From an uncultured Pseudomonadota bacterium (GTDB lineage: Bacteria; Pseudomonadota; Alphaproteobacteria; Rs-D84): a stretch of 64,000 bases of DNA. The notes under the pieces are model-generated. The model saw only the letters and a program-made list of their open reading frames with translations. It was not told the DNA's origin and did no database searches. The stretch is taken from assembly GCA_902762295.1 (NCBI GenBank), contig CACWNX010000001.1:532094-596093 (forward strand). The letters are read 5' to 3'. The position numbers were made by a program, and so were the translations under genes. This document shows positions 1 through 64,000 of the stretch, one piece after another. The number at the start of each line of letters is the position of its first letter. Position 1 is the stretch's first letter.

Positions 1-738
1 ATTGTTGATGTTGGTATATCGCGTTCCGGCTTAGTTGGTGTTTTTCGCAATGTTAAACCATTATCATGTGCCCACTTAGCTATACTTTTAACAGAATATT
101 GACCTGTCGCATATTCTTCAAACATCTTTTTAACCAAAGGCGCACGAACTGGGTCCAATGTAATGATTGCATTCTGTTTTTCATCTTCGTCATTTAAATA
201 CCCAAGTGGTGCGAAAGATTGCCATAAACCATTAGACCAATTTGTTTGCATTGAACGGTTAACATTATCGCGTAAACTATCAACATACGCTTGTGCAGCC
301 AATACACTCATATTCCATCGTAATTGTTCTGAAGATGTTGAATGGTCTGTAATGGTTAAACAATCTCTTAAAAAATGAATTTCCAATACAGATTTTTCTG
401 CCAAATCTTTTAATTCAACTGTCTCTTTAAAACTTCGTTGAATACGGTCAACACAGTCTGCAATTATAAGTGTTTTTGACTTTCTCGCTTTTACAAATTC
501 CAAAACTTCTTTAAATCGTTTGCGTTCACCGCGGGTTGAAGATTCAGTAATATTAAATATTTTTATTACTTTTATACCCATTGAATCACAGTATTGTTGA
601 CAATTCATAATCTGTGCGGTTGTAGATTGTCCACGCGCTTGTTCCCTTGAACTAACTCTGGCGAAAATCACCGCTTCTTTTGCTGTTGGACCGCTTGGTT
701 GTGCAAACAAATTATTAGTATTAAAAATATTTTCCATA
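1..738 (-). CDS. Large serine recombinase, N-terminal part. The gene runs off the window start, so it is partial.
   Basis: Minus-strand ATG at 738-736 preceded by an AAGGAG-like RBS. Translation MENIFNTNNLFAQPSGPTAKEAVIFARVSSREQARGQ... carries the resolvase-type catalytic serine motif (RVSSxEQ). The frame stays open to base 1, which is why it is absent from the ORF track. Confidence 0.65.
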
Positions 739-760
739 ATTTACTCCTTATAATTAGATT

Positions 761-943
761 TTATCGTGTATTAAATTGAAAGTACGCTGTTATTTTTTGC
801 TTTTTTTCTGTTTTATATGCTTTTGCTGCCATTGTAAAAAAATCAACCAGTTCCCATGCCATTGACGCCAGTTCTTTATCTGATATCTTTTCATCAGGAA
901 AAGCGTTTTTTATTTCTTTTTTCAATAAGTCAAAATCAGTCAT
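761..943 (-). CDS. Small hypothetical protein (60 aa) upstream of the serine recombinase; possible accessory or RDF-like factor.
   Basis: ORF from the track, co-oriented with and immediately upstream of the recombinase. No recognisable motif. Confidence 0.3.
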   Translation of the reverse strand: MTDFDLLKKEIKNAFPDEKISDKELASMAWELVDFFTMAAKAYKTEKKQKITAYFQFNTR

Positions 944-1077
944 TGTATAACATCTTTATTGTTTCATACTGACATCACAACCGTGTCAGAGATATTATAT
1001 AGAATTTGAACCCACAACCAATCTCTACGAACTAAACTTCCAATTCGGACAACAATTTTCCAATTCCGATAAAAATC

Positions 1078-1102
1078 TGGTTTGACCGACGGGGCAGACC
1101 AC
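1078..1102. repeat. Copy A of a 26-bp imperfect palindrome: TGGTTTGACCGACGGGGCAGACCAC.
   Basis: Aligns with the copies at 4528, 8826 and (inverted) 12546. Consensus GTGrTTTGACC-N4-GGGCrCACCAC. Confidence 0.6.
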
Positions 1103-1165
1103 GGTTATTAATCTGAAATAGCATGTTCGGTACAGAATAAACATGTGTGTTTTTGTCCCTTATTC

Positions 1166-1194
1166 TTGACTTTTTGTCCCAGATGTGTTATAAT
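1166..1194 (+). promoter_or_regulatory. Consensus sigma-70 promoter (TTGACT-17-TATAAT) driving the ietA-like operon.
   Basis: TTGACT at 1166-1171, 17-nt spacer, TATAAT at 1189-1194. RBS AGGGAGA lies 8 nt before the ATG at 1215. Confidence 0.6.
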
Positions 1195-1214
1195 GCACGA
1201 ACCAGGGAGAAAAA

Positions 1215-2255
1215 ATGAAAAAAAAGAATATAATAGATTTAATCAAATACCATGTAGAGGATAACGAACCGGCATTCCGTAATGAAGCATATGAAATTGC
1301 AAAGGACTTTGATTTGAATGGCGATTATCAATTAGCCGAATATATTATGAATTTAATGTCAAGCACGAATTCTTTTGTTCCACAACTGTTAGATAATGAA
1401 TCTTCTTTTTTAAAGAAGGTTGATATCAACACAGAACCATTGCCTTTACCTACCGCAATTAAAGATGATATTGTGGGCATTGTAAATGCGACAACACATA
1501 ATGTGGGGGTTAACAAATTTTTATTTGAGGGTGCCCCAGGCACAGGCAAAACCGAAACCGCTAAGCAAATAGCAAGAATTCTTAACAGGGATTTATTTGC
1601 TGTTGATTTTAGTACTATCATAGACAGCAAATTGGGGCAGACCATAAAAAATATCACGGCATTGTTTGATGAAATTAATTCTGTCGTGCATCCAGAAAAG
1701 GTTATAATTTTGTTTGACGAAATAGACGTGATTGCAATAGATCGAATGAATTCCAACGATTTAAGAGAAATGGGCAGAGCAACATCAACTATGTTAAAAG
1801 GTTTGGACTCTCTTAAAGATAAAATTGTTTTAATAGCAACGACAAACTTATTCACTTCGTTTGATAAGGCGCTTGTCCGCAGGTTTGATGCAGTAATAAA
1901 TTTTGATAGATATGGTCATGACGATTTGGAAGAAATTGCGACAATTATTTTGAACGATTTTTTACAAAAATTCAAAATTCCTGAACGCAATACCAAGTTG
2001 TTCAAAAAAATTTTGAATCTTATGGACAAGATACCATTGCCGGGTGATTTGAAAAATTTATTAAAAATTTCTGTCGCTTTCAGCAATCCTTCGGTGAAGT
2101 TTGATTATTTAAAAAGGTTGTTTAACACAATAACAAAAGAAAAAAACTTGGATATGCAAAAACTTCAATCTATGGGTTTTACAGTTAGGGATATTGAAAT
2201 CTTAACAGGTGTATCAAAAAGTCAGGTTTCCAGAGAATTAAGGGATAACAAATGA
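1215..2255 (+). CDS. ietA: AAA+ ATPase with C-terminal HTH, IetA-like (ATPase partner of an S8 protease).
   Basis: Walker A GAPGTGKT, Walker B ILFDEID, C-terminal HTH (ILTGVSKSQVSRELR). Its stop overlaps the start of the downstream subtilase (ATGA). The two-gene architecture matches the IetAS defence system from memory. Confidence 0.6.
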   Translation: MKKKNIIDLIKYHVEDNEPAFRNEAYEIAKDFDLNGDYQLAEYIMNLMSSTNSFVPQLLDNESSFLKKVDINTEPLPLPTAIKDDIVGIVNATTHNVGVNKFLFEGAPGTGKTETAKQIARILNRDLFAVDFSTIIDSKLGQTIKNITALFDEINSVVHPEKVIILFDEIDVIAIDRMNSNDLREMGRATSTMLKGLDSLKDKIVLIATTNLFTSFDKALVRRFDAVINFDRYGHDDLEEIATIILNDFLQKFKIPERNTKLFKKILNLMDKIPLPGDLKNLLKISVAFSNPSVKFDYLKRLFNTITKEKNLDMQKLQSMGFTVRDIEILTGVSKSQVSRELRDNK

Positions 2256-4468
2256 ATGAATTGTTGCAATTGAAAGGCAGATTTGAACAAAAAGCACGCA
2301 ATACCACTTTGGGAAGCCCTAATTTACCGACCAATGGTGTATTAAATGTGGAACATTTACGTGAATTAAAGTCTGAACTTGAATACCTTTTGGAATATTG
2401 GAAAGGCAACACAGTTATAAATGGTGCTTTGATAAGTGTGTTTTATACAGATATTATTCCAAAAAGCAGAAGAATCACGGGAACCTTTGCTAATGGCAAT
2501 ATTCATTCTAATGATTCTGTGGTTGGTGCCAAATTTATCGACGACGGCAAAACAAAACATGTTATAACACACTATATCTCTTTGGAATTATTAAAGAAAA
2601 CAATCGGGTTTTACGAATTAGCAATAGATGCATTGACGATTTTATTTAAAGGGGTCGTATCATACACAGATATTGATAAGATGAATAAAAAAATAATTCC
2701 ATATGATTACGATGGTCTGACTAAAACTAAATTTTTAAACATCATTATTGATGCGTATTATGTTGAAAAATTCGGAATAAATGTTCCAGAATACAATAAA
2801 AAGGAAAATTCAATTATTACAATTTATCAAACGGATATTCCAACTGGTTTGTTAATGGATCGTTTGGGAATAAAACTTCCGCCGACACGTATTATAGACC
2901 AAACAACAATGCTATTAACTCCCGATCAAATTGGTATTCTTTTTGATAAAGCCCCATATCTTGTGTCAATGTCTGTGACGGATTTGTCCAAATTCGATGA
3001 TATTGAATTAAAATTCACACAAACAAATAATACTATTGCGTCGATACCGTCCCCGAGTACAGAGCCTGTTATTGGTGTTATAGATACTCTTTTTGATAAT
3101 CGGGTCTATTTTTCTGAATGGGTAGAATACAAAGATATGGTATCTGCAGACATACCAAAAAAACAATCGGATTATGAACATGGGACAGCTGTTTCATCTA
3201 TCATAGTTGATGGTCCAACATTTAATCCAGAATTGGACGATGGCTGTGGCAGGTTTAGAGTTAGACATTTTGGCGTTGCAACTGGTGGTTCATTCAGCTC
3301 CTTTTCCATTTTGCGAGCCATCAAAGAAATTGTGGCAGCAAACAAAGATATAAAAGTATGGAATCTGTCATTGGGATCACAGTTGGAAATTAATGAAAAT
3401 TTCATATCACCAGAAGCCGCAATTCTTGATTCCATTCAGGCTGAAAATGATATTATTTTTATAATAGCTGGTACAAATAAAATAGACCCAAAATCAAAAA
3501 ATGTATTGATAGGTGCACCTGCAGATTCCATCAATTCGCTTGTCGTGAATGCAGTGACCCCTAAAAATTTGCCAACTGATTATTCCAGACGTGGCCCAGT
3601 ATTATCTTTTTTTATGAAACCTGACGTGAGTTATTATGGTGGTACAGATGACAACCGAATTCGGGTATGTACACCAACTGGTGAAAAACTTGTGCAAGGA
3701 ACATCCTTTGCGGCGCCTTGGATTGCCAGGAAAATGGCGTATTTGATTCATATTGCCGGTTTAACCAGAGAAGTGGCGAAAGCTTTGATTATAGATGCGG
3801 CAACTGGATGGAAAAAAGAAACAGATACAACAGAATACATCGGGCATGGCGTAGTCCCGGTCAAAATAAATGATATTGTTCAATCCCCAAAAGACGAAAT
3901 AAAATTCTTTTTGTCTGGCAAATCTGAGAAATACGATACCTATAATTATAATATACCTGTTCCAATTTCCAATGAAAAACATCCATTTATTGCGAAAGCA
4001 ACTCTGTGTTATTTTCCTGCGTGTTCAAGAAATCAAGGGGTGGATTATACCAATACGGAATTAGATATTTTATTTGGCAGGATTGGCAACGATAATGCGA
4101 TAAAACCAATTAATAACAATTACCAATCGGAAGTCGGACATTTCATGTATGAAAAAGAAGCCAGAAAATATTACAGAAAATGGGACAACATTAAACACAT
4201 TCGAGAAACAGAAAATAAAAACAAACCAAAGAAAATTTATACCGGGATGTGGGGAATTAGTATAAAAACAAAAGAACGCTTAGAACAAAAATTTGGCGAG
4301 GATTTGAAATTTGGAGTAGTTATAACACTAAAAGCAATTGATGGTGTAAACAGAATTGAAGATTTTATACAGCAATGTTCTTTACGCGGTTGGTTGGTTA
4401 ATAGAATCAACATTGAAAATAAAATTGATATTTATAATGCTGCAGAAGCTCATGTTGATTTTAGTTAA
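2252..4468 (+). CDS. ietS: S8 subtilisin-like serine protease, IetS-like.
   Basis: Asp motif VIGVIDT, His motif HGTAVSS, Ser motif GTSFAAPWIA in the canonical order, after a ~250-aa N-terminal extension. Translationally coupled to the upstream ATPase. Confidence 0.7.
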   Translation: MNELLQLKGRFEQKARNTTLGSPNLPTNGVLNVEHLRELKSELEYLLEYWKGNTVINGALISVFYTDIIPKSRRITGTFANGNIHSNDSVVGAKFIDDGKTKHVITHYISLELLKKTIGFYELAIDALTILFKGVVSYTDIDKMNKKIIPYDYDGLTKTKFLNIIIDAYYVEKFGINVPEYNKKENSIITIYQTDIPTGLLMDRLGIKLPPTRIIDQTTMLLTPDQIGILFDKAPYLVSMSVTDLSKFDDIELKFTQTNNTIASIPSPSTEPVIGVIDTLFDNRVYFSEWVEYKDMVSADIPKKQSDYEHGTAVSSIIVDGPTFNPELDDGCGRFRVRHFGVATGGSFSSFSILRAIKEIVAANKDIKVWNLSLGSQLEINENFISPEAAILDSIQAENDIIFIIAGTNKIDPKSKNVLIGAPADSINSLVVNAVTPKNLPTDYSRRGPVLSFFMKPDVSYYGGTDDNRIRVCTPTGEKLVQGTSFAAPWIARKMAYLIHIAGLTREVAKALIIDAATGWKKETDTTEYIGHGVVPVKINDIVQSPKDEIKFFLSGKSEKYDTYNYNIPVPISNEKHPFIAKATLCYFPACSRNQGVDYTNTELDILFGRIGNDNAIKPINNNYQSEVGHFMYEKEARKYYRKWDNIKHIRETENKNKPKKIYTGMWGISIKTKERLEQKFGEDLKFGVVITLKAIDGVNRIEDFIQQCSLRGWLVNRINIENKIDIYNAAEAHVDFS

Positions 4469-4527
4469 ACCGAAATTTTATTCTACTTAAGAATAATAAA
4501 GTTCTTATATATAAAAATAGAAAAAAT

Positions 4528-4553
4528 GTGGTTTGACCGATGGGGCGCACCAC
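4528..4553. repeat. Copy B of the 26-bp palindrome: GTGGTTTGACCGATGGGGCGCACCAC.
   Basis: Abuts the stop codon (4557-4559) of the serine recombinase gene. Confidence 0.6.
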
Positions 4554-4556
4554 AAA

Positions 4557-5156
4557 TTACCAACCCATACGATTTATAAAATTTGATACGGTTGCGGGTG
4601 ATACAGACATCATTTTTGCAATACGGTATTTTGTGAATCCTGCATCTAACCAATTTTTAATCTTTTTGGTATTGCGTGATAATTTCAATTTCTTTGATTG
4701 GGCTGCAAAGGGGCGTCCTAATCTTTTACCGGTTGCACGAATACTGTCCAGGGATGCTTTGGTGCGTTGTGATATTAAATTTCTCTCTATCTCTGCCGAA
4801 AGCCCAAAGGCAAATGCCATAACTTTACTTTGAATGTCGTTTCCTAATCTGTAATGTTCCTTTAATGTCCAAACCTGGCAATTTTTATTCAAACAGGTTT
4901 CTAAAATCCGCATAACTTCCAACAATGAACGACCAAGGCGTGAAATTTCAGCAGCAATCAAAATATCTCCGTCTTGTAATTCATCCAATAATTGCCCAAG
5001 TTTTCTTTTGTTTAATGGTTTTCTTGATGATATTGTTTCTTCAAGCCATCTATCCACTATTATATTGTTTTGATGTGCAAATTGTTCAATTTCAAAATGT
5101 TGATGTTCGCATGTTTGTTTATTTGATGATACACGAATATACCCAATAACTGCCAT
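4557..5156 (-). CDS. Small serine recombinase, DNA invertase/resolvase family (Hin/Gin/Tn3-resolvase-like).
   Basis: N-terminus MAVIGYIRVSSNKQ with the catalytic Ser. C-terminal HTH (YRIAKMMSVSPATVSNFI). 199 aa. Confidence 0.85.
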   Translation of the reverse strand: MAVIGYIRVSSNKQTCEHQHFEIEQFAHQNNIIVDRWLEETISSRKPLNKRKLGQLLDELQDGDILIAAEISRLGRSLLEVMRILETCLNKNCQVWTLKEHYRLGNDIQSKVMAFAFGLSAEIERNLISQRTKASLDSIRATGKRLGRPFAAQSKKLKLSRNTKKIKNWLDAGFTKYRIAKMMSVSPATVSNFINRMGW

Positions 5157-5417
5157 TTTTTCTAATCCTTTGGTTGATTAACTGTTTCAATTTAATAGAA
5201 CGTTTGTGGAATAAGCACCAAGAAACTAATCCGTTAAAACTTTAAAATCTTTGTCTGCCTTGGTTTTCTAAGGATTTTTAATTATAAAAATTTATTCATA
5301 AAAAATTCTGAAACTAAAAAAAATATGTTGATTTTATCGTTGGTTTGTTTTATAGTCCTATTCGTGGATAAAAAGAAGTATTCACAGTTTTTAATATTAA
5401 AAATAAAAGGAAAAAAA

Positions 5418-7331
5418 ATGAGACAATCAAAAACAACTTTAAAAGAATTAACCGCTCAATATCGTAGCGTGTTAAAACGTGCTTTTATTGCTGGTGTTAT
5501 GGCTGTCGCAACCGCTAATAGCGCAAATGCAGCAATTACACCTAGTGATATTAGTACCATTAACGATAGTATCAATATGGTGCAATCGGATGGAAATTAT
5601 ACAACTAGCATGGGTGATTTTAATGCTGGCACAACCGATTATAGCACTGCGGCAGGATATGGTTTGTACACATACGACCATGATAATAATCCAGAAACAG
5701 CAGAAATTGCATTAACTACAAACGATGGTAGTGAAACATTAGATAATACAGTATTCACATATACAGACAATACTGGTGCAACAACTAACTTAGGTGATAA
5801 TGCAACTGGATTTACAACAAGTGATTTTACAGGTGCGGCCGGAACAATAGATGTTGCTGATGGTACAACTGATTTGACAACATTAGAAGCAAATACAACA
5901 ACCGTTGGTTTAGGAAATTATCAATATATGGCTAACTTTGATAACTCTGGTGATGCATTAACAGCTTTGACAGAGGATGCACCAGAATTGAGTTCTTTCC
6001 ATAATGATATTACTTTAACAACAGGTGCAATCACTGTTAACGGAAACGACGAAGTAAACAAACCAAGTATCGACCAATATGGTTTTGCTATTACATTGCA
6101 TGATGGCAGCACAGGAAACTTTGATTTGGTTTATAATGAATCTACACACTTGTATTCTTATAATTATGATGGCGATGTTGTATTGGATGCAGCAGATATT
6201 GCAGCTGCGGATGCACAAGTTTCATCACAGTCTGCAAATTTAATTGCTGACACAACATTGTTCAATGGTGCTGTTGCGACAAACACAACCAATTATAACA
6301 GTGCAGTTGGCCATTATAATACTGTTCATGGTGTTTATGAATCTGATACAAATACTCAAAGCACATTAAATACTAATTATGGTAATTATGAAACAAGCTT
6401 TGCAGAAGCACAGGCGAATCAAACTGCTGCTGCTGGAAACTTATCAGAAGCACAAGGGGCTTATGCTGCTGATTTAGCAATATATACTCCGGTTGCAACT
6501 GCATATAATAACTATGAAAATTCTTTGGGTAAAAGTATAGACGCAAAGGATGAAACTGTATTAACAAGTGCAAAAGATTATGCAGATAGTTTAGCAGATA
6601 ACTATGATGCAGCGGGTTCAGCTGATGCCGAAAAGACACGTGCACAAGGTGAAGAAACCGCTATCCGTAGTGAATTTGCAGCAGCTGATACAACTCTGCA
6701 GAACAATATCGATGCAGAAACAAGTCGCGCGCAAGGGGAAGAAACCGCTATCCGTAGTGAATTTGCAGCAGCAGACACTACTTTGCAAAACAACATAAAT
6801 GCAGAAGCAACAGCTCGTCAAGCTGCAGATACTACATTGCAAGCTAACATCGATGCCGAAGCAAGCACTCGTGCAGCTGCTGATACAACTTTGCAGAACA
6901 ATATCGATGCTGAAGCTTTAGCTCGTGCTAATGCTGATACGGCATTGCAGAACAATATCGACAACGAAGTTGCTCGTGCTACAGCACAAGAAGCTGCTAT
7001 CCGTGGCGAAATTGCCGCTGCTGATGCTATGACATTGTCAAAAGCTAACTCTTACACAGACAGCCGTGTGAACACACTTGAAAAGAATGTATCTGGTGGT
7101 GTTGCAGCAGCTACAGCCTTATCATCAGTAGAAGTATCTAATGTAAAGAAAGGTGAAGTATCCGTTGGTGGTGGTTACGGATATTACAACAGCCAATCTG
7201 CAATGGCATTAGGTGCAGCTATGGGCTTGTCTGATAGATGGTCCATCAATGCAGGTGCCGGTATTGCAAGTGGTGATAAAACACAAGTAGCATTCCGTGC
7301 CGGTACAAACTACAAATTTAAATTGTTTTAA
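5418..7331 (+). CDS. Trimeric autotransporter adhesin, YadA-like.
   Basis: RBS plus ATG at 5418 (MRQSKTTL...). Long extended signal peptide ending ANSANA. Thr/Asn-rich passenger. Coiled-coil stalk with 14-26-aa repeats (AADTTLQNNIDAE...). C-terminal ~70-aa YadA-type anchor ending ...AFRAGTNYKFKLF. Confidence 0.7.
   Translation: MRQSKTTLKELTAQYRSVLKRAFIAGVMAVATANSANAAITPSDISTINDSINMVQSDGNYTTSMGDFNAGTTDYSTAAGYGLYTYDHDNNPETAEIALTTNDGSETLDNTVFTYTDNTGATTNLGDNATGFTTSDFTGAAGTIDVADGTTDLTTLEANTTTVGLGNYQYMANFDNSGDALTALTEDAPELSSFHNDITLTTGAITVNGNDEVNKPSIDQYGFAITLHDGSTGNFDLVYNESTHLYSYNYDGDVVLDAADIAAADAQVSSQSANLIADTTLFNGAVATNTTNYNSAVGHYNTVHGVYESDTNTQSTLNTNYGNYETSFAEAQANQTAAAGNLSEAQGAYAADLAIYTPVATAYNNYENSLGKSIDAKDETVLTSAKDYADSLADNYDAAGSADAEKTRAQGEETAIRSEFAAADTTLQNNIDAETSRAQGEETAIRSEFAAADTTLQNNINAEATARQAADTTLQANIDAEASTRAAADTTLQNNIDAEALARANADTALQNNIDNEVARATAQEAAIRGEIAAADAMTLSKANSYTDSRVNTLEKNVSGGVAAATALSSVEVSNVKKGEVSVGGGYGYYNSQSAMALGAAMGLSDRWSINAGAGIASGDKTQVAFRAGTNYKFKLF
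6620..6975 (+). repeat. Intragenic near-identical tandem repeats within the adhesin stalk. Unit ~78 bp; two copies nearly perfect, with ~3 further degenerate copies.
   Basis: The protein segment RAQGEETAIRSEFAAADTTLQNNIDAE is duplicated. TTLQ(N/A)NIDAEA repeats occur seven times. Confidence 0.8.
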
Positions 7332-7365
7332 TAAATCCTGATAATTTATTTTTGTTAGTATAAAC

Positions 7366-7400
7366 AATCCCTATATGCAAATATGGGGATTCGTTTTTTT
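7366..7400 (+). terminator. Rho-independent terminator after the adhesin gene.
   Basis: Hairpin AATCCCTATATGCAAATATGGGGATT followed by T7. Confidence 0.6.
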
Positions 7401-7722
7401 AGTTAACGCTTGCCACGGCCTGAATTTGAAGCATTCATACATGTTTTATTGAACTTCTTTGCATAAGTATTGTTGCCGTTTACCATTTGCGCATAAAATA
7501 CGACGATAGCTATACAATTTAAACAGTTTATCTTTAACTATATCAATTTAATAGTAAATACGACTCTGTTTTGCTCCGAAAGACTAAAAATAGTCAAAAA
7601 TCCTTAAAAATAGGGCTTTCGGGACTCTTTTTTTGCATTTTTTAGTTCGCGAAGGCCTAAAAACACGACATAATTTAAGTGTAAAAGAAGCAAAAAAGAA
7701 CCTAAAAACAAAGGAGTATACA

Positions 7723-7998
7723 ATGCTTAAACTTTACAAAAACTGGTTAATTCAAAAAGGTTATTCTACCACAACGCAGAATAACAAACCATCGACCGTT
7801 TACGACTATACCACATCGATTATTCGTGTGTGTAATTGGGAATCAAAGACGATTGAACAGTTAGCAGAATCTATTTCGACGATATTACCGCAATATACAA
7901 TCGGTGAACATTCTGCGCGTGGCCGTATGAAAAGCCGTGCTGTTCGTTGCAGTGTTAGGGCTTTCTCTAAATTCTTAATTGAAACACAGGTGGCTTAA
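7723..7998 (+). CDS. Hypothetical small protein (91 aa); weak resemblance to an integrase N-terminal SAM-like domain.
   Basis: AGGAG RBS 7 nt before the ATG at 7723. Pattern YKNWLIQKGYSTTTQNNKPSTVYDY. First gene of a three-gene plus-strand operon. Confidence 0.45.
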   Translation: MLKLYKNWLIQKGYSTTTQNNKPSTVYDYTTSIIRVCNWESKTIEQLAESISTILPQYTIGEHSARGRMKSRAVRCSVRAFSKFLIETQVA

Positions 7999-8332
7999 CA
8001 TGAATATGAATAAGATTGCTGAATTAAACGATAACCTGCGAAAGAATTTATTTACACCTGGGCAAAACCAGGTGTTTATATCGCATGGTGTTAACTCTTT
8101 GCCACATATTGAACGGGCTCGGTTGTTAGACAAAGTCCAAAATTTTAATGATTTTAATCACGCAAACGACCCATATAAAGAACACGATTTTGCACGCATA
8201 GAACACAGGGGAATAAATTATTTGTTCAAAATAGATTATTACAACCTTGATATGGATGCCGGTTCTGATGACCCAAGTAATCCAGATGTTACCACGCGTG
8301 TTTTAACGATAATGCGCGCAGACGAATATTAA
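7999..8332 (+). CDS. Hypothetical protein (~110 aa).
   Basis: ORF overlaps the end of the upstream gene. A start at 7999 (MNMNKIAELN) is plausible. No recognised motif. Confidence 0.4.
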
Positions 8333-8347
8333 ACAAAAGGAAATGAT

Positions 8348-8524
8348 ATGATAGCAGCCGTTCAACAAGTTGGAAATAATGTTCGTGTTTTAAACGAACA
8401 GGGTTTAACTCTGTTTATGAAATGTGGCGAATTAGTTGGATACACATCTCAAACCATCAGCATAAGATTAAATTCAACCGTTTGGACTTATGATTCTAGT
8501 GGCCGATGTTTGTTTGGAAGGTAA
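8348..8524 (+). CDS. Hypothetical small protein (58 aa).
   Basis: Compact ORF after an AAGGAAA RBS, followed directly by a strong terminator. Confidence 0.35.
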   Translation: MIAAVQQVGNNVRVLNEQGLTLFMKCGELVGYTSQTISIRLNSTVWTYDSSGRCLFGR

Positions 8525-8530
8525 ATATAA

Positions 8531-8565
8531 AACCTGCTGATTTTGAGTTAGCAGGTTATTTTTTA
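8531..8565 (+). terminator. Rho-independent terminator.
   Basis: AACCTGCT-N11-AGCAGGTT hairpin plus T8. Confidence 0.7.
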
Positions 8566-8676
8566 TCATTGTTCCAAATTTAGCCCAGAATCACCCCAAT
8601 TTGATTTGGTTTATAACTTATATCCGGTTAGTATTTGGGGCAACCACACTTGGTTTTTGGAACAATATGGTATGTT

Positions 8677-9366
8677 TCAGGTGATTGCGATACTATTGAT
8701 TAGATAATCTGGCTTATAATTTGCAATATTCAACCTTATCGGTAATGTGGCTATTTGATACCATAAACAAACGATAAATAATGGCTTTAATACAAATCGT
8801 TTAACCCATTTTACGAATTTGGATTGTGGTTTGACCTGTTGGGCGCACCACTTTTGTTGTTTCTTTTCTGGGATGTTAAATATAGTCGTTGTGGTTGATA
8901 GACGGCCTTTTATATCATGCTCAGTTTTGATTTGTTTGACGCAATAAAAAAATAAATGTTCCGGTGTAAAGGTTATAGGTTCCAATTCAAATGTTTGGTG
9001 TGTAAGGCGCAAATCATATTCGGTTCTATCCAGCGCACCTTGTAATTGTTCGGTTGTATATTTGCAGTTATAAATCAATATGTGAAAATGATAACCAAAC
9101 CATGAATTTTTTTCGGCAATACATATCATTGGCAGCGGTTTTTTGTTCCAGTGGTTCGGTCTAAGGCATTTTTGAAATCGTTTTATGACGGCTTTTAATT
9201 TGGCGTTATATTTATCTAAACCGCCATTTCGCCAATTCAATGGTAGTTGCACCGTTAAAAAGTGGCTTGGGTGATATTGCGATATGGCGTTTATTAACTT
9301 GACTTGGGTTGGTGTTGGTTCGCATTTTTCTTCGTTCAGCCATTGATTAACTTTATCTTGATACAT
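8677..9366 (-). CDS. HUH-endonuclease-superfamily protein, rolling-circle replication initiator (Rep)-like.
   Basis: Motifs in Rep order: motif I HFLTVQL (FLT), motif II GYHFHILIY (HUH), motif III FFYCVKQIK (YxxK). The 3' end of the ORF reads through palindrome copy C, so the true C-terminus is uncertain. Confidence 0.5.
   Translation of the reverse strand: MYQDKVNQWLNEEKCEPTPTQVKLINAISQYHPSHFLTVQLPLNWRNGGLDKYNAKLKAVIKRFQKCLRPNHWNKKPLPMICIAEKNSWFGYHFHILIYNCKYTTEQLQGALDRTEYDLRLTHQTFELEPITFTPEHLFFYCVKQIKTEHDIKGRLSTTTTIFNIPEKKQQKWCAQQVKPQSKFVKWVKRFVLKPLFIVCLWYQIATLPIRLNIANYKPDYLINSIAIT
8826..8851. repeat. Copy C of the 26-bp palindrome: GTGGTTTGACCTGTTGGGCGCACCAC.
   Basis: Same orientation as copies A and B. 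Lies inside the 3' end of the Rep-like ORF. Confidence 0.6.
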
Positions 9367-9553
9367 TTTTTAAACCTTTATTTAATGGGTATAAAAATTT
9401 ACATAGGACAGCGCGAAACAGGTCCCATTGAATCTAAACAGCAAAGCGTTATGATGGACGCGATGCCCAATTTAATAGAACCGATTTTTTACAGGATTCA
9501 TGTCGCAGAAATTTTCCGAAATATAAAAAATCCCCCAACGAAGGGGGACTGTA

Positions 9554-11341
9554 TCAGAAATCCTTGTTCTGAATCTGATAAATCAGTTGCGCGAAGCACC
9601 GATTTACGACAGTTGGACAGTAGTGTTCGCCCAGCATTGTTCTGAATTCATCATCCGTCACCACAATATCACCGTGTTGTATTGCGGTTGGGTCGGATTC
9701 AGGAATCGGACCATTTTTGCACCAGATATTACCTTTGCCGTCTCTGATTTTGATTTTTTCAGGTAATTCAAAATCTTTCGGCATACCCATCAACACCAGA
9801 ATTTCATAAAGTGTTCTATGCCGTGCGTCAGACTGTGTTCCATTTGTTCTGCAACGACCAGCCGGAAAATAATGCGCCGGTGCACCAGAGTGTGAAGATT
9901 CGCCAGTAATTGTTGGGGCCGGTCTATCACCATGTGCGCGTTTGATATTCACTTTCTCTATGCTACCGTCCGAATTATGAACTAATGCCAAAGTGTTTTT
10001 GCCTGCCTCGGTATTTTTCAACGCTTCAATAATTTCTGGTGCCAAATCCAGCGCATAATGCAATCGATTAACATCCATTCTTTGTTCGCCGGCTTCAATA
10101 GAAGGAATATCCTGCAAACACAGTTCTTCTGAAATTTTGAATTCATCTGGTTTGGGAAATTTCCAGACATTGGCGTCGGTTATTTCGGTTGTACCAAGAA
10201 TCTTTTGCACAAATTCTTTTTTGATACCCAGAATTATCGCACGATTACGGTTTTCGCCTGTGCCATAGCAATCTGCGTTAAGATAATCAATGTTGGTGAT
10301 GTAGCCCAATTCGTCGGCCTTATCTTTGATGTAATCATAGACGGTATCATAATTTTCATCTTTAATTGTGTCTGGACAACCTCCCAAAAATTCGGGAACG
10401 TTTTCACACATAAACATATCGTTATTATCACCGATATCCTCCAAAAATTGCATACCATACATGACCAATGAAGCATCAACCCGATTGACATTTTGTGTAC
10501 CCGCCTTGGAATAGGACTGACACGGCGGTGACATTAACACCACGCGGCATCTCCGCTTTTTGTGTGCTTTCAAAATCTGTTTGTATACGCTTAGGTTGGC
10601 TATACTACCCGTTATGACTTTACAACTTGGGTACAATTCTTGATGAATTTGCGCCCGTTTATCATGTAATTCGTTTGCTACGGCAACATTGATGTTCAAA
10701 TTTTTCAACAGGCACGTGCCTAAACCGATGTTTGCAAATAAACTGGTTGCACGCACTGTTTTATCAAATTTAACATTTGCTGGCAAAACAATATTTGAAA
10801 ACGCACCATGACATGTGTGTGTTGCCAATTTGGGATTTTTCTTTTTACAGCCCCTTTTTATTGTCAAGGCGCTGTTGATGCTTGGTACATCACCATTGGC
10901 CTTGGCTTCTGCTTTGGCTTTCGCCACACAGTCTGCGTCCAATTCACAGATGCTATGCCAGCGTTTGCCTTTTTTAAACCCATGCGCTTCCATTAATTTA
11001 TCTTTTGCTATCCGTGCTGCTGTAACTGCTGCGCCACTGCCTTTTGTGGGGCCAAGCGCTCTGACTTTATCCGCAATTCTGACGCCTTCATCCAATACTT
11101 TTCCAGCAATATCTTGCGCAAGGTCCAGCAAGTAATTATACAATTCTGGTTCCATATATGCGCAAGACCTCATAAGTTCAATTGCCGCATCAGTCGCTAT
11201 CATTCCCTGTGAAATATAGTCCGCTGTTCCAGCAGGTGTGGCAGGTAAAGCGGGTGGTGCCACAGTTATTACTGCTGGGGTTGAAGTTGTTAATGTTGGT
11301 GCTGTTGCACCGCTTGAAATAGATATACTTTTTGTTGCCAT
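9554..11341 (-). CDS. DNA (cytosine-5)-methyltransferase with a ~190-aa N-terminal extension.
   Basis: Motif I LFANIGLG, motif IV PPCQSYSKAG (the PCQ catalytic Cys), motif VI CENVPEF. The N-terminal region MATKSISISSGATAPTLTTST... is low-complexity. Confidence 0.85.
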   Translation of the reverse strand: MATKSISISSGATAPTLTTSTPAVITVAPPALPATPAGTADYISQGMIATDAAIELMRSCAYMEPELYNYLLDLAQDIAGKVLDEGVRIADKVRALGPTKGSGAAVTAARIAKDKLMEAHGFKKGKRWHSICELDADCVAKAKAEAKANGDVPSINSALTIKRGCKKKNPKLATHTCHGAFSNIVLPANVKFDKTVRATSLFANIGLGTCLLKNLNINVAVANELHDKRAQIHQELYPSCKVITGSIANLSVYKQILKAHKKRRCRVVLMSPPCQSYSKAGTQNVNRVDASLVMYGMQFLEDIGDNNDMFMCENVPEFLGGCPDTIKDENYDTVYDYIKDKADELGYITNIDYLNADCYGTGENRNRAIILGIKKEFVQKILGTTEITDANVWKFPKPDEFKISEELCLQDIPSIEAGEQRMDVNRLHYALDLAPEIIEALKNTEAGKNTLALVHNSDGSIEKVNIKRAHGDRPAPTITGESSHSGAPAHYFPAGRCRTNGTQSDARHRTLYEILVLMGMPKDFELPEKIKIRDGKGNIWCKNGPIPESDPTAIQHGDIVVTDDEFRTMLGEHYCPTVVNRCFAQLIYQIQNKDF

Positions 11342-11677
11342 TTTTTACTCCTTCTGAGTTTTTTTGGCCGCAAAAACCACCTTGCCCGTAGGCGCTTATA
11401 TGGGGTTCCTGCGAAATTAACTGAAAAATTTTTTTAACCTAAATCACCTATCGGCAATTTTCGGTTGCAAGTAAAAAATGGTTTTGTATAATTAAGATGT
11501 TTCAAGTCTCTTATACAACCATTTTTACTTGGCTTGTTTTGAGATTCTAGGGGTATGACTTTATGTTGTGCTCCTTTTTTTATTGATTAACTTGGGCACA
11601 ATATAAATGCAAAAAGGCAGTAAATCAATTACTGCCGTTCACCAAAAAAGTGGCTGTTTTCTGGGTTTTCTTAGTTT

Positions 11678-12487
11678 TTATAACTCATGTTTTTCAAGAA
11701 ATCTGCGTGGTGTATGAGTTTTTGAATAATTGATTAAGTGTTCTTTTATTTCGTCGTATGCTTTTTTATGTTTTTCGCTGGGATGTTTCGAAGAATATCC
11801 ACGCTTATATAATATGTTCAGATATTTTTGTAGTTCTGATATTGGAAAACGAATTTCACCATTTTCTTTTTTTATGTGTCGTGGAAAAACAGTTTGTGTC
11901 CCGTGTGTATTGCCTTTGTTGGGTGCAAATGAGTTTTGATGTTTTACCCAGTTATAAATTATTGGAAAACTCACACCAAATGAAGCATGCACTCTATACA
12001 CATCGATTGCTTTGTGTGGTTCTAATGATTGTATTTTAATAACACCACCAGGACGATTTTTTAACCAGTTTGTGGCAACTATTAACTTAGCAGAAAAATC
12101 AGCTGAAGGTGAATATGTACGGTCATATCGAATAAGATTTTCATAAGATATTTCGTCTTTTTCTTCATCTGAGAATTCGCGTTCTGTATCATCTATGAAC
12201 TTTCCAGTATAAAACCAACATGAATTATCGTGTTCATCATATTTATCGTGTTTATCTGGTTCGAATTCAAAAGATTCATTATGTAAAATGTCAGCATATT
12301 GTTTATGTTTAATACAAAATCTGCGAATTGTTTGATTCAGATTTGTTTTTATATGTTGTTGTAATTCTGATAACAAAAAATATGGGGTGTGAATTCTGGT
12401 ATGTAAACCCGCCAAATATTCTGGACTGGTTATAACCACTATAAAATTATCAACTTCGTATTGTTCAATTCTGTATGTTATTTTCAT
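11678..12487 (-). CDS. Hypothetical protein (269 aa); candidate restriction endonuclease or partner of the C5-MTase.
   Basis: Co-oriented, directly upstream of the MTase. Acidic D/E-rich central stretch. No recognisable catalytic motif. Confidence 0.5.
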   Translation of the reverse strand: MKITYRIEQYEVDNFIVVITSPEYLAGLHTRIHTPYFLLSELQQHIKTNLNQTIRRFCIKHKQYADILHNESFEFEPDKHDKYDEHDNSCWFYTGKFIDDTEREFSDEEKDEISYENLIRYDRTYSPSADFSAKLIVATNWLKNRPGGVIKIQSLEPHKAIDVYRVHASFGVSFPIIYNWVKHQNSFAPNKGNTHGTQTVFPRHIKKENGEIRFPISELQKYLNILYKRGYSSKHPSEKHKKAYDEIKEHLINYSKTHTPRRFLEKHEL

Positions 12488-12545
12488 AAAATCACCTGTT
12501 TTTGATGTGTGTATTTTGCACCATGTTCATAATAATCGCAAGTTT

Positions 12546-12571
12546 TTATCAAAATTGTGGTGTGCCAAGTG
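12546..12571. repeat. Copy D of the 26-bp palindrome, inverted orientation: GTGGTGTGCCAAGTGGGTCAAATCAC.
   Basis: Its reverse complement GTGATTTGACCCACTTGGCACACCAC matches the consensus. Confidence 0.55.
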
Positions 12572-12865
12572 GGTCAAATCACATTTCACTGAATAGCATG
12601 CATTAAAAAATTTGACCCTTCGCGTAAAGGCCTTTGAAATTTTTTTAATTTACAGTTAGCGATTTGATAACCGGATGTACGGTGGTGTATGGGGGGCGGC
12701 GGGTTCGTATCGGTGGCATCCGCGGTACCGGTTGCCGATATTGCCAGACGGGGTACATCCACTACCTTGGTATGAGTAGATATTCGTATTTATTTAAAAA
12801 TAGTTTGATTTCTTTGCCAAATTGCAACAAATCTTTGATTTCATTAGTTCGTGAATTGCACAGAT

Positions 12866-13443
12866 GGCCCTGCCAAAAATTAAAAATACCCGAATGGGTA
12901 TTTTTTATTTTTGTTCAACCCCCGGGTTTGAACCGGGATGGGTGCGAGGCGATAGTCGCAGCACCAATACGAGAATACACAATTAGAAAAATCATAAAAA
13001 CGGGGTCTGTTATGACGAGTTTTTATAGATTTTTATTATTGCGTATCGAGGAGGCGAGTGAAAATCCGAGTGGGACAATTAAGAAAATCTTAAAAAATCG
13101 ACTTTGGAGAATTTTTTTGATTTTATTTATTGCGTATCGAGGAGGCGAGTGAAAATCCGAGTGGGGCTGCCAGAAATCAAAAATGCCACCTTGGGTGGCG
13201 TTTTTTATTTCTCTTGGCGCCCCACGAGGATTGCGCAAGAATGTCAACGGCACGACAAGTGCCGTTTGAAAACGCAGTTTTCGTGGGCGGCCGCCCACAA
13301 GACATGCATGGCGAAAACGCAGACGAACAATTAGCAAACCCGCAAAAACGGATATGTTTAATAGAGTTTTTGCACATGGGTTTGATTATTGTTTGTCAAG
13401 GAAGCGGTGGGGCTGCCAAAAATCAAAATCCCGATTTTTTACG
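12866..13443 (+). repeat. Repeat-rich GC-rich non-coding block. It holds two ~45-bp direct repeats (13031-13074 and 13122-13167, TTATTGCGTATCGAGGAGGCGAGTGAAAATCCGAGTGGG). It also holds three copies of a GGGCTGCCAAAAATCAAAAAT-hairpin-T-run module (12866, 13163, 13408).
   Basis: Read directly from the sequence. The ORF-track entries here are short, overlapping and mutually antisense, and are judged spurious. The modules look like small-RNA 3' ends or terminators. Confidence 0.6.
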
Positions 13444-13620
13444 AACAAACTAAGCGATTTTTTCAAAGAAAACCGGGCTTTTTTATTGTCTACATAACAG
13501 TTCACAAATATCAACCGTAAAAACGCACTACTTATATCAATTCTCGAACTTTTCTTATAACAAATTGATTTATTAAATATTTTTGATATAATACCCAGCA
13601 GGATAATCTGGAGAATAAGA

Positions 13621-14124
13621 ATGGCTGGCATTATAGTATTCGGTGTTCCAAAAGGTTTTGATACATCAAGGTGCGATATAAATACGCGCAGATTTTTAGA
13701 GAGATTTTATGTGCCACACAATCCTGGTACAGAAATGAAGATTGTTCGCGGACCAAATAATAGTGTGCATTATTTGTTCATGGTATATGAAAATAAAGAT
13801 ATGGCATTCTGCGATGTTGATGGGCGTAGTGGTTCCTTTTTCGGCATCGATGTAATGTTGCAAAATCAATATATAACGGATACAAATAAACTTTTAAAAT
13901 TATTTCAGTTGACTTATGATAAATATGTGAAAAATAAAATCGTTGATGAAACTCCTAACGGTGTCAGAAAACACAAATTCAAAACGTTTGATAATGGTGA
14001 TAATGCAATAGCAACTTATGTAGCCAATAGTATGAATGCTTTGGTAAAAGAAAGACCAGAATTAAATATTTTCGAAGACATTCGGCAATTACCACCTGCC
14101 CAAAACCAAATGCAGAGGTATTAA
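13621..14124 (+). CDS. Hypothetical protein (167 aa).
   Basis: ORF from the track with RBS-like AGGA upstream. No motif. Confidence 0.5.
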   Translation: MAGIIVFGVPKGFDTSRCDINTRRFLERFYVPHNPGTEMKIVRGPNNSVHYLFMVYENKDMAFCDVDGRSGSFFGIDVMLQNQYITDTNKLLKLFQLTYDKYVKNKIVDETPNGVRKHKFKTFDNGDNAIATYVANSMNALVKERPELNIFEDIRQLPPAQNQMQRY

Positions 14125-14208
14125 AAATTTTGCAAAAATGTTTTTATTTCTTTCCCGAATCGCAACAATTCACGTATAACAGATATTTTGTGATAAAATT
14201 ACCATAAT

Positions 14209-14236
14209 TTGACATATTGTATGCCTGTGGTATAAT
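14209..14236 (+). promoter_or_regulatory. Consensus sigma-70 promoter (TTGACA-16-TATAAT), 8 nt upstream of the lipoprotein ATG. Implies a leaderless or near-leaderless transcript.
   Basis: TTGACA at 14209-14214, TATAAT at 14231-14236, ATG at 14244. Confidence 0.5.
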
Positions 14237-14243
14237 TTATGCT

Positions 14244-14360
14244 ATGAGAAAGATTTTATTATTTTTAATCTGTGTTTTTACGATTGCGATGGCGGGCTGT
14301 GGCGTAAAATCTGATTTGGCGCGCCCCGACGGCCCATTGCGCGATTACCCAGTGTACTAA
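14244..14360 (+). CDS. Small lipoprotein (38 aa).
   Basis: MRKILLFLICVFTIAMAGC, a type II signal peptide with a lipobox. Below the 60-aa cutoff, so absent from the ORF track. Confidence 0.5.
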   Translation: MRKILLFLICVFTIAMAGCGVKSDLARPDGPLRDYPVY

Positions 14361-14366
14361 GGGGGC

Positions 14367-15866
14367 GTGTTCGTGGCAAGCAAGGCGAATATTATCGTTG
14401 CACGCGAAAAAGTTCCAGATTCTGAATTAGAATCGGTACAGATGATTCCCCCCGACCAGGTGTGTGTCGTATATCTTGGCGGGAACGGAACGGTTTTGCG
14501 CCGCCGCAGTGATGGCACAATGTCAACCGAGCGCGAAAACGCCAATGGAAATGCACGATATATTATCAGGGAAATTATCAAGCCGATTTTTTCAACAGAA
14601 ATGGATGTCAATATTCCGGTTTATTCGATCGGATATGATTTTGATGACATGGATACCGCGGGTACAATCACACTGAGTGGCGATAATAAACGACACACAG
14701 TCAAAACCGCAACGGATGCCAAAAACAATGGCTATAAAAACTATCTGGTCGTTGATAATCATAATATCCGGCGGGTGTTGAAAAATGATGTTATGCCATA
14801 TTTGTCGGAAAACGGACACAGCATAGATGTTAGTGAAATTGAACATCGTTCGCGTTTTTTGAAAATTATTATTGATGGGGACAAGACAACAGAATTTAAT
14901 TTCAAAAAAGAACTGTATAATGTCCTGTTGGATTTAAAGTATTCGGATTCCGAAATTGATTTGATAACCGCAAATTTTGATAGACTGATTAAACATAATC
15001 ATACAGAACATATTGACGAACTGTTTCATGATATTTTATTGCCACGTATTTCCGAAAATGGTGCGCGTTTGCCGTTGAATGATGCACTGCGCAATATCCG
15101 CAAAATTACATTTGTTGCACATTGCTATGGTGCATTTGTTGCAAAAAAATTACAGGAAAAAATGAAATCTGAAATGCCCAAACTCGGCTATTCTGATTCC
15201 GAAATCAGGGCGGTTTTAAATCAAATGTTGGTTGTGGCACATGCGCCATCATGCCGTTTGGATAATCAAACAAATGGGTTTATAAGTTTTATGTCGGCAT
15301 CTGATAATACGGCACTGGTGCCGGCAAATTGGTTAAGCAAACACATCAAAGAAAACATATCGCAGGACAGTCGCGAAATGGTGCACAATTCATTGAAAAA
15401 TCACGAGCACCCATGGTTCCCACAGTCAGGTGATATCGCGGCACCGATTGCGTTTTTGCCGCGCAGATATGGAAATATGGTGATTGTTCCGCAATCGTTT
15501 GAATGGGTCATAGATAATGGAATGATTGGCACAGATGATAACGAGCATAATAATACCAGTTATGATTCACGGCAAAATGGCGAAACAAAAGCGGGGTATA
15601 TGTTGAATCGCTTTGCCAAAAATGTGATAGTAAATGGTATTAAAAATTCATTGACCCAGGCGGATGGGTTCATTCCGTTGCCCGATGTGTCTGAATTATT
15701 GTTTGCATATGACAGTCCGCAAAATAAACAGATATTTAATGAATTGCAAAAAAACGGTTTATCATTGGTTCGCGATGCCTATCAATCAGCAACCAATTTA
15801 TTGCAAGAACGTTCCAAAACGCGTCCCAAAAATATTCAGAAAAACACCAATTCCCCCCAGATGTAA
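14367..15866 (+). CDS. Hypothetical protein (499 aa, GTG start). Possibly secreted or effector-like.
   Basis: Long ORF beginning 6 nt after the lipoprotein stop, behind an AAGGGGG RBS. No recognised domain. Confidence 0.6.
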   Translation: MFVASKANIIVAREKVPDSELESVQMIPPDQVCVVYLGGNGTVLRRRSDGTMSTERENANGNARYIIREIIKPIFSTEMDVNIPVYSIGYDFDDMDTAGTITLSGDNKRHTVKTATDAKNNGYKNYLVVDNHNIRRVLKNDVMPYLSENGHSIDVSEIEHRSRFLKIIIDGDKTTEFNFKKELYNVLLDLKYSDSEIDLITANFDRLIKHNHTEHIDELFHDILLPRISENGARLPLNDALRNIRKITFVAHCYGAFVAKKLQEKMKSEMPKLGYSDSEIRAVLNQMLVVAHAPSCRLDNQTNGFISFMSASDNTALVPANWLSKHIKENISQDSREMVHNSLKNHEHPWFPQSGDIAAPIAFLPRRYGNMVIVPQSFEWVIDNGMIGTDDNEHNNTSYDSRQNGETKAGYMLNRFAKNVIVNGIKNSLTQADGFIPLPDVSELLFAYDSPQNKQIFNELQKNGLSLVRDAYQSATNLLQERSKTRPKNIQKNTNSPQM

Positions 15867-15875
15867 TCACACCTA

Positions 15876-15960
<85 letters not shown>

Positions 15961-16052
15961 ATCGGTCAGAAAACATGGTATGATAAAAAATACTTGATTT
16001 CCAGTAAAAAATAGCCTAACATTTCACGCAGTATAAATAAAAGGGCAATAAA

Positions 16053-16226
16053 ATGGCATCAAAGAAAGGCAGCAAAGAAATTATCAAACTGGAAAACAAA
16101 GAAACCGGTTATTATTACACTGTGACAAAAAATAACAAAACCGCAACGGGTAAAATAAAACGTCGTAAATACGATCCGAAACTGCGTAAACATGTCGAAA
16201 TGACCGAAGGCAAAATGTCGCACTAG
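16053..16226 (+). CDS. rpmG: 50S ribosomal protein L33.
   Basis: MASKKGSKEIIKLENKETGYYYTVTKNNKTATGKIKRRKYDPKLRKHVEMTEGKMSH, typical L33 length and sequence pattern. Confidence 0.85.
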   Translation: MASKKGSKEIIKLENKETGYYYTVTKNNKTATGKIKRRKYDPKLRKHVEMTEGKMSH

Positions 16227-16347
16227 TGGTTAGCGACGGCGGTTAGTGATTAGTTCATCGGTTGCAAATCGCAACCGATTTTTTTATTGCCCCACATCGC
16301 AAAACACCGGGCATTTGCCCGGTGTTTTGTTGCCCAATATAATTAAA

Positions 16348-16698
16348 TTACTGTTGAATGCAGAAACTAACCGCGTACATGGAACCTTCTTCAAATTTTG
16401 GTTCTTTGACCAATACGCGATAGCCCGCTACATCATCACCACAATCGTTTGGAACAACGTTCACATAGATGTGTTCGGCATCTGATGCATATTCCGTTGG
16501 ATTAACACTTGCAAACAGTGCGTTTGGTTCCTGGGTCTGGACCATCGTTAATTCCGGGGTAATTGGGCATTTCAATACATAATCGCCCCGTTCGCCGGTC
16601 ACGATTTTCTCGCATTCGGCACCGATAAATGTTTCGGTTTTTTCACCGCAACCCGCCAAAACGGCCGCTGCAAAGCCAACAAACATATATTTTTTCAT
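16348..16698 (-). CDS. Lipoprotein, hypothetical.
   Basis: MKKYMFVGFAAAVLAGCGEK..., a signal peptide with a lipobox. Start placed at the internal Met with an RBS (GGAGAAAAAAC ATG). Confidence 0.6.
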   Translation of the reverse strand: MKKYMFVGFAAAVLAGCGEKTETFIGAECEKIVTGERGDYVLKCPITPELTMVQTQEPNALFASVNPTEYASDAEHIYVNVVPNDCGDDVAGYRVLVKEPKFEEGSMYAVSFCIQQ

Positions 16699-16724
16699 GT
16701 TTTTTCTCCTTTTTTTGTTGTTTG

Positions 16725-18956
16725 TTATTTTCCAAATTTTCCACTGCGTGGAAATCCAACCGGGATTGTGCGCCCCTGGGTCGCGCGTTTGCCCGTCCAT
16801 GGTGTCCAATCATCCAATCGTGTTGTTCCACGTCCCGTTGTCCATCCAAAACCATCCGTCGCATTAAATGTCATCACGTCCAGAACATATGTGCGTTCGG
16901 CATTGTATTTCTGTAAAATAACACCCTTGCCACGAATCATTTCCGGAATTTCAGCCAGCGGGAATATCAGCAATTTATCATTTGAACCCGACATTGCAAC
17001 GGTGTCGCCCGTGACAGTAATACAGAATGCCGCCGGATTTTTATCATCCGTGTTCATAACCTGTTTGCCGGTACGCGTTTGGGCAACACAGTTTTCGCCC
17101 GCCACAATAAATCCGTTTCCGTGTCGTGATACCACCAAATACTTTGCCGATGTGTTCAAAACAAATGCGGCGACAATATTTTCTTCGGCACCAATATCCG
17201 CCATCATGCGAACCGATTCGCCAAAACCGCGCGCAGATGGCAAATCATTCGCCGTCAATGTAAACATACGGCCCGATGATCCGAACAGATTAATTTTGTC
17301 TGTGGACATTGCATGAAATGCAAATGCCAGTTCGTCGCCTTCTTTGAATTTCAAATCCAATGCGTTCAAATCCAAGTGACCCTTTGCCGCACGAATCCAA
17401 CCCATATTTGACAGTATTATTGTCAGTGGCTCCTTCTCGATAAATTCATCGGCATTCACAATGATTTCTTCGGTTTCGGGGGCCCATGTTGTACGCCGCC
17501 GCCCCAATGCCGTTTTTTTATCGTATTGCTTTTTTATATCGGCGAACCAGGCCTTTATCTGGTTGTTTTGAATTTCCGCGCTGTCAAGTAATGCGTTTAA
17601 TTGTTCGCGTTCTTCACGCAGATTTTTATCTTCGCGTCGGATTTCCATTTCTTCCAATTTTCGCAATGCACGCAGACGGGTGTTTAATATAGATTCAACC
17701 TGGATATCTGTTAATTTAAATTCATCCATTAATACGGCCTTAGGCTCATCTTCGGTTCGGATGATTTCAATTACGCGGTCAAGATTTAAATACACGACCA
17801 ACAAACCGCCCAAAATTTCCAATCGCCGTTCAATATTTGCCAAACGCCAACGTGACCGTCTGCACAGGACATTTTTCTGGTGCGCAATAAATTCCAATAA
17901 CACATCGCGAATGCCCATAACGCGCGGTGCGCCACGCGAATCAATCACATTAAAATTCATGTTAAATTTATATTCGGCATCCGTCATCGCAAACAAATGC
18001 GCCATCATTTTATCCGCCGGAATATTGCGCGACTTTGGTGTGATAACAATACGAACATCGGTGGTTGATTCGTCAACAATATCATCAATCAATGGCAATT
18101 TCTTTGCATCAACCATTTCGCCGATTTGTTCCATCAATTTAGACTTGATAATTCCGTATGGAATTTCGGTGATCACAACCTGGTATCCGCCACGTTCCAG
18201 TTCTTCAATTTCCCACCGTGCGCGAATACGGAATGAACCCTTGCCACTTTCATAGTTTTTAACAATTGTATCAAAATCGTCAATTAAGACACCACCGGTT
18301 GGAAAATCTGGGCCAATCATCTTACGGCAAATTTGTGCTGTGGTCGAATCGGGTTTATCCACCATAAGGGTCAATGCATCACATACCTCGGCCACATTGT
18401 GGGTTGGAATATTTGTTGCCATACCAACCGCAATACCCATACCACCATTCGCCAGTAAATTTGGGAACGCACCCGGCATAACAACCGGCTCAACCGTTGT
18501 GCCGTCAAAGTTTGGCATCATGTCAACACTGTCCTCGTCGATGCCGTCCATAATCAGCATCGCAGCATCGGTCATTTTTGATTCGGTGTAACGATATGCG
18601 GCCTGGGGGTCACCATCAATGTTTCCAAAATTACCCTGGCCATCAATCAGTGGATAGCGTACGGAAAAATCCTGGGCCAGGCGGACCATAGCATCATAGA
18701 CCGACGAATCGCCATGTGGGTGATAGTGTCCCAACACATCGCCAACAACCGTTGCGCATTTGCGAAATGCCGCCGATGGGGATAACTTTTGCCGCAACAT
18801 AGAATACAAAATACGGCGGTGAACAGGCTTTAACCCATCACGGACATCGGGCAGGGCACGCGATACAATCGTACTGACCGCGTAAGACAAATAACGCGTG
18901 GACAGTGCGTCCGCCAACTGCTGAGAATCAATCTTTTCAACTACTTCTTTTGCCAT
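16725..18956 (-). CDS. parC: DNA topoisomerase IV subunit A (type IIA topoisomerase A subunit, ParC-length).
   Basis: N-terminal [21 protein letters not shown] and the active-site region. 743 aa is shorter than typical GyrA. Confidence 0.7.
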
Positions 18957-19010
18957 AACGGTATAAAATTAGAACATTTGAAAAAAAATAACAACTGAAA
19001 AAATACGGAA

Positions 19011-19289
19011 TTATTGTCCAATTTTATTTTTTATTTCGCGAATCCGAGCCAAAATTTCCCGCAAATCGGCATCGGTGATATTCGGGCCGCTTTTGTTGCG
19101 TAATTCGTCTGCAAGAACAATACAGAGTGTCGCCAGTAATGAATTTTCTGGTAATGGACCAATTTTGTCCAAAATTTCCCGCGCGCGCACATCAACCATT
19201 TTGCCAAGTTCTATCAGGCGACCTTCTTGACCGTCTTCGCATCCCATCGGATAATTTTTGTTTACAATCGGTATAGAAACAACACTCAT
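19011..19289 (-). CDS. zapA: Cell division protein ZapA.
   Basis: Pattern VSIPIVNKNYPMGCEDGQEGRLIELG...LLATLCIVLADEL matches the ZapA family. Confidence 0.6.
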   Translation of the reverse strand: MSVVSIPIVNKNYPMGCEDGQEGRLIELGKMVDVRAREILDKIGPLPENSLLATLCIVLADELRNKSGPNITDADLREILARIREIKNKIGQ

Positions 19290-19495
19290 TTTAACTTCTT
19301 TAATAAATCAATGGATTGGTCAATAAGTTCGGTTGCATGGGCGTTTTTTGCACGCAAATTGCGGACCTGTTCGGTCAGAATGGCAACCTCCAGGTCGGTT
19401 TGCTTGCCCGCATCGGTCGCCGTCGCCCGCAGACGCATAGCGGATTCTTCTAGTTTTGTCAATTCATGAAAGATTTGATCTTTTATATCTGACAT
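19286..19495 (-). CDS. Small coiled-coil protein upstream of zapA (ZauP/ZapB-like).
   Basis: 69-aa coiled-coil ORF overlapping the zapA start. This arrangement is known in alphaproteobacteria. Confidence 0.45.
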   Translation of the reverse strand: MSDIKDQIFHELTKLEESAMRLRATATDAGKQTDLEVAILTEQVRNLRAKNAHATELIDQSIDLLKKLK

Positions 19496-19574
19496 ATTCG
19501 CATTTTAAGATATTTTTTATATGCGTTCAACCCTAAAATGTGATATAATTGTCCCGAAAAGTTCGTGGGGATTT

Positions 19575-20420
19575 ATGATGAAAAAGAAAATTGTATATAT
19601 TTCGGGTGCAGATACATTTGATGTAAATGATGTTCGGGCCGCATTTGAAGAGGTTCGTAGTACATTAAACCTTGATTCTGATACCATATTGTTTGGGGTC
19701 CCGGTGGATGATGCCGCCCCGGCGGTTGACAGGGTTTCAGAACCAATCGCGTGCGAAACGGTAATTGCCGAAGAATCGGTGGATGATGACACAGTTCCAA
19801 CACCAGAAATTGAACCAGTAGAAGTTTCAGATGATGACAACGATATAATCGCCGGTGATTCGGAATCAACTGTCCCAATTTTGTCTGTATTGGCATCAAA
19901 GTCGGTTGAAGTCGTTGACGATGATAGTGATTCACAAATATCAGATTCTGGTCCAGATATTATTGAAGAATCTGAAAATATTGAATTATCAGATTCGGAA
20001 ACAGATAATACATCGGATGAAATCACCGATGATATGCTGAATACCGATGCGCCCGAAGATACATCCGAAAAAACACTGGAAACATTGCTAGAATCTATGA
20101 CCCCGTTGCGTGAAGATGTGCATACCTCACAGAACGGGTTTGAAAAAGATAAATCAGATGCAGTAATTATGGATGATGTTGATGCAACACTGGAAAATCT
20201 TGCCAGCGAATTTGCCGAGACCCAAGACAAAATGCCAAAGCCAAAGAAAAATTCAGAACGTGGCAAAATCGGCAAATTAAAAAATATATTACCGTTTAAA
20301 AAGATGAAAAAAGACGATTCAGGTTTAATGGGCGATTTGTTTGGATGGGCCGGAATTGCCGCAAATGACGAAGATTTTTCTATCCCGGGATTCTTTACAA
20401 ATGCCGCATCAAAAAAATAG
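19575..20420 (+). CDS. Highly acidic, probably disordered protein (~280 aa).
   Basis: Start MMKKKIVYISGADTF after a GTGGGGA RBS. D/E/S-rich body. The antisense Ser-rich ORF 19517-20275 is judged spurious. Confidence 0.55.
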   Translation: MMKKKIVYISGADTFDVNDVRAAFEEVRSTLNLDSDTILFGVPVDDAAPAVDRVSEPIACETVIAEESVDDDTVPTPEIEPVEVSDDDNDIIAGDSESTVPILSVLASKSVEVVDDDSDSQISDSGPDIIEESENIELSDSETDNTSDEITDDMLNTDAPEDTSEKTLETLLESMTPLREDVHTSQNGFEKDKSDAVIMDDVDATLENLASEFAETQDKMPKPKKNSERGKIGKLKNILPFKKMKKDDSGLMGDLFGWAGIAANDEDFSIPGFFTNAASKK

Positions 20421-20434
20421 AAAGAATCTAGACA

Positions 20435-21472
20435 GTGAATGAAGTTTACAATGTTGTTCGGTTGTTGGAAAAATCTGGACTGCGTGTCCAGGGTGCCGAT
20501 GATGCATTTATATACATAGAAGATCCATCGTGCGTGTTGCGTGCGTTTGAAAATTTTTTAGAATATGCCTGGATGGCAATTGGTGTAATTACCGCAGGTT
20601 TGATAATCGGTTGGGGAATTTCAATGATTCGTGGTGCCAAAAATGCCATTACCGAAAACTTTAAAACATTAATTTTGGTTTTTGGAATTTTGACCGCGAT
20701 GTGGCCAATTCTGAATGTAATATACGGTGGAAATTTGGTTGGCGCAATGTGTAAAACAACAAAAGTTGCAATTTCAAATGTGAATGAAATTTTGACAACA
20801 AAACCCAAAAATGCGAGTTCAAATTTGTCACTTTACGAAGATATTGATATTTACGATTCGGGGCCGGTTAATGTGTCGGAACCAAGTTTGTCGGATTACA
20901 GCAGTCTTGATGAGTTTATGGATGAATTTGATGACGGCATTAGTGATGTGTTTGAATCTTATACACAAAATACAAATGTCGCATCAAATACGGTTTCTGT
21001 AAATTTATCGTCGGGTAATCGGGCGATATCCGCACATGTTAATCCAAATTCACCAGGTGAAATTTATTATACGCACTCTGATGGTTCAAGACATGCCAAT
21101 ATTGCCGGGTCATTAACATGGCGCGCAAATAATCCCGGTGCATTGCGTTCATCACAATTGACCAAACGTATGGGGGAAATAGGTATGACCGCAAATGGTT
21201 TCGCCATATTCCCCGATGAAGAAACCGGGCGGCGCGCTCAATTAGCATTGTTAAAAACACCACGATACCAGAATAAAACAATTGCCCAGGCGATAAATAT
21301 ATATGCGCCCGCATCGGATGGAAATAATCCGCAATCCTATGCCGCCAAGGTCGCGCGTGATTTAATGGTTTCGGTAAATACATTTATGCGCGATTTATCG
21401 GATAATCAATTGATACAGGTCGCTGCAACAATTCGGCGCATAGAAGGTTGGCGACCCGGTACAGTAAAATAA
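20435..21472 (+). CDS. Membrane protein, hypothetical (345 aa).
   Basis: Two predicted TM helices (AWMAIGVITAGLIIGWGI, LILVFGILTAMWPILNVI) followed by a soluble C-terminal domain. Confidence 0.6.
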   Translation: MNEVYNVVRLLEKSGLRVQGADDAFIYIEDPSCVLRAFENFLEYAWMAIGVITAGLIIGWGISMIRGAKNAITENFKTLILVFGILTAMWPILNVIYGGNLVGAMCKTTKVAISNVNEILTTKPKNASSNLSLYEDIDIYDSGPVNVSEPSLSDYSSLDEFMDEFDDGISDVFESYTQNTNVASNTVSVNLSSGNRAISAHVNPNSPGEIYYTHSDGSRHANIAGSLTWRANNPGALRSSQLTKRMGEIGMTANGFAIFPDEETGRRAQLALLKTPRYQNKTIAQAINIYAPASDGNNPQSYAAKVARDLMVSVNTFMRDLSDNQLIQVAATIRRIEGWRPGTVK

Positions 21473-21486
21473 TAGGGGAAATAATT

Positions 21487-22092
21487 ATGATACAAAATAA
21501 AAAAACATCAGGAATGTGGCGAATAGTGGTTCTGGGCATATTACTTATTGTTGGGGTGATGATAATTTATTTTATAGAAAATAATAAACACACCAAGAAT
21601 GTGGTCGCAGAAACCGGATCATTCACCGTATCAACAGAATCTGGTGAAACCTTTTCTGATGGACTTCAAAATTCATCAAACATTCGTCGCTTTGAACCCG
21701 ATGATTCGGGTGCCGGTATTACCGAAATTGCCGAATACACATATGATATAAACAATGATGGCCGACCCGACAGAATCACACGCAGTCGCGTAGAAAACGG
21801 AACCGTACATTTTCAATATGTTTATAAAATAGAATTAAATGATAATGAAAAATATGTTGATATAACACCACGTAATTTCTATACCGTTGAAGGCGCCGAA
21901 TGCGCATTACAAAAATTACAGTTTTCATTCAAACCCGATTTTTCGGTGACAAAAATATCACGTCCGATGGCTGATGATTGGAATACACCAACACAATCAA
22001 CAAAAACAGTTTTCGCATTGTGGAATAATAAAATACATACGGTGTCCAGCATTGAATATAAAACGGCGTGCGATGTTTCGGAATTATATTAA
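21487..22092 (+). CDS. Membrane-anchored hypothetical protein (~200 aa).
   Basis: AGGGGA RBS, MIQNKKTSGMWRIVVLGILLIVGVMIIYFI N-terminal anchor. Confidence 0.55.
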   Translation: MIQNKKTSGMWRIVVLGILLIVGVMIIYFIENNKHTKNVVAETGSFTVSTESGETFSDGLQNSSNIRRFEPDDSGAGITEIAEYTYDINNDGRPDRITRSRVENGTVHFQYVYKIELNDNEKYVDITPRNFYTVEGAECALQKLQFSFKPDFSVTKISRPMADDWNTPTQSTKTVFALWNNKIHTVSSIEYKTACDVSELY

Positions 22093-22767
22093 CCCGCAAT
22101 CACGCATAGAATACAATATGCCGCCCGATACAACAAAATGGTCGTAAAGTTTTACACCAACAATATCTAATTTTTGAATGATATCTTTTGTGACGATTTC
22201 ATCTTCGCGTGAAAATGATGTTTGTGCGCGTGGATGATTATGAATCAGTACAACAAACCGCGCATTTAATATCATTGCATGTTTCACAATTTCGGTCGGA
22301 TATACCGCAGCATCATTATTTGAACCAATACTGTGCATTTGGTTTTCAATTAAACGATAGTCCACATCCAAATATAATACATGCATTTCTTCAATTGGCT
22401 TTCCACCAAGCATCAGTTTACAGTAATTTTCAAAATGTTCCCGTGTTTGAAATATATTTGAATCTTTGGCTTCGCAATGATATCCGGCCAGCATAACTTG
22501 ATGAATCGTTTTTATAAATATTGCGGTGTTGCGTCCCATTCCTGGAACCTTGCACAGTTCGTCGATGGATGCGGATAAAATTGGATACATTCCACCAAAT
22601 TTTTTAAACAGCATCCGTGCCAACGGACGAACATCACGACGCGGAATCGCATAACTTAACAACAGTTCCAGTATCTCATATTTCGCGAGGTTTCCGTCAA
22701 GGAAATTTTGCCGCAGTCTTTCCCTGTGTCCGGCGCGTAAAGATAAATCAGATTCTTTTTCCGCCAT
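22084..22767 (-). CDS. radC: RadC-family protein (JAB/MPN-domain DNA repair protein).
   Basis: JAMM motif HNHPRAQTSFSREDEIVTKD. N-terminal helix-hairpin-helix region. Confidence 0.8.
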   Translation of the reverse strand: MAEKESDLSLRAGHRERLRQNFLDGNLAKYEILELLLSYAIPRRDVRPLARMLFKKFGGMYPILSASIDELCKVPGMGRNTAIFIKTIHQVMLAGYHCEAKDSNIFQTREHFENYCKLMLGGKPIEEMHVLYLDVDYRLIENQMHSIGSNNDAAVYPTEIVKHAMILNARFVVLIHNHPRAQTSFSREDEIVTKDIIQKLDIVGVKLYDHFVVSGGILYSMRDCGLI

Positions 22768-22774
22768 TTTTGTT

Positions 22775-23536
22775 TTATACCATTTTTTCGGTAAATATTA
22801 TAACACCATCTTCGGTAATACCCAATGTGTGTTCCCATTGTGCCGACAGTCCCCCATCAACCGTTCGTGCCGTCCAGCCGTCTGGGTCAATTTTGCATTC
22901 CGCGCGCCCAGTATTTATCATCGGTTCAATCGTAAATACTAATCCCGGAACCATTTTAACCTTGTCCCACATTTTATCATAGAAATGATATATCTGTGGA
23001 TCATCATGCATAACTTTGCCAATACCATGACCGACAAAATCACGTGATATTGAAAATCCATGTGGTTTAACGACCGTCTCTATGGTTTTGCCGATTTCGG
23101 ACAATGGCACACCTGGTGCGCAAACTGCGATGGCGGCGTTCAGCGCATCTTGACATGTTTGAACCAGTTCACGCGCGCGCGGTGAAACATTACCAATCAT
23201 AAACATACGCGACGAATCACCGTGAAACCCCTTGTATTCGGCGGTCAAATCTACATTTACAATGTCACCATCTTTTAGTATGACATCGTCACTTGGGATT
23301 CCATGCACAATTACATCATTAACCGATGTGCAAATGCTTTTTGGATAGCCCTGATATCCCAAATCTGATGAACGTGCACCGTTTTCCCGCAGAAATTCCG
23401 CCACCATTCGATCAATTTCACCGGTTGATATACCTGCGCGAATATACGGCGTTATATAATCAAAACACCGCGCAACCAAATCACCAACGACGCGCAGTCG
23501 TTTAAAATCCTTTGGCGCATACACAGATGATAACAT
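22775..23536 (-). CDS. map: Methionine aminopeptidase, type I.
   Basis: DIVNVDLTAEYKGFHGDSSRMF and HGIG motifs. 253 aa. Confidence 0.9.
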   Translation of the reverse strand: MLSSVYAPKDFKRLRVVGDLVARCFDYITPYIRAGISTGEIDRMVAEFLRENGARSSDLGYQGYPKSICTSVNDVIVHGIPSDDVILKDGDIVNVDLTAEYKGFHGDSSRMFMIGNVSPRARELVQTCQDALNAAIAVCAPGVPLSEIGKTIETVVKPHGFSISRDFVGHGIGKVMHDDPQIYHFYDKMWDKVKMVPGLVFTIEPMINTGRAECKIDPDGWTARTVDGGLSAQWEHTLGITEDGVIIFTEKMV

Positions 23537-23537
23537 T

Positions 23538-24527
23538 TTAATTCCTCCGTTTAATAGACATTTTATATGTTTTTAATACTAGTTTTAGCGCAAAGTCGCG
23601 TAACAAAATTTCTGCCGGCATACCGGTTGTTCGCATCTGGGATTCTAATTCATTCAGACGCGTTAAAACCGCACATATATCAGATTCAGACCATATTTTC
23701 ATCGCGGTATTAAATTTGTCAGAAACCTTCCAAAAAAGTCGTGGCAGTTGACCATCAACAACCGCGGTCAGCAGTGTTTTAAAATGACGATCCAGCATAC
23801 GAACCAACATATTCGGTTCGGCGTTATCATACAACAACCGATCCAGTGCAAGCAATGTTTGTTGAATATGTCCGGCGGTCAGCGAATACAGAAAATCATC
23901 GGTGTTTGCCGCGCCTGTGTCGGGTAAACATTTTTCAACATCATCCAAGTCAATGCTTTTTTTGTCGTCAACATATAATGCGATTTTCCCCAAGAAACCG
24001 CGCGTAATTCCACGATCGCCCCCAAGATGTGTCAGCATATATGTCATTGCATCGGGTGAAATCTGTTTTATACCCGCATTTGTAAAAAGTTCATTTCGTA
24101 TCAGTGTTTCCAATGTTTTTGTGTCATCGCTATAACACGCGATTGCGGCAATTTTTTCACCACCTTCAAACAAAGTGCGCAGCCCCCCACCAAAACGCAA
24201 ATCACCCGCCGTTACAATAACCATTGCATCCAATCCGGGATGTTCAACCAAGTCATGAATAATTTTTGCATCAGAATCACCGGCACCCGAAATTATAACC
24301 ATTTTGCGGCCACCAAACATAGATGGCGTGCATGCCTCGGCAAACAGGGCATCTGATTTGTCACGCAGTTCATTTGAATCCAACGCAAAAATATTATCTT
24401 TTTCAACAGATAATAATTCAACAGACTTGTCGCATAATTCATCAACCAACCCCGCGTCAGGACCATATACCAATACCGCCTTGACGCTTTGAATTCCTTT
24501 GGAAAAATCAGATTCTTTCCACTTCAT
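23538..24527 (-). CDS. holA: DNA polymerase III subunit delta.
   Basis: Family pattern (VLVYGPDAGL...). Conserved position in the lptE-holA arrangement. Confidence 0.75.
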   Translation of the reverse strand: MKWKESDFSKGIQSVKAVLVYGPDAGLVDELCDKSVELLSVEKDNIFALDSNELRDKSDALFAEACTPSMFGGRKMVIISGAGDSDAKIIHDLVEHPGLDAMVIVTAGDLRFGGGLRTLFEGGEKIAAIACYSDDTKTLETLIRNELFTNAGIKQISPDAMTYMLTHLGGDRGITRGFLGKIALYVDDKKSIDLDDVEKCLPDTGAANTDDFLYSLTAGHIQQTLLALDRLLYDNAEPNMLVRMLDRHFKTLLTAVVDGQLPRLFWKVSDKFNTAMKIWSESDICAVLTRLNELESQMRTTGMPAEILLRDFALKLVLKTYKMSIKRRN

Positions 24528-24997
24528 TATTTTTTTGATACCCCGCGTTCATATTCTGATACCGCAACAATTGCGCGGGTCCCGATTTTATCTGCTAATA
24601 CCGTAATCGTGTTCGCAACTGCATTATTATACGATGCATTTGCCGCGACCAAATATCGTACAAATGTGTATGATTCAGATGCGACCTCGGTCCCATGGGC
24701 AATCTGTGCGCCATTATGTGTCAATGTGTATTCCGCCCGCAACATTATTTCTTGCCATGTGGCATTTCCTGTTTTTTCCAATGCTTTATACTTTGTTTCC
24801 GGTGGCGCAAGTTTTACCGTTAAAATGTACGGCGCATTTTCATTTCGCGGACCACCAAATTTTGTGTTTAGCGAATTGCGCAATTCAATACCATTTATAC
24901 CACTTATTGCCGGAACATATATATCGGTTTTATTACCCGAAAAAATCGGGGTAAAGCCGCAACCACATAAAAATAAGCACATCAGAAATTTTTTCAT
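24527..24997 (-). CDS. lptE: LPS-assembly lipoprotein LptE.
   Basis: MKKFLMCLFLCGCGFTPIF lipobox. Size and position immediately upstream of holA. Confidence 0.65.
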   Translation of the reverse strand: MKKFLMCLFLCGCGFTPIFSGNKTDIYVPAISGINGIELRNSLNTKFGGPRNENAPYILTVKLAPPETKYKALEKTGNATWQEIMLRAEYTLTHNGAQIAHGTEVASESYTFVRYLVAANASYNNAVANTITVLADKIGTRAIVAVSEYERGVSKK

Positions 24998-25090
24998 CTT
25001 TATATCACCAATTTTTTTATAAACATTCGTTTTCTTATTGAAATTTATTCATATATTACCTAGACTTTTATTAAATCGCAAGGGGGAAAG

Positions 25091-26515
25091 ATGAATATTT
25101 TTCTTATTATGTTGATGTCATTATTTATGGCGGGATATTATATGTTCTTTGCGCCAAACACACGCGTTCGGGAACAAGAAACCGAACGTGCAATTGTTGT
25201 TTCAGATTTGCGTTCGGTCGCCGAATGTACAATTGCGGTTCATAATGCAACGATTGCAGGCGGCGTATTTGATGATGTTTGTGTGGCGCAAAATGATATT
25301 AAAACATCAAACTTTTGTTTGGATTCACGTGGTTCGATGGCCCAGTGTGACGGTGATGGGTCAAAGCGCGCGGTGGCGAACTTTATTGTGACTACAACGG
25401 CCCCACTGGATATATCTGATTACAACAATATGATGGAAATATTAGAGCAAAGTTTCGCAACCAGTGGTTCATTTGGGTTGTTCCAGGATGGATTTATCAT
25501 GGCGGGTGGAACAACATCTAAACGCACAGTTCCCGATGCAGTACAAAAACAATTGAATTTGGAAAATGGTCAACTGGTATATATGACACACTATGAAAAC
25601 CCTGGGGCAGGAAAGGTGTTTACGGTCACCGGCGGTGAAAATATTGTTTGTCCGGCCGGGACAAATAAAACATATCGTTTCGGGCGATGGCAATGTATCG
25701 GATATAATTTTAAAACCACATGTGGTGGTGATATGATGTGGGATAATACCTTATCTGAATGCGTGCCAGATGAATCACGCAAACCATTGTGCACTGGGAA
25801 TCAGACGGCGGTTATGGTTGAAAATTTATGGGAATGTGTCGACCCGTTCGCCGAACGCCAATGCCCGACCGGCATGTTGGCACGATTAAATTATGAAACA
25901 TTGGAATGGGAATGTGTTGAAGATCCAACCAACGTAAAGCCAAAATCAAAATGCACAATACCGAATATTCGTGTTGTGCGTGGCCGAGATGGCGCAACAT
26001 TAAGGTTGGCATCAACATCATGCACGGACTGTGAAAAAATGCTGATAAACGAAACCACGTGCGATGCAGTATGTGTGCCTGATCCGACCAAGATAACATC
26101 TCCGTCGTGTTATCCCGGGCGCGTTTCTGAATGCAGCGGTCCATCGCGTGCATTGTATTTTGGATTTCCAAATGCGGCATATGTTGCAAATGTGACCGAT
26201 GTAGCGAATTTGGAAGTGCCGTTTGATGGATTACATTCCCAGAATCGTAAATTTAATTGTTTTGAATGTCCAACTGGAATTATTGATGGTTCGCGTTCGG
26301 TGGCACCGTATGTTGCCGTGTGTACCAATAGGGCATATGCCAAAACATCATCTGATTCGGAATTTGATGCATCTGCATTGGACCCAGATTCGTACTGGGA
26401 ATATGGCCCTGAATCAGAAATTATGCCCGAAACTATCGAAAAAACAGACGAGAAACCAATTGAAAAATCTGAATCAGAATCGGATTTGGGCGCAAATGAT
26501 TTGTTTTCACGGTAA
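25091..26515 (+). CDS. Cysteine-rich protein with an N-terminal hydrophobic anchor (474 aa), unknown function.
   Basis: MNIFLIMLMSLFMAGYYMFF anchor. ~30 Cys, many in CxxxC/CPxG-type spacing. Acidic C-terminal tail. Confidence 0.6.
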   Translation: MNIFLIMLMSLFMAGYYMFFAPNTRVREQETERAIVVSDLRSVAECTIAVHNATIAGGVFDDVCVAQNDIKTSNFCLDSRGSMAQCDGDGSKRAVANFIVTTTAPLDISDYNNMMEILEQSFATSGSFGLFQDGFIMAGGTTSKRTVPDAVQKQLNLENGQLVYMTHYENPGAGKVFTVTGGENIVCPAGTNKTYRFGRWQCIGYNFKTTCGGDMMWDNTLSECVPDESRKPLCTGNQTAVMVENLWECVDPFAERQCPTGMLARLNYETLEWECVEDPTNVKPKSKCTIPNIRVVRGRDGATLRLASTSCTDCEKMLINETTCDAVCVPDPTKITSPSCYPGRVSECSGPSRALYFGFPNAAYVANVTDVANLEVPFDGLHSQNRKFNCFECPTGIIDGSRSVAPYVAVCTNRAYAKTSSDSEFDASALDPDSYWEYGPESEIMPETIEKTDEKPIEKSESESDLGANDLFSR

Positions 26516-26754
26516 AAATCATAAAGTTATCTACATATAGATAGAAATATCGATTCGCAAACTATATTTTGTGTTTTTTATGTTTTGCGAATCGCTTTCA
26601 AGGTAATTTTTATAATTTCGTTGATACAAAACACATTTTGGTGTGCGAATCGGTAAGTCGGTCACAGTCTGAATCGCCCGGATATGTGCCATTTTTAAAA
26701 GTAAAGTAAAAAAATAAAAAAAATTGCATTTTGTGTGTTGTTTATAATTGTCAA

Positions 26755-26803
26755 AAACTATATATTGTTGACGAAGTAATAACACGAACACAATATATTG
26801 TGT
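26755..26803 (+). promoter_or_regulatory. Tandem NrdR boxes upstream of nrdD.
   Basis: ACACAATATATTGTGT at 26788-26803 is a perfect 16-bp palindrome matching the NrdR-box consensus acaCwAtATaTwGtgt. A degenerate box AAACTATATATTGTTG sits ~33 bp upstream, consistent with the usual two-box spacing. Confidence 0.55.
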
Positions 26804-26855
26804 TTTTTGACAAAATTGGAGTTTTATAATGTCTGATACGCAGAAAGGGGGGAAA

Positions 26856-28871
26856 ATGCAAATTGCACCGACATTCGTTTGTAATATAATGAGTGTTCAG
26901 AAACGTTCGGGTGAAACGGTCACCTTTGATGCGAAAAAAATTTACGATGCAATTAAAAAGGCCGCATGTGCCACAAATGAAATATCTGATGAACGTGTTG
27001 TCCAAATCACAAATGAAGTATTGACCGATTTGGACAATAATTTTATGGGGCGCATTCCATCGGTCGAAGAAATTCAAGACACGGTTATTCGTAAATTGAT
27101 GGATTCCAGAGTTTATAAAACGGCCCAGGCATATATAATCTATCGTCAGAAACATTCTGAAATTCGTAACGCAAATGTTGATGCCGTTGACATAATTGAA
27201 AGTTATGTTGGTGGTTCGAACTGGCGTATTAAGGAAAATGCGAATATTGGTTATTCAATTGGTGGGCTGATTTTGCGTACCAGTGAACGTGTGACCGCAG
27301 AATATTGGCTGAATTTGATACCAACGGAAATTGCCGATGCGCATCGCAATGCGGCAATTCACCTGCATGATTTGGGTTGGTTAACCGGTTATTGTGCGGG
27401 TTGGTCATTGCGTGAGTTATTATATGAAGGTTTTAACGGCGTTCCGGGATATCTGCAGTGTGAACCGGCGCGTCATATGGCAACGGCGATTTCACATATG
27501 GTGAATTTCCTTGGAACATTGCAAAACGAATTTGCAGGTGCCCAGGCGTTTTCATCGGTTGATACATATCTGGCACCGTATGTTCGTATTGATAAAATGT
27601 CGTATGCAGATGTTAAGAACGCAATGCAGACATTGGTGTTTAACTGTGCGGTTCCGTGCCGCTGGGGAACCCAGACACCGTTTATCAACTTTACATTTGA
27701 TTGGACATGTCCAAAGGATTTACGCGCCCAGCGTCCATTCGTCGGTAAACAACAGGTCGATTTCACTTATGGTGATTTGCAGGCGGAAATGGATATGATA
27801 AACAAGGCATTCATAGAGGTTATGACCGAAGGTGATGCCCAGGGTCGTCCGTTTACCTTTCCAATTCCAACATATAATATAACGGATGATTTTCCTTGGG
27901 ACCATCCAAATGTGAAACCGTTGTTTGATTTGGCGGCAAAGTACGGTATCCCAAATTTCCAGAACTTTTTGAATTCTGATTTGAATCCAACGGATGTGCG
28001 TTCAATGTGTTGCAGGCTTCGCCTTGATGTACGCGAATTGTTAAAACGCGGTGGTGGTTTGTTTGGTTCGGCGGAAAAAACTGGATCTATTGGGGTGGTG
28101 ACAATGAATCTGGCACGGTTGGGATATTTGCACAAGGGTGATCGTGATGGTTTGTTCCGTGAATTAGAAAAACTGATGAACATGGGACGTGAATTTTTGG
28201 AAATTAAACGTCGGGTGATATCAAAGCATATGGAAAACGGTTTATATCCATTTACGCGTCGATATCTTGGAAACTGGAATCATCACTTTTCAACAATCGG
28301 TGTGAATGGTGCGAACGAAATGGTGTTGAACTTTACAAATGGTAAGGAAAATATCGCGACACCATATGGAAAGAAATTTGTTCTTGATTTAATGGACTTC
28401 ATGCGTGAAAAATTGGCGAATTTCCAGGAAGAAACCGGGAACCTGTATAATCTTGAAGCGACCCCGGCCGAAGGCTGTTCATATCGTTTTGCGAAAACAG
28501 ATGTTAAGAATTTCCCAGATATTATTACCGCCGGGACGCACGATGCACCATATTATACGAATTCAACCCAGTTGCCGGTGAACTTTACCGATGATCCGTT
28601 TGTTGCACTGGAACACCAGGAAGAATTGCAACGCAAATATACCGGTGGGACGATGTTGCATCTGTATATGGGTGAACCGGTGTCATCGGGCGAGGCGGCT
28701 CAAAAAATCGTTCGTACGATATTTGAAAATTACAAGATTCCGTATATGACCTTGACTCCGACATTTTCAATATGTCCAAAACATGGTTATTTACCGGGAC
28801 GACACGAGTTTTGTCCGAAATGTGATGCAGAATTAGGAATTACACCCGATGATGCATCAAACCGGGCATAA
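26856..28871 (+). CDS. nrdD: Anaerobic ribonucleoside-triphosphate reductase NrdD, catalytic chain lacking the C-terminal glycyl-radical domain.
   Basis: Strong SD AAGGGGGG before the ATG at 26856. N-terminal ATP cone (VQKRSGETVTFDAKKIYDAI). C-terminal Zn-ribbon remnants (CPKHG...CPKCD), then a stop. No RxxGY radical motif in this frame. Confidence 0.85.
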   Translation: MQIAPTFVCNIMSVQKRSGETVTFDAKKIYDAIKKAACATNEISDERVVQITNEVLTDLDNNFMGRIPSVEEIQDTVIRKLMDSRVYKTAQAYIIYRQKHSEIRNANVDAVDIIESYVGGSNWRIKENANIGYSIGGLILRTSERVTAEYWLNLIPTEIADAHRNAAIHLHDLGWLTGYCAGWSLRELLYEGFNGVPGYLQCEPARHMATAISHMVNFLGTLQNEFAGAQAFSSVDTYLAPYVRIDKMSYADVKNAMQTLVFNCAVPCRWGTQTPFINFTFDWTCPKDLRAQRPFVGKQQVDFTYGDLQAEMDMINKAFIEVMTEGDAQGRPFTFPIPTYNITDDFPWDHPNVKPLFDLAAKYGIPNFQNFLNSDLNPTDVRSMCCRLRLDVRELLKRGGGLFGSAEKTGSIGVVTMNLARLGYLHKGDRDGLFRELEKLMNMGREFLEIKRRVISKHMENGLYPFTRRYLGNWNHHFSTIGVNGANEMVLNFTNGKENIATPYGKKFVLDLMDFMREKLANFQEETGNLYNLEATPAEGCSYRFAKTDVKNFPDIITAGTHDAPYYTNSTQLPVNFTDDPFVALEHQEELQRKYTGGTMLHLYMGEPVSSGEAAQKIVRTIFENYKIPYMTLTPTFSICPKHGYLPGRHEFCPKCDAELGITPDDASNRA

Positions 28872-28914
28872 AAGTTTAACAATTAACACAATCAAAACAG
28901 GAAAGGAGAGTAAA

Positions 28915-29100
28915 ATGATTGCAAACACACAACAAAGAACACCATGTGAAGTTTTTTCGCGCAGTATGGGATTTATCCGACCGGTAAGTAATTTTAATAT
29001 TGGTAAATATTCGGAATTCTGTGAACGAAAAACATTTACCGAAGCGAACAGTTTGACCGCCGGCATACGCCATTGTGATTTATTGAAAAAGGTGGCATAG
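28915..29100 (+). CDS. Stand-alone NrdD glycyl-radical domain protein (61 aa).
   Basis: Own SD GGAAAGGAGAG 7 nt before the ATG at 28915. TPCEVFSRSMGFIRPVSNFNIGKYSEF matches the NrdD C-terminal radical motif (RVxGYxRPVxxWNxGKxxE). Confidence 0.6.
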   Translation: MIANTQQRTPCEVFSRSMGFIRPVSNFNIGKYSEFCERKTFTEANSLTAGIRHCDLLKKVA

Positions 29101-29105
29101 TAAAC

Positions 29106-29807
29106 ATGAATACGATTCAGATTGGCGGGTTGGTATCGTTCACAACGATAGATTATCCGGGCAAATTGGCATGTGTGCTGTTTCTGGTTGGTTGTCCAAT
29201 TCGTTGTGCGTATTGTTCCAACCCGCATCTGATTCCGTGTGAATCGGGCGAATACGATCCCGAAAAAATTTTTGATTGGTTAAAGACGCGGGTTGGTAAG
29301 TTAGAAGCCGTCGTCTTTTCCGGTGGAGAGGCACTGATGCAGGGCCCCGCACTTTTTGAATATATACGCCGTGTGCGCGATTTGGGCTTCAAAATTGGTT
29401 TGCATACCAATGGATTTTATCCTGAAAATTTAGCCGCTGCCTCGGATTTAGTTGATTGGATTGGCCTGGATTACAAGGCGACAAAATCAAATTATGAAAA
29501 ATTAACTGGTGTAAATATCGCCTATGAACGGATGATAAAAAGTCTTGATATATGGGCAAAAACCGGCAAGCCATGTGAAGTTCGGACGACTTGTGATCCA
29601 AGATTTGTTTCGTCCGATGATTTACGAAAAATTGCGCACGATGTGGCATCGCGCGGAATTAAAAACTTTGCCGTTCAGAAATATGTTCCACATTTTGAAG
29701 ATGATGAACACAAAACAAGTGCCGAAATGCGAAATGCATTTTTTAATGATGATGATTTGCGCGACGAAATAAATTCTCTGTTTGAAACCGTAACCTGGCG
29801 GGAATAA
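29106..29807 (+). CDS. nrdG: Anaerobic RNR activating protein, radical SAM.
   Basis: CPIRCAYCSNP is a CxxxCxxC radical-SAM cluster near the N-terminus. Immediately downstream of nrdD. Confidence 0.85.
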   Translation: MNTIQIGGLVSFTTIDYPGKLACVLFLVGCPIRCAYCSNPHLIPCESGEYDPEKIFDWLKTRVGKLEAVVFSGGEALMQGPALFEYIRRVRDLGFKIGLHTNGFYPENLAAASDLVDWIGLDYKATKSNYEKLTGVNIAYERMIKSLDIWAKTGKPCEVRTTCDPRFVSSDDLRKIAHDVASRGIKNFAVQKYVPHFEDDEHKTSAEMRNAFFNDDDLRDEINSLFETVTWRE

Positions 29808-29809
29808 TA

Positions 29810-30391
29810 TCAATTTTCATAGATAAACAATTTATGTGGCCACACAATGCCATTCCATCGTGTTGCGCCATATCGCGACAAATCAACGGTGCGGGCGGGG
29901 CGCATTCCGCGTATCGGCGCATCCAATGTTATTAAAACGCGGAATTTTTTTGCATATGGACGCAATTTATCGTTTATGCCCGGTCCCAGATATGCAATGC
30001 CTATATCAATATGCCGGCGCATTTTTCTGATGTATTTAAATGCGTCGGCACGAATCGCAATGCAATTACGCGTACGAAAAATAAAATTAAACATTTTCAA
30101 TACAGCAAATGAAAACGGCATATTTTCAATCGCGTAAACCGTTGCATTGGTGCGACGGGCAATTTGTCGTGCCAGTCCACCATATCCTGCACCAATTTCT
30201 ATAACAGTTTTTGCATTTGTATAGCGTGTGCGAATTTCCTGCACAACCGCGCGGCGTAATGCATCAGCGGATGGTACGAAAGGAATTTGGTGAAAACGAA
30301 AAACACACAATGCACGCTCGATATTTTGTATTATTTTATACAAAATGAACACGCCCATCAGGACACATAAAACTATAAGAAATGTTTTCAT
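29810..30391 (-). CDS. SAM-dependent methyltransferase (KsgA/Erm-like fold) with an N-terminal TM segment.
   Basis: Motif I VIEIGAGYGGLAR. Confidence 0.65.
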   Translation of the reverse strand: MKTFLIVLCVLMGVFILYKIIQNIERALCVFRFHQIPFVPSADALRRAVVQEIRTRYTNAKTVIEIGAGYGGLARQIARRTNATVYAIENMPFSFAVLKMFNFIFRTRNCIAIRADAFKYIRKMRRHIDIGIAYLGPGINDKLRPYAKKFRVLITLDAPIRGMRPARTVDLSRYGATRWNGIVWPHKLFIYEN

Positions 30392-30485
30392 AAATACAAT
30401 TATATCATAAATTAATCAAACCACTATTAACTATTTATTTGCGTTTTGGAAAAAATGCTGTATTATGTACCCCTGAAATTGAATC

Positions 30486-30579
30486 CGGATGGTTGGCAGA
30501 GCGGTTGAATGCATCCGACTTGAAATCGGACAAGGTATGAAATAAGACCTTCGGGGGTTCAAATCCCTCACCATCCGCC
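30486..30579 (+). tRNA. tRNA-Ser (anticodon TGA).
   Basis: GGATGGTTGGCAGAGCGGTTGAATGCATCCGACTTGAAATCGG + a long variable arm + GGGGGTTCAAATCCCTC ACCATCC G CCA. The anticodon loop CTTGAAA gives TGA. Confidence 0.85.
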
Positions 30580-30741
30580 AGTAATTAACCCGCCCAAAGT
30601 GGCGGGTAAATTTGTGGTGGACGAAGGGTGAATGTGCCCGCTTTGCAACAAAGTTGCAAAAGGGTTCACACGATAGTTGATGAAAACAAGTGCGCAGCAC
30701 GCAGTTTGAATCTTACGTGTGGTGAGCGTATGCGAACAAAT

Positions 30742-30800
30742 CCCGTGCTTCCGCCAGATTAAAATTTTTAAAAAAATTGCCAAGGGTGTTTTTTTATTTT
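30742..30800. repeat. Copy 1 of a ~50-bp element: CCGCCAGATTAAAAT...GCCAAGGGTGTTTTTTT.
   Basis: Near-identical to the element at 31474-31540 on the other side of the nudix gene. Related to the GCCARAAATCAAAAAT modules at 12866-13443. Confidence 0.55.
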
Positions 30801-30846
30801 ATTTTTCTTTCTGTTTTATTATCATATACCGGGCAAAGGAGATTTT

Positions 30847-31452
30847 ATGGAATATCTTGATATTTATGACGAATATATGAATAAAATCGGACAAGAGCCC
30901 CGTGACACGGTTCACCAAAACGGTTTGTGGCATAAGACTGTGCATTGTTGGATGTATGATGATGCGGGCAATATTTATTTTCAAATTCGTGCAGATTCTG
31001 GTAAACTATATACTACTGCATCTGGGCATGTGTTGGCGGGTGAAACAGTGCGAGATGCTTTCCACCGCGAAATATTCGAAGAAATCGGTATTAATACCGA
31101 TGCATCAAATGCTGTCGCATTAGATATCGTATTTTGGAGGCAAGACAAACCACAAAAAAACTGGCACGATCGTGCTTTTGCGCATATTTATGCAAATAAA
31201 TTACCGACCGGATTTACAGATTTCCATTTTCAACCTGACGAAGTTGCCGGATTGGTTCGTATAAATGCAAAAGATTGCCTTGATTTGTTAATGGATAAAT
31301 ATACTTCTGTACGTGCAATAAAAATTACAGCCAATCAATCGACGGATGTTGATATTACAAAAAACGATTTTCTGGCTGCGTCTAATGAAACACCTGTCGT
31401 AAAATATGGTTTTGTATTGCAAAGCATCATCCAGCAAAATTCGCATATTTAA
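30847..31452 (+). CDS. NUDIX hydrolase.
   Basis: Nudix box GETVRDAFHREIFEEIGI (GX5EX7REUXEEXGU). Confidence 0.8.
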   Translation: MEYLDIYDEYMNKIGQEPRDTVHQNGLWHKTVHCWMYDDAGNIYFQIRADSGKLYTTASGHVLAGETVRDAFHREIFEEIGINTDASNAVALDIVFWRQDKPQKNWHDRAFAHIYANKLPTGFTDFHFQPDEVAGLVRINAKDCLDLLMDKYTSVRAIKITANQSTDVDITKNDFLAASNETPVVKYGFVLQSIIQQNSHI

Positions 31453-31473
31453 GTACGGAAAATTTTGCAACAA

Positions 31474-31540
31474 AGTACTAGCCCGCCAGATTAAAATCAA
31501 AACACTCGCCATGGGTGTTTTATTTTTGTTGAGATTAGTA
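31474..31540. repeat. Copy 2 of the ~50-bp element: CCCGCCAGATTAAAATCAAAACACTCGCCATGGGTGTTTTATTTTT.
   Basis: See the copy at 30742. The pair flanks the nudix gene as direct repeats. Confidence 0.55.
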
Positions 31541-31557
31541 TCGGGCTTAATGTTTAA

Positions 31558-32376
31558 TTATTTCAATTTGGACTTTAAATTTTGTATTACCCGATTCAAA
31601 CTGTCGCGTTCTGCATCAAACTTTGCAATTCTATGTGAACGAACAGATTCATCGTGTGCAATGTTTGATTCTAATTCAATAATTTTTTTATGATTTTGAA
31701 TGAATTCATTACGAATGCGACCTATTTCAGGTACTGAAAAATTCGGCATTGTGTCAGATATAAACGCAAATTCATTGTCATCAAGATATTTATAAAACAA
31801 ATTTTGTGAATTCTCGTTATAAAATTGAAAAATCACCCCGTTGTCAAACTCTACCCCATATGGCATCAATTCAATTGGTGTTATATACAGGTAATCTACG
31901 ATATCTGTAAACGCGCGCAGTGGTGTTGTCGCATTTATTGGCATATAAGATTTTGCATATTTATAAACAACGTCATCAGACTTTGATACTTTATACAAAT
32001 GTGATGAAATAACCGCATTTATGTTTTTAATTTGATCTAGGCTTAAAAATTTACCCAAGGTATACTTCTTATCCAAACGGTCAAAATAATTGTGCAATGC
32101 GACACCAAATAACACATCATTACGTTCTTCAATTGAATCGATCATATGACGTGCTTGTGATGTTTTATCAAATTCAGACGTATCCGCAATATACGCATTT
32201 TTATCTGTTTCATTTTGTTTCAAGGCAGATTGCGTGCGCGCAATTTCCTGTTTTATCTTGCGTTGATTGCCATAATAGCCCCCAAATGCCAACGCAATCG
32301 CCAATAACCCAAAAATTCCAGAATAATGCGTACGATTTTTTATATTTTGTTCTTTTAAATTATTTGTTTTTTTCAT
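31558..32376 (-). CDS. Hypothetical membrane-anchored coiled-coil protein (272 aa).
   Basis: N-terminal TM IFGLLAIALAFGGYYG, then coiled-coil. Confidence 0.55.
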   Translation of the reverse strand: MKKTNNLKEQNIKNRTHYSGIFGLLAIALAFGGYYGNQRKIKQEIARTQSALKQNETDKNAYIADTSEFDKTSQARHMIDSIEERNDVLFGVALHNYFDRLDKKYTLGKFLSLDQIKNINAVISSHLYKVSKSDDVVYKYAKSYMPINATTPLRAFTDIVDYLYITPIELMPYGVEFDNGVIFQFYNENSQNLFYKYLDDNEFAFISDTMPNFSVPEIGRIRNEFIQNHKKIIELESNIAHDESVRSHRIAKFDAERDSLNRVIQNLKSKLK

Positions 32377-32489
32377 TTTAACTACTTCTTGATTTGTTTA
32401 ACCCAGAATTTATACTACAAAAAAATCAAACAGCAACTAAAAGTTTAAAAAAAACCGCCGTTCGGCGGTTTAAACAAATAAGATTCTTG

Positions 32490-33488
32490 TTATATCAGTT
32501 TTCCCATGGCAACGGCGGTATCACTCATTCGGTTTGAAAATCCCCATTCGTTGTCATACCATGCCGTTACATGCGCCAATTTCCCATCCAGAACATGTGT
32601 CTGACTGGCATCAAATACCGAACTGTATGCATCGTGTGTAAAATCAACCGATACCAACGGTAATTCGTTATAACCAAATATCTTTGAAACAGAATCACGC
32701 ATTGCAGAATTAATTTTTTCAACCGTTGTGGATTTTTTTAAATTTACAACCAATTCAACGACCGATACATCTGGGGTTGGAACGCGAATTGCGATACCGT
32801 CTAATTTACCCGCCAATTTTGGCAAGACTAATCCAATGGCCTTGGCGGCACCGGTGCTGGTCGGAATCATGGACAGCCCGGCTGCACGCGCACGACGAAA
32901 ATCTTTGTGCGTTTTATCTAATAACTGTTGGTCCCCGGTGTATGCATGTACAGTTGTCATCCAACCCGATTCAATACCAAACTTTTTATCCAAAATCGCC
33001 ACAACCGGTGCCAGACAATTTGTTGTGCATGATGCGTTTGAAACAATAACATCATTCTTTGTAAGTGTTTTTTCGTTCACACCGAACACAATCGTTTTGT
33101 CTGCACCCGCCGATGGTGCCGATACCAGAACGCGTTGTGCGCCCGCATCTAGGTGCACGCGTGCTTTATCCGCAGCGGTAAATATACCTGTACATTCCAT
33201 AACAATATCTATCTTCATTTCGCGCCATGGCAATTTTGTCGGGTCTTTTTCGGCAATACATTTGATTTTTTGGTTTCCAACAGTGATAATGTCGCCATTT
33301 AATTTTACATCCATTGGCAATTTTCCATGCACAGAATCATACTGCAATAAATAGGCATTCTGTTCTGCCGGTGCCAGATCGTTTATCGCGACAAATTCAA
33401 TATCTTTCCGTCCCGATTCCAGCGCCGCACGCAGAACCAGACGACCAATACGACCAAATCCATTTATTGCAACACGTATTTTTGACAT
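32490..33488 (-). CDS. gap: Glyceraldehyde-3-phosphate dehydrogenase.
   Basis: MSKIRVAINGFGRIGRLV NAD-binding N-terminus; active-site region SNASCTTNCLAP. Confidence 0.9.
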   Translation of the reverse strand: MSKIRVAINGFGRIGRLVLRAALESGRKDIEFVAINDLAPAEQNAYLLQYDSVHGKLPMDVKLNGDIITVGNQKIKCIAEKDPTKLPWREMKIDIVMECTGIFTAADKARVHLDAGAQRVLVSAPSAGADKTIVFGVNEKTLTKNDVIVSNASCTTNCLAPVVAILDKKFGIESGWMTTVHAYTGDQQLLDKTHKDFRRARAAGLSMIPTSTGAAKAIGLVLPKLAGKLDGIAIRVPTPDVSVVELVVNLKKSTTVEKINSAMRDSVSKIFGYNELPLVSVDFTHDAYSSVFDASQTHVLDGKLAHVTAWYDNEWGFSNRMSDTAVAMGKLI

Positions 33489-33609
33489 ATTTTACCTTCC
33501 TTTTGTTTTATATTTTTTGCTTGGTATATCTTAGCACTATTTGCGATGAATTCCAATCTGAATTTTTTATCATGCTTGAATTTGCAGATTAGGGCGGTAT
33601 AATGCACAT

Positions 33610-34497
33610 ATGATTAAACACAGTGCATATATTATTACTGGACCAACGGCATCAGGTAAATCATCATTCGCGCATGCATTGGCACGACGTGTCCATGGCG
33701 CAATTATAAATGCCGACAGTGTGCAAATTTATCGTGGTATAGAAAATATTTCGGCAAGTCCGTTTGCCGGTCGTCCTGTTTCTAATGAAATAGATGGTAT
33801 TCCGTATCGGTTGTTTTCAATTTTAACATTAAATGAACAGATTAGTGTTGCCGATTATATTAAAATGGCGCGTGAACAATATGATTCGGTCATATCGGAT
33901 GGATATGTTCCAATATTTGTAGGTGGAACAGGTTTCTATATAAACGGTATTATAAATGGGATTTCGCCAATTCCCGAAGTGTCGGTGTCAAATCGTCAAA
34001 AGGCACGTGCGATGGTTGCGGATGATTTAGATGTGGCACGTGCGATGGTACCAACATGTACGGCAACCGACCCGCAACGTGTTGCACGCGCACTGGAAGT
34101 GTTGTTTGAAACGGGTTGTCAATTATCCGATTGGCAAAAAATGCCGCGCATAGGTGCAATTTTACCGATGCCGTTCAGAATTTTGATAAACCCACCCCTG
34201 GATGAACTGCGTCAACGAATTGCGGCACGGATTCCGGAAATGATATTGGGTGGTGCACTGGACGAAGCAAAGTATATCAACGATAATAATTTTGATGTTC
34301 GGCGCGCCATTGGTGCTGAACAGTTGTGCGCGTATCTGGATGGCGAAATTTCACGTGACGATGCAATTGAAAATTGGATAACAAAAACAAATCAATATGC
34401 AAAACGGCAAAGAACTTGGTTTAAGACCCAGTTCAATGCCGATTTAACAATAAACCATATTCCAAATGAAAACGATTCGGATTTAGTTTTGAATTAA
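33610..34497 (+). CDS. miaA: tRNA dimethylallyltransferase.
   Basis: P-loop IITGPTASGKS and the MiaA family pattern. Confidence 0.9.
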   Translation: MIKHSAYIITGPTASGKSSFAHALARRVHGAIINADSVQIYRGIENISASPFAGRPVSNEIDGIPYRLFSILTLNEQISVADYIKMAREQYDSVISDGYVPIFVGGTGFYINGIINGISPIPEVSVSNRQKARAMVADDLDVARAMVPTCTATDPQRVARALEVLFETGCQLSDWQKMPRIGAILPMPFRILINPPLDELRQRIAARIPEMILGGALDEAKYINDNNFDVRRAIGAEQLCAYLDGEISRDDAIENWITKTNQYAKRQRTWFKTQFNADLTINHIPNENDSDLVLN

Positions 34498-34498
34498 A

Positions 34499-35086
34499 TT
34501 ATTTGCTGTGTGAATTTTTTTGAAAACGTATTTGGTCTGGACTGATAATGGTTTTTCCGGTTTTTGTTTTTGTTGGAACGAAACCTTCACCATTTGCGGT
34601 TGCGCGATATGCAAATCCAGGCCCAAGATTTTCCGCAATTTGTTTGCGTTCATGAAAATTTTTGTTGATGCGATTGCGTTTTGCGCGTTTCGCTTCTTTT
34701 GCCTGAATCAGTTTTTTAACATACGGAAAATCTGTATAAAAACTGTCAATCAAGTCGTGACGTGCGGTGCAATAATCACCATCATATTTGGGGGCGCGCT
34801 TTGTAAAGTGTGCCAGATAACGCGCCATCCACTGGGTCATCGGAAATAAAAATTCAATATCTGTGTTTGATATAGTCATAATAAACACGCGTGATTTACG
34901 CACGATAAAATCCATGTTTTCGGGTGTGCACGGTGTGGTTTCACGCCATGTAGCCTTGATTTCCGGAATGGTCGGAATGAATTTTATATAGTGATTGTCA
35001 CGCAGAGATTCTGCGATATATTGTGTAAAGCGATCTTTTTCTTGTTCAAATTCGGTTACATACTTTTCATTTATTTTTTCGGACAT
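34499..35086 (-). CDS. Hypothetical protein (195 aa).
   Basis: ORF from the track. Basic C-terminus. Confidence 0.5.
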   Translation of the reverse strand: MSEKINEKYVTEFEQEKDRFTQYIAESLRDNHYIKFIPTIPEIKATWRETTPCTPENMDFIVRKSRVFIMTISNTDIEFLFPMTQWMARYLAHFTKRAPKYDGDYCTARHDLIDSFYTDFPYVKKLIQAKEAKRAKRNRINKNFHERKQIAENLGPGFAYRATANGEGFVPTKTKTGKTIISPDQIRFQKNSHSK

Positions 35087-35202
35087 ATATTACCCCCTTT
35101 GGTGTTTGTCTTATGTGAATAAGTATAATACATTATTTTGTTTTGTCAAGAGAATCAATAAATGGTGTTGAAAAGTGATAAGAAAACGGCTAATTTAAAA
35201 CC

Positions 35203-37404
35203 ATGTTTAAGTCTGGAACAGTTGTAAAAGTTTTACTGCCAAATGTTGTGAATTCTGGGTACGACTATCGGTTGATTGCTGATGCCGATTTAGGTACTTT
35301 TGTGCGTGTGACGGTTATGAATCGTCCGTATATTGGTGTGGTTTTTGGAATAGGGGACAGTGGTTTACCGGCCGATAAAATAAAAAATGTGCAGCGGGTT
35401 TTTCCTTGGAAAATATCAGTGGCGGATTTGCAATGGATTCAAAAAATGTCTGATTGGACACTGATGACACCCGGTGCAGTTTTGCGTTTGATTCTGAATG
35501 TGCCGGACGCGTTTTGCGAGCCGCGAACCGAGCAACTGTATTCATATAACTTTGATGCCAACAAATCCAAAATGACCGAAAATCGTCAAATGGTTTTTGA
35601 TGCGTTTGAAATGAACGATAATGAACCAATGTCAATAACTGATATTCAAAATATCGCACATGTTGGGGCATCGGTTGTTCGTACAATGGTTGCTCGTGGA
35701 ATGCTGAATCCGGTTGCATCACGAAATATTGTGCGAACATTTAAATATGAATATTCAGACATAGGTACAGTAGAACTTAATAAAGAGCAACGCGCAGCCG
35801 CCGATGCGATTGCGCGCGATATCACCAATGGGGGCTTTTCAGTGAATTTACTTGATGGTATCACCGGCAGTGGTAAAACCCAGGTGTATTTTGATTCGGC
35901 ATGGCGTGCATACAGCACCGGTAAATCGGTATTGCTAATGATGCCGGAAATCGCACTGACCGCCCAATTTATAAAAAGATTTGAATCGCGATTTGGTGCG
36001 CCACCTGTTGTTTGGCACAGTAATTTAACCGCTGCGCGTAGGCGCGATATATGGCGTGGTGTTATGTGCGGTGATATTCGTATGGTCGTTGGAACGCGCA
36101 GTGCATTGTTTCTGCCGTGGCAAAATCTTGGTTTGATTGTGGTGGACGAAGAGCATGATTCATCATATAAACAGGAAGATATGGGGAACTATCATGGACG
36201 CGATATGGCGATTTTGCGCGCAAAATTGTCCGATTTTCCGGTCGTATTGGCCAGTGCGACACCATCCGAAGAAACAATGCGCAATGTTGAAATTGGTCGT
36301 TTTGGACACTTGATTTTAAAGTCGCGATATGGTGGTGCCGAATTACCAAAAATTGAAACAATCGATATGCGCGAAAATAAACCGGCAGAATATTGTGTGA
36401 ATTCGGAAACCGGCGATATGAAGCCGGGGTATTTGTCACCGATGCTCTGCGATGCGATTGGCGAAGTTTTGAATAAACATCAGCAGGCAATGTTATTCAT
36501 AAATCGTCGTGGTTTTGCACCGATTGTTCAATGTAAAAAATGTGGTTGGGTTGCGACATGTCCAGATTGTTCAATTGGTATGACATACCATAAAAAAATT
36601 GGAAAACTATTATGTCACATATGTGGGCGAACCGTAAGTTTGCCTGATAAATGTCCCGACTGTGGCAATGATGTTTCAATGCGTGGCGCAGGTTTGGAAA
36701 AAATAGAAGAAGAAGTACATGTAAAATTTCCACATGCGCGAACCGCCCTGGTGTCCAGCGATACAATGGTGTCGCGTGGTGCACTGGAACGAATGGTTAT
36801 GCGTATGGAATCGGGCGAATTAGATATAATAATTGGAACACAAATTTTGGCCAAGGGACACCATTTTCCAAATCTGACATTGGTTGGTGTTGTTGATGCC
36901 GATATGGGATTATTCGGAACGGATTTTCGCGCCCCCGAACACACATTTCAACAATTATTCCAGGTCGCCGGTCGTGCCGGTCGTGGCGCGATGCCTGGGC
37001 GTGTAATGTTGCAAACATATCAACCAACACACCCTGTGTTGGTTGCAATTTGTAATGGTAATCGTGATGAGTTCCTGCACGCCGATATGGATGCCCGCAA
37101 ATCTGCAAAGATGCCCCCGTTTGGTCAATTGGTTGCCGTTATTGTAGAATGCAAGAACGAATCAAAATTAAAAAAATTCTGTGATGAATTGGCACAAAGT
37201 GTTCCAAATGCATCTGGGGTGCGCATAATGGGCCCGATTGTTGCGCAAATGTACCAAGTTCGTGGTTTTTATCGTATGCGATTTCTTGTTTGTGGTGATG
37301 CACGTTCGGCGCTGCAACCGATTGTAAAACTATGGATGTCTCGTGTAAATGTGCCGGCAAATATTCGTGTTAAATTAGATGTTGGTCCCCAAAATTTTAT
37401 GTAA
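35203..37404 (+). CDS. priA: Primosomal protein N' (PriA helicase).
   Basis: Walker A DGITGSGKTQVYF, DEEH box, Cys-rich Zn region (CKKCGW...CPDC...CHICG...CPDCG). Confidence 0.9.
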   Translation: MFKSGTVVKVLLPNVVNSGYDYRLIADADLGTFVRVTVMNRPYIGVVFGIGDSGLPADKIKNVQRVFPWKISVADLQWIQKMSDWTLMTPGAVLRLILNVPDAFCEPRTEQLYSYNFDANKSKMTENRQMVFDAFEMNDNEPMSITDIQNIAHVGASVVRTMVARGMLNPVASRNIVRTFKYEYSDIGTVELNKEQRAAADAIARDITNGGFSVNLLDGITGSGKTQVYFDSAWRAYSTGKSVLLMMPEIALTAQFIKRFESRFGAPPVVWHSNLTAARRRDIWRGVMCGDIRMVVGTRSALFLPWQNLGLIVVDEEHDSSYKQEDMGNYHGRDMAILRAKLSDFPVVLASATPSEETMRNVEIGRFGHLILKSRYGGAELPKIETIDMRENKPAEYCVNSETGDMKPGYLSPMLCDAIGEVLNKHQQAMLFINRRGFAPIVQCKKCGWVATCPDCSIGMTYHKKIGKLLCHICGRTVSLPDKCPDCGNDVSMRGAGLEKIEEEVHVKFPHARTALVSSDTMVSRGALERMVMRMESGELDIIIGTQILAKGHHFPNLTLVGVVDADMGLFGTDFRAPEHTFQQLFQVAGRAGRGAMPGRVMLQTYQPTHPVLVAICNGNRDEFLHADMDARKSAKMPPFGQLVAVIVECKNESKLKKFCDELAQSVPNASGVRIMGPIVAQMYQVRGFYRMRFLVCGDARSALQPIVKLWMSRVNVPANIRVKLDVGPQNFM

Positions 37405-37432
37405 TAAAAAACCGTGCAATCGCACGGTAATT

Positions 37433-37786
37433 TTATCTTCGGCGCAAAATTCCCAACGCGCGTGTAAACAAAGACGGTTGATTCATAAGTTCTTTTTCGC
37501 GATTATTTGATTTTTGCTGCGCAGCACTTGGCATCGGGTTTGTCTGGCGACGAATCATTGCACGAATAACATCAATGTCTTTGTACAACAAATTTGCGCG
37601 ATAGCGGTCATATACATCGCCTGGTTCTGGAATTTCTTGTAATTGTGAACGCAGTGCATCTTCTTTTTGATGCAGCCATTTGATATAACTTTCCTTATCT
37701 AATATTTCACCATTACGTGAAACAATGTTCGCATTCAGCATTTCATCAAAGAATGCTTTTTCGGTTTCTTGCAGATAGTTTGACAT
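37433..37786 (-). CDS. Hypothetical protein (117 aa).
   Basis: ORF from the track. Confidence 0.45.
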   Translation of the reverse strand: MSNYLQETEKAFFDEMLNANIVSRNGEILDKESYIKWLHQKEDALRSQLQEIPEPGDVYDRYRANLLYKDIDVIRAMIRRQTNPMPSAAQQKSNNREKELMNQPSLFTRALGILRRR

Positions 37787-37816
37787 TTCGTTTCCCTTTT
37801 TTGTTTTTATTATTTT

Positions 37817-38812
37817 TTATACAACCTCGGTCACGGCGCGCAGTGAACCATCACGCGAAAGTTGCACAACACGAATCTTTTGCTTCATTTCCGCAATTAA
37901 ATCGGTACGATCATATGCAGGCTGGGTGTGTAAAATACGGTCCGCGAATGCAGCATATGCGGCATCGGCGCTTTCTGCGTGAATCGTTGTATAGAAATGT
38001 TCATGGCCCGTTCCCAACATTTCCCACATCACCGCCGCATTATCGGTCGATATTTCGCCACCTATAATTACATCGGGTGTCATACGAACCACCAAATCTA
38101 ATAATCGCGCATAGTTAAAATCATTTGTTTGTTCTGTACGCGATAATACAAAGTGAACACGATTTTTTTGTGGAACGCGGACTTCGCGTGCATCTTCAAC
38201 CGTGATAACACGACTGTTTTGGTCAATCAGTGTCAGCATGTGGTTCAGAAATGTTGTTTTCCCGGTTGCGGTTGCACCACTGATAATAATCGGACTGCCG
38301 TCGTTTATTGCGGACATCAAGCGGTCATATGGGTCATCAGGGCGATTCGTTTCACGTGGTTTTACACGCATTAATTTTTCGCCACGTTTTAAATGATAGT
38401 TTTCAAATGATGTTTCGGATACCCCACCACCACGGATATTTAACGCAACACCACCGGTTATATCGCGTTCATCATATTGAACATTTGGCCCGGCAATCGC
38501 ACTGAAACGGTGGTTACCCGGTAATGTCGCATAGACAACCGGCATTCCGTGAATCGGGTCAAATGGTCGTTCATAGATATTTGCAATTGTGTGAATTAAA
38601 TCAACCAAGTATTGTTTTGAAAGTATCGGTGCATCATATGCAACCCACGGAACGCGCGCGCCGTGCAGACGCATCCAGACTTCGCCGGCGTGATTTATGG
38701 CGATTTCTTCAACAAATGATGGACGGTAAAAATCCGCCAACGGTTTCAATAAAGATTCTAATACAATATTTGACATCAAATCTATTTTATCATAAATCGG
38801 TGCTTGAATCAA
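37817..38812 (-). CDS. virB11: Type IV secretion ATPase VirB11.
   Basis: N-terminus LLKPLADFYRPSFVEEIAINHAGEVW matches the VirB11 N-terminal pattern (LLKPIL...EEIAINRPGE). Walker A ISGATATGKTT. 331 aa. Confidence 0.8.
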   Translation of the reverse strand: MIQAPIYDKIDLMSNIVLESLLKPLADFYRPSFVEEIAINHAGEVWMRLHGARVPWVAYDAPILSKQYLVDLIHTIANIYERPFDPIHGMPVVYATLPGNHRFSAIAGPNVQYDERDITGGVALNIRGGGVSETSFENYHLKRGEKLMRVKPRETNRPDDPYDRLMSAINDGSPIIISGATATGKTTFLNHMLTLIDQNSRVITVEDAREVRVPQKNRVHFVLSRTEQTNDFNYARLLDLVVRMTPDVIIGGEISTDNAAVMWEMLGTGHEHFYTTIHAESADAAYAAFADRILHTQPAYDRTDLIAEMKQKIRVVQLSRDGSLRAVTEVV

Positions 38813-38853
38813 AAAAGTTTATTTGATAGAATCACAAAAAAGAGAGAAGAAAA

Positions 38854-39414
38854 ATGAAAAAATTATTTTTGCTTTTTATTGGTCTAGGACTTGCACTGAC
38901 TGGATGCAGTGGTACAGATCGGCCCTATGATGTGGATGATTTTGAAAATGGTGGACCGAATGCGCCACTGTATAACGAACGAACCGGCGCGATGATGCAG
39001 GCGGACAACCAGTATGCAGGTATCGATTCTTATCGCCCAAAAACCGAATTAGAAAAGGAAGAAAAAAATAAGCGCTGGAATACATCGCGTATGGAAACCC
39101 GTTGGCAGGAGTATAAAGGCGCAATGGTGCGGGTTCAGATACTGCTGGGGAACAGCGATTTGCGCGAAATGCGCCTGCGCTTAATGCAAAATGCGGACGG
39201 TATGGATATGAATCGTGATATTCGTGGCGTGTTGTCCCAGGTCGCAGATTATGAAATGAAACGCGTATGTGGTCGTAATGCCGATGGTATTGTCTTGGTT
39301 TATGATAACCCATCGTTTGAAACTATGCGACCGACACCGTTTTTTGATTATCGCATAGAGGCCGAGGGTGCAACAATGCGCGAATATGGTTTCCGGTGCG
39401 TTTATAACAACTAG
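38854..39414 (+). CDS. Lipoprotein, hypothetical (186 aa).
   Basis: MKKLFLLFIGLGLALTGCSG lipobox. Confidence 0.6.
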   Translation: MKKLFLLFIGLGLALTGCSGTDRPYDVDDFENGGPNAPLYNERTGAMMQADNQYAGIDSYRPKTELEKEEKNKRWNTSRMETRWQEYKGAMVRVQILLGNSDLREMRLRLMQNADGMDMNRDIRGVLSQVADYEMKRVCGRNADGIVLVYDNPSFETMRPTPFFDYRIEAEGATMREYGFRCVYNN

Positions 39415-39445
39415 CAAAACAAACTTAACAAAAAAAGGATGAAAG

Positions 39446-39778
39446 ATGAAAAAAATGCTTGGTGTGTTTGGTGTGTGTGGCGCATTGTTCTGCGCGGGTT
39501 GTGATGCGGGTGATGTGACCGCACAAAACGGTGATACGGTTGTGATTGATTTCGCAGGTTTCTTGGACGGTGTTCAATTTGAAGGTGGTACCGCGTCGTC
39601 ATATCCGTTGGTTTTGGGCAGTGGTCAATTTGTCCCGGGCTTTGAAGAACAATTGGTCGGTGCCAAGAAAGGTGAAGAACGCGATGTTAATATCACATTT
39701 CCACAACAATATGTTCCAAACCTTGCCGGTAAAGATGTTGTGTTCAAAGTTAAAATTGTTGATATCAAAAAGAAATAA
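39446..39778 (+). CDS. FKBP-type peptidyl-prolyl cis-trans isomerase (short form, with a lipoprotein-like signal).
   Basis: [20 protein letters not shown]...[17 protein letters not shown] matches the FKBP domain pattern. N-terminal signal peptide with Cys. Confidence 0.65.
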
Positions 39779-39794
39779 TTTTGAATCTGTTGAA

Positions 39795-39822
39795 AAAACC
39801 GCCCGTTTGGGCGGTTTTTTAT
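39795..39822 (+). terminator. Rho-independent terminator (possibly bidirectional).
   Basis: AACCGCCCGTTTGGGCGGTT hairpin flanked by an A-run and a T-run. Confidence 0.7.
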
Positions 39823-39830
39823 TTAATAAA

Positions 39831-40655
39831 TTATTCATCAATTGCCATAATAAATATACCGCGTTTGTTTGCGGTTTCGATTACCGTATCCTTGTGCACA
39901 ACAAAGCATGTTTTTGTGTTTACCACAATCCCGTTCAGTTTTGCGTCTGCAACGGCGTTTACCGTATCAACACCAATTGCAGGTATATCAATGCATAAAT
40001 CTTGACCAGGTTTTGTCATTTTTGCAAATACACCACCAATTTTTTTATGGCCTTTACGCATTTTAACAACGCGTTCCAGCATGCGGGCAGTGCCTTCGGC
40101 GGCCTCTACCGCGATAACCTGTTTATCAACAACAACCGATGCGCCAATGTCCGCCGCCCCAATAACATGAGAAACATCAATCGCGCGTTCAATATTTTTT
40201 TTGTCTGCCGCCGTTGGTTTCTTGCGTGTTAATATTCCGGCGTGTTCAAATGTCAGTTCTGGTGCCAAATCTTGGGCCGCGACGACATTAAACCCGGCAT
40301 TTTTCATAATGTTTTTTAATGCAACCGCCATAGAATCATACCCCCGTTGATTTTTTAATATCTTAAACAGGGCGAACAGTGTCCATAAATCCGGTCGCAA
40401 ATCCGATAGATTCGGATGCCCAATCGCCCCAACAAATGTCACGTTTTTTATTCCCATGCGTCGCGCCGTTCGTACCGCCACACCGCCCCCGCCAATACGG
40501 ATAACCATATCAGGATTCAAACGCGAATCATAAAAATTCTTTAATCCAATAACAAAAACATCCCAACCACGCGCGCGCAACGCATCACGCACCAGAAACG
40601 GTAAATCCAGTGCGCCGGCGACGATTGCAATCTTTTTGTCTGATTTTTTAACCAT
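39831..40655 (-). CDS. LpxI-like (DUF1009) protein, candidate UDP-2,3-diacylglucosamine hydrolase.
   Basis: N-terminus KKIAIVAGALDLP. Family-like size (274 aa) and pattern. Recalled from memory only. Confidence 0.45.
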   Translation of the reverse strand: MVKKSDKKIAIVAGALDLPFLVRDALRARGWDVFVIGLKNFYDSRLNPDMVIRIGGGGVAVRTARRMGIKNVTFVGAIGHPNLSDLRPDLWTLFALFKILKNQRGYDSMAVALKNIMKNAGFNVVAAQDLAPELTFEHAGILTRKKPTAADKKNIERAIDVSHVIGAADIGASVVVDKQVIAVEAAEGTARMLERVVKMRKGHKKIGGVFAKMTKPGQDLCIDIPAIGVDTVNAVADAKLNGIVVNTKTCFVVHKDTVIETANKRGIFIMAIDE

Positions 40656-40755
40656 GTTTTTATGTTAGGCGCAAAACGTCTATGAATCAAGTTATAATAT
40701 TTGCGTGTGTGTTATAAACGGTTTATAATGTTGGTAAAATAAAAGTGGTGAATTT

Positions 40756-41679
40756 ATGCAGACTTGTCCGTTTTTTGGAATTTGTGGTGGTTGTAAATAT
40801 GATTTTACTGCCCCGGATTACCGTGAACAAAAGTTGAATTTGTTGGCGGATTGGGACCTGTTTGGCAAAATTTTTTGGACGCAATCTGGTTGCCGTCGCC
40901 GGGCAGATTTTTGTTTCGGCGATGGAAAATTTGGTTTTTTTGAACGCGGAACTAAAAATATTGTCCCGGTGAAATATTGTCCAAATCTTGCACCAGAGAT
41001 AAATGCGGTATTGACCAAATTGTCGCGTTTCCCGTGGAATGGTACGGGTTCGGCATTGGTGACATTATGTGAAAACGGCTTGGATTTAGCGGTAAATTCC
41101 GATGTCCCATATTTTTCGCGCGAATTTAAATCTGTGGCGGAGAAATCCGATTTTATACGCGTTTCATGGAATGGTGCAATAGTTTGTCAATCTGATACAC
41201 CGCGTGTGCGATTCGGTGATACGATTACTGAATACCCTGTTGGGGCGTTTCTGCAACCAACGGTGGAAAGTGAAAGCATAATGCGCGATTTTGTTGTCAA
41301 ACACGTCATGGACGCACGACATATCGCAGATTTATTCTGCGGAATTGGTAATTTCACATTCGCATTAAATGCAGATGGTTTTGATATAGTTGGACCGTTT
41401 AATCGGCGTGATTTATTCAAAAAACCGATGACTGCAAAAATGTTGAATAATTACGATGCTGTGGTGCTGGATCCACCTCGTGCCGGCGCAGAATCTCAGT
41501 GTCGTGAAATTGCGAAATCAAATGTGTCGCGTGTAATTTATGTTTCTTGTAATCCGGCAACCTTGCAACGCGATTCGCAAATTATGATACGCGCAGGGTA
41601 CAGAATTATTGATGTTATGGCATTTGACCAGTTTGTTGGCACACCACATTGGGAAATTGCGGCTGTGTTTAAGAAATAA
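40756..41679 (+). CDS. RNA (uracil-5-)-methyltransferase, RumA/TrmA family.
   Basis: N-terminal Fe-S Cys cluster CPFFGICGGCKY. SAM motifs (DLFCGIGNF, VLDPPRAG). Confidence 0.7.
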   Translation: MQTCPFFGICGGCKYDFTAPDYREQKLNLLADWDLFGKIFWTQSGCRRRADFCFGDGKFGFFERGTKNIVPVKYCPNLAPEINAVLTKLSRFPWNGTGSALVTLCENGLDLAVNSDVPYFSREFKSVAEKSDFIRVSWNGAIVCQSDTPRVRFGDTITEYPVGAFLQPTVESESIMRDFVVKHVMDARHIADLFCGIGNFTFALNADGFDIVGPFNRRDLFKKPMTAKMLNNYDAVVLDPPRAGAESQCREIAKSNVSRVIYVSCNPATLQRDSQIMIRAGYRIIDVMAFDQFVGTPHWEIAAVFKK

Positions 41680-41726
41680 TCATTCTGTTATAAAAAACTA
41701 CCGCCGTTTCCGGCGGTATTTTCGAA

Positions 41727-41900
41727 TGCCCTGAAAGGAAGGAAAGGAGAAAAAGAAATGGGCATTCAAAACTCTGTGTGGGGTCCAAAGTCCAGAGGAG
41801 AGAGAATGTAGGAGGGAGTCTGGAACCTCTGGACCCCGTGGACATTTAAGTGTCCTGTCATCGGGTTTTACCCCTTTGACGAATCGAAATATAATACAAT
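41727..41900 (+). ncRNA. Candidate structured RNA element.
   Basis: Perfect 9-bp stem GAATGCCC/GGGCATTC enclosing a purine-rich loop. Then nested pairings GGGGTCCAAAGTCCAGAGG...CCTCTGGACCCC and GGACATTTAAGTGTCC. Lies in the intergenic space after a terminator at 41690-41726. Confidence 0.25.
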
Positions 41901-42042
41901 AAAAACGGTTTGTCAAGTGTTTTTGTCAAAAATTTTTTTAGTCAAACTAAAACCCTTGTTTTCCTAGGAAATACAGCCACTTGTTAGGTTTTTGCGTTGG
42001 GGTTAAAATATCTGTATGTTCAACAATAACCAGGGGGAAAAT

Positions 42043-42291
42043 ATGACACATGACGATATTTGGCGCGCAATAGAAAAATTTGCTACCCAACATGGTATGT
42101 CCTGTTCTGGACTGGCGCGGTGCAGTGGTTTAGATCCAACGACGTTTAATAAAAGTAAACGTTGGACCAAAGAAGGGCAACCCCGTTGGCCCTCGACCAA
42201 CAGTATTTCTAAAATTTTGTCTTCTACGGGTTCGTCTATTCAAGATTTTACAAATCTGATTGATAACCCTAACCGCGAGCATACAAATTAG
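42043..42291 (+). CDS. Small HTH (XRE-like) transcriptional regulator.
   Basis: GGGGG RBS. HTH pattern WRAIEKFATQHGMSCSGLARCSGLDPTTFNKSKR. Confidence 0.45.
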   Translation: MTHDDIWRAIEKFATQHGMSCSGLARCSGLDPTTFNKSKRWTKEGQPRWPSTNSISKILSSTGSSIQDFTNLIDNPNREHTN

Positions 42292-42353
42292 TACTTTACT
42301 TATAATAATCTCTTACAGCCGCCCGGTATCTGCCGATATCGGGATATTTTTTA

Positions 42354-42809
42354 TTGGACACAGTGATTTCAATAAGTTATCCTTTCTATATGTTATCTGG
42401 AATACGGATTTTTTCAGACGATAAATATTGGAATCAAATTCTGTCGGATTTCAATGCGACATTGGTGACGAACCCGTCAATGGCGGACGTTAAACTGGAT
42501 GATTTAAAATTAAATTTGCCTGTATCGCCGATGGATTTAAAAACAACAATTATTGCGGCATTGGACAATACGAAAATTTTAAATGCCGTGTTTGGACGAC
42601 CGGTGCAACTGTCAGATACACAAACCCAGATAGTTGTTCGTCTGTATAAAAACGGCGCGATGACATCTGATGATTTAAAGATGGCGATGGGGTATGCGTC
42701 GAATGCAAATACTCATGCGGTTGAAACGGCGATATACGGGCTGCGTAAGTTGTTTGGACATGAATTTATAAAAAACGATAATGGGGTATTTTCGCTTGGC
42801 GGGATATAA
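42354..42809 (+). CDS. OmpR/PhoB-type winged-helix DNA-binding protein with no recognisable receiver domain.
   Basis: C-terminal LSDTQTQIVVRLYKNGAMTSDDLKMAMG...THAVETAIYGLRKLFG matches the OmpR-family trans-regulatory domain. Confidence 0.45.
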   Translation: MDTVISISYPFYMLSGIRIFSDDKYWNQILSDFNATLVTNPSMADVKLDDLKLNLPVSPMDLKTTIIAALDNTKILNAVFGRPVQLSDTQTQIVVRLYKNGAMTSDDLKMAMGYASNANTHAVETAIYGLRKLFGHEFIKNDNGVFSLGGI

Positions 42810-43461
42810 AGTTATTTCTTTTGATAAAATATCCAGTACACAAGATTATGCACACGATATGATTGCGCGTGGTGACGCGTCGGATCATACGGTTGTTGTT
42901 GCAAATGCCCAATATGCCGGCCGTGGGCGATATCGTCGTAAATGGGTCTCGCATCATGGTAATTTGTATGCCAGTTTTGTATTTCTGTCGCCGGAACGTG
43001 ATCCGCGGTTATCCTATGCGGTGGCCGTTGCGATTGTTGATACGATAATGTCATTTGGAATAAATTCGCAAATCAAATGGCCAAATGATATTTTAATCGA
43101 TGGTAAAAAGGTCGCAGGTACCCTGATTGAATATGCCGGGCGATTCGTTATTGTCGGAATTGGCATAAATGTTGGAACAAACCCAACAGTGCCAGAATAT
43201 CAAACCACAAAATTATTAAACTATGCGAATGTTGATTTAAAAGAATTATTTGCGCGATTGGCAAAAAATTTAGATAAATGGTTGTGCGCAGAATTCGATT
43301 CGGTGCGACGTTTCTGGATGGAAACGGCGGTGGGATTAAATAGATTAGTAAAGTATCGGGGTGAAATGGTTGAAATGATTGGGATAAATGACAATGGGGC
43401 ATTGGTGGTTCGACGCGCAACCGAATATTTTTTAATTCATGGTGATGAAGTTTTGATATGA
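42781..43461 (+). CDS. birA: Biotin--protein ligase (group I BirA, no HTH).
   Basis: GRGRYRRKW motif and KWPNDIL. Confidence 0.8.
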   Translation: MGYFRLAGYKVISFDKISSTQDYAHDMIARGDASDHTVVVANAQYAGRGRYRRKWVSHHGNLYASFVFLSPERDPRLSYAVAVAIVDTIMSFGINSQIKWPNDILIDGKKVAGTLIEYAGRFVIVGIGINVGTNPTVPEYQTTKLLNYANVDLKELFARLAKNLDKWLCAEFDSVRRFWMETAVGLNRLVKYRGEMVEMIGINDNGALVVRRATEYFLIHGDEVLI

Positions 43462-43631
43462 TGGATTGCCAAGAAAGCCAAGGTTATTTATAAAGTTCTT
43501 GACTTTTAGTTTGTTTTGTGATATCATAGTTGCTGTCAAAAGAAGAAATTGTGTTCACACATTTGTGTGAATTTTTTTATGCCGCATTTTTACGCGGCAT
43601 TTTTTTATTCATCACGGGGGGACGTTTTATC

Positions 43632-44042
43632 ATGGAATTCAAAGTGATAGAAATACAAAACGAATCGATGGCTTTGGCATATGCGATTGCGCGTGTTGTG
43701 TATGCAGAAACATTGGCAAAATCTTTGCGTGTTGTAGAGGCACTAACATCGATGATTTCAAATATTGTACGATGCGATAATCGCAATATCAAAGATGTAA
43801 TATCTGATAAAACATTATTTGAATCATTAAACAGCGAATCGAATCGTCATAAATTTTTGTCGGTTGATGCGTCGCGTCGTGATTTTCAAATGTGTGTTCG
43901 TGTTGCGCAAACCATGCAGCACGGGTGTTTGCCAGATATGTGTAACCATGCAACACGGTTTCATCGTGATGAATTATTGCCTGAATGGGCGCTTGCGCGG
44001 GGGTATGTTGCCGATATTGATGGAATTTTATTTTATGCGTAA
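43632..44042 (+). CDS. SleB/CwlJ-like cell-wall hydrolase (Hydrolase_2 family).
   Basis: C-terminal pattern ATRFHRDELLPEWALARGYVADIDGILFY, plus N-terminal AIARVVYAE. Confidence 0.5.
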   Translation: MEFKVIEIQNESMALAYAIARVVYAETLAKSLRVVEALTSMISNIVRCDNRNIKDVISDKTLFESLNSESNRHKFLSVDASRRDFQMCVRVAQTMQHGCLPDMCNHATRFHRDELLPEWALARGYVADIDGILFYA

Positions 44043-44054
44043 ATGGATTTTTAA

Positions 44055-44243
44055 ATGAATAAATTTATTCGTGGTGGATTTTTTGCAAATCGCAAAACAC
44101 AAATTATGACGGTGGTTGGAATTATATCTGCCGTTTGTGCATATTTAGTCGGCGATTCGGATTTGTTTGCTGTAATCCAGGCAATTATTGCGGTTTGCGC
44201 GGTTTATGTGTTGGATAAATCAAAACAAAACAAAGGAAAATGA
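44055..44243 (+). CDS. Small membrane protein (62 aa).
   Basis: One TM (IMTVVGIISAVCAYLV). Overlaps the next gene by ATGA-like coupling. Confidence 0.35.
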   Translation: MNKFIRGGFFANRKTQIMTVVGIISAVCAYLVGDSDLFAVIQAIIAVCAVYVLDKSKQNKGK

Positions 44244-44244
44244 A

Positions 44245-44901
44245 ATGGAAAATGTCCCAGAAAAATTTTTAAACAAAGATGGTTCACTTAATGAAGATGC
44301 GTTATTGAAATCATATAACGAATTGGAAAAAAAGATTGGAAATATGGTATCAATTCCAACATCCGATTCTGATGAAGTCGCGCAACGCCGCTTTTTTCGG
44401 GCGATTGGTGTCCCAGAAAGTTCTGATGAATACCCACATAATGAACTTTTTGATGATGAAAATGTCAGGTCAGAATTTCATAAAATCGGATTAACAAACA
44501 ATCAAGTTGAAAAAATTTATAACATCGCCGAAGAATATTTGTCGCCGGTATTATCAGAAATTTTTTCTGCACAACAAGAATCAAATGCAATATCTGAATT
44601 AAAAAAATTTTTCGGGTCTGATGAAAAAATGTACAATGCTTTAATTGAAATTAAATCGTTCGGTGAACGTTTTTTACCAATCGATGCATTCAACGAACTG
44701 TGCGCCAGCGCCCAGGGAATTCAAGGTGTCTATAAGATGATGCAAACAATGGAACCACATGTTGAAACATCGAATGGCGATACAAAAAATTTAACCGATG
44801 ATGATTTACGACGAATGATGCGTGATCCAAAATATTGGCGTGATCATGATGCGGAATATATTCGCAAAATTGAAAACGGATTTAAAAAATTGTATTCATA
44901 A
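44245..44901 (+). CDS. Phage scaffolding-like protein (podovirus gp9-like).
   Basis: Acidic helical protein directly upstream of the capsid gene. The C-terminus RRMMRDPKYWRDHDAEYIRK resembles the remembered T7 gp9 tail. Inference only. Confidence 0.45.
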   Translation: MENVPEKFLNKDGSLNEDALLKSYNELEKKIGNMVSIPTSDSDEVAQRRFFRAIGVPESSDEYPHNELFDDENVRSEFHKIGLTNNQVEKIYNIAEEYLSPVLSEIFSAQQESNAISELKKFFGSDEKMYNALIEIKSFGERFLPIDAFNELCASAQGIQGVYKMMQTMEPHVETSNGDTKNLTDDDLRRMMRDPKYWRDHDAEYIRKIENGFKKLYS

Positions 44902-45018
44902 TGAAAAATTTTTCATAAAAATTTACTTTTCTTCTTTACTATTTTTTTTCTTTAATATAAAATAATAATCAAGAACAAAAGAATTTGTTCTAACCAAAAA
45001 AATACAAAGGAGAGAAGA

Positions 45019-45309
45019 ATGGCATTCACATTCTTGAAAACTGCGGCAAAGAAACCAGCTGCAAAAAAACCGGCGGCCAAGAAACCGGCTGCTAAGAAAC
45101 CTGCTGTAAAGAAAGCGGCTGCGAAAAAACCAGCGGCAAAGAAAGTTGCAGCAAAAAAACCGGCTGCAAAGAAAGTTGCAGCAAAAAAACCGGTTGCAAA
45201 AAAAGTTGCAGTGAAGAAAGTTGCGGCGAAAAAACCGGTTGCAAAAAAAGTTGCGGCAAAAAAACCGGCTGCAAAAAAGCCATGTGCAAAATGTGCAAAA
45301 AGAAAATAA
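45019..45309 (+). CDS. Lys/Ala-rich histone H1/Hc1-like DNA-binding protein (AKKPAAKK repeats).
   Basis: ~18 tandem KKPAA/KKVAA repeats. Cys pair CAKCAKRK at the C-terminus. Confidence 0.6.
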   Translation: MAFTFLKTAAKKPAAKKPAAKKPAAKKPAVKKAAAKKPAAKKVAAKKPAAKKVAAKKPVAKKVAVKKVAAKKPVAKKVAAKKPAAKKPCAKCAKRK

Positions 45310-45536
45310 TCTTGTTTGCAAAATCTGATTAAATGCCCGCATTGCGGGCATTTATCGTTTATAAAAATTTTCAGTCGGATTGTGTATCTGACTGAATTTT
45401 TTTATCTTTGGATAATCCAATTATTTGGACCCAGTTGAATTTATTAATGGCGCTAAACGGCATAACCAAAAATAAATTTTTGGTGGACGAAATATTATTC
45501 GTCCTTTGTTTTAATTTTTTAACAAAAGGAATAATT

Positions 45537-46352
45537 ATGTCTGTTTCCATAGATCAAGCATTTGTGAAACAATTTGAAGCAGATGTCCATCTTGCGTACC
45601 AGCAAATGGGCACAAAACTGCGTTCAACGATTCGCAGTAAATCGGGTGTTGTTGGTGCAACCACAACATTTCAAAAAATTGGTAAAGGCACCGCCAGTAC
45701 AAAGTCACGTCATGGTATTGTGCCGGTAATGAATCTGAATCATACACCGGTGGAATGCACACTGCAAGATTACTATGCAGGCGATTGGGTTGATGCATTG
45801 GACGAATTAAAAATCAATGTTGATGAACGTCGCGTTGTTGCATCCGCGGGTGCATACGCACTGGGGCGCAAGACCGATGAACTGATTATCGCCGCGATGA
45901 ATCAAACAACCCAAAATGTCGGAGATTATTCAACAGGATTGACCAAAGCATTGATTTTAAGCGCATTGGAAAAATTGAATGAAAACGATGTCCCAGATGA
46001 TGGCCGCAGATTTGCAGTTGTTGGTGTACACCAGTGGAATGAACTGTTGGGTATCGCAGAATTTTCATCGGCAGATTATGTCGGTTCTGATTTACCGTTC
46101 ATCACGGGTGGCGAAGGCAAACGATGGTTAGGTATCACATGGTTGTTGCATAACGGATTACCGGTTTCGTCTGATAATCGTGATTGCTTTATTTATCATG
46201 CATCCAGTATTGGACATGCGTGTGGCCAGGAGGTTAAAACCGATATCACATGGCATGGTGAACGTGCCGCGCACTTTATCAGCAACAGTATGTCCCAAGG
46301 GGCGGTTCTGATAGATAACGACGGTATTGTACGTGTTAAATGTGGCGAATAA
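45537..46352 (+). CDS. Phage major capsid protein (T7 gp10-like).
   Basis: AAAGGAATAATT RBS. Patterns KSRHGIVPVMNLNHTP and a C-terminal ...GIVRVKCGE resemble T7 gp10. Position between scaffold and tail-tube genes. Confidence 0.55.
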   Translation: MSVSIDQAFVKQFEADVHLAYQQMGTKLRSTIRSKSGVVGATTTFQKIGKGTASTKSRHGIVPVMNLNHTPVECTLQDYYAGDWVDALDELKINVDERRVVASAGAYALGRKTDELIIAAMNQTTQNVGDYSTGLTKALILSALEKLNENDVPDDGRRFAVVGVHQWNELLGIAEFSSADYVGSDLPFITGGEGKRWLGITWLLHNGLPVSSDNRDCFIYHASSIGHACGQEVKTDITWHGERAAHFISNSMSQGAVLIDNDGIVRVKCGE

Positions 46353-46375
46353 CTCACTAATAACGGGGGTAAAAA

Positions 46376-46606
46376 ATGGCTTTTCAGAATAAAAATTTAT
46401 CGGTAATTGCGTATGCAAACGGATTCACATTGTGGCACTATGTTGCAAATGAAACATTGGCAACAATCATTGCCAGTGGCTATTTTAACATGGTTAAAAC
46501 TTTGATGAATTCAGGTGATATCGTAATCATTAACGCATCAGATAAAACATCAATTAAAAAAATTGTAGTCGGCGATAGCGCGGTAACAACCGGAGCGTTA
46601 GATTAA
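46376..46606 (+). CDS. Hypothetical phage structural protein (76 aa).
   Basis: Follows the capsid gene behind a GGGGG RBS. A terminator hairpin AGGGCCGGATTTTCCGGCCC follows at 46629-46650. Confidence 0.4.
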   Translation: MAFQNKNLSVIAYANGFTLWHYVANETLATIIASGYFNMVKTLMNSGDIVIINASDKTSIKKIVVGDSAVTTGALD

Positions 46607-46682
46607 TAACGATATTAGTTCATAACTTACAGGGCCGGATTTTCCGGCCCAAATTTTAATGTTAGATAACAAAGGTAAAAAA

Positions 46683-47201
46683 ATGCTGACGAAAATAGAT
46701 TTATGTTCAATGGCGTTGTTGAAACTTGGTGAAAACCCAATTCAGTCATTATCGGATGATACCGCCGCGGCGAAACTTGGACGCACATTGATTGATTTTG
46801 TAATAGATACATTATTATCATCGCATCCATGGCGTTTTGCGTGCCGTACATATAATTTAACAAAAGATGAAAACGGTGATTTTAATATTCCGTCCGATGT
46901 ATTGCGTATACTAAAAACCAATGGGCGCATAATGGAAAATCGCGTGGTTTCTGATTCAGATAACATCACAATAACTGCAATTGTGCGTATCGCACCAAAT
47001 GAATTTCCAAGTTATTTTGCATCATTGGTTGCAACAAAACTTGCATCAGAATTTTGTATGCCGTTGATATCAGATACGGCGGTTTTTCGGACATTGGTCG
47101 CACTTTATGAAACAGAATTACAAACCGCAAAATTCATAGACAGCACTACATCGGTCAACCCGGCAATAGAAAACTTTTCTTTGATAGACAGCAGATTTTA
47201 A
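46683..47201 (+). CDS. Tail tubular protein A (T7 gp11-like, gatekeeper).
   Basis: IDLCSMALLKLGENPIQSLSDDTAAAKLGRTLIDFVIDTLLSSHPWRFA parallels the T7 gp11 N-terminus (ILASIGEPPVSTLEGD...ILNKINRQIQSRGWTF). Confidence 0.55.
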   Translation: MLTKIDLCSMALLKLGENPIQSLSDDTAAAKLGRTLIDFVIDTLLSSHPWRFACRTYNLTKDENGDFNIPSDVLRILKTNGRIMENRVVSDSDNITITAIVRIAPNEFPSYFASLVATKLASEFCMPLISDTAVFRTLVALYETELQTAKFIDSTTSVNPAIENFSLIDSRF

Positions 47202-47219
47202 TATCCAAAGGAACTTAAC

Positions 47220-48926
47220 ATGGTGAATTTTATAAAAACACAAACATCATTTGCAAATGGCGAAGTAGCCCCAAACTTTTTTGCAAATTCCGACATTCAT
47301 GGGCTTGCGCGAATGGAAAATATGGATGTTATATCGGGCGGTGGTTTGACCCGTCGTGCAGGATTGAAAAAAATCGCAAAATTATCTGGACCGGCGCGGT
47401 TAATTCCATTTTCTGTATCAGAAACAGAAAATTATACATTAGCAATTATGAACGGTGTTATGCGTATATTCGCAGGCGATACAATCGTCCAAGATATGTT
47501 TGTCCCGTGGTCATATACAGATACAGAATTGCTACAATATTCGCAGAGATTCGGGACAATGATATTTGTTCACCCAAATCATAGACCAAGAATATTATCA
47601 TGCGTAAATGGTGAATTTGACATAAAAAATTTTATTTTCGCATCTTCGGATGATAACGGAAAATATTATATACCGTATATGCGGTTTGAAGATTCAGAAA
47701 ATATAAATATTACAGTCACGTATGATAATGGAAATATTCATTTTATAACCGGTGTTGATTTCTGGACACCGGATAATGTCGGTGGTTATTTATCATTATT
47801 AAATAACAGTTGGCTGGTCACATCATATATTGGACCACGTGATATTATCGCAACAACCAATGGAACATATCTTTTGCCAAATAATCCAATATCAGATTGG
47901 CAAGAGGCCGCGTTCAGCCCACGACGCGGATGGCCGACCAGTATAACATTTCATCAAAACCGACTTGTGTTTGGTGGTTCAAAATCATGGCCAGGTGGTG
48001 TTTGGATGTCACGTGTCGGCGACCATAAAAATTTTGACATCGGTACGGGGCTTGATGACGAAGCAATATACTTTACGTTGTTGTCTGGCAAGCGCCAGCA
48101 TATATGCACGCTGATTAGCAGTGATAATTTGCAAATATTTACATCCGAAGGCGAATGGGCAGTATCAAATAAACCATTAACGCCAGAGTCAGTAGATATA
48201 AAAATGCATACCGCGATTGGCTGCGTCGCCGACCGATATTTGCCACCGCAAATTATGGAGGGAACAACAGTTTTTGTACCCAACAATAAAAAAGATATCA
48301 GAGAACTGGTTCTTGATGATCTTAGTAAAAATTACAATGCAAATAATTTATCGGCATTATCGGAACATTTGATAAATAATCCGATAGATATCGCGTACAA
48401 CAAAAACACCAAAAAATTATTTGTTGTTATGTCAGACGGTAATATGGCGGTATTAAATTGGAATTCAATACTAGAAATTGCGGCATGGGGGCGATACACA
48501 ACAACCGGTAAATTTAAATCTGTGGTGGCATCGGGTGGTGACACTTTTGTTGTGACTGAACGTGGTTCGCAATATTTCCTGGAACGATTTGATGACAACA
48601 CAATGATAGATGCAGGTGAATATCCCTATACAGTTTGTGCACGGGGTTTGCCGTTAATGTCATCAGGTCACAACGCAAAAAACACACGGATTACAAAAAT
48701 TACCGCGCGTGTGCATGATTCCAAGACATTATTTATAAATAATTATCGGGCAGAATTTCCAAATGAAATTTATTCAAATGATTCATCCGGATTTTCTGGG
48801 GACATATCGGTTAATGTACTTGGAACAATCCATGATATGGTTGATGCGCCGTGGGAGATATCAACCTCTGATGCGTTGCCATTGACCGTTTTATCAATCA
48901 CAACATATGGCAGATATCAAATTTAA
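47220..48926 (+). CDS. Tail tubular protein B-like (T7 gp12-like nozzle), shortened.
   Basis: Position after gp11-like. The N-terminal pattern resembles gp12. 568 aa. Confidence 0.45.
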   Translation: MVNFIKTQTSFANGEVAPNFFANSDIHGLARMENMDVISGGGLTRRAGLKKIAKLSGPARLIPFSVSETENYTLAIMNGVMRIFAGDTIVQDMFVPWSYTDTELLQYSQRFGTMIFVHPNHRPRILSCVNGEFDIKNFIFASSDDNGKYYIPYMRFEDSENINITVTYDNGNIHFITGVDFWTPDNVGGYLSLLNNSWLVTSYIGPRDIIATTNGTYLLPNNPISDWQEAAFSPRRGWPTSITFHQNRLVFGGSKSWPGGVWMSRVGDHKNFDIGTGLDDEAIYFTLLSGKRQHICTLISSDNLQIFTSEGEWAVSNKPLTPESVDIKMHTAIGCVADRYLPPQIMEGTTVFVPNNKKDIRELVLDDLSKNYNANNLSALSEHLINNPIDIAYNKNTKKLFVVMSDGNMAVLNWNSILEIAAWGRYTTTGKFKSVVASGGDTFVVTERGSQYFLERFDDNTMIDAGEYPYTVCARGLPLMSSGHNAKNTRITKITARVHDSKTLFINNYRAEFPNEIYSNDSSGFSGDISVNVLGTIHDMVDAPWEISTSDALPLTVLSITTYGRYQI

Positions 48927-48944
48927 TAACTAAAAGGATAAAAA

Positions 48945-49292
48945 ATGGGTCAAATACTTTCAGATGTTAAAGATATATTAAACTATAAAGACATTAAGCA
49001 AGAAGCAAAAACATCCAAAAATAAAATTCTTGAACAGATTTCAAAAGACGATGCCGAAAAAGAGAATCTGATAAAAAAACTTTTGGCATCACAACGTGCT
49101 AAATATGGCGCATCGGGCATGTCGCCAAAAGGATTAACCGAAAAGGCAGTGCTAGAACGTATAAAAGATGAAACCGAAAAACCATATGAAACAAAACGTC
49201 AGACGAATTTGAATAAATTAAAAAATATCAAAACCAAGAAAAAAAATTTATTGGTGTCTGTATTGGAACACATGGACGACTTGATTAAGTAA
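48945..49292 (+). CDS. Hypothetical protein (115 aa, charged, helical); possible small terminase.
   Basis: Immediately precedes the terminase ATPase ORF. Confidence 0.35.
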   Translation: MGQILSDVKDILNYKDIKQEAKTSKNKILEQISKDDAEKENLIKKLLASQRAKYGASGMSPKGLTEKAVLERIKDETEKPYETKRQTNLNKLKNIKTKKKNLLVSVLEHMDDLIK

Positions 49293-49293
49293 T

Positions 49294-49887
49294 ATGAATC
49301 AATATCATCAATTTTTAGATGCCTGGAATTCTGTATTGGGTATGACAACCCCAGCGCATCATTATCGTATGACAGATTTTTTGGTTGATGTTTTAGAAAG
49401 TGATGCACATCGTGGTCTGTTAATGGCATTCCGGCATTCGGGTAAATCAACAATTGTTGGAATATTTGCAACATGTGTATTATTCTTGCGGCCAGAAACG
49501 CGAATTTTAATACTGTCTGCCCAGGCACATCAGGCAACGCGTATGGTTATGCATATTCGTAATATCTTGGAAAATCATCCATGGTGTCGTGATATGATTC
49601 CAAAAAATCGTCGTGAATGGGCGGAAAACAAAATTACAATAAACCGACCAATTGGAATTCGCGAACCATCGGTTGTGTGTCAAGGAATATATGGTAATGT
49701 GACAGGCATGCGTGCAGATTTAATAATTTGCGATGATGTAGAGGTACCCAATACCTGTAATACTGGGCAAAAGCGAACCGCAATACGCGAAAGACTGCGA
49801 GAACTGGATTTTGTGCTCTCACCGAATGGTTCAATGGTTTATATCGGAACACCGCACACATTGGATACAATATACCGAACAAATTAA
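49294..49887 (+). CDS. Phage terminase large subunit, N-terminal ATPase fragment.
   Basis: Walker A AFRHSGKST, Walker B LIICDDVE, coupling motif YIGTP. The ORF ends at 49887 before any nuclease domain. Confidence 0.6.
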   Translation: MNQYHQFLDAWNSVLGMTTPAHHYRMTDFLVDVLESDAHRGLLMAFRHSGKSTIVGIFATCVLFLRPETRILILSAQAHQATRMVMHIRNILENHPWCRDMIPKNRREWAENKITINRPIGIREPSVVCQGIYGNVTGMRADLIICDDVEVPNTCNTGQKRTAIRERLRELDFVLSPNGSMVYIGTPHTLDTIYRTN

Positions 49888-50537
49888 ATGCTAGTACCGT
49901 TTTTTTGTATATTCAAAATGTCGTGCAGTTTATCCAAAATTTGATGTCCCGCTTCACCAAACATCGGCAGATATGTTTCATATTCCAACATATCAACCTG
50001 TAATTGCGCGCGTGCGCGGTCATTTATTGGATTTGATATGATATTATTTGCACTGTCCCATGCGCGATAGGCATTCCATGTCCGAACGACATCGTCAAAG
50101 CGTTCAAGTTCGGTCGGATTATTACCTAATGCGCTTTGGGTCAGTGCAATCCAATTTGTGCCGAATTTTTTGATAACAGGATTTTTCATAAAATTGTTCA
50201 GGCCATCTTGATTAGGGGTAAATACATTAACCGCCGCAATTAGCTGTTTGATATCTTCGGATGAAATATCTATATTCAGTGTTGCATCAACCATCATCCC
50301 GCCATACGGCAATAATTCACGCGCAATGGAATCCATTGGGGTTTCACCCGAACGCAGATTTTTAATGTGTTCAACCAGCATTTTACCCGTTGGTAAATTT
50401 ACCAGTTCGCGCATAACATCTTCGGTGGCTTCGTCCATGAAAACAGGATTCAACACCGCCCAGCCACCGTCTATAACATGCGCCTGGCGGTATAGATTTA
50501 ATAACTTTTGTGCGGTGACACTGGCCTTTGCTTTCAT
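49884..50537 (-). CDS. Hypothetical protein (217 aa) within the terminase-interrupting module.
   Basis: ORF from the track, antisense to the phage structural genes. Confidence 0.5.
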   Translation of the reverse strand: MKAKASVTAQKLLNLYRQAHVIDGGWAVLNPVFMDEATEDVMRELVNLPTGKMLVEHIKNLRSGETPMDSIARELLPYGGMMVDATLNIDISSEDIKQLIAAVNVFTPNQDGLNNFMKNPVIKKFGTNWIALTQSALGNNPTELERFDDVVRTWNAYRAWDSANNIISNPINDRARAQLQVDMLEYETYLPMFGEAGHQILDKLHDILNIQKNGTSI

Positions 50538-50567
50538 CTCGATTATCCCCTCCTTGGTCGGTTTAAT

Positions 50568-51578
50568 TTATTCTGTAATGACCATAATAACCCGATGCAT
50601 GGTTTGGTATGAGATTTTTTCCTCTGGTGCCATCATTTGCCCATACAGATTGCCTTTGGAATCACGACGCACAACGGCGATATTCGCGGTCGCCGCATCG
50701 TCAGGTTTTAACGTGTTAAAGTCGGCATCAATAAAGACCGCCAAATCGCCAACATTAACCGGTGACTTTATATCGGCAAAGACATAAGATTTCTCGGGAA
50801 TAACCCCGCCAAGCCTTTTAGAATTCGGCACAACCGCATATATACCGCGTCGTCCTTCAAGATTTGCGGGTGCAACAATCATATTTGTATCAGATTTCTT
50901 GAACGATATTGATTTGCCTTCGGGTTTACCGAATACCGGAACCAGTTTTTTGCGTGCGTTTTCATACAATTTTGCACCATACATGTGACCACGGGTATCG
51001 CCCAAATCGACCGGCGAATCACCCGGTATCAGAACTGCGGTGACCTTTTCTTTGACTTTGTTCATTTGTTTGGTCAATTCGCCCGATTTGTACAGTGTGG
51101 CGATTTTATCAAACATGCCTTCAACCGATTGTGCAAATGAACGCGCCAATGGCTCAATTTCATTTTTATACACTTCGCGTTGTCCGACCTCTATCTTGTG
51201 ATACACGGACAGTGTCATACCTGCGTCTTTTGCGGCCTGTGCAATGGTTTTGCCAGATTGCTGGCGGATTTTACGTAAACCGCTGCCGAATATTTTTAAG
51301 CCACTGTCCTCGTTGTCGGCCATACGGCGTTTAATTTCACTCTGCCATTTGGTGGCGACATCATCGGTATCTTTGATAAAAATATCGGATAATTTACAGC
51401 CCAATATGTTGCAGATATTTAATAACTGCTTTTGATTTAAACGGCGAACACCTTTCTCAATCTTAGATACCGCCGACAAAGACAAATTTGAACGACGCGC
51501 CAGTTCGGTCATTTTCATTCCTGCGGCCAGACGAATATTGCGAATGTTGTTTGGAAAGATGATTTCTTCTTGGGCCAT
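50568..51578 (-). CDS. Tandem-HTH (two XRE-type domains) regulator with a C-terminal domain; phage CI-like repressor candidate.
   Basis: AAGGAG RBS, start MAQEEIIF. HTH 1 IRNIRLAAGMKMTELARRSNLSLSAVSKIEKG. HTH 2 LRKIRQQSGKTIAQAAKDAGMTLSVYHKIEVG. Confidence 0.6.
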   Translation of the reverse strand: MAQEEIIFPNNIRNIRLAAGMKMTELARRSNLSLSAVSKIEKGVRRLNQKQLLNICNILGCKLSDIFIKDTDDVATKWQSEIKRRMADNEDSGLKIFGSGLRKIRQQSGKTIAQAAKDAGMTLSVYHKIEVGQREVYKNEIEPLARSFAQSVEGMFDKIATLYKSGELTKQMNKVKEKVTAVLIPGDSPVDLGDTRGHMYGAKLYENARKKLVPVFGKPEGKSISFKKSDTNMIVAPANLEGRRGIYAVVPNSKRLGGVIPEKSYVFADIKSPVNVGDLAVFIDADFNTLKPDDAATANIAVVRRDSKGNLYGQMMAPEEKISYQTMHRVIMVITE

Positions 51579-51680
51579 AGTAAACTCCTTAGTAAATCTT
51601 GACAAAATAATAGTCAAATTTATAAAACTTGGCAAGTAAAAAGTTAATACTGGTTGGTAAAAAACAGATACCACTAACCA

Positions 51681-53222
51681 CTAGTCTATATCGTCTGGAA
51701 TTGCGGATAAATCAATTGGGACGGCATCAGGTGCATCCGATGTCGGTTCCGGTGCATCATCAACAAATTGTGGCACACGATTCGCCATGTCGTCCAGATT
51801 ATCAAACAAACTGTATTCGGCCAAGAATGCAACATTTACTGTATCGGTTCGGCCATGACGGTTTTTACCAATAATGATATCGGCTTTGCCACGTGATTTT
51901 TCCAAGCGCTTTTCCCACGAATCTTTGGATTTATCACTTGGAGTATTAGAAAGCCGGAATGATGGATCACGATTCGTTAAATAATATTCTTCGCGATATG
52001 TGAACATCACAATGTCGGCATCTTGTTCAATAGACCCAGATTCACGCAAATCGGCCAACTGGGGGCGTTTGTCATCCCGGGATTCAACACTGCGTGATAA
52101 TTGAGACAATGCAACCACCGGAACATTAAATTCTTTGGCCAGCATTTTTAAACTGCGTGTAATTTCAGATAATTCTTGGACACGATTATCTTTGTTTTTT
52201 CCGCCCGGTGAAGTCAGCAATTGCAGATAATCAACCACAATCAGTGCAATACCGTTATACTTTCGTGCCAATCGCCGTACACGCGTGCGAATCATCGGTA
52301 CCGACATCCCCGGTGTATCATCAATGAATAACGGAATACGACTTATCGCATCAGAAAATTGAGTCATTTTTAGAAAGTCTTCATCGGTCAGCGAACCTTC
52401 ACGCATTGCAGATGCCGGAATTCGTGATTGAGATGATAATACACGTGCCGCCAATTCAGATGCACCCATTTCAAGGCTGAAAAACGCAACCGCACCCTTA
52501 TATTGGCTGTTTGCACGACCAGAAAAGATTGCGTTTGCGGCATTGAATGCAATGTTTAGTGCCAATGCGGTTTTACCCATACCTGGGCGGCCGGCGATAA
52601 TCAACAGATTTGATTTATGCATGCCACTAATTGCACGATCCAAATCGGTCAACCCCGTGGTAAGCCCCGACAGTTTTCCATCGGCCTTGTATGCGATTTC
52701 TGCCTCAATCAAGGCATCTTTTAACGCATTTGCAATTGGTGTGACATCGCGCCCGGTATCACCAACGGTTGCAAGGTTGAATAATTTTTGTTCGGCAACT
52801 TCTATCTGGGTGGAAACCGGATTATCCAGGTCTTCCACAAATGCGGCATCGGTAATTCCCTGACCCAGGTTGATAAGTTCGCGCCGCAACGCATTGTCAT
52901 GCACGATACGACCGTATTGTTCAACATTTACCACCGTCGCCCCGGCCCCAGCCAACTGAGTCAGATAATCAACACCACCAACCGATTCCAATGTTCCCTG
53001 TTGGTCAAGGTAATTTTTAATTGTAATGATGTCAAACGGGATACCCGCCGCAAAGTGGCGCATAGCCAATTTATAAATTTCTTGGTGCGCGGGATGCGAA
53101 AAATCTTCGGGTTTTAAGAATTCAGAAATTTTTTCCAATGCCCGATTGTTCATCAGAACCGCGGCCAACACGGCCTGTTCGGCTTCTAAATTCGTTGGTA
53201 AAGTTTTGGGAGTGAAGTCCAT
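51681..53222 (-). CDS. DnaB-family replicative DNA helicase (~505 aa from Met MDFTPKT).
   Basis: N-terminal LEAEQAVLAAVL, Walker A GRPGMGKTALALNIA, Walker B IVVDYLQLL. The track ORF extends 77 codons further upstream, likely beyond the real start. Confidence 0.8.
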   Translation of the reverse strand: MDFTPKTLPTNLEAEQAVLAAVLMNNRALEKISEFLKPEDFSHPAHQEIYKLAMRHFAAGIPFDIITIKNYLDQQGTLESVGGVDYLTQLAGAGATVVNVEQYGRIVHDNALRRELINLGQGITDAAFVEDLDNPVSTQIEVAEQKLFNLATVGDTGRDVTPIANALKDALIEAEIAYKADGKLSGLTTGLTDLDRAISGMHKSNLLIIAGRPGMGKTALALNIAFNAANAIFSGRANSQYKGAVAFFSLEMGASELAARVLSSQSRIPASAMREGSLTDEDFLKMTQFSDAISRIPLFIDDTPGMSVPMIRTRVRRLARKYNGIALIVVDYLQLLTSPGGKNKDNRVQELSEITRSLKMLAKEFNVPVVALSQLSRSVESRDDKRPQLADLRESGSIEQDADIVMFTYREEYYLTNRDPSFRLSNTPSDKSKDSWEKRLEKSRGKADIIIGKNRHGRTDTVNVAFLAEYSLFDNLDDMANRVPQFVDDAPEPTSDAPDAVPIDLSAIPDDID

Positions 53223-54069
53223 GTCAGATATAGTATATGAAAAAAATGTTTTTTCAACGCCTTTTTTATCGGGGTATATGGAATTAAAAATACCAATACT
53301 GGATTCAAACGGAAATTCCGCGTGGCCGGCGGTTTTCCCGCTTGAAAAGATAGAACAAATTCGCAAAACCGTTGGCGAACGGTACTTTTCGGCCCAGATG
53401 ATGCTGAAATTCGTTGCACCCGAACGGATTCGGTTGGACCCAGGCGGAATCAAATTCTATGACAATGAATATGATGTACGAAATTCACGAATCGGCGAAC
53501 ACTTTATCACCGGCGCGTGCGTATATTGGGATCCATCCGGCGGGCGACGTGGTGGCGACAACAGTGTGTGCGCAATGATATACCGCGATGACAATAATCA
53601 TTGCGTGTTTATTCACGATATAATGTATATCGTTGTTCCCGAAAATACGGATTATCCATTGGCATACCAATGCGATTCAGTGCTGTCATTTGTACGGCGA
53701 CATAAAATGCGTGTTTTGGCACTGGAAACAAACGGACTAGGAAATGCATTACCCGAGATAATGCGTACGACGATTGACCGTGCCGGATACAGTATTCAAA
53801 TTCGTCCGATTACAAATTCACGTCGCAAAGAAGACCGAATATTGGATGCAATAGAACCATTGCTGTCAACTGGTCGATTATATGCACACAAACGAATCAC
53901 CCAGACCCCGTTTATATCAGAAATGTTATCTTGGTCGCCAATGGGTGCCCCAGAACATGATGACGGATTAGATGCGGTGTCGGGCGCGATTACTGGAAAT
54001 CCGATTGCGTTGCATCCGATTGGTTCATCGCTGAACCGATATACCGCAAACACAGATTTCAAAATTTAA
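53221..54069 (+). CDS. Phage terminase large subunit, C-terminal nuclease fragment.
   Basis: GGAGTGAAG RBS with ATG at 53221 (MSDIVYEK). RNaseH-like nuclease patterns VYWDPSGGRRGGD and HDDGLDAVSGA. The track ORF begins at 53146, overlapping dnaB. Confidence 0.5.
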   Translation: MSDIVYEKNVFSTPFLSGYMELKIPILDSNGNSAWPAVFPLEKIEQIRKTVGERYFSAQMMLKFVAPERIRLDPGGIKFYDNEYDVRNSRIGEHFITGACVYWDPSGGRRGGDNSVCAMIYRDDNNHCVFIHDIMYIVVPENTDYPLAYQCDSVLSFVRRHKMRVLALETNGLGNALPEIMRTTIDRAGYSIQIRPITNSRRKEDRILDAIEPLLSTGRLYAHKRITQTPFISEMLSWSPMGAPEHDDGLDAVSGAITGNPIALHPIGSSLNRYTANTDFKI

Positions 54070-54093
54070 CAACATAACCAAAAAGGAATAAAT

Positions 54094-55320
54094 ATGAAAT
54101 ATGATTTACAACAAATGTATGTGCGCGCATTGGCACTGCGTGAACCATGGATTCGGCGTTGGACTGATGCACGCAGATATACAATGCCATCAACAGATTC
54201 AGACATGGCAACATTGTTTGATGCAACCGCATCTGATGCCGCGGATAACCTTGCAGCATGTATGTATTCATTACTGACACCGCCAGAATCGCTGTGGTTG
54301 ACCCTGGTTCCCGAAGGGCCCGATTCGCCCAATGCAGAAATCGCGACGGCGGCACTGCGCGCGAATCTGAACGAATCAAATTTTTATACAACCGTGCACC
54401 AGTGTTATATGGATTTGGTCACCCTTGGGACGGCGTGTTTGTTTATGTCGGAAAATCCGATTGGTGCCGCCAGTGCGTTTTCTTTTACCGCAATCCCAAT
54501 GCAAGACATCGCGATTTTGCCGAATGCAGTATTTCATACGGCGACAATGACAGCAGTGGATATTATACAAAAATATCCAGATTGGACACCGCCACGTGAA
54601 ATAATGGATAAAATGAAACAGAATCCCGAATACCAATTACGCATGGTTCAGTCGTTGGTTGATACAGAATTCACAGCATGGATAGATGTTGGTGGTGATA
54701 TTGAAAATAATATCGTTGCACACGGAACATTTGAAACGAACCCATATTTGATATTCCGGTGGGCGGTGGCCAGTGGTGAATTGTACGGTATGGGACCGGT
54801 GATTCGTGCATTACCCGATATTAAAACGGCAAACAAAGTCGTTGAATTGGTATTGAAAAACGCGACAATCGCGGTTAGTGGTATTTGGCAGGCCGATGAT
54901 GATGGTGTTATAAACCTTGGCAATATCAATTTAACACCGGGTGCAATTATTCCCAAGGCCGTGGGCAGCAGTGGTCTGACCCCGCTGACCAGTGGTGCGA
55001 ATTTTGATGTATCACAAATTGTATTAAAAGATTTGCGTGAACGGATTCGTCATACATTATTGGCAGATCGAATCGGGTTATTGTCAGACAAAGAAATGAC
55101 GGCAACTGAAATTCTGGCGCGCAACGCAGATATGTTGCGTATTTTGGGTGCAACATATGGGCGATTACTGCATGAATTTATTCGCCCGTTGTGTGATCGT
55201 GGACTTCAGATACTATCGCGGCGCGGCGTAATAGATAAAATATCATTACACAGTGATGCGGAATTAAAATACATTGCGCCAATTGCGAAAATGGTTGCCG
55301 ACAATGAAACACTGATTTAG
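54094..55320 (+). CDS. Phage portal (head-tail connector) protein, T7 gp8-like.
   Basis: LREPWIRRWTDARRYTMPSTDSD parallels the T7 gp8 N-terminus (RAPYETRAQNCAQYTIPSLFPKDSD). 408 aa. Confidence 0.5.
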   Translation: MKYDLQQMYVRALALREPWIRRWTDARRYTMPSTDSDMATLFDATASDAADNLAACMYSLLTPPESLWLTLVPEGPDSPNAEIATAALRANLNESNFYTTVHQCYMDLVTLGTACLFMSENPIGAASAFSFTAIPMQDIAILPNAVFHTATMTAVDIIQKYPDWTPPREIMDKMKQNPEYQLRMVQSLVDTEFTAWIDVGGDIENNIVAHGTFETNPYLIFRWAVASGELYGMGPVIRALPDIKTANKVVELVLKNATIAVSGIWQADDDGVINLGNINLTPGAIIPKAVGSSGLTPLTSGANFDVSQIVLKDLRERIRHTLLADRIGLLSDKEMTATEILARNADMLRILGATYGRLLHEFIRPLCDRGLQILSRRGVIDKISLHSDAELKYIAPIAKMVADNETLI

Positions 55321-55334
55321 CAAAGGGGGCGAGC

Positions 55335-55541
55335 ATGGAAAAAAATGAAATTGCCTATGCGCGAACATTTTTAACCCCATCGGGTCACGCAGTACTGGAA
55401 CATCTGCGTAAAATAACGATTGAACGCGTACTGGGACCAAATGCAACCGAATCAGAATTACGAACGGTTGAAGGTATGCGTGCATTGGTTCATCAAATTG
55501 AAAACATGGTTGAACGGGGGCGCGATAATGCAAAGATATAA
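55335..55541 (+). CDS. Hypothetical small phage protein (68 aa).
   Basis: ORF from the track. Confidence 0.35.
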   Translation: MEKNEIAYARTFLTPSGHAVLEHLRKITIERVLGPNATESELRTVEGMRALVHQIENMVERGRDNAKI

Positions 55542-55785
55542 CGGATTATCGGGTATTATTGACACATTGCGCAGTGGTTGGTTTCTAATTGCGTTTATCG
55601 CAGGACTGATTTACTGGGTTGCGCGTCAAGATAATGCACTTGTTGAATTGGACCGGTTGACGGTTCGTATGACGACATTGGAAAATCGCACAACGGTTCT
55701 TGAAAGTGGAATAGGGCAATTACAATTAAAAATAGATGCCATCAAGGAAGATTTAACACTGATAAAAACCGCGGTTATAAAGTAA
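55529..55785 (+). CDS. Small membrane/coiled-coil protein (85 aa), holin-like.
   Basis: TM WFLIAFIAGLIYWV followed by a coiled coil. Overlapping start. Terminator downstream. Confidence 0.35.
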
Positions 55786-55787
55786 AA

Positions 55788-55828
55788 AAATCCCACAGAA
55801 TTTTTTTCTGTGGGATTAGATTTTTTTT
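55788..55828 (+). terminator. Rho-independent terminator, end of the phage-like module.
   Basis: CCCACAG-N9-CTGTGGG hairpin plus T8. Confidence 0.65.
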
Positions 55829-55834
55829 ACTGGT

Positions 55835-55984
55835 TTAGCAACCACCGGTTGCACTGCCAATCCATTTAGAAATAGAAATATCTTTGTGCAGCAAGAAATG
55901 ATATTCGCAATTTCCAGATTTATATGCACCTGTGCAGGCGGCCAAAGTCAAAACAGCAAACAACGCTAAGATAACTTTTTTCAT
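55835..55984 (-). CDS. Small lipoprotein (49 aa).
   Basis: GGAGAACAA RBS. MKKVILALFAVLTLAACTG lipobox. Below the ORF-track cutoff. Confidence 0.45.
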   Translation of the reverse strand: MKKVILALFAVLTLAACTGAYKSGNCEYHFLLHKDISISKWIGSATGGC

Positions 55985-56067
55985 TTGTTCTCCTTTTAGT
56001 TTACACATTTGTGATTATATTCCGCATATTTTTGTTTTACAAGTTTTTTATTATAAAATGCGGATTA

Positions 56068-56424
56068 TTAAAATGCGTTTTTTATCCATTTGATATGAAA
56101 TCCGTGCACGATAATTACATCAAATCGTGAATCGCCGTGCCAATGTTTTTCAATTAAATATGTTTCCGCCGCCGCACGCAGTCGCCGAATCTGGGGTGTC
56201 GTAATTGCATCCCATGCGGCGTTTATGGTTTTACGGTGTTTAACCTCTATAAACACAATTAAATTTCTGCGTTGTGCGATAATATCAATTTCGGCGCGAT
56301 TTGTATAACGTCCGGTTATGTATCGCCGCCGCACAATCCGAAACCCATGCAGTATCAAATACGCGCATGCCAATATCTCTGAAAATATGCCGGTTTTATA
56401 CGAATCCATTTTACTAAAACGCAT
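56068..56424 (-). CDS. YraN-family (UPF0102) endonuclease-like protein.
   Basis: GEIDII...FIEVKHR pattern. 118 aa. Confidence 0.65.
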   Translation of the reverse strand: MRFSKMDSYKTGIFSEILACAYLILHGFRIVRRRYITGRYTNRAEIDIIAQRRNLIVFIEVKHRKTINAAWDAITTPQIRRLRAAAETYLIEKHWHGDSRFDVIIVHGFHIKWIKNAF

Positions 56425-57250
56425 ACGGTTTTACCGCAAAGTTTTCTTGGGATTGTTCAATATTCAAAGAACTGTCTTCGGCATTACGGCCACAGTCCGT
56501 CAATTCTAATTCACCATAATATGCCGTCATCATCGGGTCATATGCATTATCAGAACTTGCCCATTTATCAGAATCGGCATTCGGTGCGCCATATTTTTCA
56601 ATTACATTTTGCCACCATGACATGATTTTTTTATCGCGTTGATTTGCAAACTTTTCAGCATCGCCCTCTATTTCGTCGACATCGTTTTTATATACAATTT
56701 TCCATACGACATTATCGGTGGCGTTGCTGGTAAAATATACATCAATTGTTTCGCCTGTTGATGATCGAACCAGGTGCAATTCCGATGCGTACAATACACC
56801 ACGATTTCGTGCCAATGAATTTATACACTGATCCAATCGTTTCGGTATAACAATATTTTGTTGTCGGCATTCATAGTCCAAACTGTATTTCCAATCGGGA
56901 TGCATAGAATAAACAACCGCATCCTTTGGACGATTCGTATACAGACCATTTTCACGCACAACCATTTGAACTTCGTCAAAATTCATCCCCAACATAATCC
57001 CCAGAATATCAAAATTTCCGACCGCAACCGGCGATGCACCTGGATTTATTGCAACATTTGTCATATCGCAACCCAATTTCGTCATATCGTTATTTGTTTC
57101 AATAGTATAGTCATCAGATGTCTCAAACTCGGCATCACCAAAATCGTTGAAATCAAATTCATCCGCCACTGCAAATGGTGTCACCAGAAAAATCATACCA
57201 ACAAAAATCAACAAATGTTTCATTGAACTAATCCTTTTCAAACTGAACAT
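56414..57250 (-). CDS. Secreted protein (278 aa) with signal peptide; possible VirB9-like periplasmic component.
   Basis: Signal peptide MKHLLIFVGMIFLVTPFAVA. Acidic N-terminal region. No firm motif. Confidence 0.5.
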   Translation of the reverse strand: MFSLKRISSMKHLLIFVGMIFLVTPFAVADEFDFNDFGDAEFETSDDYTIETNNDMTKLGCDMTNVAINPGASPVAVGNFDILGIMLGMNFDEVQMVVRENGLYTNRPKDAVVYSMHPDWKYSLDYECRQQNIVIPKRLDQCINSLARNRGVLYASELHLVRSSTGETIDVYFTSNATDNVVWKIVYKNDVDEIEGDAEKFANQRDKKIMSWWQNVIEKYGAPNADSDKWASSDNAYDPMMTAYYGELELTDCGRNAEDSSLNIEQSQENFAVKPYAF

Positions 57251-57890
57251 CGTTTACCCGAAATACAAACCACAAGGCCGGATTTGCACCTATTTCTGAT
57301 GCATATTGAATATTTTCAATGGGTCTAATACCTTGCGAAATATCGCCCAGGCTAATATACATCCGCCCGCGCGTGATTTCGGGAACCTGGTCCATATCAT
57401 TTGGTTTATACCATGTTTTTAGTTCGTATTCAACCATGTAATAATCACTGTCGGGTGTGGGACGCACAATTTCATCAAAAACCGTTACAGTACGCATAAC
57501 ACCATTTTCGGCCATTTTATGAATTTTTTGCGCTTCGCCACTGACCCAGTCTTTAAACACATTTGAACGATGATCTGACATATAATATAAAATCGCTTTT
57601 ATATTTCCTGCCTGTTCGCGCATTGCAATATTTTCAACATCGGGTACAACATAGAAATATTCGTTCACAAATTTCTGAATCAACCAATCACGCAACCGTC
57701 GTTGACCAACTTCGTCAACACTGCGTGGAACATCTGATGCCGATACCCCTGTCAACGATGTGCGCAGAAAATATGGTTCAATGGTCATCTTGTCTGCATT
57801 GTCATATAATCCGGCCGCAACAAATACCATTGCAAAAACTGCAATCAGTGTCACAAGTCCGATAATATATCCCAATAATCGTTTCATCAT
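57228..57890 (-). CDS. Bitopic membrane protein (220 aa), VirB8/DotI-like topology.
   Basis: N-terminal TM LLGYIIGLVTLIAVFAMVFVAAG, then a periplasmic domain with a C-terminal NPALWFVFRV pattern. Confidence 0.5.
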   Translation of the reverse strand: MMKRLLGYIIGLVTLIAVFAMVFVAAGLYDNADKMTIEPYFLRTSLTGVSASDVPRSVDEVGQRRLRDWLIQKFVNEYFYVVPDVENIAMREQAGNIKAILYYMSDHRSNVFKDWVSGEAQKIHKMAENGVMRTVTVFDEIVRPTPDSDYYMVEYELKTWYKPNDMDQVPEITRGRMYISLGDISQGIRPIENIQYASEIGANPALWFVFRVNDVQFEKD

Positions 57891-58591
57891 TGTAACCTGT
57901 ATGAATTAAATCCAGTTATATAATACCCTAATGTTTGTGGATATCGTGCAGTATCTTTGTCGCGTGCAACCTTTACATATGCGATAATATTAAAATCCCC
58001 ATTCAGGTTTGAACGCACACGCGCCCGTACAACCCACGAACCACCGGATACGGTTGGCACACCATCTGGGTAAATTATCATTTTTGTTGGATCCATAAAC
58101 CATCGGTCACCAAATGATTCGCGCGCCCGATACAGCGGCACAACATTTGTCACAAAATTCTGGTACATGCCTTCGCCACTGATGCAATACAGGTCACACC
58201 CACCATCGTTCCAAAAAGTATTTGCAATTTCATGCCCGCATACATCGGCGCGATTACACTGTCCCCAGTGCAATTCATTTTGTTCGGAATTACCCGTAAT
58301 TGTAAACCACTTTTCTGTAAATATTCCAACCAAGGCGCGTTGCATAGAACTGAAATACGGGATATCGCGCTTGGTAATATCGCGCCCAATCAAATGCCAT
58401 TCACCGCGTGTCCCATTTACGTACACTATAAACGGATTTATACGCATGTTGCGTTGTAACCATGGTAACGCAATACAGCATGCAATAATTAAAAACATTG
58501 AAATCATTACCCAAATTGCCACCGTCCGCGACAATGCAATGCGCCGACCCGCAACAAATGCCGATGTATCAAAATCATCTGGGTATGCCAA
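57887..58591 (-). CDS. Bitopic membrane protein (234 aa), VirB8-like topology.
   Basis: Cytoplasmic N-terminus, TM VAIWVMISMFLIIACCIALPW, periplasmic ~180 aa. Confidence 0.5.
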   Translation of the reverse strand: MAYPDDFDTSAFVAGRRIALSRTVAIWVMISMFLIIACCIALPWLQRNMRINPFIVYVNGTRGEWHLIGRDITKRDIPYFSSMQRALVGIFTEKWFTITGNSEQNELHWGQCNRADVCGHEIANTFWNDGGCDLYCISGEGMYQNFVTNVVPLYRARESFGDRWFMDPTKMIIYPDGVPTVSGGSWVVRARVRSNLNGDFNIIAYVKVARDKDTARYPQTLGYYITGFNSYRLQ

Positions 58592-58843
58592 TACTCTCTC
58601 CTACTAACATTACGTAACCGCAGATTTATCCACGATATACCATGATGCATGCGCACGGACTAAGTTTTAATTCATTCGTGTCGTATCCGACACCGACCGG
58701 TTCACGGTCATAAATCTGACCACATGCCGCCAGTACCAGCCCAACCAATATTCCTGTGATAACACTCTTCATTTCTTTCCCCCTTTGGAATCATTTTGAT
58801 TATAAGAAAAATTTAATCGCCCGGTCAAGTGTAAATACGCACA

Positions 58844-61123
58844 TTAAAACTGGGTTTCAAACGACAGCAAGAATCGCCGTTCGCGGTCGTATTTTTTTGA
58901 CAATATCGGCCAACCCCAACTGAAATTCATTGGTCCCATTGGTGTGTTCCAGAAAATACCAAAACCAACGGATGCACGTAAACTCTGGTCTATATAATTG
59001 TCTTTGATTTCACCGGTTCGTGGATCTTTGTATGTGTCTTCGCGTGCGGGTGGTTTGCCCAATATTCCATAATCTGCAAATACAAATCCTTTTACCTGGT
59101 ATTCATCGGGAATAAAGATTGGAAAATTTAACTGTGTTGAACCGTTCACCTTCCACATGCCACCAAGCGAATAGGAATTATAGTACCAATTACGACTGCC
59201 TACACCGGCAATATCAAAACCGCGTAATGATTCACCGCCCAAGAAATACCGGTAAACACGCGGAACATAATCGTCACCGATTGACTGAATATACCCAAAG
59301 TCTAATGAAGTTTTTAATTGCCAACGGTCATCCAGGAAATTTACCATTGCGGTTGCATCGGCACTGTATCGCATAAATGTTTCGGTGCCACCAAACCCAG
59401 TGTATGCAATACCAATGTTTCCAACAACACCGGTATGGGTATGCTGTTCAAAATTCGTATCCAGGTTATAATACTTTAAATATGTCCCCAGAGTATACAG
59501 ACGCGCGCTTTGCCAGCCACCAATTTGTAAATCATAGTTTTGGTCAAATGATGCAGACAGACGCAAAACCTGACTCCAGTGGTCGGTTAACTGCCAACCC
59601 AAACGCCCGGCAATCGTTAATGAATCGCGGTCATACCCAAAGCCCCCTAATCGTTTATAGTTATACATTGTATACGACACATCAAAACCCGCAGATAACG
59701 CACGGCCGAACAAGAATGGTTCGGTAAAACTGAATAATGCCTGTTTTTGATATTGTGCAATTGAACCGCGAAGTTGCACCGTCTGTCCCCGACCCATAAA
59801 GTTGTTTTCGGTAATTCCGGCATCTAGCATAAACCCATTTATGTTTGACCAACCAACCCCACCAGATAATTCACCGGTCGGTTGTTCTTCAACCTTGATA
59901 TCAAGATTCATCATGTTTGCATCGGGAATACGACTTGGCACCATTTGCACATCTTTAAAATAACGCGTACGCATCAGACGTTGCCGACCCTGTTCAATGG
60001 TCTGCAATGAAAACGGGTCGCCGGCACGCATCGGAATCAAATTATTTATTACCGAATCAAATGTCCGCACATTCCCCAGGATGTTAATTGAATTTAAATA
60101 AATACGATTTGTCTTTTGAATTTTAAAATTTAAATCTATGGTTCGCGAATCGTCGTTTTTTGTTGGTATCGGTTCAACATTTACAAATGCATATCCATAA
60201 TCGGCAACCGCACCGCGCAATGCAGAAATCGTAGATTCTACTTCGTCCACATTATATGTGTCACCACTTGATGTTTTCAGCGCATTATACAGTACATCAT
60301 CTGGAACATCGGAAAACGGATTGTCAATTTCAATTTTTCCGATATTATATTTTTCGCCCTCGTCAACGGTAAATTCTACCGAATAATACTCGCGATCGGG
60401 TGTAAATGTACCGCGGGCATTTTTTACCTGGAAATCAACATAGCCGTTGCGCAAATAAAACTGGCGCAGCATTTGTTGGTCATATAATATGCGGTCTTCG
60501 TCATAGACATCAAATTGGGTCATAATGCGCCACCACGCGTGTTCACGTGATAAAATTTCACCACGCAGTGTGCGATTACTGAATCGTTCGTTGCCGTTGA
60601 ATGTGATAGATTTTATATATGTCGGATGTCCTTCGGTAATTTCATAGACGACATTTACACGATTATCATCTAATACAATTTTCTTTGGTTCTATTTTTGT
60701 ACCAAAGAATCCTTTGCGCTGGTACACTGTCAACATGCGGCCAACATCTGCGCCAATGACCGATTCATCAAATGCGGCGCGTTCTTTTAATTTAATTTCT
60801 TGTTTTAAATCATCGGTTGAAACTTCATCATTACCTTCAACCGTAACCATATTTACAATTGGTGCTTCGGTAATATTTATTTTCAATATATTCCCAGACA
60901 TTTGAACCGAAACACGTGAAAAATAACCGCTTTCCTGTAATTGCTTTGCAATTGTGTTTGTGCGTTCGGTGTCAACATTATCGCCAACACGGACCCCACC
61001 CAGTATACGGACGGATTCTGCATCCATACGTTGATTTCCAACAACATCTATACGCGATACGGTTGCGGCATTTGCGCCAAACGCAAACAACAGAGCAATA
61101 AAACATAATAATTTTTTCATCAT
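58844..61123 (-). CDS. bamA: Outer membrane protein assembly factor BamA.
   Basis: Signal peptide, POTRA repeats, C-terminal beta-barrel ending ...RFLLSFETQF. 759 aa. Directly downstream of rseP. Confidence 0.9.
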   Translation of the reverse strand: MMKKLLCFIALLFAFGANAATVSRIDVVGNQRMDAESVRILGGVRVGDNVDTERTNTIAKQLQESGYFSRVSVQMSGNILKINITEAPIVNMVTVEGNDEVSTDDLKQEIKLKERAAFDESVIGADVGRMLTVYQRKGFFGTKIEPKKIVLDDNRVNVVYEITEGHPTYIKSITFNGNERFSNRTLRGEILSREHAWWRIMTQFDVYDEDRILYDQQMLRQFYLRNGYVDFQVKNARGTFTPDREYYSVEFTVDEGEKYNIGKIEIDNPFSDVPDDVLYNALKTSSGDTYNVDEVESTISALRGAVADYGYAFVNVEPIPTKNDDSRTIDLNFKIQKTNRIYLNSINILGNVRTFDSVINNLIPMRAGDPFSLQTIEQGRQRLMRTRYFKDVQMVPSRIPDANMMNLDIKVEEQPTGELSGGVGWSNINGFMLDAGITENNFMGRGQTVQLRGSIAQYQKQALFSFTEPFLFGRALSAGFDVSYTMYNYKRLGGFGYDRDSLTIAGRLGWQLTDHWSQVLRLSASFDQNYDLQIGGWQSARLYTLGTYLKYYNLDTNFEQHTHTGVVGNIGIAYTGFGGTETFMRYSADATAMVNFLDDRWQLKTSLDFGYIQSIGDDYVPRVYRYFLGGESLRGFDIAGVGSRNWYYNSYSLGGMWKVNGSTQLNFPIFIPDEYQVKGFVFADYGILGKPPAREDTYKDPRTGEIKDNYIDQSLRASVGFGIFWNTPMGPMNFSWGWPILSKKYDRERRFLLSFETQF

Positions 61124-62175
61124 AACTTAAACACCCGTGCTAAATCGTTCCACATTGTCAAGGCGAATACAAATGCCAAAAATATCCACCCACAAACAAT
61201 TACAATATCCATCCCGCGACCACCAAGTTTTTTCCCGGTTACCCCCTCTATTAACAAAATCAGCAAATATCCACCATCCAGCACCGGCAATGGCAACAGG
61301 TTTATCACCCCAAGGTTCACCGACAATAGCGCAATAATAGCCAGCAACGCAAAAAATCCATTTGCCAATGCCTGACCCGAAACTTCGGCAATGGTAATAA
61401 ATGACCCAAGTTGCTTTGCCGAACGGTCACCCGTCACAATCTGTTTTAACACCGTCAACAATGTTTTAGATTGGTAATATGTTTCGCGTGCACCCGAATA
61501 AATTGCGCCAAAAAATCCTGACTTCCTAAGTTCGGTTTTTGCGCCATCTGCAACCAACCCCCAACGGGCACTGGGTGCTAATTTCACCGATATCAATTCT
61601 TTACCACGGGCAACCAAAACATCTGCATCGTGTGTGCCGGCTAATTCCTTAGCAATAATCAATTCACCCCAATTAGTAATTTTTTCATCGTCAATTTGGA
61701 CAATTATGTCCCCAGGTTTAATTCCTGCGTTGAATGCGACACTTTCCTGGATAACCTGACCGATAACCGGCAACTGAACTGTGCGCGGTTTAAACATAAA
61801 TATCCCAGAATATATTGCCCATGCCAACATAAAATTCATAAACACACCGGCGGCAATAATAATAAATTGCTTCCATGCAGGTACCGATAAATAATGCCCA
61901 ACCTTTTTATCATCGGGTAAATCTTGATATTTTTTACGATTGAACATATCTTCTTGGCCATATATGGAAACATATCCCCCAAGTGGCAGGCATGCAATTT
62001 TCCATACCGTTCCGCGTTTGTCGTGCCACTTGACAATCGCCGGACCAAATCCGATTGAAAATGCATCAACACGAACACCGGCCCAGCGCGCCGCCAAAAA
62101 ATGCCCCAATTCATGTATAAAAACCACAACACCCAATACAATCAACAGTGCAATAATGGTTGTTATCGTATGCAT
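61120..62175 (-). CDS. rseP: Regulator of sigma-E protease RseP (site-2 protease).
   Basis: HELGHFLAAR zinc-protease motif, PDZ region, LDGG motif. Confidence 0.85.
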   Translation of the reverse strand: MHTITTIIALLIVLGVVVFIHELGHFLAARWAGVRVDAFSIGFGPAIVKWHDKRGTVWKIACLPLGGYVSIYGQEDMFNRKKYQDLPDDKKVGHYLSVPAWKQFIIIAAGVFMNFMLAWAIYSGIFMFKPRTVQLPVIGQVIQESVAFNAGIKPGDIIVQIDDEKITNWGELIIAKELAGTHDADVLVARGKELISVKLAPSARWGLVADGAKTELRKSGFFGAIYSGARETYYQSKTLLTVLKQIVTGDRSAKQLGSFITIAEVSGQALANGFFALLAIIALLSVNLGVINLLPLPVLDGGYLLILLIEGVTGKKLGGRGMDIVIVCGWIFLAFVFALTMWNDLARVFKL

Positions 62176-62193
62176 TTTTCCATCCTTTCTTTG

Positions 62194-62844
62194 CTATGCT
62201 AAAACCATCCATACTATCGGCAATACATAAATCCATCCGTCAAACCGATCAATTATACCACCATGTTTGCCAAGAATATTGCTAAAATCTTTTATTTTCA
62301 ATTTGCGCTTTACAAAACTGGCGGTTAAATCACCGTATTGCGACAGTAATGCAATGCTGATACCAATCCAGAGTAATTGCGGTACAAAGTGCCCCATTGT
62401 TATATGACCATATGCAATCGCGGCAATTGTTCCACCAATAATACCAAAAATCTGCCCCGCCCATGTTTTATGTTCAGAAATCTTTTCCCACATTTTATCG
62501 CCACTAATCATTCGGCCAAAACCCCATGCACAAATATCAGCGGCACATACAATAACCAGTATCATCAAAATCATCATTGGCCTGTGTCCAATTTTCATTA
62601 ACGATATGAAATCCAGCCCAAGCAATAGCAAGAAACCCAAAAAAATTGCAAGGTTTTTTCCACTGAACATCACATCACGCGTTGCGTGCCACAGGCATGA
62701 TAAAAATTCTAAAATCATTCCGGCACCAACAACCATGCATAAATAATAAATTCCCGGCACACCAATGCGTTCCATTAACCATGCAACAACCGCGATGACA
62801 ATCAAACCGAACGCTACTAAAACTCTGTTCATTGTTTCCGACAT
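62194..62844 (-). CDS. cdsA: Phosphatidate cytidylyltransferase.
   Basis: Multi-TM protein with the CdsA C-terminal signature (SxxKRxxxxKDxxxxLxGHGGxxDRFD). Confidence 0.8.
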   Translation of the reverse strand: MSETMNRVLVAFGLIVIAVVAWLMERIGVPGIYYLCMVVGAGMILEFLSCLWHATRDVMFSGKNLAIFLGFLLLLGLDFISLMKIGHRPMMILMILVIVCAADICAWGFGRMISGDKMWEKISEHKTWAGQIFGIIGGTIAAIAYGHITMGHFVPQLLWIGISIALLSQYGDLTASFVKRKLKIKDFSNILGKHGGIIDRFDGWIYVLPIVWMVLA

Positions 62845-62853
62845 TTTTTGTTC

Positions 62854-63612
62854 CTATTTTTTCTTGCCTGAATAATTTGCTTTTTTTCCGCCACCAAACC
62901 GGCGATTGCGATGGGCATATTCATCCAGAACAAATTGCCACAGTTTTTCAGATTTTACCAATTCTGGCCAATGTTCTGGAATAAACAATAATTCCGCATA
63001 TGCCAATTTCCACAACAAGAAATTAGAAATTCTGAATTCATTGCTTGTTCTGACCATTAAATCAATAGGTAATAAATCCCCTGTATCAAGAAATGTTTCA
63101 AATGTTTCACGTGTGACCGGCGCACCCGCGGCAATGGCGGCATTTGTTGCGTTTATAATCTCGTCTTGACCACCATAGTTTAATGCAAATACGACCGTTC
63201 CGCCGGTGTTTTCTGCGGATTCAGATTCCAATTTATCGCATAAATCGGCAAGTTTTTTTGGCAATCGTTCACGTGTGCCAATTACGCGATAACGCAAATT
63301 CTTTTCAATCGCGTGTTTCAAATTTTTAGTTAATTCTTGGTAAAATAAATCCATCAAGAAATTAACCTCTTCATCCGAACGATTCCAATTTTCGGTTGAA
63401 AAGATAAAGAACGTGACCGTTGTCACACCGCGCGCAATGAACCAGTCCACCAGGTTTTCAAAATTAGATATTCCGGCCTTGTGTCCCATTAACGGTGGCA
63501 GACCGCGTGCCTCGGCCCAACGACGATTACCATCACAAATGAATGCCACATGTTGCGGAATTTTTTTTGGTGTTGCACCTTCTTTGACCTTTTTGGAAAA
63601 CAATTTGAACAT
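62854..63612 (-). CDS. uppS: Undecaprenyl diphosphate synthase.
   Basis: HVAFICDGNRRWA and the conserved C-terminus. Start placed at MFKLFSKK by alignment to the family N-terminus. The track ORF extends to 63651. Confidence 0.8.
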   Translation of the reverse strand: MFKLFSKKVKEGATPKKIPQHVAFICDGNRRWAEARGLPPLMGHKAGISNFENLVDWFIARGVTTVTFFIFSTENWNRSDEEVNFLMDLFYQELTKNLKHAIEKNLRYRVIGTRERLPKKLADLCDKLESESAENTGGTVVFALNYGGQDEIINATNAAIAAGAPVTRETFETFLDTGDLLPIDLMVRTSNEFRISNFLLWKLAYAELLFIPEHWPELVKSEKLWQFVLDEYAHRNRRFGGGKKANYSGKKK

Positions 63613-63654
63613 TTTTAATCCAGTATTTTGTGTTAAACGAACATAAGCCAATTA

Positions 63655-64000
63655 TTAAACAGACATAATATCAGATTCTTTCTGTTTCGCGATTGAATCA
63701 ACCTCGGCACTGCGTGCATCAAAGACCTTTTGCAAATCGGTTTCATACTTGCGTTGATCGTCTTCAGAAATTTCTTTGTCGGTGACGGCGCGTTTAATTT
63801 TGCCCATTGCATCTTGGCGAATATTGCGCATAGAAATCTTGGCTTCTTCGGCGTATTTGCCGGCGACCTTGGTTAATTCTTTACGCCGTTCTTCGGTTAA
63901 TGGCGGCATGTTCAGGCGGATAACACCACCGGCACTCATTGGGTTTAAACCCAATCCAGAATCACGAATCGCCTTTTCAACGGCACCGACATTTGAAATA
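63655..64000 (-). CDS. frr: Ribosome recycling factor, C-terminal part. The gene continues beyond the window end.
   Basis: [36 protein letters not shown]... matches the Frr C-terminal half. The frame stays open to base 64000. Confidence 0.85.

What the first reader, a model, noticed from the sequence alone, without database searches (positions are those of the whole stretch)
1078..12571. Four copies of a 26-bp imperfect palindrome (one inverted) split the island into gene cassettes, next to serine recombinases and an HUH Rep-like protein
GTGrTTTGACC-N4-GGGCrCACCAC occurs at 1078, 4528 and 8826 in the same orientation and at 12546 inverted. Each half has a GTGGT...ACCAC arm, as in hix/res-type sites. 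Copy B abuts the stop of the Hin/resolvase-type recombinase. Copy C lies in the 3' end of a Rep-like HUH gene. Copy A lies between the large serine recombinase and ietA. The directly repeated pairs A-B and B-C bracket the IetAS cassette and the adhesin cassette. The inverted pair C-D brackets the C5-methyltransferase module (~3.7 kb). The sites could therefore mediate cassette excision or shuffling, or inversion of a methyltransferase segment in a phasevarion-like switch. Alternatively they could be the Rep nick sites. I do not recognise the motif as a known site.
Basis: seen in the sequence. Interest (0 to 1): 0.75.

Follow-up and report, generated by a model that had tools for sequence, protein, structure and literature searches.

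The report
Recombinase sites bounding defence-island modules
Four copies of a 26-base symmetric DNA site mark the module joints of a mobile anti-phage defence island in an uncultured gut bacterium, are most likely the target of the island's small serine recombinase, and are where a defence gene cassette was inserted.

Summary
Exactly four sites exist in the 64 kb: A 1077-1102 (+), B 4528-4553 (+), C 8826-8851 (+) and D 12557-12582 (-). They score 38-46 bits against 8 for the next best, and all lie in one island.

The island sits at the 3' end of a tRNA-Glu gene and belongs to a family of large-serine-recombinase (LSR) islands in gut Alphaproteobacteria (Ca. Enterousia-like).

Related contigs show recombination at the sites:
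- Islands reading LSR-p60-[one site]-Res are the "empty" state. The window has the same joint plus a 3451-bp IetA-IetS insert with the site on both sides.
- The A-to-C block has been re-inserted at a C-type site elsewhere.
- Divergence steps sharply at C.

The LSR is probably not the enzyme. Its own att sites are the tRNA end and about 12845-12885, and the motif is unchanged between LSR lineages that are 44% identical and target different tRNAs. The motif tracks the 199-aa Mpi-like small serine recombinase (84-98% identical), whose stop codon abuts B. It does not track the Rep-like gene.

No inversion of the methyltransferase segment appears in 10 independent contexts. The enzyme assignment and present-day activity are inferred, not shown.

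The parts
1..737 (-). 5' part of the large serine recombinase gene (534 aa in full; the rest lies left of the window and reads into tRNA-Glu)
   Evidence: Pfam Resolvase+Recombinase+Zn_ribbon_recom on the full gene in L031
761..943 (-). 60-aa ORF (p60/p50) that always precedes the LSR gene; function unknown
1028..1076 (.). Conserved block left of site A with two TTCCAATTC(C/G)GA repeats; probably the regulatory region of the p60-LSR operon. It is 95% identical even where the LSR gene is only 66% identical.
1077..1102 (+). Site A: CTGGTTTGACC GACG GGGCAGACCAC
   Evidence: homology to five related loci stops exactly at 1102
1103..4527 (+). IetA-IetS defence cassette (ietA 1215-2255, ietS 2252-4468) with its own promoter at 1166-1194; an insert relative to the empty-site islands
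4528..4553 (+). Site B: GTGGTTTGACC GATG GGGCGCACCAC; identical to the single site of the empty islands L037 and L018
4557..5156 (-). 199-aa small serine recombinase (Res199), Mpi-like; candidate enzyme for the sites
5325..8524 (+). Second cargo plus backbone: YadA-type adhesin (5325/5418-7331), p91 (7723-7998), DUF3768 (8000-8332), p58 (8348-8524)
8826..8851 (+). Site C: GTGGTTTGACC TGTT GGGCGCACCAC, inside the 3' end of the Rep-like ORF
   Evidence: divergence against L032 drops from 30-66% to about 3% across it
8677..12487 (-). Rep-like HUH ORF (8677-9366), C5 DNA methyltransferase (9554-11341) and p269 (11678-12487); backbone module
12557..12582 (-). Site D (inverted): GTGATTTGACC CACT TGGCACACCAC on the minus strand, just upstream of the p269 promoter
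12583..12885 (.). Conserved right arm of the island, ending in the LSR attR (about 12845-12885; a tRNA T-arm mimic followed by a displaced tRNA 3' end ...ATGGCCCTGCCA)

Best explanation
The 26-bp sites are the binding and crossover sites of the island's own small serine recombinase (Res199, 4557-5156, an Mpi-like resolvase/invertase-type enzyme). Each site has two 11-bp half-sites, GTGRTTTGACC and GTGGTNYGCCC, inverted around a 4-bp centre that is usually G-A-Y-K. A recombinase dimer would bind each site, and two occupied sites would pair and exchange strands near the centre. Over evolutionary time this has inserted, removed and re-positioned gene blocks at the joints of a modular defence island. 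The clearest case is the IetA-IetS cassette between A and B, which went into the single site that lies just after the recombinase's stop codon. The island as a whole is moved by a different enzyme, the LSR, which integrates it into the 3' end of tRNA-Glu.

Shown: the sites, their restriction to the island, their position at rearrangement joints, the empty and occupied states, and the LSR's separate att sites. Inferred: that Res199 is the enzyme, that exchange is at the centre of the site, and that the system is still active.
For: 1. The site geometry (12-2-12, 26 bp, dyad symmetric) is that of hix and res site I crossover sites. Conservation fades within 4-5 nt outside the 26 bp.
2. B lies 3 nt from the Res199 stop codon. 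In other lineages a site lies 12-72 nt from it: L015, L094, L101, L110.
3. A 51%-identical plasmid homologue (pHRM2a) is flanked by inverted 27-bp dyad sites, one of them 28 nt after its stop codon.
4. The motif is unchanged across islands whose LSRs are 39-44% identical and target tRNA-Gln instead of tRNA-Glu, while Res199 stays 84-98% identical.
5. At the lineage level, all 3 motif-bearing LSR lineages carry Res199, and none of at least 7 motif-free lineages does. The best-controlled pair is L110 (Res and motif) against L109 (neither), which share a backbone at 89% DNA identity.
6. Res plus a site occurs without any LSR in L015.
7. L037, L018 and L101 read LSR-p60-[one site]-Res. The window equals that arrangement plus 3451 bp with the site on both sides, and B is identical to the resident site.
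8. The same IetAS block, bounded by sites, sits in a different slot in L032-L035. A type VI retron cassette lies between two sites in L094.
9. Homology break-points pile up at the site edges, and divergence steps at C.
Against: - No experiment or read-level junction shows recombination today. 
- The central dinucleotides of A, B and C differ (AC, AT, GT). A classical serine recombinase tolerates that poorly, so A x B and B x C may now be inert. 
- Three of the five cargo types in the slot next to Res (PDC-S06, AriA/OLD-like, p273-p214) have a site on one side only.
- Res199 homologues at 91% identity occur with no site within 9 kb (L125-L129), and arrays with sites but no intact Res exist (L091, L035, L011).
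- Cargo also varies at the same slot in the motif-free island L109, so the motif is not needed for variability there.
- No accessory sites or enhancer were identified. 
- The lineage-level association is confounded by shared host clade.
Confidence: 0.5

Rival explanations
1. The sites are secondary (attI-like) targets of the large serine recombinase, which captures circular cassettes next to its own gene as an integron integrase does.
For: A site always lies about 340 bp upstream of the p60-LSR operon in the Glu and Gln lineages. The identical LSR allele P0001 is followed by different first cassettes: IetAS, PDC-S06 and a retron. Arrays with an LSR but no intact Res exist (L091, L035). The b half-site plus centre (CCGATGGGGC) resembles the tRNA-Glu 3' end (CCGAGTGGGGC) where the LSR crosses over.
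Against: The LSR's own attL and attR (tRNA end; 12845-12885) do not look like the motif. The motif is the same in islands whose LSR is 44% identical and targets tRNA-Gln, whose 3' end is different (TGCCCCAACCA). Conservation covers only about 28 bp, short for an LSR att site. LSR relatives at 31-48% identity, including L109 with the same backbone, have no such site.
Confidence: 0.1
2. The sites are protein-binding or insulator/terminator elements at module borders with no recombination role. The duplicated copies and sharp borders come from homologous exchange between related islands.
For: Several copies have an A-rich left flank, which gives a hairpin plus U-run on the opposite strand. Sites sit between convergent genes (B) or upstream of promoters (A, D). 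Sharp conserved/variable borders also arise in hotspots that exchange by homologous recombination. Cargo varies in the motif-free L109.
Against: The hairpins are weak (-8 to -14 kcal/mol, z -0.2 to -2.4) and the terminator scan does not call them, although it calls true terminators nearby at 8531-8557 and 9550-9529. Unrelated cassettes would not all carry the same 26-bp terminator. The empty-versus-occupied comparison shows one site becoming two around an insert with no other flanking homology. The a/b half-site asymmetry is conserved in 40 of 46 copies.
Confidence: 0.15
3. C (or M4 in other islands) and D are the ends of an invertible segment. The Mpi-like invertase flips the methyltransferase module as a phase-variable epigenetic switch.
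For: Res199 scores 267.9 bits on the 'master DNA invertase Mpi family' model. The methyltransferase-p269 module is flanked by inverted copies in many lineages: L005, L006, L010, L021, L032, L101. C and D carry the same central GT on the same strand. In L006 the module, bounded exactly by its two sites, sits in a different context.
Against: All 10 contexts with the identical p269, and all other lineages, show one orientation. The promoter is inside the segment and a terminator is outside, so inversion would not turn the operon off. The same central dinucleotide on the same strand would favour deletion, not inversion, for a classical serine recombinase.
Confidence: 0.12
4. The sites are nick or origin sites of the HUH Rep-like protein, and blocks move by rolling-circle transposition or replication.
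For: C lies in the rep-like ORF. The motif is an imperfect palindrome, as many HUH substrates are. The Rep-like protein has HUH-like (HFHIL) and YxxK patterns and a weak PF23343 hit.
Against: The motif occurs without a rep-like gene in L015 and L091. L109 carries the Rep191 variant (called with a weak PF23343 hit) and has no motif. The sites are dispersed over 11 kb rather than placed at an origin. The single-strand hairpins are weak.
Confidence: 0.04

Closest known systems
hix/gix/mix crossover sites of Hin-Gin-Min DNA invertases and site I of Tn3/gamma-delta res
   Same: A 26-28 bp dyad-symmetric site made of two roughly 12-bp half-sites around a 2-bp centre. It is bound by a dimer of a roughly 190-aa serine recombinase with a C-terminal HTH that is encoded next to one site. 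Several sites can occur per element (Min). Recombination at res is known to make mosaic Tn3-family transposons (own knowledge).
   Different: No sequence similarity to hix or res. The site lies 3' of the gene rather than 5'. No accessory sub-sites or enhancer were found. Three copies are direct and one is inverted, spread over 11.5 kb. The central dinucleotides differ between copies. The inferred outcome includes insertion of a cassette, which classical resolvases and invertases do not perform.
Mpi, the master DNA invertase of Bacteroides fragilis (NCBIfam NF009949)
   Same: Res199 aligns over the full length of the model at 267.9 bits and is about 50% identical to proteins annotated as this family. 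One recombinase serves several dispersed sites. The gene is divergently adjacent to surface-protein genes (YadA, BigA, Slam-like).
   Different: The score is just under the curated cutoff of 272. Mpi targets are short promoter segments flanked by inverted repeats with a different consensus (own knowledge), and no such short inverted pair exists in the window. Proteins named as this family also include a resolvase next to a Tn3 transposase, so the name does not fix the reaction.
Integrons (IntI, attI, attC cassette arrays), including chromosomal integrons that store defence systems
   Same: A recombinase-proximal site where different, mostly defence, cassettes are found. Imperfect palindromic sites separate the blocks. 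A cassette is seen in more than one slot.
   Different: No tyrosine integrase is present. The sites are 26 bp, uniform, and not attC-like. The cassettes carry their own promoters and can hold several genes. Many block borders have no site. Cargo also varies in a motif-free sister island.
SCCmec-type composite islands and tandem accretion of integrative elements
   Same: A serine-recombinase island at a fixed chromosomal target with repeated att-like sites between modules. Remnants of older islands lie downstream (13047-13553).
   Different: There the repeated sites are the LSR's (Ccr) own att sites. Here the LSR att sites are separate from the motif.
Association of small serine recombinases with anti-phage defence systems (Andersen et al. 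2026, PMC13552941)
   Same: A small serine recombinase gene sits directly beside defence systems (IetAS, retron VI, PDC-S06, AriA/OLD-like). That paper postulates that such recombinases mobilise or invert defence genes.
   Different: A term search of that paper's text found no mention of recombination sites, inverted repeats, palindromes or excision, so it appears to give no site or mechanism. Here a candidate site and empty/occupied states are defined. The bait recombinase there is from Enterococcus, and homology to Res199 was not tested.

Membership tests
Crossover site of a small (resolvase/invertase-type) serine recombinase | Dyad-symmetric site of about 26-28 bp with two roughly 12-bp half-sites around a central dinucleotide | tested here: met
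   46 unique copies: information content is high at positions 1-11 and 16-26, the centre is R-Y in 41 of 46, and conservation fades within 4-5 nt outside
Crossover site of a small (resolvase/invertase-type) serine recombinase | Cognate recombinase with an N-terminal catalytic Ser domain and C-terminal HTH encoded next to a site | tested here: met
   Res199 has PF00239 (E 1e-31) plus an HTH, and the catalytic-serine motif YIRVSS is present. It aligns to Gin and gamma-delta resolvase. B lies 3 nt from its stop codon.
Crossover site of a small (resolvase/invertase-type) serine recombinase | Identical central dinucleotide in sites that recombine with each other | tested here: inconclusive
   A is AC, B is AT, C is GT, and D is GT on the plus strand. 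Across all copies AT occurs 20 times, AC 13 and GT 7. The differences may postdate the events.
Crossover site of a small (resolvase/invertase-type) serine recombinase | Accessory sites (res II/III) or a recombinational enhancer | not tested
   None was noticed in the flanks, but no dedicated search was made
Crossover site of a small (resolvase/invertase-type) serine recombinase | Recombination at the site by the enzyme | not testable with these tools
   Only comparative traces are available: empty and occupied sites, a relocated block, and divergence steps
Mpi family master DNA invertase (NF009949) | Score at or above the curated cutoff of the equivalog model | tested here: not met
   267.9 bits against a cutoff of 272, full-length alignment
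Mpi family master DNA invertase (NF009949) | Targets are short invertible promoter segments between inverted repeats | tested here: not met
   The window has only four sites. The nearest inverted pair (C, D) is 3.7 kb apart and encloses whole genes with their promoter.
Large serine recombinase att sites | Sites resemble and co-vary with the LSR's own attP/attB | tested here: not met
   attL is at the tRNA-Glu end and attR at 12845-12885, and neither looks like the motif. The motif is identical in tRNA-Gln-targeting islands with a 44%-identical LSR.
Integron | Tyrosine integrase IntI with attI and attC sites | tested here: not met
   Both recombinases are serine type. The sites are uniform 26-mers, not attC.
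Xer dif / pdif modules | 11-6-11 site with the conserved XerD arm; neighbouring sites alternate in orientation | tested here: not met
   The length is compatible (28 bp with flanks), but there is no similarity to dif (own knowledge of the dif consensus). The orientations are + + + - in the window and + + + + + - in L032.
REP/BIME dispersed palindromes | Tens to hundreds of copies spread through intergenic regions of the genome | tested here: not met
   No copy in the 51 kb of the window outside the island. One or two strict matches per related MAG, in the Enterousia-like MAG loci examined in detail all in this kind of locus.
Rep (HUH) origin or nick site | Co-occurrence with the rep gene | tested here: not met
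   The motif occurs without rep in L015 and L091. The rep-bearing L109 has no motif.
Intrinsic terminator | Stable GC-rich hairpin followed by a U-run | tested here: not met
   -8 to -14 kcal/mol, z -0.2 to -2.4. Not called by the terminator scan.

The most novel reading that the evidence does not exclude
A small serine recombinase and its 26-bp site form a cassette-capture device inside tRNA-targeting LSR islands. Circular defence cassettes that each carry one site are inserted at, and excised from, the site just downstream of the recombinase gene. This would be a serine-recombinase counterpart of the integron. It would also explain mechanistically why small serine recombinases sit next to anti-phage systems across bacteria.
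Probability: 0.2. Interest if true: 0.85.

Novelty: new variant of a known kind. Interest (0 to 1): 0.6.

Why it matters
Small serine recombinases were recently shown to be reliable neighbours of anti-phage defence systems. The paper that showed this (PMC13552941) postulates that they mobilise or invert defence genes, and a term search of its text found no mention of recombination sites, inverted repeats, palindromes or excision.

This locus supplies what is needed for a direct test:
- a defined 26-bp candidate site;
- a recombinase gene that abuts it;
- natural "empty" and "occupied" versions of the same joint, the occupied one holding an IetAS cassette;
- the same cassette in a second slot.

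It also documents a family of large serine recombinases whose genes read into, and integrate at, the 3' ends of tRNA genes (Glu, Gln, Tyr, Arg, Pro). These islands carry a defence-cargo hotspot in uncultured, reduced-genome gut Alphaproteobacteria.

Tried and rejected
- **Analogous sites near distant LSRs.** I looked for repeated palindromes upstream of LSR relatives at 31-39% identity. None was found.
- **Motif-like repeats in L109.** None was present; ordinary terminators occupy the analogous positions.
- **Structured RNA.** Rfam at E<=1 on 1-17000 returned only tRNA-Leu.
- **Viral contigs.** A scan for the motif gave 0 hits.
- **LSR attB-like origin of the motif.** The b half-site resembles the tRNA-Glu 3' end. 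I rejected this because tRNA-Gln-targeting islands carry the same motif.
- **LSR attL/attR half-site model** (a = B-type, b = P-type). It fits the inverted pairs around the methyltransferase and retron modules but not the direct pair around IetAS.
- **Crossover point within the site.** Comparing the same cassette in different contexts did not locate it. The spacer and position 21 reassort without a clean pattern.
- **Exact-protein look-ups** for p60 and Res199 returned only the window's own arrangement.
- **Contig ends.** They do not coincide with the sites, so they give no signal of population heterogeneity.

Full report
**1. The observation**

The pattern search finds four copies and none in 100 shuffles.

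| Site | Coordinates | Strand | Sequence |
|---|---|---|---|
| A | 1077-1102 | + | CTGGTTTGACCGACGGGGCAGACCAC |
| B | 4528-4553 | + | GTGGTTTGACCGATGGGGCGCACCAC |
| C | 8826-8851 | + | GTGGTTTGACCTGTTGGGCGCACCAC |
| D | 12557-12582 | - | GTGATTTGACCCACTTGGCACACCAC |

- A weight matrix built from 35 related copies gives the four sites 38-46 bits. The next best position in the 64 kb scores 8.1, and shuffles reach at most 17.7.
- D scores 42.4 bits on the minus strand against 20.6 on the plus strand, so its inversion is real.
- There is no copy in the 51 kb of ordinary chromosome to the right of the island.

**2. Genes and the island**

From left to right:
- the first 246 codons of a 534-aa large serine recombinase (LSR, 1-737, minus);
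- a 60-aa ORF (761-943, minus);
- site A;
- IetA (1215-2255) and IetS (2252-4468), confirmed by PADLOC at E 4e-39 and 5e-65;
- site B;
- a 199-aa Resolvase+HTH protein, Res199 (4557-5156, minus);
- a YadA-type adhesin, p91, DUF3768 and p58;
- site C, inside the 3' end of a 229-aa Rep-like ORF (8677-9366, minus; sub-threshold PF23343 hit; HFHIL and YxxK patterns);
- a C5 methyltransferase (9554-11341, minus) and p269 (11678-12487, minus);
- site D.

The window is identical to contig ERZ27279989 k141_1704341 from position 8787 of locus L031. The extra 8.8 kb shows core genes, then tRNA-Asp, then tRNA-Glu(ttc). The LSR reading frame runs into the 3' end of tRNA-Glu.

Islands that sit in different chromosomal surroundings share sequence with the window up to about 12862. 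There, a mimic of a tRNA T-arm is followed by a displaced tRNA 3' end. The island therefore runs from the tRNA-Glu 3' end (attL) to about 12845-12885 (attR). All four sites are internal to it.

Further right, at 13047-13553, lie more tRNA-Glu 3' fragments and a 148-bp, 92%-identical copy of the LSR gene's 3' end. These are scars of older islands.

**3. Distribution of the motif**

- One scan of 185,579 species genomes returned 30 loci. About half are in Candidatus Enterousia or unnamed gut Alphaproteobacteria MAGs, with recognisably homologous flanks. The rest look like chance matches in GC-rich or Acinetobacter coding sequence.
- No viral contig has the motif.
- It is therefore a low-copy, lineage-specific, island-bound element and not a dispersed repeat.

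**4. Rearrangements at the sites**

- *Break-points.* Homology between the window and related loci stops exactly at the edge of A in five loci (L011, L017, L018, L023, L027). It starts or stops at B in several others.
- *One cassette, three contexts.* Look-ups with the exact IetA protein found the IetAS cassette in three settings:
  - between the LSR and Res199 (the window, L036, L087);
  - between DUF3768 and the Rep-like gene (L032-L035);
  - as the only cargo of a minimal island (L091/L092).
  It is bounded by motif copies each time.
- *A block that moved.* In L032 and L035 the piece that moved is the window's A-to-C block with an internal deletion. It was re-inserted at a C-type site behind another "...p91-DUF3768-tail" unit.
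- *Empty and occupied joints.* L037 (LSR 89% identical), L018 (74%) and L101 (44%) read LSR-p60-[one site]-Res. In L037 the two alignments to the window overlap on that single site, which is identical to B. The window is therefore the same joint plus 3451 bp carrying IetAS and a second copy of the site.
- *A second cassette.* L094 has a type VI retron cassette (RT_VI and HTH_VI) between two sites at the same joint. There the two sites are in inverted orientation.
- *Step in divergence.* Between the window and L032, mismatches fall from 15-33 per 50 nt left of C to 0-7 per 50 nt right of it.
- *Methyltransferase module.* The methyltransferase-p269 module is flanked by inverted copies in L005, L006, L010, L021, L032 and L101. 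In L006, bounded exactly by its two sites, it sits in a different context.

**5. Which protein uses the sites**

*The LSR.* This family integrates at tRNA 3' ends:
- Glu in the window's lineage;
- Gln in the lineage 43-44% identical to it (L011, L017, L023, L038, L101);
- Tyr in L109;
- Gln, Arg and Pro in relatives at 36-38% identity.

Three observations argue against the LSR:
- Its att sites are the tRNA end and the right-arm mimic, and they do not resemble the motif.
- The motif is the same in the Glu and Gln lineages, although their targets differ (…GAGTGGGGCTGCCA against …AGCTGCCCCAACCA).
- A resemblance between the motif's centre plus b half and the tRNA-Glu end (CCGATGGGGC against CCGAGTGGGGC) therefore does not generalise.

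*Res199.* Several observations favour it:
- It is 84-98% identical in every motif-bearing lineage.
- L110 (Res and motif) and L109 (neither) share their backbone at 89% DNA identity.
- None of the other LSR relatives with at least 5 kb of flank has Res or the motif.
- L015 has Res plus a site in a glycosyltransferase cluster with no LSR nearby.
- The site is 26 bp, 12-2-12, with conservation confined to about 28 bp. This is the geometry of hix and res site I sites and is short for an LSR att site.
- Res199 aligns to Gin and gamma-delta resolvase. It scores 267.9 bits on the Mpi-family model, whose cutoff is 272.
- It is about 50% identical to plasmid proteins given the Mpi-family name. One of them, on pHRM2a, is flanked by inverted 27-bp dyad sites, the second lying 28 nt after its stop codon. 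Another sits beside a Tn3 transposase. The family therefore contains both invertases and resolvases, and the name alone does not tell the reaction.

Against a strict pairing:
- Res homologues at 91% identity in L125-L129 have no site within 9 kb.
- L091, L035 and L011 have sites but no intact Res.

*Rep.* The motif occurs without a Rep-like gene (L015, L091), and the Rep-bearing L109 lacks it.

*Terminator.* The hairpins are weak, and the scan that finds real terminators nearby does not call them.

**6. Inversion**

- Ten contexts from different samples carry the identical p269. All read outer flank-D-p269-methyltransferase-Rep-C, even where the outer chromosomal flank differs. The other lineages agree.
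- The p269 promoter lies between D and the start codon, inside the segment, with a terminator just outside D. A flip would therefore not uncouple the operon from its promoter.
- The phasevarion-like reading is not supported. Rare inversion cannot be excluded from consensus assemblies.

**7. What remains unsettled**

- Not every module border has a site. The adhesin cargo between Res and p91 varies without one.
- Three of the five cargo types next to Res have a site on one side only.
- Cargo also varies at the same slot in the motif-free L109.
- The central dinucleotides differ among A, B and C.
- The half-site asymmetry (A at position 9 against C at the mirror position, in 40 of 46 copies) is conserved but unexplained.

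The sites are therefore one route of rearrangement in a mosaic island family, not the only one. Whether they are active today is unknown.

**8. Context and verdict**

- The slot next to Res holds IetAS, PDC-S06, a type VI retron, an AriA/OLD-like ATPase with a restriction-modification set, or nothing.
[quoted passage not shown] It postulates mobilisation or inversion, and a term search of its text found no mention of recombination sites, inverted repeats, palindromes or excision.
- This locus gives that idea a concrete, testable site.
- I rate it a new variant of a known kind: crossover-type sites of a resolvase/invertase-class recombinase, used here at the joints of a defence island. The enzyme assignment carries moderate confidence (0.5), and interest is 0.6.

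Noticed in passing
L031 7805-7975 with window 1-737; loci L017, L101, L038, L011, L109, L040, L043, L048: A family of large serine recombinases whose reading frames run into the 3' end of a tRNA gene. They integrate there, with different lineages using tRNA-Glu, Gln, Tyr, Arg and Pro. tRNA targeting is usually associated with tyrosine integrases.
   Followed up: partly
window 12864-13553: A stack of tRNA-Glu 3'-end fragments (12864-12885, 13047-13075, 13140-13182 with a perfect 19-mer, 13400-13428). There is also a 148-bp, 92%-identical copy of the LSR gene's 3' end (13407-13553). These are scars of earlier islands at the same tRNA.
   Followed up: partly
window 12788-12890; L032 17712-17827 and 19063-19204; L035 15709-15801 and 18720-18859; L012 5409-5511: A repeat of about 100 bp that ends in a tRNA-like ...CCA and a terminator. 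It recurs several times to the right of islands in related contigs and may be a series of att remnants.
   Followed up: no
window 12660-12760: A GC-rich stretch (about 60% GC in a 35% GC region) inside the conserved right arm of the island. It gave no Rfam match. It could be a structured RNA or part of the LSR attP arm.
   Followed up: partly
window 5265-5285 and 7590-7610: A 21-nt inverted repeat (86% complementary) brackets the whole YadA-type adhesin gene that is divergent from Res199. Res-adhesin adjacency recurs with other surface proteins: BigA in L095, Slam-like in L110, YadA in L125.
   Followed up: no
window 6624-6968: The adhesin gene has tandem 87-nt and 54-nt coding repeats. Allele length differs between otherwise identical islands (637, 619 and 668 aa in L031, L118 and L036).
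   Followed up: no
window 8525-8529; L115 10963-11460, L118, L120, L121: Related islands carry an extra insert of about 500 bp with a 165-aa ORF exactly here, just before the terminator at 8531-8557. This is a break-point not associated with the motif.
   Followed up: no
window 7723-8332: p91 has a faint match to the SAM-like N-terminal domain of phage integrases (E 0.0065) and is always paired with DUF3768. The pair is conserved across all island lineages, including motif-free ones.
   Followed up: no
L132 2705-2731 and 3634-3660 (Desulforapulum plasmid pHRM2a): An Mpi-family recombinase gene is bracketed by inverted 27-bp dyad-symmetric sites about 930 bp apart. This looks like a hin-type self-inverting segment.
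   Followed up: partly
window about 56000: Cumulative GC skew changes sign near 56 kb. This could reflect gene orientation or a replication landmark.
   Followed up: no

Follow-up and report, generated by a model that had tools for sequence, protein, structure and literature searches.

A 229-aa open reading frame (8677..9366, minus strand, ATG start) in the window, which is the whole 64,000-nucleotide stretch of DNA that was analysed, is predicted from its sequence and modelled structure to encode a real, intact, single-tyrosine Rep-class HUH DNA-nicking enzyme without a helicase domain. It counts among the core genes of a chromosomal island of roughly 14 kb, whose host is a gut alphaproteobacterium resembling Candidatus Enterousia and whose insertion at a tRNA-Glu gene was brought about by a large serine recombinase. 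An earlier note on this DNA had recognized a HUH Rep-like protein of about 229 aa, and both the length and the assignment are borne out by the open reading frame, by profile matches, by invariant motifs, and by an AlphaFold2 model that matches HUH Rep domains. Its homologues comprise 15 cluster representatives that are close and about 118 that are distant, and dN/dS in the protein core is 0.05-0.14; by both measures the reading frame is far beyond chance.

The motifs follow one another in the order FLT, HUH, YxxK, as the earlier note had read them, and occupy conserved rather than variable columns of a family alignment of 87 sequences with pairwise identity down to 17%. Motif I (HFLTVQL, residues 35-41, 9244..9264, minus strand), which reads PTHFLTxQLP in the family consensus, is the first strand of the model; the HUH motif H93-F94-H95 (9082..9090, minus strand) lies within GYHFHILIY (residues 91-99); and Y141-C-V-K144 (8935..8946, minus strand) lies within FFYCVKQIK (residues 139-147). 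E85 (codon at 9112..9114, minus strand), H93, H95, and Y141 are invariant in the 87 sequences, and K144 is nearly so. The model (pLDDT 86.2) has a beta-alpha-beta-beta-alpha-beta-alpha layout, with H93 and H95 on strand 91-98, E85 on the adjoining strand 80-87, and the tyrosine helix after the HUH strand, Y141 being at the end of helix 135-142. After the catalytic core (residues ~20-165) come a disordered linker (~166-181) and, towards the C-terminus, a hydrophobic helix (182-207). In a PDB profile search, the E..HUH..Y..K series was aligned and E85 was matched with the glutamate of MVM NS1 and WDV Rep; on the strength of its invariance and its position in the model, E85 is likely the third metal ligand, and Y141 is the predicted catalytic tyrosine.

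The top Foldseek matches of the model in the PDB are HUH nuclease domains (SIRV1 ORF119, the Rep proteins of B19, AAV, and MVM, PCV2 Rep, pMV158 RepB, and WDV Rep), which are found in nine of the first ten and 16 of the first 20 ranks, with probabilities of 0.94-1.0 but E values of only 2e-3 to 2e-2 and TM scores of 0.3-0.5. The structural matches in BFVD are microvirus Reps and PF23343 proteins. PF23343 (REP_ORF2-G2P) is also the only consistent match of the 87-member alignment within the list of 25 Pfam families (39 had matched). It is matched by all 15 close members (the window protein and 14 close homologues) and by 81 of 87 distant members, with a best E value of 1.1e-8; three close homologues carry it as a precomputed domain; and the match runs from helix 1 up to and including the HUH strand. 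With 22.4 bits (E 1.5e-4), the window protein falls short of the gathering threshold of 27.8.

The earlier proposal of similarity to pC194-family Reps fails on the same searches. The window protein and its 14 close homologues gave no match at E<=1 to Rep_1 (PF01446), Rep_trans/MobT (PF02486), or Y1_Tnp (PF01797, the profile for RAYT and IS200-like proteins), against which a comparison had been proposed, and for the 87 relatives none of the three is among the 25 Pfam families (of 39 with matches) that were listed at E<=0.1. The Rep_2 and IS91 profiles were likewise absent among the Pfam matches listed for the protein and its relatives, and one family member has a weak RepSA match. Scans of the protein with NCBIfam, PHROGs, and PADLOC gave nothing meaningful, and a PDB sequence search with the close-family profile gave only spurious Hsp90 matches to the tail. 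No relatives were found by tblastn among the 72,556 plasmids of PLSDB or among GenBank phage records, or in a scan of IMG/VR; thus, the protein has no experimentally characterized homologue. A literature search on PF23343 and DUF3768 found no papers. The protein is accordingly placed, by sequence, in an uncharacterized and unnamed branch adjoining PF23343, the Reps of ssDNA phages; its relatives occur in Ca. Enterousia and other gut alphaproteobacterial metagenome-assembled genomes.

Of the large serine recombinase gene, the window contains the first 245 codons (3..737, minus strand); the rest lies before the start of the window, as does the left end of the island. The right end is at 12863..12875 (plus strand), where ATGGCCCTGCCA repeats the tRNA-Glu 3' end, GTGGGGCTGCCA, in degenerate form; similarity to the related island L010 ceases at ~12863, and tRNA-Glu 3' fragments are present at and past this end. 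The 3' end of the large serine recombinase gene overlaps tRNA-Glu in islands L001 and L018 and tRNA-Met in L013, and a tRNA-Gln gene is located at the equivalent end of L010. The features of a tRNA-targeting integrative island are therefore found: a recombinase abutting a tRNA gene, in relatives, and a partial tRNA repeat at the other end. Of the earlier suggestion that the region is an integrated rolling-circle replicon or mobilizable element, the integrated mobile element stands, but what it amounts to is a tRNA-targeting serine-recombinase island rather than a plasmid-like replicon.

The HUH gene has the neighbours that had been described for it. Directly upstream on the same strand is a gene for a C5 cytosine methyltransferase (9554..11341, minus strand), and facing it is a convergent three-gene operon (7633..8524, plus strand) that encodes a 92-121-aa protein (7633-7998), a DUF3768 protein (7979/8000-8332, the likely true start being 8000), and a 58-aa protein (8348-8524). 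Further away are a gene for a 199-aa small serine recombinase with a resolvase domain and HTH (4557..5156, minus strand), which is present in at least seven related islands, some of them using a tyrosine integrase, and the IetAS cargo. The DUF3768 model is confident (pLDDT 93.8), and no solved structure resembles it; PDB sequence searches with DUF3768, the 121-aa protein, and a 269-aa protein were empty, and Rfam found nothing in the window between 7300 and 13700.

The methyltransferase and HUH genes facing the genes of the 92-121-aa and DUF3768 proteins form a module in every related island that has DUF3768. The module is kept down to 30% identity of the HUH protein and was found again when starting from DUF3768 homologues, and the linkage of methyltransferase to HUH gene is retained in distant elements too. 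The most distant relatives are encoded in minimal integrase–HTH_17–HUH elements beside tRNA genes. In the loci examined, the HUH gene is always in one or the other neighbourhood (methyltransferase/DUF3768 or integrase/HTH) and never an independent multi-copy unit. None of the examined contigs that carry it, complete metagenomic ones included, is circular.

Two non-coding blocks beside the HUH gene are conserved. The upstream block (9440..9520, minus strand), a candidate origin or control region, contains AAAAATCGGTTCTATT (9474-9489), of which the GTTCTAT core is invariant across three divergent clades; AAAAATCGGTTCTATTAAATTGGGC is a stretch of the upstream region 9440-9535. The downstream block (8560..8625, minus strand) lies between the HUH stop codon and a bidirectional terminator hairpin (8527..8557) shared with the convergent DUF3768 operon, and is kept in elements with HUH proteins only ~30% identical. 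ssDNA folding upstream of the HUH gene gave no significant hairpin or structure. Over ~65 nt, the upstream control region of the recombinase gene is paralogous to that of the HUH gene, suggesting that the two genes are co-regulated. An upstream sequence, CGTTCTATTAAATTGG, is identical at 12 of 16 positions, by count, to the nick region of M13, GTTCTTTAATAGTGG (M13 sequence verified), but M13 gpII belongs to PF05144 and not PF23343, so the likeness may be due to chance. The GTTCTAT block is a candidate origin, and a better one than the 26-bp palindrome discussed below, although it could be simply a promoter or a small antisense open reading frame.

The function to which about an even chance is given, from the gene content and predicted active site, is that the HUH protein nicks the excised island circle for rolling-circle replication, which would also yield ssDNA for transfer; sequence cannot separate these two roles. 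The large serine recombinase would excise the island as a circle, and the HUH protein would nick one strand at an origin near its own gene, with E85, H93, and H95 holding the metal and Y141 becoming covalently joined to the 5' end. The free 3'-OH would then prime host rolling-circle synthesis, by which the excised circle may be maintained or amplified and from which ssDNA for transfer could also be supplied, and the small resolvase would reduce multimers. There is precedent in the integrative mobilizable elements (IMEs) of streptococci, which encode proteins resembling rolling-circle replication (RCR) initiators; IMEs with proteins of the Rep_trans, Rep_2, PHA00330, and Viral_Rep types are documented (PMC5357655).

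By analogy with IMEs, the protein could instead be mainly a mobilization relaxase, which would nick an oriT of the excised island and pilot ssDNA through the type IV secretion system of a helper, replication being incidental. This is a serious possibility, if an unlikely one. The island has genes for integration and excision and no transfer apparatus, which implies that it would need to hitch-hike; the minimal integrase–HTH–HUH elements match IMEs in gene content; Rep-like relaxases have been proposed for streptococcal IMEs (PMC5357655); and the orphan-looking C5 methyltransferase beside the HUH gene would protect incoming DNA. However, no VirD4- or TcpA-like coupling protein was seen in any of the loci examined, a conjugative helper of these uncultured hosts is not known, and the HUH-before-Tyr order is that of Reps and not of classical relaxases.

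Some of the other readings turn on a 26-bp imperfect palindrome, GTGGTTTGACCTGTTGGGCGCACCAC, that the earlier note placed at the 3' end of the HUH gene and took for a possible double-strand origin or nick site. The palindrome is real (8826..8851, plus strand) and spans eight whole codons (W173-P180) together with the last base of codon 172 and the first of codon 181, but it is in the low-confidence linker, in the last quarter of the gene and not at the extreme 3' end. The island has four copies in all: a second separates the large serine recombinase gene from the IetAS cargo (1077..1102, plus strand), exactly where similarity to related islands begins; the third is at the other border of IetAS, 3 bp past the resolvase stop codon (4528..4553, plus strand); and the fourth, in inverted orientation, is about 70 bp upstream of the 269-aa gene (12557..12582, minus strand). 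There is none in the other 51 kb of the window. Each site consists of two imperfect inverted half-sites of ~12 bp around a central dinucleotide, and in the reference copy (4528-4553) nine of 13 possible base pairs are formed, as counted from the sequence. The hairpins predicted for the four sites by ssDNA folding of both strands are weak (-2 to -6.5 kcal/mol); relative to shuffled sequences, one of the eight strands reaches z -2.5, and the other seven do not go beyond z -1.7. None of the distant HUH elements examined (L006, L008, and L012-L016) has the sites. The architecture fits a serine-recombinase crossover site, but L012 and L013 keep a ~81% identical resolvase gene although they lack the sites. 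The palindrome is unlikely to be the origin or nick site of the HUH protein; the four copies, their locations at cargo borders and upstream of a recombinase gene, the weak folds, and the absence from distant elements make it more probably a putative binding or crossover site of a recombinase or regulator.

Two further interpretations of palindromic sequence were discarded: a sigma-70 promoter, proposed from the TTGACC half of the site, was rejected because the orientations of the sites disagree with those of the neighbouring genes, and another 26-bp palindrome (7366-7391) proved by exact search to be unique and unrelated to the repeated site.

It is improbable that the HUH protein acts on the 26-bp sites in the manner of IS91/Helitron or IS200/IS605 enzymes, initiating at one copy and terminating at the next in the same orientation to release or exchange segments such as the IetAS cassette. 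Three of the four copies do share an orientation, two of them bracket IetAS, and islands L001, L004, and L018 have a second site in the same orientation 706-707 bp upstream of the in-ORF copy, so placed that the two frame the promoter and catalytic core. The in-ORF copy is identical in the window and in L001-L003, L011, L017, and L018, even though its flanks differ in L001-L003 and L018, and synonymous divergence is two to four times higher after this site than before it. Against such activity are the weak hairpins, the absence of sites from the distant elements, a degenerate in-ORF copy in L004 (seven mismatches), and the lack of matches to the Y1_Tnp and IS91 profiles, as well as the fixed neighbourhood of the HUH gene, in which nothing suggests independent mobility; moreover, half-sites around a central dinucleotide fit a dimeric protein that binds dsDNA, and the island encodes two serine recombinases. 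Nor does the synonymous divergence define a HUH core cleanly bounded by sites: the contrast dissolves into patchy windows, and the high-identity stretch also takes in the 3' end of the methyltransferase gene, leaving the site-bounded block a weak lead. A broader proposal, that the four sites are borders of exchangeable modules at which IetAS-like defence cargo is swapped, the Rep gene itself being split by one site with a core-plus-promoter unit of ~707 bp in L001, L004, and L018, is doubtful, whether the driver would be the HUH enzyme or the small serine recombinase. If true, module exchange at the 26-bp sites would amount to a cassette system that resembles integrons but relies on other enzymes.

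There is little to recommend the island as a satellite of an ssDNA (micro- or inovirus-like) phage, with Rep-made ssDNA circles packaged by a helper phage: PF23343 and the best BFVD matches are indeed replication initiators of ssDNA phages, and minimal integrase–HTH–HUH elements of only a few kb would fit small ssDNA capsids, but capsid, Zot-like, and morphogenesis genes are absent in and near every locus examined, the IMG/VR and GenBank phage records hold no relatives, and islands of 12-14 kb exceed the capacity of microviruses. Least credible of all is an integrated pC194-type rolling-circle plasmid with the palindrome as its double-strand origin, which would suit a small, helicase-less protein with canonical motif order but is contradicted by the absence of Rep_1 and plasmid matches, by integration through a tRNA-targeting serine recombinase with att remnants, and by a palindrome present in four island copies and not specific to the HUH gene.

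The islands form a family of small integrative elements, not described before, in gut Alphaproteobacteria that are uncultured, and the HUH protein probably serves them in replication or transfer. Anti-phage systems are found in these islands (IetAS, OLD-like ATPases, AAA_21/RloB, and type III restriction-modification). The protein and its fixed partners (C5 methyltransferase, DUF3768, and small resolvase) are usable as a marker for such islands in metagenomes. Since the family has no characterized member and is absent from plasmid and phage databases, a nicking assay would define a new Rep specificity, which could double as a HUH tag, and would shed light on the movement of defence cargo among hosts that cannot yet be grown in culture.

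Among known systems, the PF23343 initiators of ssDNA phages, including microvirus Rep/VP4-like proteins, have profile and BFVD structural neighbours in common with the HUH family, which differs in that its genes lie on chromosomes, within islands, and have no phage genes near them, and in that the window protein scores below the cut-off. SIRV1 ORF119 and the Reps of parvoviruses (AAV Rep, MVM/B19 NS1) and CRESS viruses (PCV2, WDV) have the same fold and active-site layout, with a glutamate on the strand adjoining the HUH strand and a single tyrosine (YxxK) on the next helix, but identity to them is 11-17% and TM only 0.3-0.5, and where parvovirus and CRESS Reps have a fused SF3 helicase, the HUH protein has a short hydrophobic C-terminal helix instead. 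The plasmid initiators pMV158 RepB (Foldseek PDB rank 21) and Rep_1 of pC194/pUB110 are, like the HUH protein, compact, helicase-less, and dependent on a host helicase and polymerase; unlike them, the HUH family has no Rep_1 or Rep_2 match and no plasmid relative, and its predicted metal-ligand pattern (E plus HUH) would differ from that of RepB.

IS200/IS605 TnpA and RAYT proteins are similar to the HUH protein in size (a core of 150-170 aa), in their HUH-then-Tyr order, and in their association with imperfect palindromes, and RAYT 4er8 is a weak structural match (Foldseek PDB rank 45). Unlike Y1 transposases, the HUH family has no Y1_Tnp match and never forms an independent multi-copy unit; its motif I (FLT) is not known as a feature of Y1 transposases, and its YxxK would take the place of a Y1-type motif. 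Classical conjugative relaxases have the tyrosine N-terminal to the HUH or 3-His motif, the reverse of the arrangement here, with HUH at residues 93-95 and the tyrosine at 141. The relaxases of IMEs (PMC5357655) and RepSA of actinomycete AICEs (pSAM2) share with the HUH protein its setting, a small integrated element in which the gene of a HUH initiator adjoins those of an integrase and an excisionase; the island differs from these in protein family, in host phylum (Alphaproteobacteria), and in the genes that accompany the initiator, which do not include an FtsK/TcpA-type transfer protein but comprise the C5 methyltransferase, DUF3768, and the small resolvase.

The open reading frame at 8677-9366 (minus strand, ATG start, 229 aa) lies, as the earlier note had placed it, between a three-gene operon on its left (plus strand: 7633-7998; the DUF3768 gene, 7979/8000-8332; 8348-8524) and a C5 cytosine methyltransferase gene upstream (9554-11341, minus strand), and shares a bidirectional terminator (8527-8557) with the convergent operon. 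The three motifs previously read in its product, HFLTVQL (residues 35-41), GYHFHILIY (residues 91-99) and FFYCVKQIK (residues 139-147), are present in the order described. A word-indexed search recovered 15 close homologues, none of them named and all from metagenomes, and an exhaustive profile search yielded 118 cluster representatives. The only invariant columns in an alignment of 87 sequences, with identity down to 17%, are E85, H93, H95 and Y141; W73, K144 and F163 are near-invariant, and PTHFLTxQLP is kept in the consensus. The motifs therefore sit on conserved positions, the comparison that the earlier note had offered as a means of refuting it. Family members have a single tyrosine, within YxxK, and lack a helicase domain. 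The gene has been maintained, as indicated by dN/dS of 0.05-0.14 over codons 1-170 and of about 0.2 in most comparisons of the tail (range 0.13-0.52). An AlphaFold2 model built from the 87-sequence alignment (pLDDT 86.2, pTM 0.72) has the order strand (FLT), helix, strand (E85), strand (HUH), helix, strand, helix (Y141). By alignment and model, the product is an HUH protein with an intact, conserved Rep-class active site.

Proteins of the Candidatus Enterousia clade carry a C-terminal tail of about 55 aa with a hydrophobic helix (LKPLFIVCLWYQIATLPI, residues 182-207, 8746-8823 on the minus strand), which may be a membrane or oligomerisation element; the tail is absent from family members of 150-175 aa and, within the clade, exists in two forms that differ greatly (…LINSIAIT and …PDYINYIPVLC). 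One Candidatus Enterousia metagenome-assembled genome (MAG) has a truncated HUH gene matching residues 43-229 only (L011:2435-3000, L001-L028 being loci with related islands or elements from other genomes); island right-end sequence lies about 1.1 kb upstream of it, so the methyltransferase segment has been deleted there.

The HUH gene belongs to a tRNA-integrating island whose core always includes it. The closest genomic relatives (96-97% identity) are from Candidatus Enterousia MAGs, and relatives at 30-36% identity come from other gut alphaproteobacterial MAGs, with three copies in one of them; MAG Horse_feces297 has three islands on three contigs (L012, L014 and L015), each with an HUH gene and DUF3768, and L015 has a tyrosine integrase and adjoins tRNA-Val. 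From left to right the island encodes a large serine recombinase with Resolvase and Recombinase domains (3-737, minus strand, cut by the window start), an IetAS defence pair (1215-4468; AAA ATPase and S8 subtilase, matching the IetA/IetS anti-phage system at E 4e-39 and 5e-65), a small resolvase (4557-5156), a YadA-anchor trimeric autotransporter adhesin as cargo (5325-7331), the DUF3768 operon, the HUH protein, the methyltransferase and a 269-aa protein. The adhesin gene contains tandem repeats of 54 and 87 nt (6624-6968), and a copy 88-95% identical is found in L013, an otherwise divergent island. Among complete relatives, the recombinase gene overlaps at its 3' end with tRNA-Glu (L001, L018) or tRNA-Met (L013), and tRNA-Gln stands at the equivalent end of L010, indicating that related recombinases of different islands target different tRNAs. 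Similarity of the window to L010 ends at about 12863, directly followed by ATGGCCCTGCCA, a degenerate tRNA-Glu 3' end; with the recombinase at the left, this gives an island of about 14 kb. Just beyond the right end are fragments of the tRNA-Glu 3' end (12864-12875, 13143-13172 and 13407-13418), two 54-nt repeats (at 13021 and 13112) and a remnant of about 147 bp (13407-13553) resembling the 3' end of the L001/L018 recombinase gene; taken together, these resemble scars left by repeated integration at a single tRNA-Glu site.

In every related island with DUF3768, the methyltransferase and HUH genes, in that order, face genes for a 92-121-aa protein, DUF3768 and a small ORF, across HUH identities of 30-93%. 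The same module was recovered independently from DUF3768 homologues, the adjoining ORFs matching the HUH profile at E 1e-61, and the methyltransferase-HUH adjacency recurs in two distant contigs. At least seven module-bearing islands have the small resolvase, and the integration gene encodes a large serine recombinase in some islands and a tyrosine integrase in others. Cargo varies (OLD-like ATPase, AAA_21 with RloB, type III restriction-modification, Slam-like proteins); in L001, L018 and L028 the IetAS slot is taken by an OLD-like ATPase, and in L010 by different cargo. DUF3768 (8000-8332, plus strand), the constant partner of HUH, has more than 170 homologues and a confident AlphaFold2 model (pLDDT 93.8) that resembles no solved structure in a Foldseek search (best E 0.66), and a literature search found no paper that mentions it. 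The most distant HUH members occur by tRNA genes in minimal elements, where HUH is accompanied only by a tyrosine integrase and a small HTH_17 protein. The HUH protein is the sole candidate replication or transfer enzyme of all these islands.

We give about an even chance to the HUH protein being the replication initiator of the island. After excision of the island as a circle, the protein would nick the circle near its own gene, becoming covalently linked through Y141; host enzymes would carry out rolling-circle synthesis, and the small resolvase would resolve multimers. The product may serve maintenance, conjugative mobilisation or packaging. Rep-like relaxases of integrative and mobilizable elements (IMEs) have a proposed role in conjugative mobilisation (PMC5357655), and the HUH protein might likewise be primarily a relaxase, which we consider rather unlikely; unlike in relaxases, HUH precedes the tyrosine in this family, the Rep-class order.

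The earlier note had proposed an imperfect 26-bp palindrome (GTGGTTTGACCTGTTGGGCGCACCAC, 8826-8851) as the double-strand origin or nick site. This copy occupies codons 172-181 of the HUH gene (W173-P180), the linker between the catalytic core and the C-terminal helix. By position weight matrix the island has four copies, three oriented alike and one inverted (12557-12582), and the other 51 kb of the window has none. The consensus, (A-tract)GTGGTTTGACC-GAYG-GGGCRNACCAC(A-tract), consists of two imperfect half-sites flanking a central dinucleotide. Close relatives have sites at equivalent positions, upstream of the recombinase gene and inside the HUH ORF, with an additional site between the methyltransferase and HUH genes in L001, L002, L004 and L018; none was found in L006, L008 or L012-L016. 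Two copies bracket the IetAS cargo: on the recombinase side, similarity to L001 and L018 starts exactly at the site, and on the other side all islands diverge immediately past the resolvase stop codon. The recombinase-upstream site is followed by about 65 nt with paralogous sequence upstream of HUH in L001, L004 and L018, suggesting a shared promoter or operator, and in the window and L010 only the site has been lost from the HUH-upstream copy. The paralogous stretch reads [26-bp site]ATTTTTnTCnnATTnGGAAAnTT...CGA (window 985-1108, minus strand; L018:9803-9925, L001:4015-4140, L004:2432-2555), and the clade of L013-L015 has a different shared box (ACTATTTAGAAATTTTTT) in the same double role. 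Single strands of the site fold weakly (-2 to -6.5 kcal/mol), one of eight reaching z -2.5 and the others no better than z -1.7. Bracketed cargo, similarity border, paralogy and weak folding together speak for a binding site of a dimeric dsDNA-binding protein, be it a recombinase or a regulator common to the recombinase and HUH promoters, rather than for an HUH-specific Rep origin; action of the HUH protein at these sites is improbable.

The in-ORF copy is identical in the window, L001-L003, L011, L017 and L018, with diverged flanks in L001-L003 and L018, and is degenerate in L004. Past it, identity to L001 falls to about 50%, from about 85% before it, and dS increases 2-4 fold, in a patchy signal. 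A recombination breakpoint at this copy is possible, and the sites as cassette borders are the most novel possibility left.

Two conserved non-coding blocks are better candidate origins than the 26-bp site. The HUH-upstream region keeps 90-100% identity between islands in which the genes beside it have reached synonymous saturation (dS 1.1-1.9). Within it, AAAAAT(C/G)(G/C)GTTCTATT (window 9474-9489) occupies the same relative place in three clades at 30-37% HUH identity. The second block, about 60 nt (…CAAATCAAATTGGGGTGATTCTGGGCTAAATTTGGA…, 8560-8625, minus strand), lies in the 3' untranslated stretch from the HUH stop codon to the terminator and is retained in islands with only about 30% HUH identity. 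Neither block contains a significant hairpin. Alternatively, the upstream block may act as a promoter or belong to a short antisense ORF. Such an ORF (MGIKIYIGQRET..., 9385-9540, plus strand) runs through the region; gene callers annotate versions of 51-81 aa in L001, L002 and L004, and in L004 a pair of compensating 1-nt indels, separated by 15 nt, restores either frame or spacing. The sequence at 9474-9489 (CGTTCTATTAAATTGG) agrees at 12 of 16 positions with the M13 gene II nick region (CGTTCTTTAATAGTGG, NC_003287 5774-5788), perhaps by coincidence, since M13 gpII falls in another Pfam family (PF05144).

PF23343 (REP_ORF2-G2P) is the sole consistent Pfam match of the HUH family, found in 15 of 15 close and 81 of 87 distant members (best E 1.1e-8); the window protein, at 22.4 bits, lies below the cut-off of 27.8. 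The window protein and its close homologues have no Rep_1, Rep_trans, Rep_2 or Y1_Tnp match at E<=1, nor do the 87 relatives at E<=0.1 among the 25 listed families of 39 matched. The HUH family is best seen as an unnamed branch adjoining PF23343. Top-ranked Foldseek matches in the PDB are almost all HUH nuclease domains (SIRV1 ORF119, B19/AAV/MVM Rep-NS1, PCV2 Rep, pMV158 RepB and WDV Rep among them, with RAYT lower), at probability 0.9-1.0 but E only 2e-3 to 3e-2 and TM 0.3-0.5, and, in a search with the HUH sequence profile, E..HUH..Y..K lines up weakly with MVM NS1 and wheat dwarf virus Rep (E 0.06-0.2). Among viral models, microvirus replication initiators and proteins annotated as PF23343 match best (E about 1e-5 to 1e-4); no relative was found in IMG/VR, or by tblastn in 50,697 phage records or 72,556 plasmids, and an ssDNA-phage satellite is a very improbable identity for the island. 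The pC194-type plasmid envisaged in the earlier note can hardly be correct, the likeness to that family being contradicted by the lack of a Rep_1 match beside consistent matches to PF23343.

Glutamate is the probable third ligand of the HUH family, as it is in parvovirus and CRESS Reps. Integrative elements with HUH initiators are already known, namely AICEs and Firmicutes IMEs; what is new here is an uncharacterised HUH family, in a new host group and with a distinctive fixed gene set.

Follow-up and report, generated by a model that had tools for sequence, protein, structure and literature searches.

A split class III ribonucleotide reductase with its predicted radical glycine on a separately encoded small protein

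Class III ribonucleotide reductases make the building blocks of DNA without oxygen. Glycyl-radical enzymes such as these are taught as single chains whose C-terminal loop swings out for activation and then back, and oxygen damage cleaves the chain at the radical glycine. The described single-chain NrdD proteins, including those of phage T4, E. coli, Thermotoga maritima, Prevotella copri and Streptococcus thermophilus, are paired with the activase NrdG and share one order of domains: ATP-cone, barrel, zinc site, glycine loop and tail. In P. copri NrdD, the glycyl-radical domain spans residues 676-739 and Gly711 is the radical glycine (PMC11226230).

A free-standing carrier of a radical glycine is known in GrcA (YfiD), which restores a cleaved enzyme (references 158 and 159 in PMC12288474). 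GrcA requires a radical-SAM activase, belongs to the PFL glycyl-radical family and not to NrdD, and acts only after oxygen damage beside a full-length enzyme. Reductase catalytic chains that are divided over two open reading frames (ORFs) and assemble without splicing are represented by the class II pair NrdJa/NrdJb and by nrdA-a/nrdA-b of phage Aeh1, the latter with a homing endonuclease gene between its halves (PMC9669993, PMC3045599, PMC3653736). Among reductase genes, nrdD is the one most often split in phage genomes (PMC3653736). Its introns, inteins and fragments, as in the T4 nrdD intron or Aeromonas phage phiAS4, are either removed by RNA or protein splicing or represent unexplained fragmentation in a single genome. 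For a split NrdD with a free glycine-loop protein, no description was found in the searchable open-access literature, in keeping with the original prediction, whose author was not aware of any such description for NrdD.

The locus presented here lies in a window of 64,000 nucleotides, which is the whole stretch of DNA that was analysed, and comprises an operon of three genes with their upstream region. The features are as follows.

26559-26574, + strand: NrdR-box-like site 1 (AAACTATATTTTGTGT), distal, two mismatches to ACACWATATATWGTGT
26755-26770, + strand: NrdR-box-like site 2 (AAACTATATATTGTTG), three mismatches, 33 nt upstream of site 3
26788-26803, + strand: NrdR-box-like site 3 (ACACAATATATTGTGT), a perfect palindrome with 0 mismatches
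26856-28871, + strand: nrdD large chain, 671 aa, with ATP-cone, catalytic barrel and zinc site but without the glycine loop
28773-28823, + strand: putative zinc site C640-x2-H643 ... C653-x2-C656 (CPKH...CPKC), kept on the large chain
28824-28868, + strand: variable 15-residue tail of the large chain (DAELGITPDDASNRA), differing in length and sequence among relatives beyond "DAE"
28872-28914, + strand: A-rich non-coding spacer, 43 nt, with a Shine-Dalgarno site (GGAAAGGAGAG at 28900-28910)
28915-29100, + strand: small subunit, 61 aa, ATG at 28915, with glycyl-radical loop and C-terminal tail
28969-28971, + strand: codon of Gly19 (SRSMGF), the invariant, predicted radical glycine
29106-29807, + strand: nrdG, radical-SAM activase, 233 aa (TIGR02495 NrdG2, E 4.9e-54, 182.6 bits, cutoff 131)

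Both the 671-aa nrdD and the 61-aa ORF in another frame after 43 nt thus stand as originally predicted, as do the ribosome-binding site and ATG ascribed to the latter. The large chain matches Pfam NRDD over positions 1-528 of 562 (E 1.8e-170), NF006126 over positions 3-651 of 684 (1031.5 bits, cutoff 548), TIGR02487 (461.5 bits, cutoff 326) and the ATP-cone (E 6e-22); an alternative ATG at 26829 would lengthen it to 680 aa. Its product ends in ...FSICPKHGYLPGRHEFCPKCDAELGITPDDASNRA, with the stop codon 15 residues past the zinc site. The glycine motif R-x-x-G-[YF] is absent from this chain, in which the profile match ends at 651 of 684, and the same end point recurs in 120 large-chain homologues of 84-96% identity. 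In an alignment with 49 fused homologues, C640, C653 and C656 are invariant, and the histidine of the CPxHGY motif used in the scans is position 643. Given these residues, the cysteines described earlier as Zn-ribbon remnants probably form part of a complete four-ligand zinc site common to the fused relatives; nrdD does end after the zinc site, but what it retains there is probably more than a remnant. The site aligns with CPKCGS 699-704 of the P. copri NrdD structure, and the break point maps inside the glycyl-radical domain of that protein, between its zinc site and Gly711. As a result of this placement, the radical glycine resides on a separate protein of about 7 kDa. Elsewhere in the large chain, C386 (in MCCRL) never varies among 50 sequences and C385 hardly does, which makes C386 the candidate thiyl-radical cysteine of the finger loop.

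The small ORF takes up the profiles where the large chain leaves them, at positions 530-562 of 562 in Pfam NRDD and 649-682 of 684 in NF006126, and from these match positions the two ORFs tile one NrdD profile with neither gap nor overlap. Residues 8-42 correspond to the NrdD C-terminus, while residues 43-61 form a conserved, clade-specific extension. Gly19 is invariant throughout 24 members of the clade, 49 fused homologues (where it falls in column G690) and 40 diverse small subunits; R16, K31 and E34 likewise fall in columns that are invariant among fused homologues, and a cysteine just before the glycine loop is nearly invariant in the diverse small subunits. The glycine sits in the same invariant surroundings as in single-chain NrdD, R-x-x-G-[YF] ... 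N-x-G-K-x-x-E, and the two-chain form also shares the domain order, activase and predicted fold, differing by its break between zinc site and glycine loop. A search with the small ORF returned 360 homologues, of which the best 120 are all stand-alone proteins of 57-92 aa. NRDD was the only relevant Pfam family, with no match to Gly_radical (PF01228) at E values up to 1. Sequence searches of solved structures, whether by single sequence or by profile, gave nothing useful with this ORF since the peptide is too short.

Conservation was assessed across 81 loci, made up of the window and 80 related GTDB species, mostly labelled Candidatus Enterousia or uncultured Alphaproteobacteria of the order Rs-D84. 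In answer to the question of whether relatives share the split, nrdD is split in all 81 loci (80 of 80 relatives) and fused in none. Relative to each other, the two ORFs take all three possible frames about equally often (30/27/24), the nrdD stop codon is TAA in 78 loci, and the spacers are 24-59 nt long with an A content of 59%. An ATG and a Shine-Dalgarno site precede the small coding sequence in 81 of 81 loci, with the motif lying 5-8 nt before the ATG in nearly all. Substitution patterns indicate that the small ORF is under purifying selection, with a pN of 0.083, a pS of 0.634 and a pN/pS of 0.13 in its core, and a pN/pS of 0.24 in the C-terminal extension. Its first seven residues are almost neutral (pN/pS 0.89), as would be expected of a free N-terminus. 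By the same reasoning the large chain is under stronger purifying selection, with a median dN/dS of 0.045 over its last 260 codons. Taken together, the universal split, the even frames, the independent translation signals and the purifying selection uphold the original view of a genuinely split glycyl-radical enzyme.

On sequence grounds, the split is not peculiar to the source genome but is a widespread form of NrdD, reaching far past Candidatus Enterousia into Proteobacteria, many uncultured lineages and phage-like contigs. Gut bacteria with this split number in the hundreds, and it also occurs among cultured bacteria from soil and plants. When contigs were scanned with the NrdD motif TPTFS[IV]CPxHGY, about half of the motif-bearing genes in the metagenome and IMG/VR collections proved to be truncated at the same point. 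On metagenome contigs this applied to 62 of 127 genes, all 62 with a glycine-loop ORF (39-86 aa) in the locus; on IMG/VR contigs it applied to 37 of 80, with such an ORF in 23 of the 37. Of 144 cluster representatives at 50% identity, 80 are without a glycine loop. A profile built from diverse small subunits matched 7981 sequence clusters, the best 120 of which are all 47-110 aa in length, and the small ORF is also present on 162 plasmid or megaplasmid records from Ralstonia, Bradyrhizobium, Cupriavidus, Paracoccus and other bacteria; organism names for distant split forms come from this plasmid collection. Gene order varies as well, being nrdD-small-nrdG in 45 loci and nrdD-nrdG-small in 6, with the small ORF 3.2 kb upstream in one, a variability that only makes sense if the small ORF is an independent gene. 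Unlike the interruptions of phage nrdD, the two-chain form shows no splicing element and its break is conserved across thousands of sequences. This bears on annotation: thousands of small ORFs are unannotated, called "hypothetical" or labelled as a whole "nrdD", a name that public pipelines already give to some of them, and truncated large chains are labelled as if complete.

This locus is best accommodated by a functional class III reductase whose two chains are translated separately and which is encoded, together with its activase, in one operon (nrdD-large, small subunit, nrdG); we regard this reading as highly probable. Even so, such an enzyme could work while its split brings no benefit, being the tolerated scar of a mobile element that has spread by descent and horizontal transfer. 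We give this idea serious weight, though slightly less than even chances. Free-standing homing endonuclease genes directly follow the truncated nrdD in two phage-like loci, one of the LAGLIDADG_3 type (L090, E 5.6e-8) and one with NUMOD4 and HNH_3 (L121). This recalls the Aeh1 arrangement, a precedent for "genes in pieces" (PMC3045599, PMC3653736), and suggests that at least some splits stem from mobile-element insertions. These are the only loci with endonuclease genes at the break point, and the two halves in the window have none in the 43 nt between them. The relatives of the window NrdD are also heavily colonised by inteins, and in a rough NJ tree the split and fused forms are intermixed, with a Fitch count of at least 23 changes of state, though the tree is too crude to distinguish one origin from many. 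Set against a mere scar are the share of the split form, roughly half of the NrdD subfamily over GC contents of 27-72%, its persistence in streamlined 1-Mb genomes, the near-invariant cysteine before the glycine loop, and the conserved C-terminal extension peculiar to the Enterousia small subunit. These features hint at adaptation to two-chain life, although a benefit is left unproven by them.

Alternatively, the small protein might be a spare part of the GrcA type that rescues a full-length NrdD encoded elsewhere, leaving the truncated large chain as a relic or with another role. The precedent of GrcA (PMC12288474) lends this some appeal and had been raised in the original prediction; it is nevertheless very unlikely. 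The adjoining large chain is truncated in every locus and is more strongly conserved by selection than its small partner, each of the 80 related genomes has the truncated form as its best NrdD match, and genomes of only about 0.75-1.0 Mb (PMC12306168) offer little room for redundant reductases. In addition, of the 54 loci in which nrdG is visible, 45 have the small ORF co-linear with it. The likeness to GrcA extends to a small free-standing radical-glycine carrier that depends on a radical-SAM activase. It goes no further, for GrcA is about twice as long and has a full-length partner, whereas the adjacent parent enzyme has no glycine loop in any of the 81 loci. With the sole glycine loop of the locus on it, the small protein would be an obligate subunit and not a spare. 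Compared with NrdJa/NrdJb and the Aeh1 nrdA pair, in which neither piece is a short radical-site peptide, both the reductase class and the position of the break are different.

It is extremely unlikely that one polypeptide is made from the two ORFs, be it by stop-codon readthrough, programmed frameshifting, ribosomal bypass in the style of T4 gene 60 or protein trans-splicing. The spacers are of a size with the 50-nt gap of T4 gene 60, and in the window GCA, with which nrdD ends before its stop, appears again as codon 3 of the small ORF. Across the 81 loci, however, matching take-off and landing codons occur in 31, below the 36.7 expected from permuted pairs, and bypass or frameshifting was rejected on this count. 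The even frame offsets, and the one to five stop codons that separate the ORFs in in-frame loci, also speak against recoding. Trans-splicing is rejected on the properties of the flanks of the break, which are near-neutral and too short and variable for split-intein halves. Furthermore, nrdG or other genes lie between the parts in other lineages, or the small ORF lies upstream, which rules out cis-recoding as a general solution.

The possibility that a contiguous nrdD has become a pseudogene, or only looks broken through an indel of sequencing or assembly, had been allowed for originally and can be dismissed. A single-base indel would indeed join the frames in the window, and one metagenome locus (L204) looks like a fused gene interrupted by a stop. 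The disruption is nevertheless common to 80 of 80 independently assembled species genomes with three frame relations and differing spacer lengths, none of them is without the Shine-Dalgarno site and ATG, purifying selection acts strongly on both parts, and replicons of cultured organisms carry the same arrangement. On one point the original prediction was mistaken, namely that no single-base frameshift could rejoin the parts without duplicated sequence. The small ORF lies one base out of the nrdD frame, and its own frame is open back to at least 28849, overlapping the end of nrdD, so that an indel in 28849-28868 could fuse both. The fusion would add about 35 residues relative to fused homologues and is of no consequence because the comparative data exclude an indel artefact.

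Returning to the two-chain enzyme, a structural model was built with AlphaFold2 from the concatenated chains and an alignment of fused homologues (pLDDT 89.7, pTM 0.83), the single-sequence prediction having been unusable at a pLDDT of 34.7. Residues 10-39 of the small protein reach 91-95, confidence is low for its C-terminal extension (residues 50-61), and the nearest solved folds are class III reductases. Since the chains were covalently linked and the alignment came from fused homologues, the model speaks for compatibility with the NrdD fold and not for assembly. We infer that the chains assemble, that NrdG activates them and that the product is catalytically active. The large chain would contribute the ATP-cone, the ten-stranded barrel with its thiyl-radical cysteine loop and the zinc site. 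The small protein, translated from its own ATG behind a strong ribosome-binding site, would supply the remainder of the glycyl-radical domain, that is, the Gly19 finger loop followed by a tail over the barrel. It would dock non-covalently into the large chain in such a way that the Gly19 loop inserts into the barrel beside the catalytic cysteine. NrdG would abstract hydrogen from Gly19, either while the small protein is still free or once its loop has flipped out, after which the radical would pass back and forth between the cysteine and Gly19 just as it does in the single-chain enzyme. The split might be of benefit in that damage by oxygen would cost the cell no more than the cheap small protein.

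A bolder and rather doubtful extension is that the small protein serves as an exchangeable radical carrier, which NrdG would activate free in solution, which would plug into any vacant large chain and which would be ejected and replaced after oxygen cleavage at Gly19. If so, the 76-kDa catalytic chain would outlast pulses of oxygen by which single-chain NrdD is destroyed, a glycyl-radical enzyme would in effect have its repair system built in, and this could explain why the split form is common in facultative and microaerobic Proteobacteria, gut-wall symbionts and phages. Whatever its benefit, the split form is a natural and widespread version of the enzyme in which a free peptide of about 60 residues takes the place of the loop. 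It offers a ready system for studying recognition of the loop by the activase, the entry of the loop into the barrel and the question of whether radical carriers can be exchanged after oxygen damage, and it is found in cultured, tractable organisms such as Ralstonia solanacearum, Cupriavidus, Paracoccus denitrificans and Bradyrhizobium. Candidatus Enterousia is a gut symbiont whose genome measures about 1 Mb, and for it the operon may be a main route to DNA precursors.

With respect to expression, no terminator-like site was found between the genes of the operon, and the 43-nt spacer contains no ORF. An Rfam scan of the window returned two tRNAs only, with no RNA element in the operon. The nrdG start lies 5 nt after the small ORF in the window and 2-23 nt after it in 79 loci. 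The three sites upstream of nrdD, putative NrdR boxes by their likeness to the box consensus, are the only such matches in the window.

Three open reading frames (ORFs) were read on the + strand within positions 26829-29807 of the window and form the nrdD operon: a large chain (nrdD without a glycine loop), a small ORF carrying that loop, and nrdG, the radical-SAM activase. The operon and its surroundings are arranged as follows.

2252-4468: subtilase
5325-7331: YadA-anchor adhesin
9554-11341: C5 DNA methylase
16725-18956: GyrA/ParC-type topoisomerase subunit
25091-26515, + strand: cysteine-rich ORF of 474 aa with a hydrophobic N-terminus, directly 5' of the nrdD operon
26559-26574, 26755-26770 and 26788-26803: NrdR-box-like sites, all upstream of nrdD
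26856-28871, + strand: nrdD large chain, 671 aa, likely ATG start at 26856 behind AAAGGGGGGAAA
43 nt, + strand: spacer between nrdD and the small ORF, containing GGAAAGGAGAG at 28900-28910
28915-29100, + strand: small ORF, 61 codons, MIANTQQRTPCEVFSRSMGFIRPVSNFNIGKYSEFCERKTFTEANSLTAGIRHCDLLKKVA
29106-29807, + strand: nrdG, beginning 5 nt past the small ORF
29810-30391, - strand: 193-aa ORF convergent with nrdG, without a Pfam match
30487-30577, + strand: tRNA
35203-37404: PriA
51681-53453: DnaB
58844-61123: BamA

Since these neighbours are ordinary chromosomal genes, the operon does not lie in an obvious prophage. Pfam gives no match to the 474-aa ORF at E up to 1e-5, and no second reductase gene was found among ten window ORFs scanned. 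An alternative nrdD ATG lies upstream at 26829 (680 aa), and the product ends at 28871 with ...SICPKHGYLPGRHEFCPKCDAELGITPDDASNRA and a stop codon. The NrdR-box-like site at 26788-26803 is a perfect 16-nt palindrome, ACACAATATATTGTGT; with up to 3 mismatches, no further match was found in the 64-kb window beyond the three upstream of nrdD. No terminator-like site was found between the three co-oriented genes.

The large ORF matches the Pfam ATP-cone and NRDD positions 1-528 of 562, as well as positions 3-651 of 684 of NCBIfam NF006126 (1031 bits), while the small ORF matches NRDD 530-562 of 562 and NF006126 649-682 of 684. Together these ranges tile one NrdD end to end, confirming the original prediction that nrdD ends before the glycyl-radical motif and that a separate 61-aa ORF encodes it. 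The third ORF is identified by Pfam Radical_SAM and Fer4_12 and by NCBIfam TIGR02495 NrdG2 (E 4.9e-54). The small ORF lies in a different frame from nrdD, 43 nt downstream, and has independent translation signals, namely its own Shine-Dalgarno (SD) motif and ATG, as had been predicted. It had also been claimed that a single-base frameshift could not rejoin the two parts without duplicated sequence; with the small-ORF frame free of stops as far back as 28849 at least, a one-base indel could formally join them.

The position of the break is best viewed against the NrdD structure of Prevotella copri, in which the glycyl-radical domain (residues 676-739) consists of a structural zinc site, a buried loop with Gly711, and a tail with a short helix crossing the barrel top (PMC11226230). 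The aligned counterpart of the window motif CPKCDA in that structure is CPKCGS 699-704, which places the break inside the glycyl-radical domain. The large chain keeps the zinc site, and the small protein comprises the loop and tail. When the two window chains are concatenated and aligned with 49 fused homologues, C640, C653 and C656 are invariant and position 643 is a His that belongs to the motif used for the DNA scans, so that the zinc site is complete and not the "Zn-ribbon remnants" first described. R16, G19, K31 and E34 of the small protein also fall in invariant columns. Just 3-12 residues separate CxxC from the loop-opening CEV(Y/W)SR in fused relatives; in the window, that interval is taken up by the stop codon and spacer, flanked by 15 variable residues of the large-chain tail and about 10 of the small-protein leader. 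In an AlphaFold2 model based on the alignment with fused homologues, the concatenated chains reach a mean pLDDT of 89.7 and a pTM of 0.83, with pLDDT values of 91-95 for small-protein residues 10-39, about 68 at the junction of the chains, and below 55 for the last 12 or so residues. Foldseek groups the model with the class III structures of S. thermophilus, P. copri, T. maritima and T4. The model shows that the concatenated sequence is compatible with a normal NrdD fold; since both the aligned homologues and the chain that was modelled are covalently continuous, it is no proof of assembly.

The split is fixed among close relatives. With the large chain as query and one genome per GTDB species, 80 loci were recovered at 80-94% identity, many labelled Candidatus Enterousia and the rest mostly uncultured Alphaproteobacteria of rumen, hindgut and faeces. 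Members of the uncultured order Rs-D84, to which Enterousia belongs, are purely fermentative and have genomes of about 0.75-1.0 Mb (PMC12306168). In each of the 80 loci and in the window, nrdD stops shortly past CPxCD-A/E, with no fused nrdD among them, and 24-59 nt later comes a small ORF of 57-63 aa; the gap from there to nrdG is 2-23 nt in the 79 loci that extend far enough. Relative to nrdD, the small ORF is shifted by 0, 1 and 2 bases in 30, 27 and 24 loci, the pattern expected of a spacer free to gain or lose bases. Where both ORFs share a frame, 1-5 stop codons intervene. The spacers are 59% A, and every small ORF (81/81) begins with ATG behind an SD-like motif, which ends 5-8 nt before the ATG in 78 loci. 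Protein searches agree: among large-chain homologues, the best 120 (84-96% identity) share this type of ending, with the glycine motif in none, and the best 120 of 360 small-ORF homologues are all 57-92 aa long.

Selection over all pairs of clade loci differs along the small ORF. The NrdD-homologous core (residues 8-42) has a pN of 0.083, a pS of 0.634 and a pN/pS of 0.13, and residues 1-7 are near neutral (0.514, 0.575 and 0.89), which fits a free N-terminus. Residues 43-61 form a conserved 19-residue extension past the normal NrdD end, TEANSLTAGxRHxELLKKAA (0.179, 0.754 and 0.24); it may add binding surface, although model confidence there is low. For the last 260 codons of nrdD, the median dN/dS is 0.045. 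A sequencing error is excluded by the same split in 80 species loci, the varied frames and selection, and the pseudogene once offered as an alternative is excluded by these observations together with the SD and ATG found everywhere and purifying selection on both ORFs. The prediction of a genuinely split enzyme, for which a check of orthologous loci had been proposed, is thus upheld with corrections.

Beyond the clade, a large-chain search over 1.84 billion 50%-identity representatives listed 150 NrdDs at 41-65% identity. Among the matches listed, profile alignment leaves 80 representatives without the glycine loop and 64 with it, and the closest non-Enterousia relatives (59-65% identity) are all truncated. 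DNA was scanned with a degenerate pattern encoding TPTFS[IV]CPxHGY, which precedes the zinc site in fused and truncated forms. IMG/VR contigs yielded 43 fused and 37 truncated loci; a glycine-loop ORF is in the locus of 23 of the 37, and several others are too short to reveal more. Metagenome and remaining IMG/VR loci (L161-L287) comprise 63 fused and 62 truncated, all 62 with a glycine-loop ORF, while two more run off the contig end. One locus counted in the 62, L204 (Ga0265297_10102126), is really a fused nrdD with an in-frame stop in the glycine loop (RPVTH*HDGKK), perhaps through pseudogene formation, sequencing error or recoding of that codon. The 82 small ORFs collected are 39-86 aa long (median about 60), come from loci of 27-72% GC, and share invariant R, G, N, K, E and R and a nearly invariant Cys just ahead of the loop. 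A profile of 40 diverse small proteins (E up to 0.001) matches at least 7981 sequence clusters, the best 120 all 47-110 aa long; no NCBIfam model matches the small proteins at its cutoff. On plasmids, tblastn with a high-GC small protein finds 162 replicons, including Ralstonia (133), Bradyrhizobium (7), Cupriavidus (5), Paracoccus (4), Allochromatium, Acidiphilium, Cereibacter and Azospira. Bradyrhizobium barranii pCC829_2 (L288) is annotated with a 678-aa "ribonucleoside triphosphate reductase", a 63-aa "nrdD" and an activase, the small ORF of Paracoccus ferrooxidans pFER4 (L289) is a "hypothetical protein", and most Ralstonia records have no small-ORF entry in the plasmid collection's incomplete gene table. 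The small ORF is also present on the Ralstonia solanacearum PSI07 megaplasmid (L290), and its public annotation is inconsistent across the three.

Gene order varies as well, being nrdD-small-nrdG in 45 loci and nrdD-nrdG-small in 6, with other genes separating the small ORF from nrdG in 3. In L113, nrdD is separated from the small ORF by DUF5662, guanylate kinase and nrdG; in L110, the small ORF is 3.2 kb upstream; and 13 small ORFs overlap the nrdD stop codon. Such variety fits an independent gene and rules out cis-recoding as a general route to the enzyme.

The small ORF keeps every residue defining the glycine loop, and the activase adjoins it. The small protein would dock non-covalently, bringing Gly19, its predicted radical glycine, to the invariant finger-loop residue C386; NrdG would make the radical on Gly19, and catalysis could then proceed as in single-chain NrdD. 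Because the loop is completely buried in single-chain enzymes (PMC11226230), it must leave the barrel to meet the activase. Structures of the P. copri enzyme reveal that the glycyl-radical domain can go fully disordered yet acquire the radical (PMC11226230), which makes a loop without a covalent tether mechanistically plausible.

Compared with a single-chain class III reductase, all defining sequence features are present here, the one departure being a radical motif on a separate chain. The proposed analogy to GrcA (YfiD) holds for the logic of a free-standing glycine loop and fails in kind: the small protein has no PFL-type glycyl-radical domain, its parent enzyme lacks a loop of its own, and it is not a GrcA family member. 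Naturally split reductases include NrdJa/NrdJb (PMC9669993) and Aeh1 NrdA. The present enzyme is a third kind and, as far as found, the first with the radical-bearing element as a separate short protein. No description of a two-chain NrdD was found in open-access full text, including the main reductase phylogeny and phage papers, in line with the original prediction. With thousands of examples already in databases, and the small ORF at times called "nrdD" by pipelines, it is not the sequences that are new but, apparently, the recognition of a two-chain enzyme. On sequence evidence and a model, this two-chain form of a textbook enzyme is robust and widespread; it appears to have been overlooked, and it can be tested directly in cultured bacteria.

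Two ideas, not mutually exclusive, may account for the origin of the split. It may be a legacy of mobile elements, since free-standing homing endonuclease genes lie directly 3' of truncated nrdD at the break point on two IMG/VR contigs (LAGLIDADG_3, L090:6274-6897; NUMOD4 with HNH_3, L121:801-1313), and the NrdD subfamily is rich in inteins, with one to four bearing LAGLIDADG domains in proteins of up to about 1880 aa. Intein carriers (P0244, P0282 and many of P0241-P0390) include split and fused forms alike. Aeh1 nrdA-a/nrdA-b illustrates that a reductase in two pieces can still work after such an insertion (PMC3045599, PMC3653736). The split could also be beneficial: glycyl-radical enzymes are cleaved by oxygen at the radical glycine (PMC3019208), and with the glycine on a 7-kDa protein, the loss would be confined to that protein. 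According to references given in PMC12288474, GrcA follows the same loss-limiting logic for pyruvate formate-lyase, where it is added on; here it would be built in. A rough NJ tree, which is too coarse for counting origins, intermingles the split with the fused forms, with at least 23 state changes.

Some variant forms were also encountered. A second truncated tail type has CP(Y/F)xH instead of CPxC as its second zinc-ligand pair, followed by TEE-L-FG (proteins P0258, P0271, P0272 and P0284; loci L082, L096, L138, L155, L183 and L257), and its loci likewise have separate glycine-loop ORFs. The fused P0249, P0253, P0259, P0267, P0296 and P0300 have an extra glutaredoxin-like domain C-terminal to the glycine loop, confirmed by Pfam Glutaredoxin for P0249 only. 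Both the large-chain tail REREEIMLEIEKLKKLRSEL and the small-protein leader EEIDKRIVELEKKLKEVKGKE of L227 (metagenome contig Ga0209720_1000880) resemble coiled-coil segments, and its small protein of about 186 aa has a Thioredoxin_3 domain in addition to the glycine loop, which hints that the pieces may be held together differently in that lineage.
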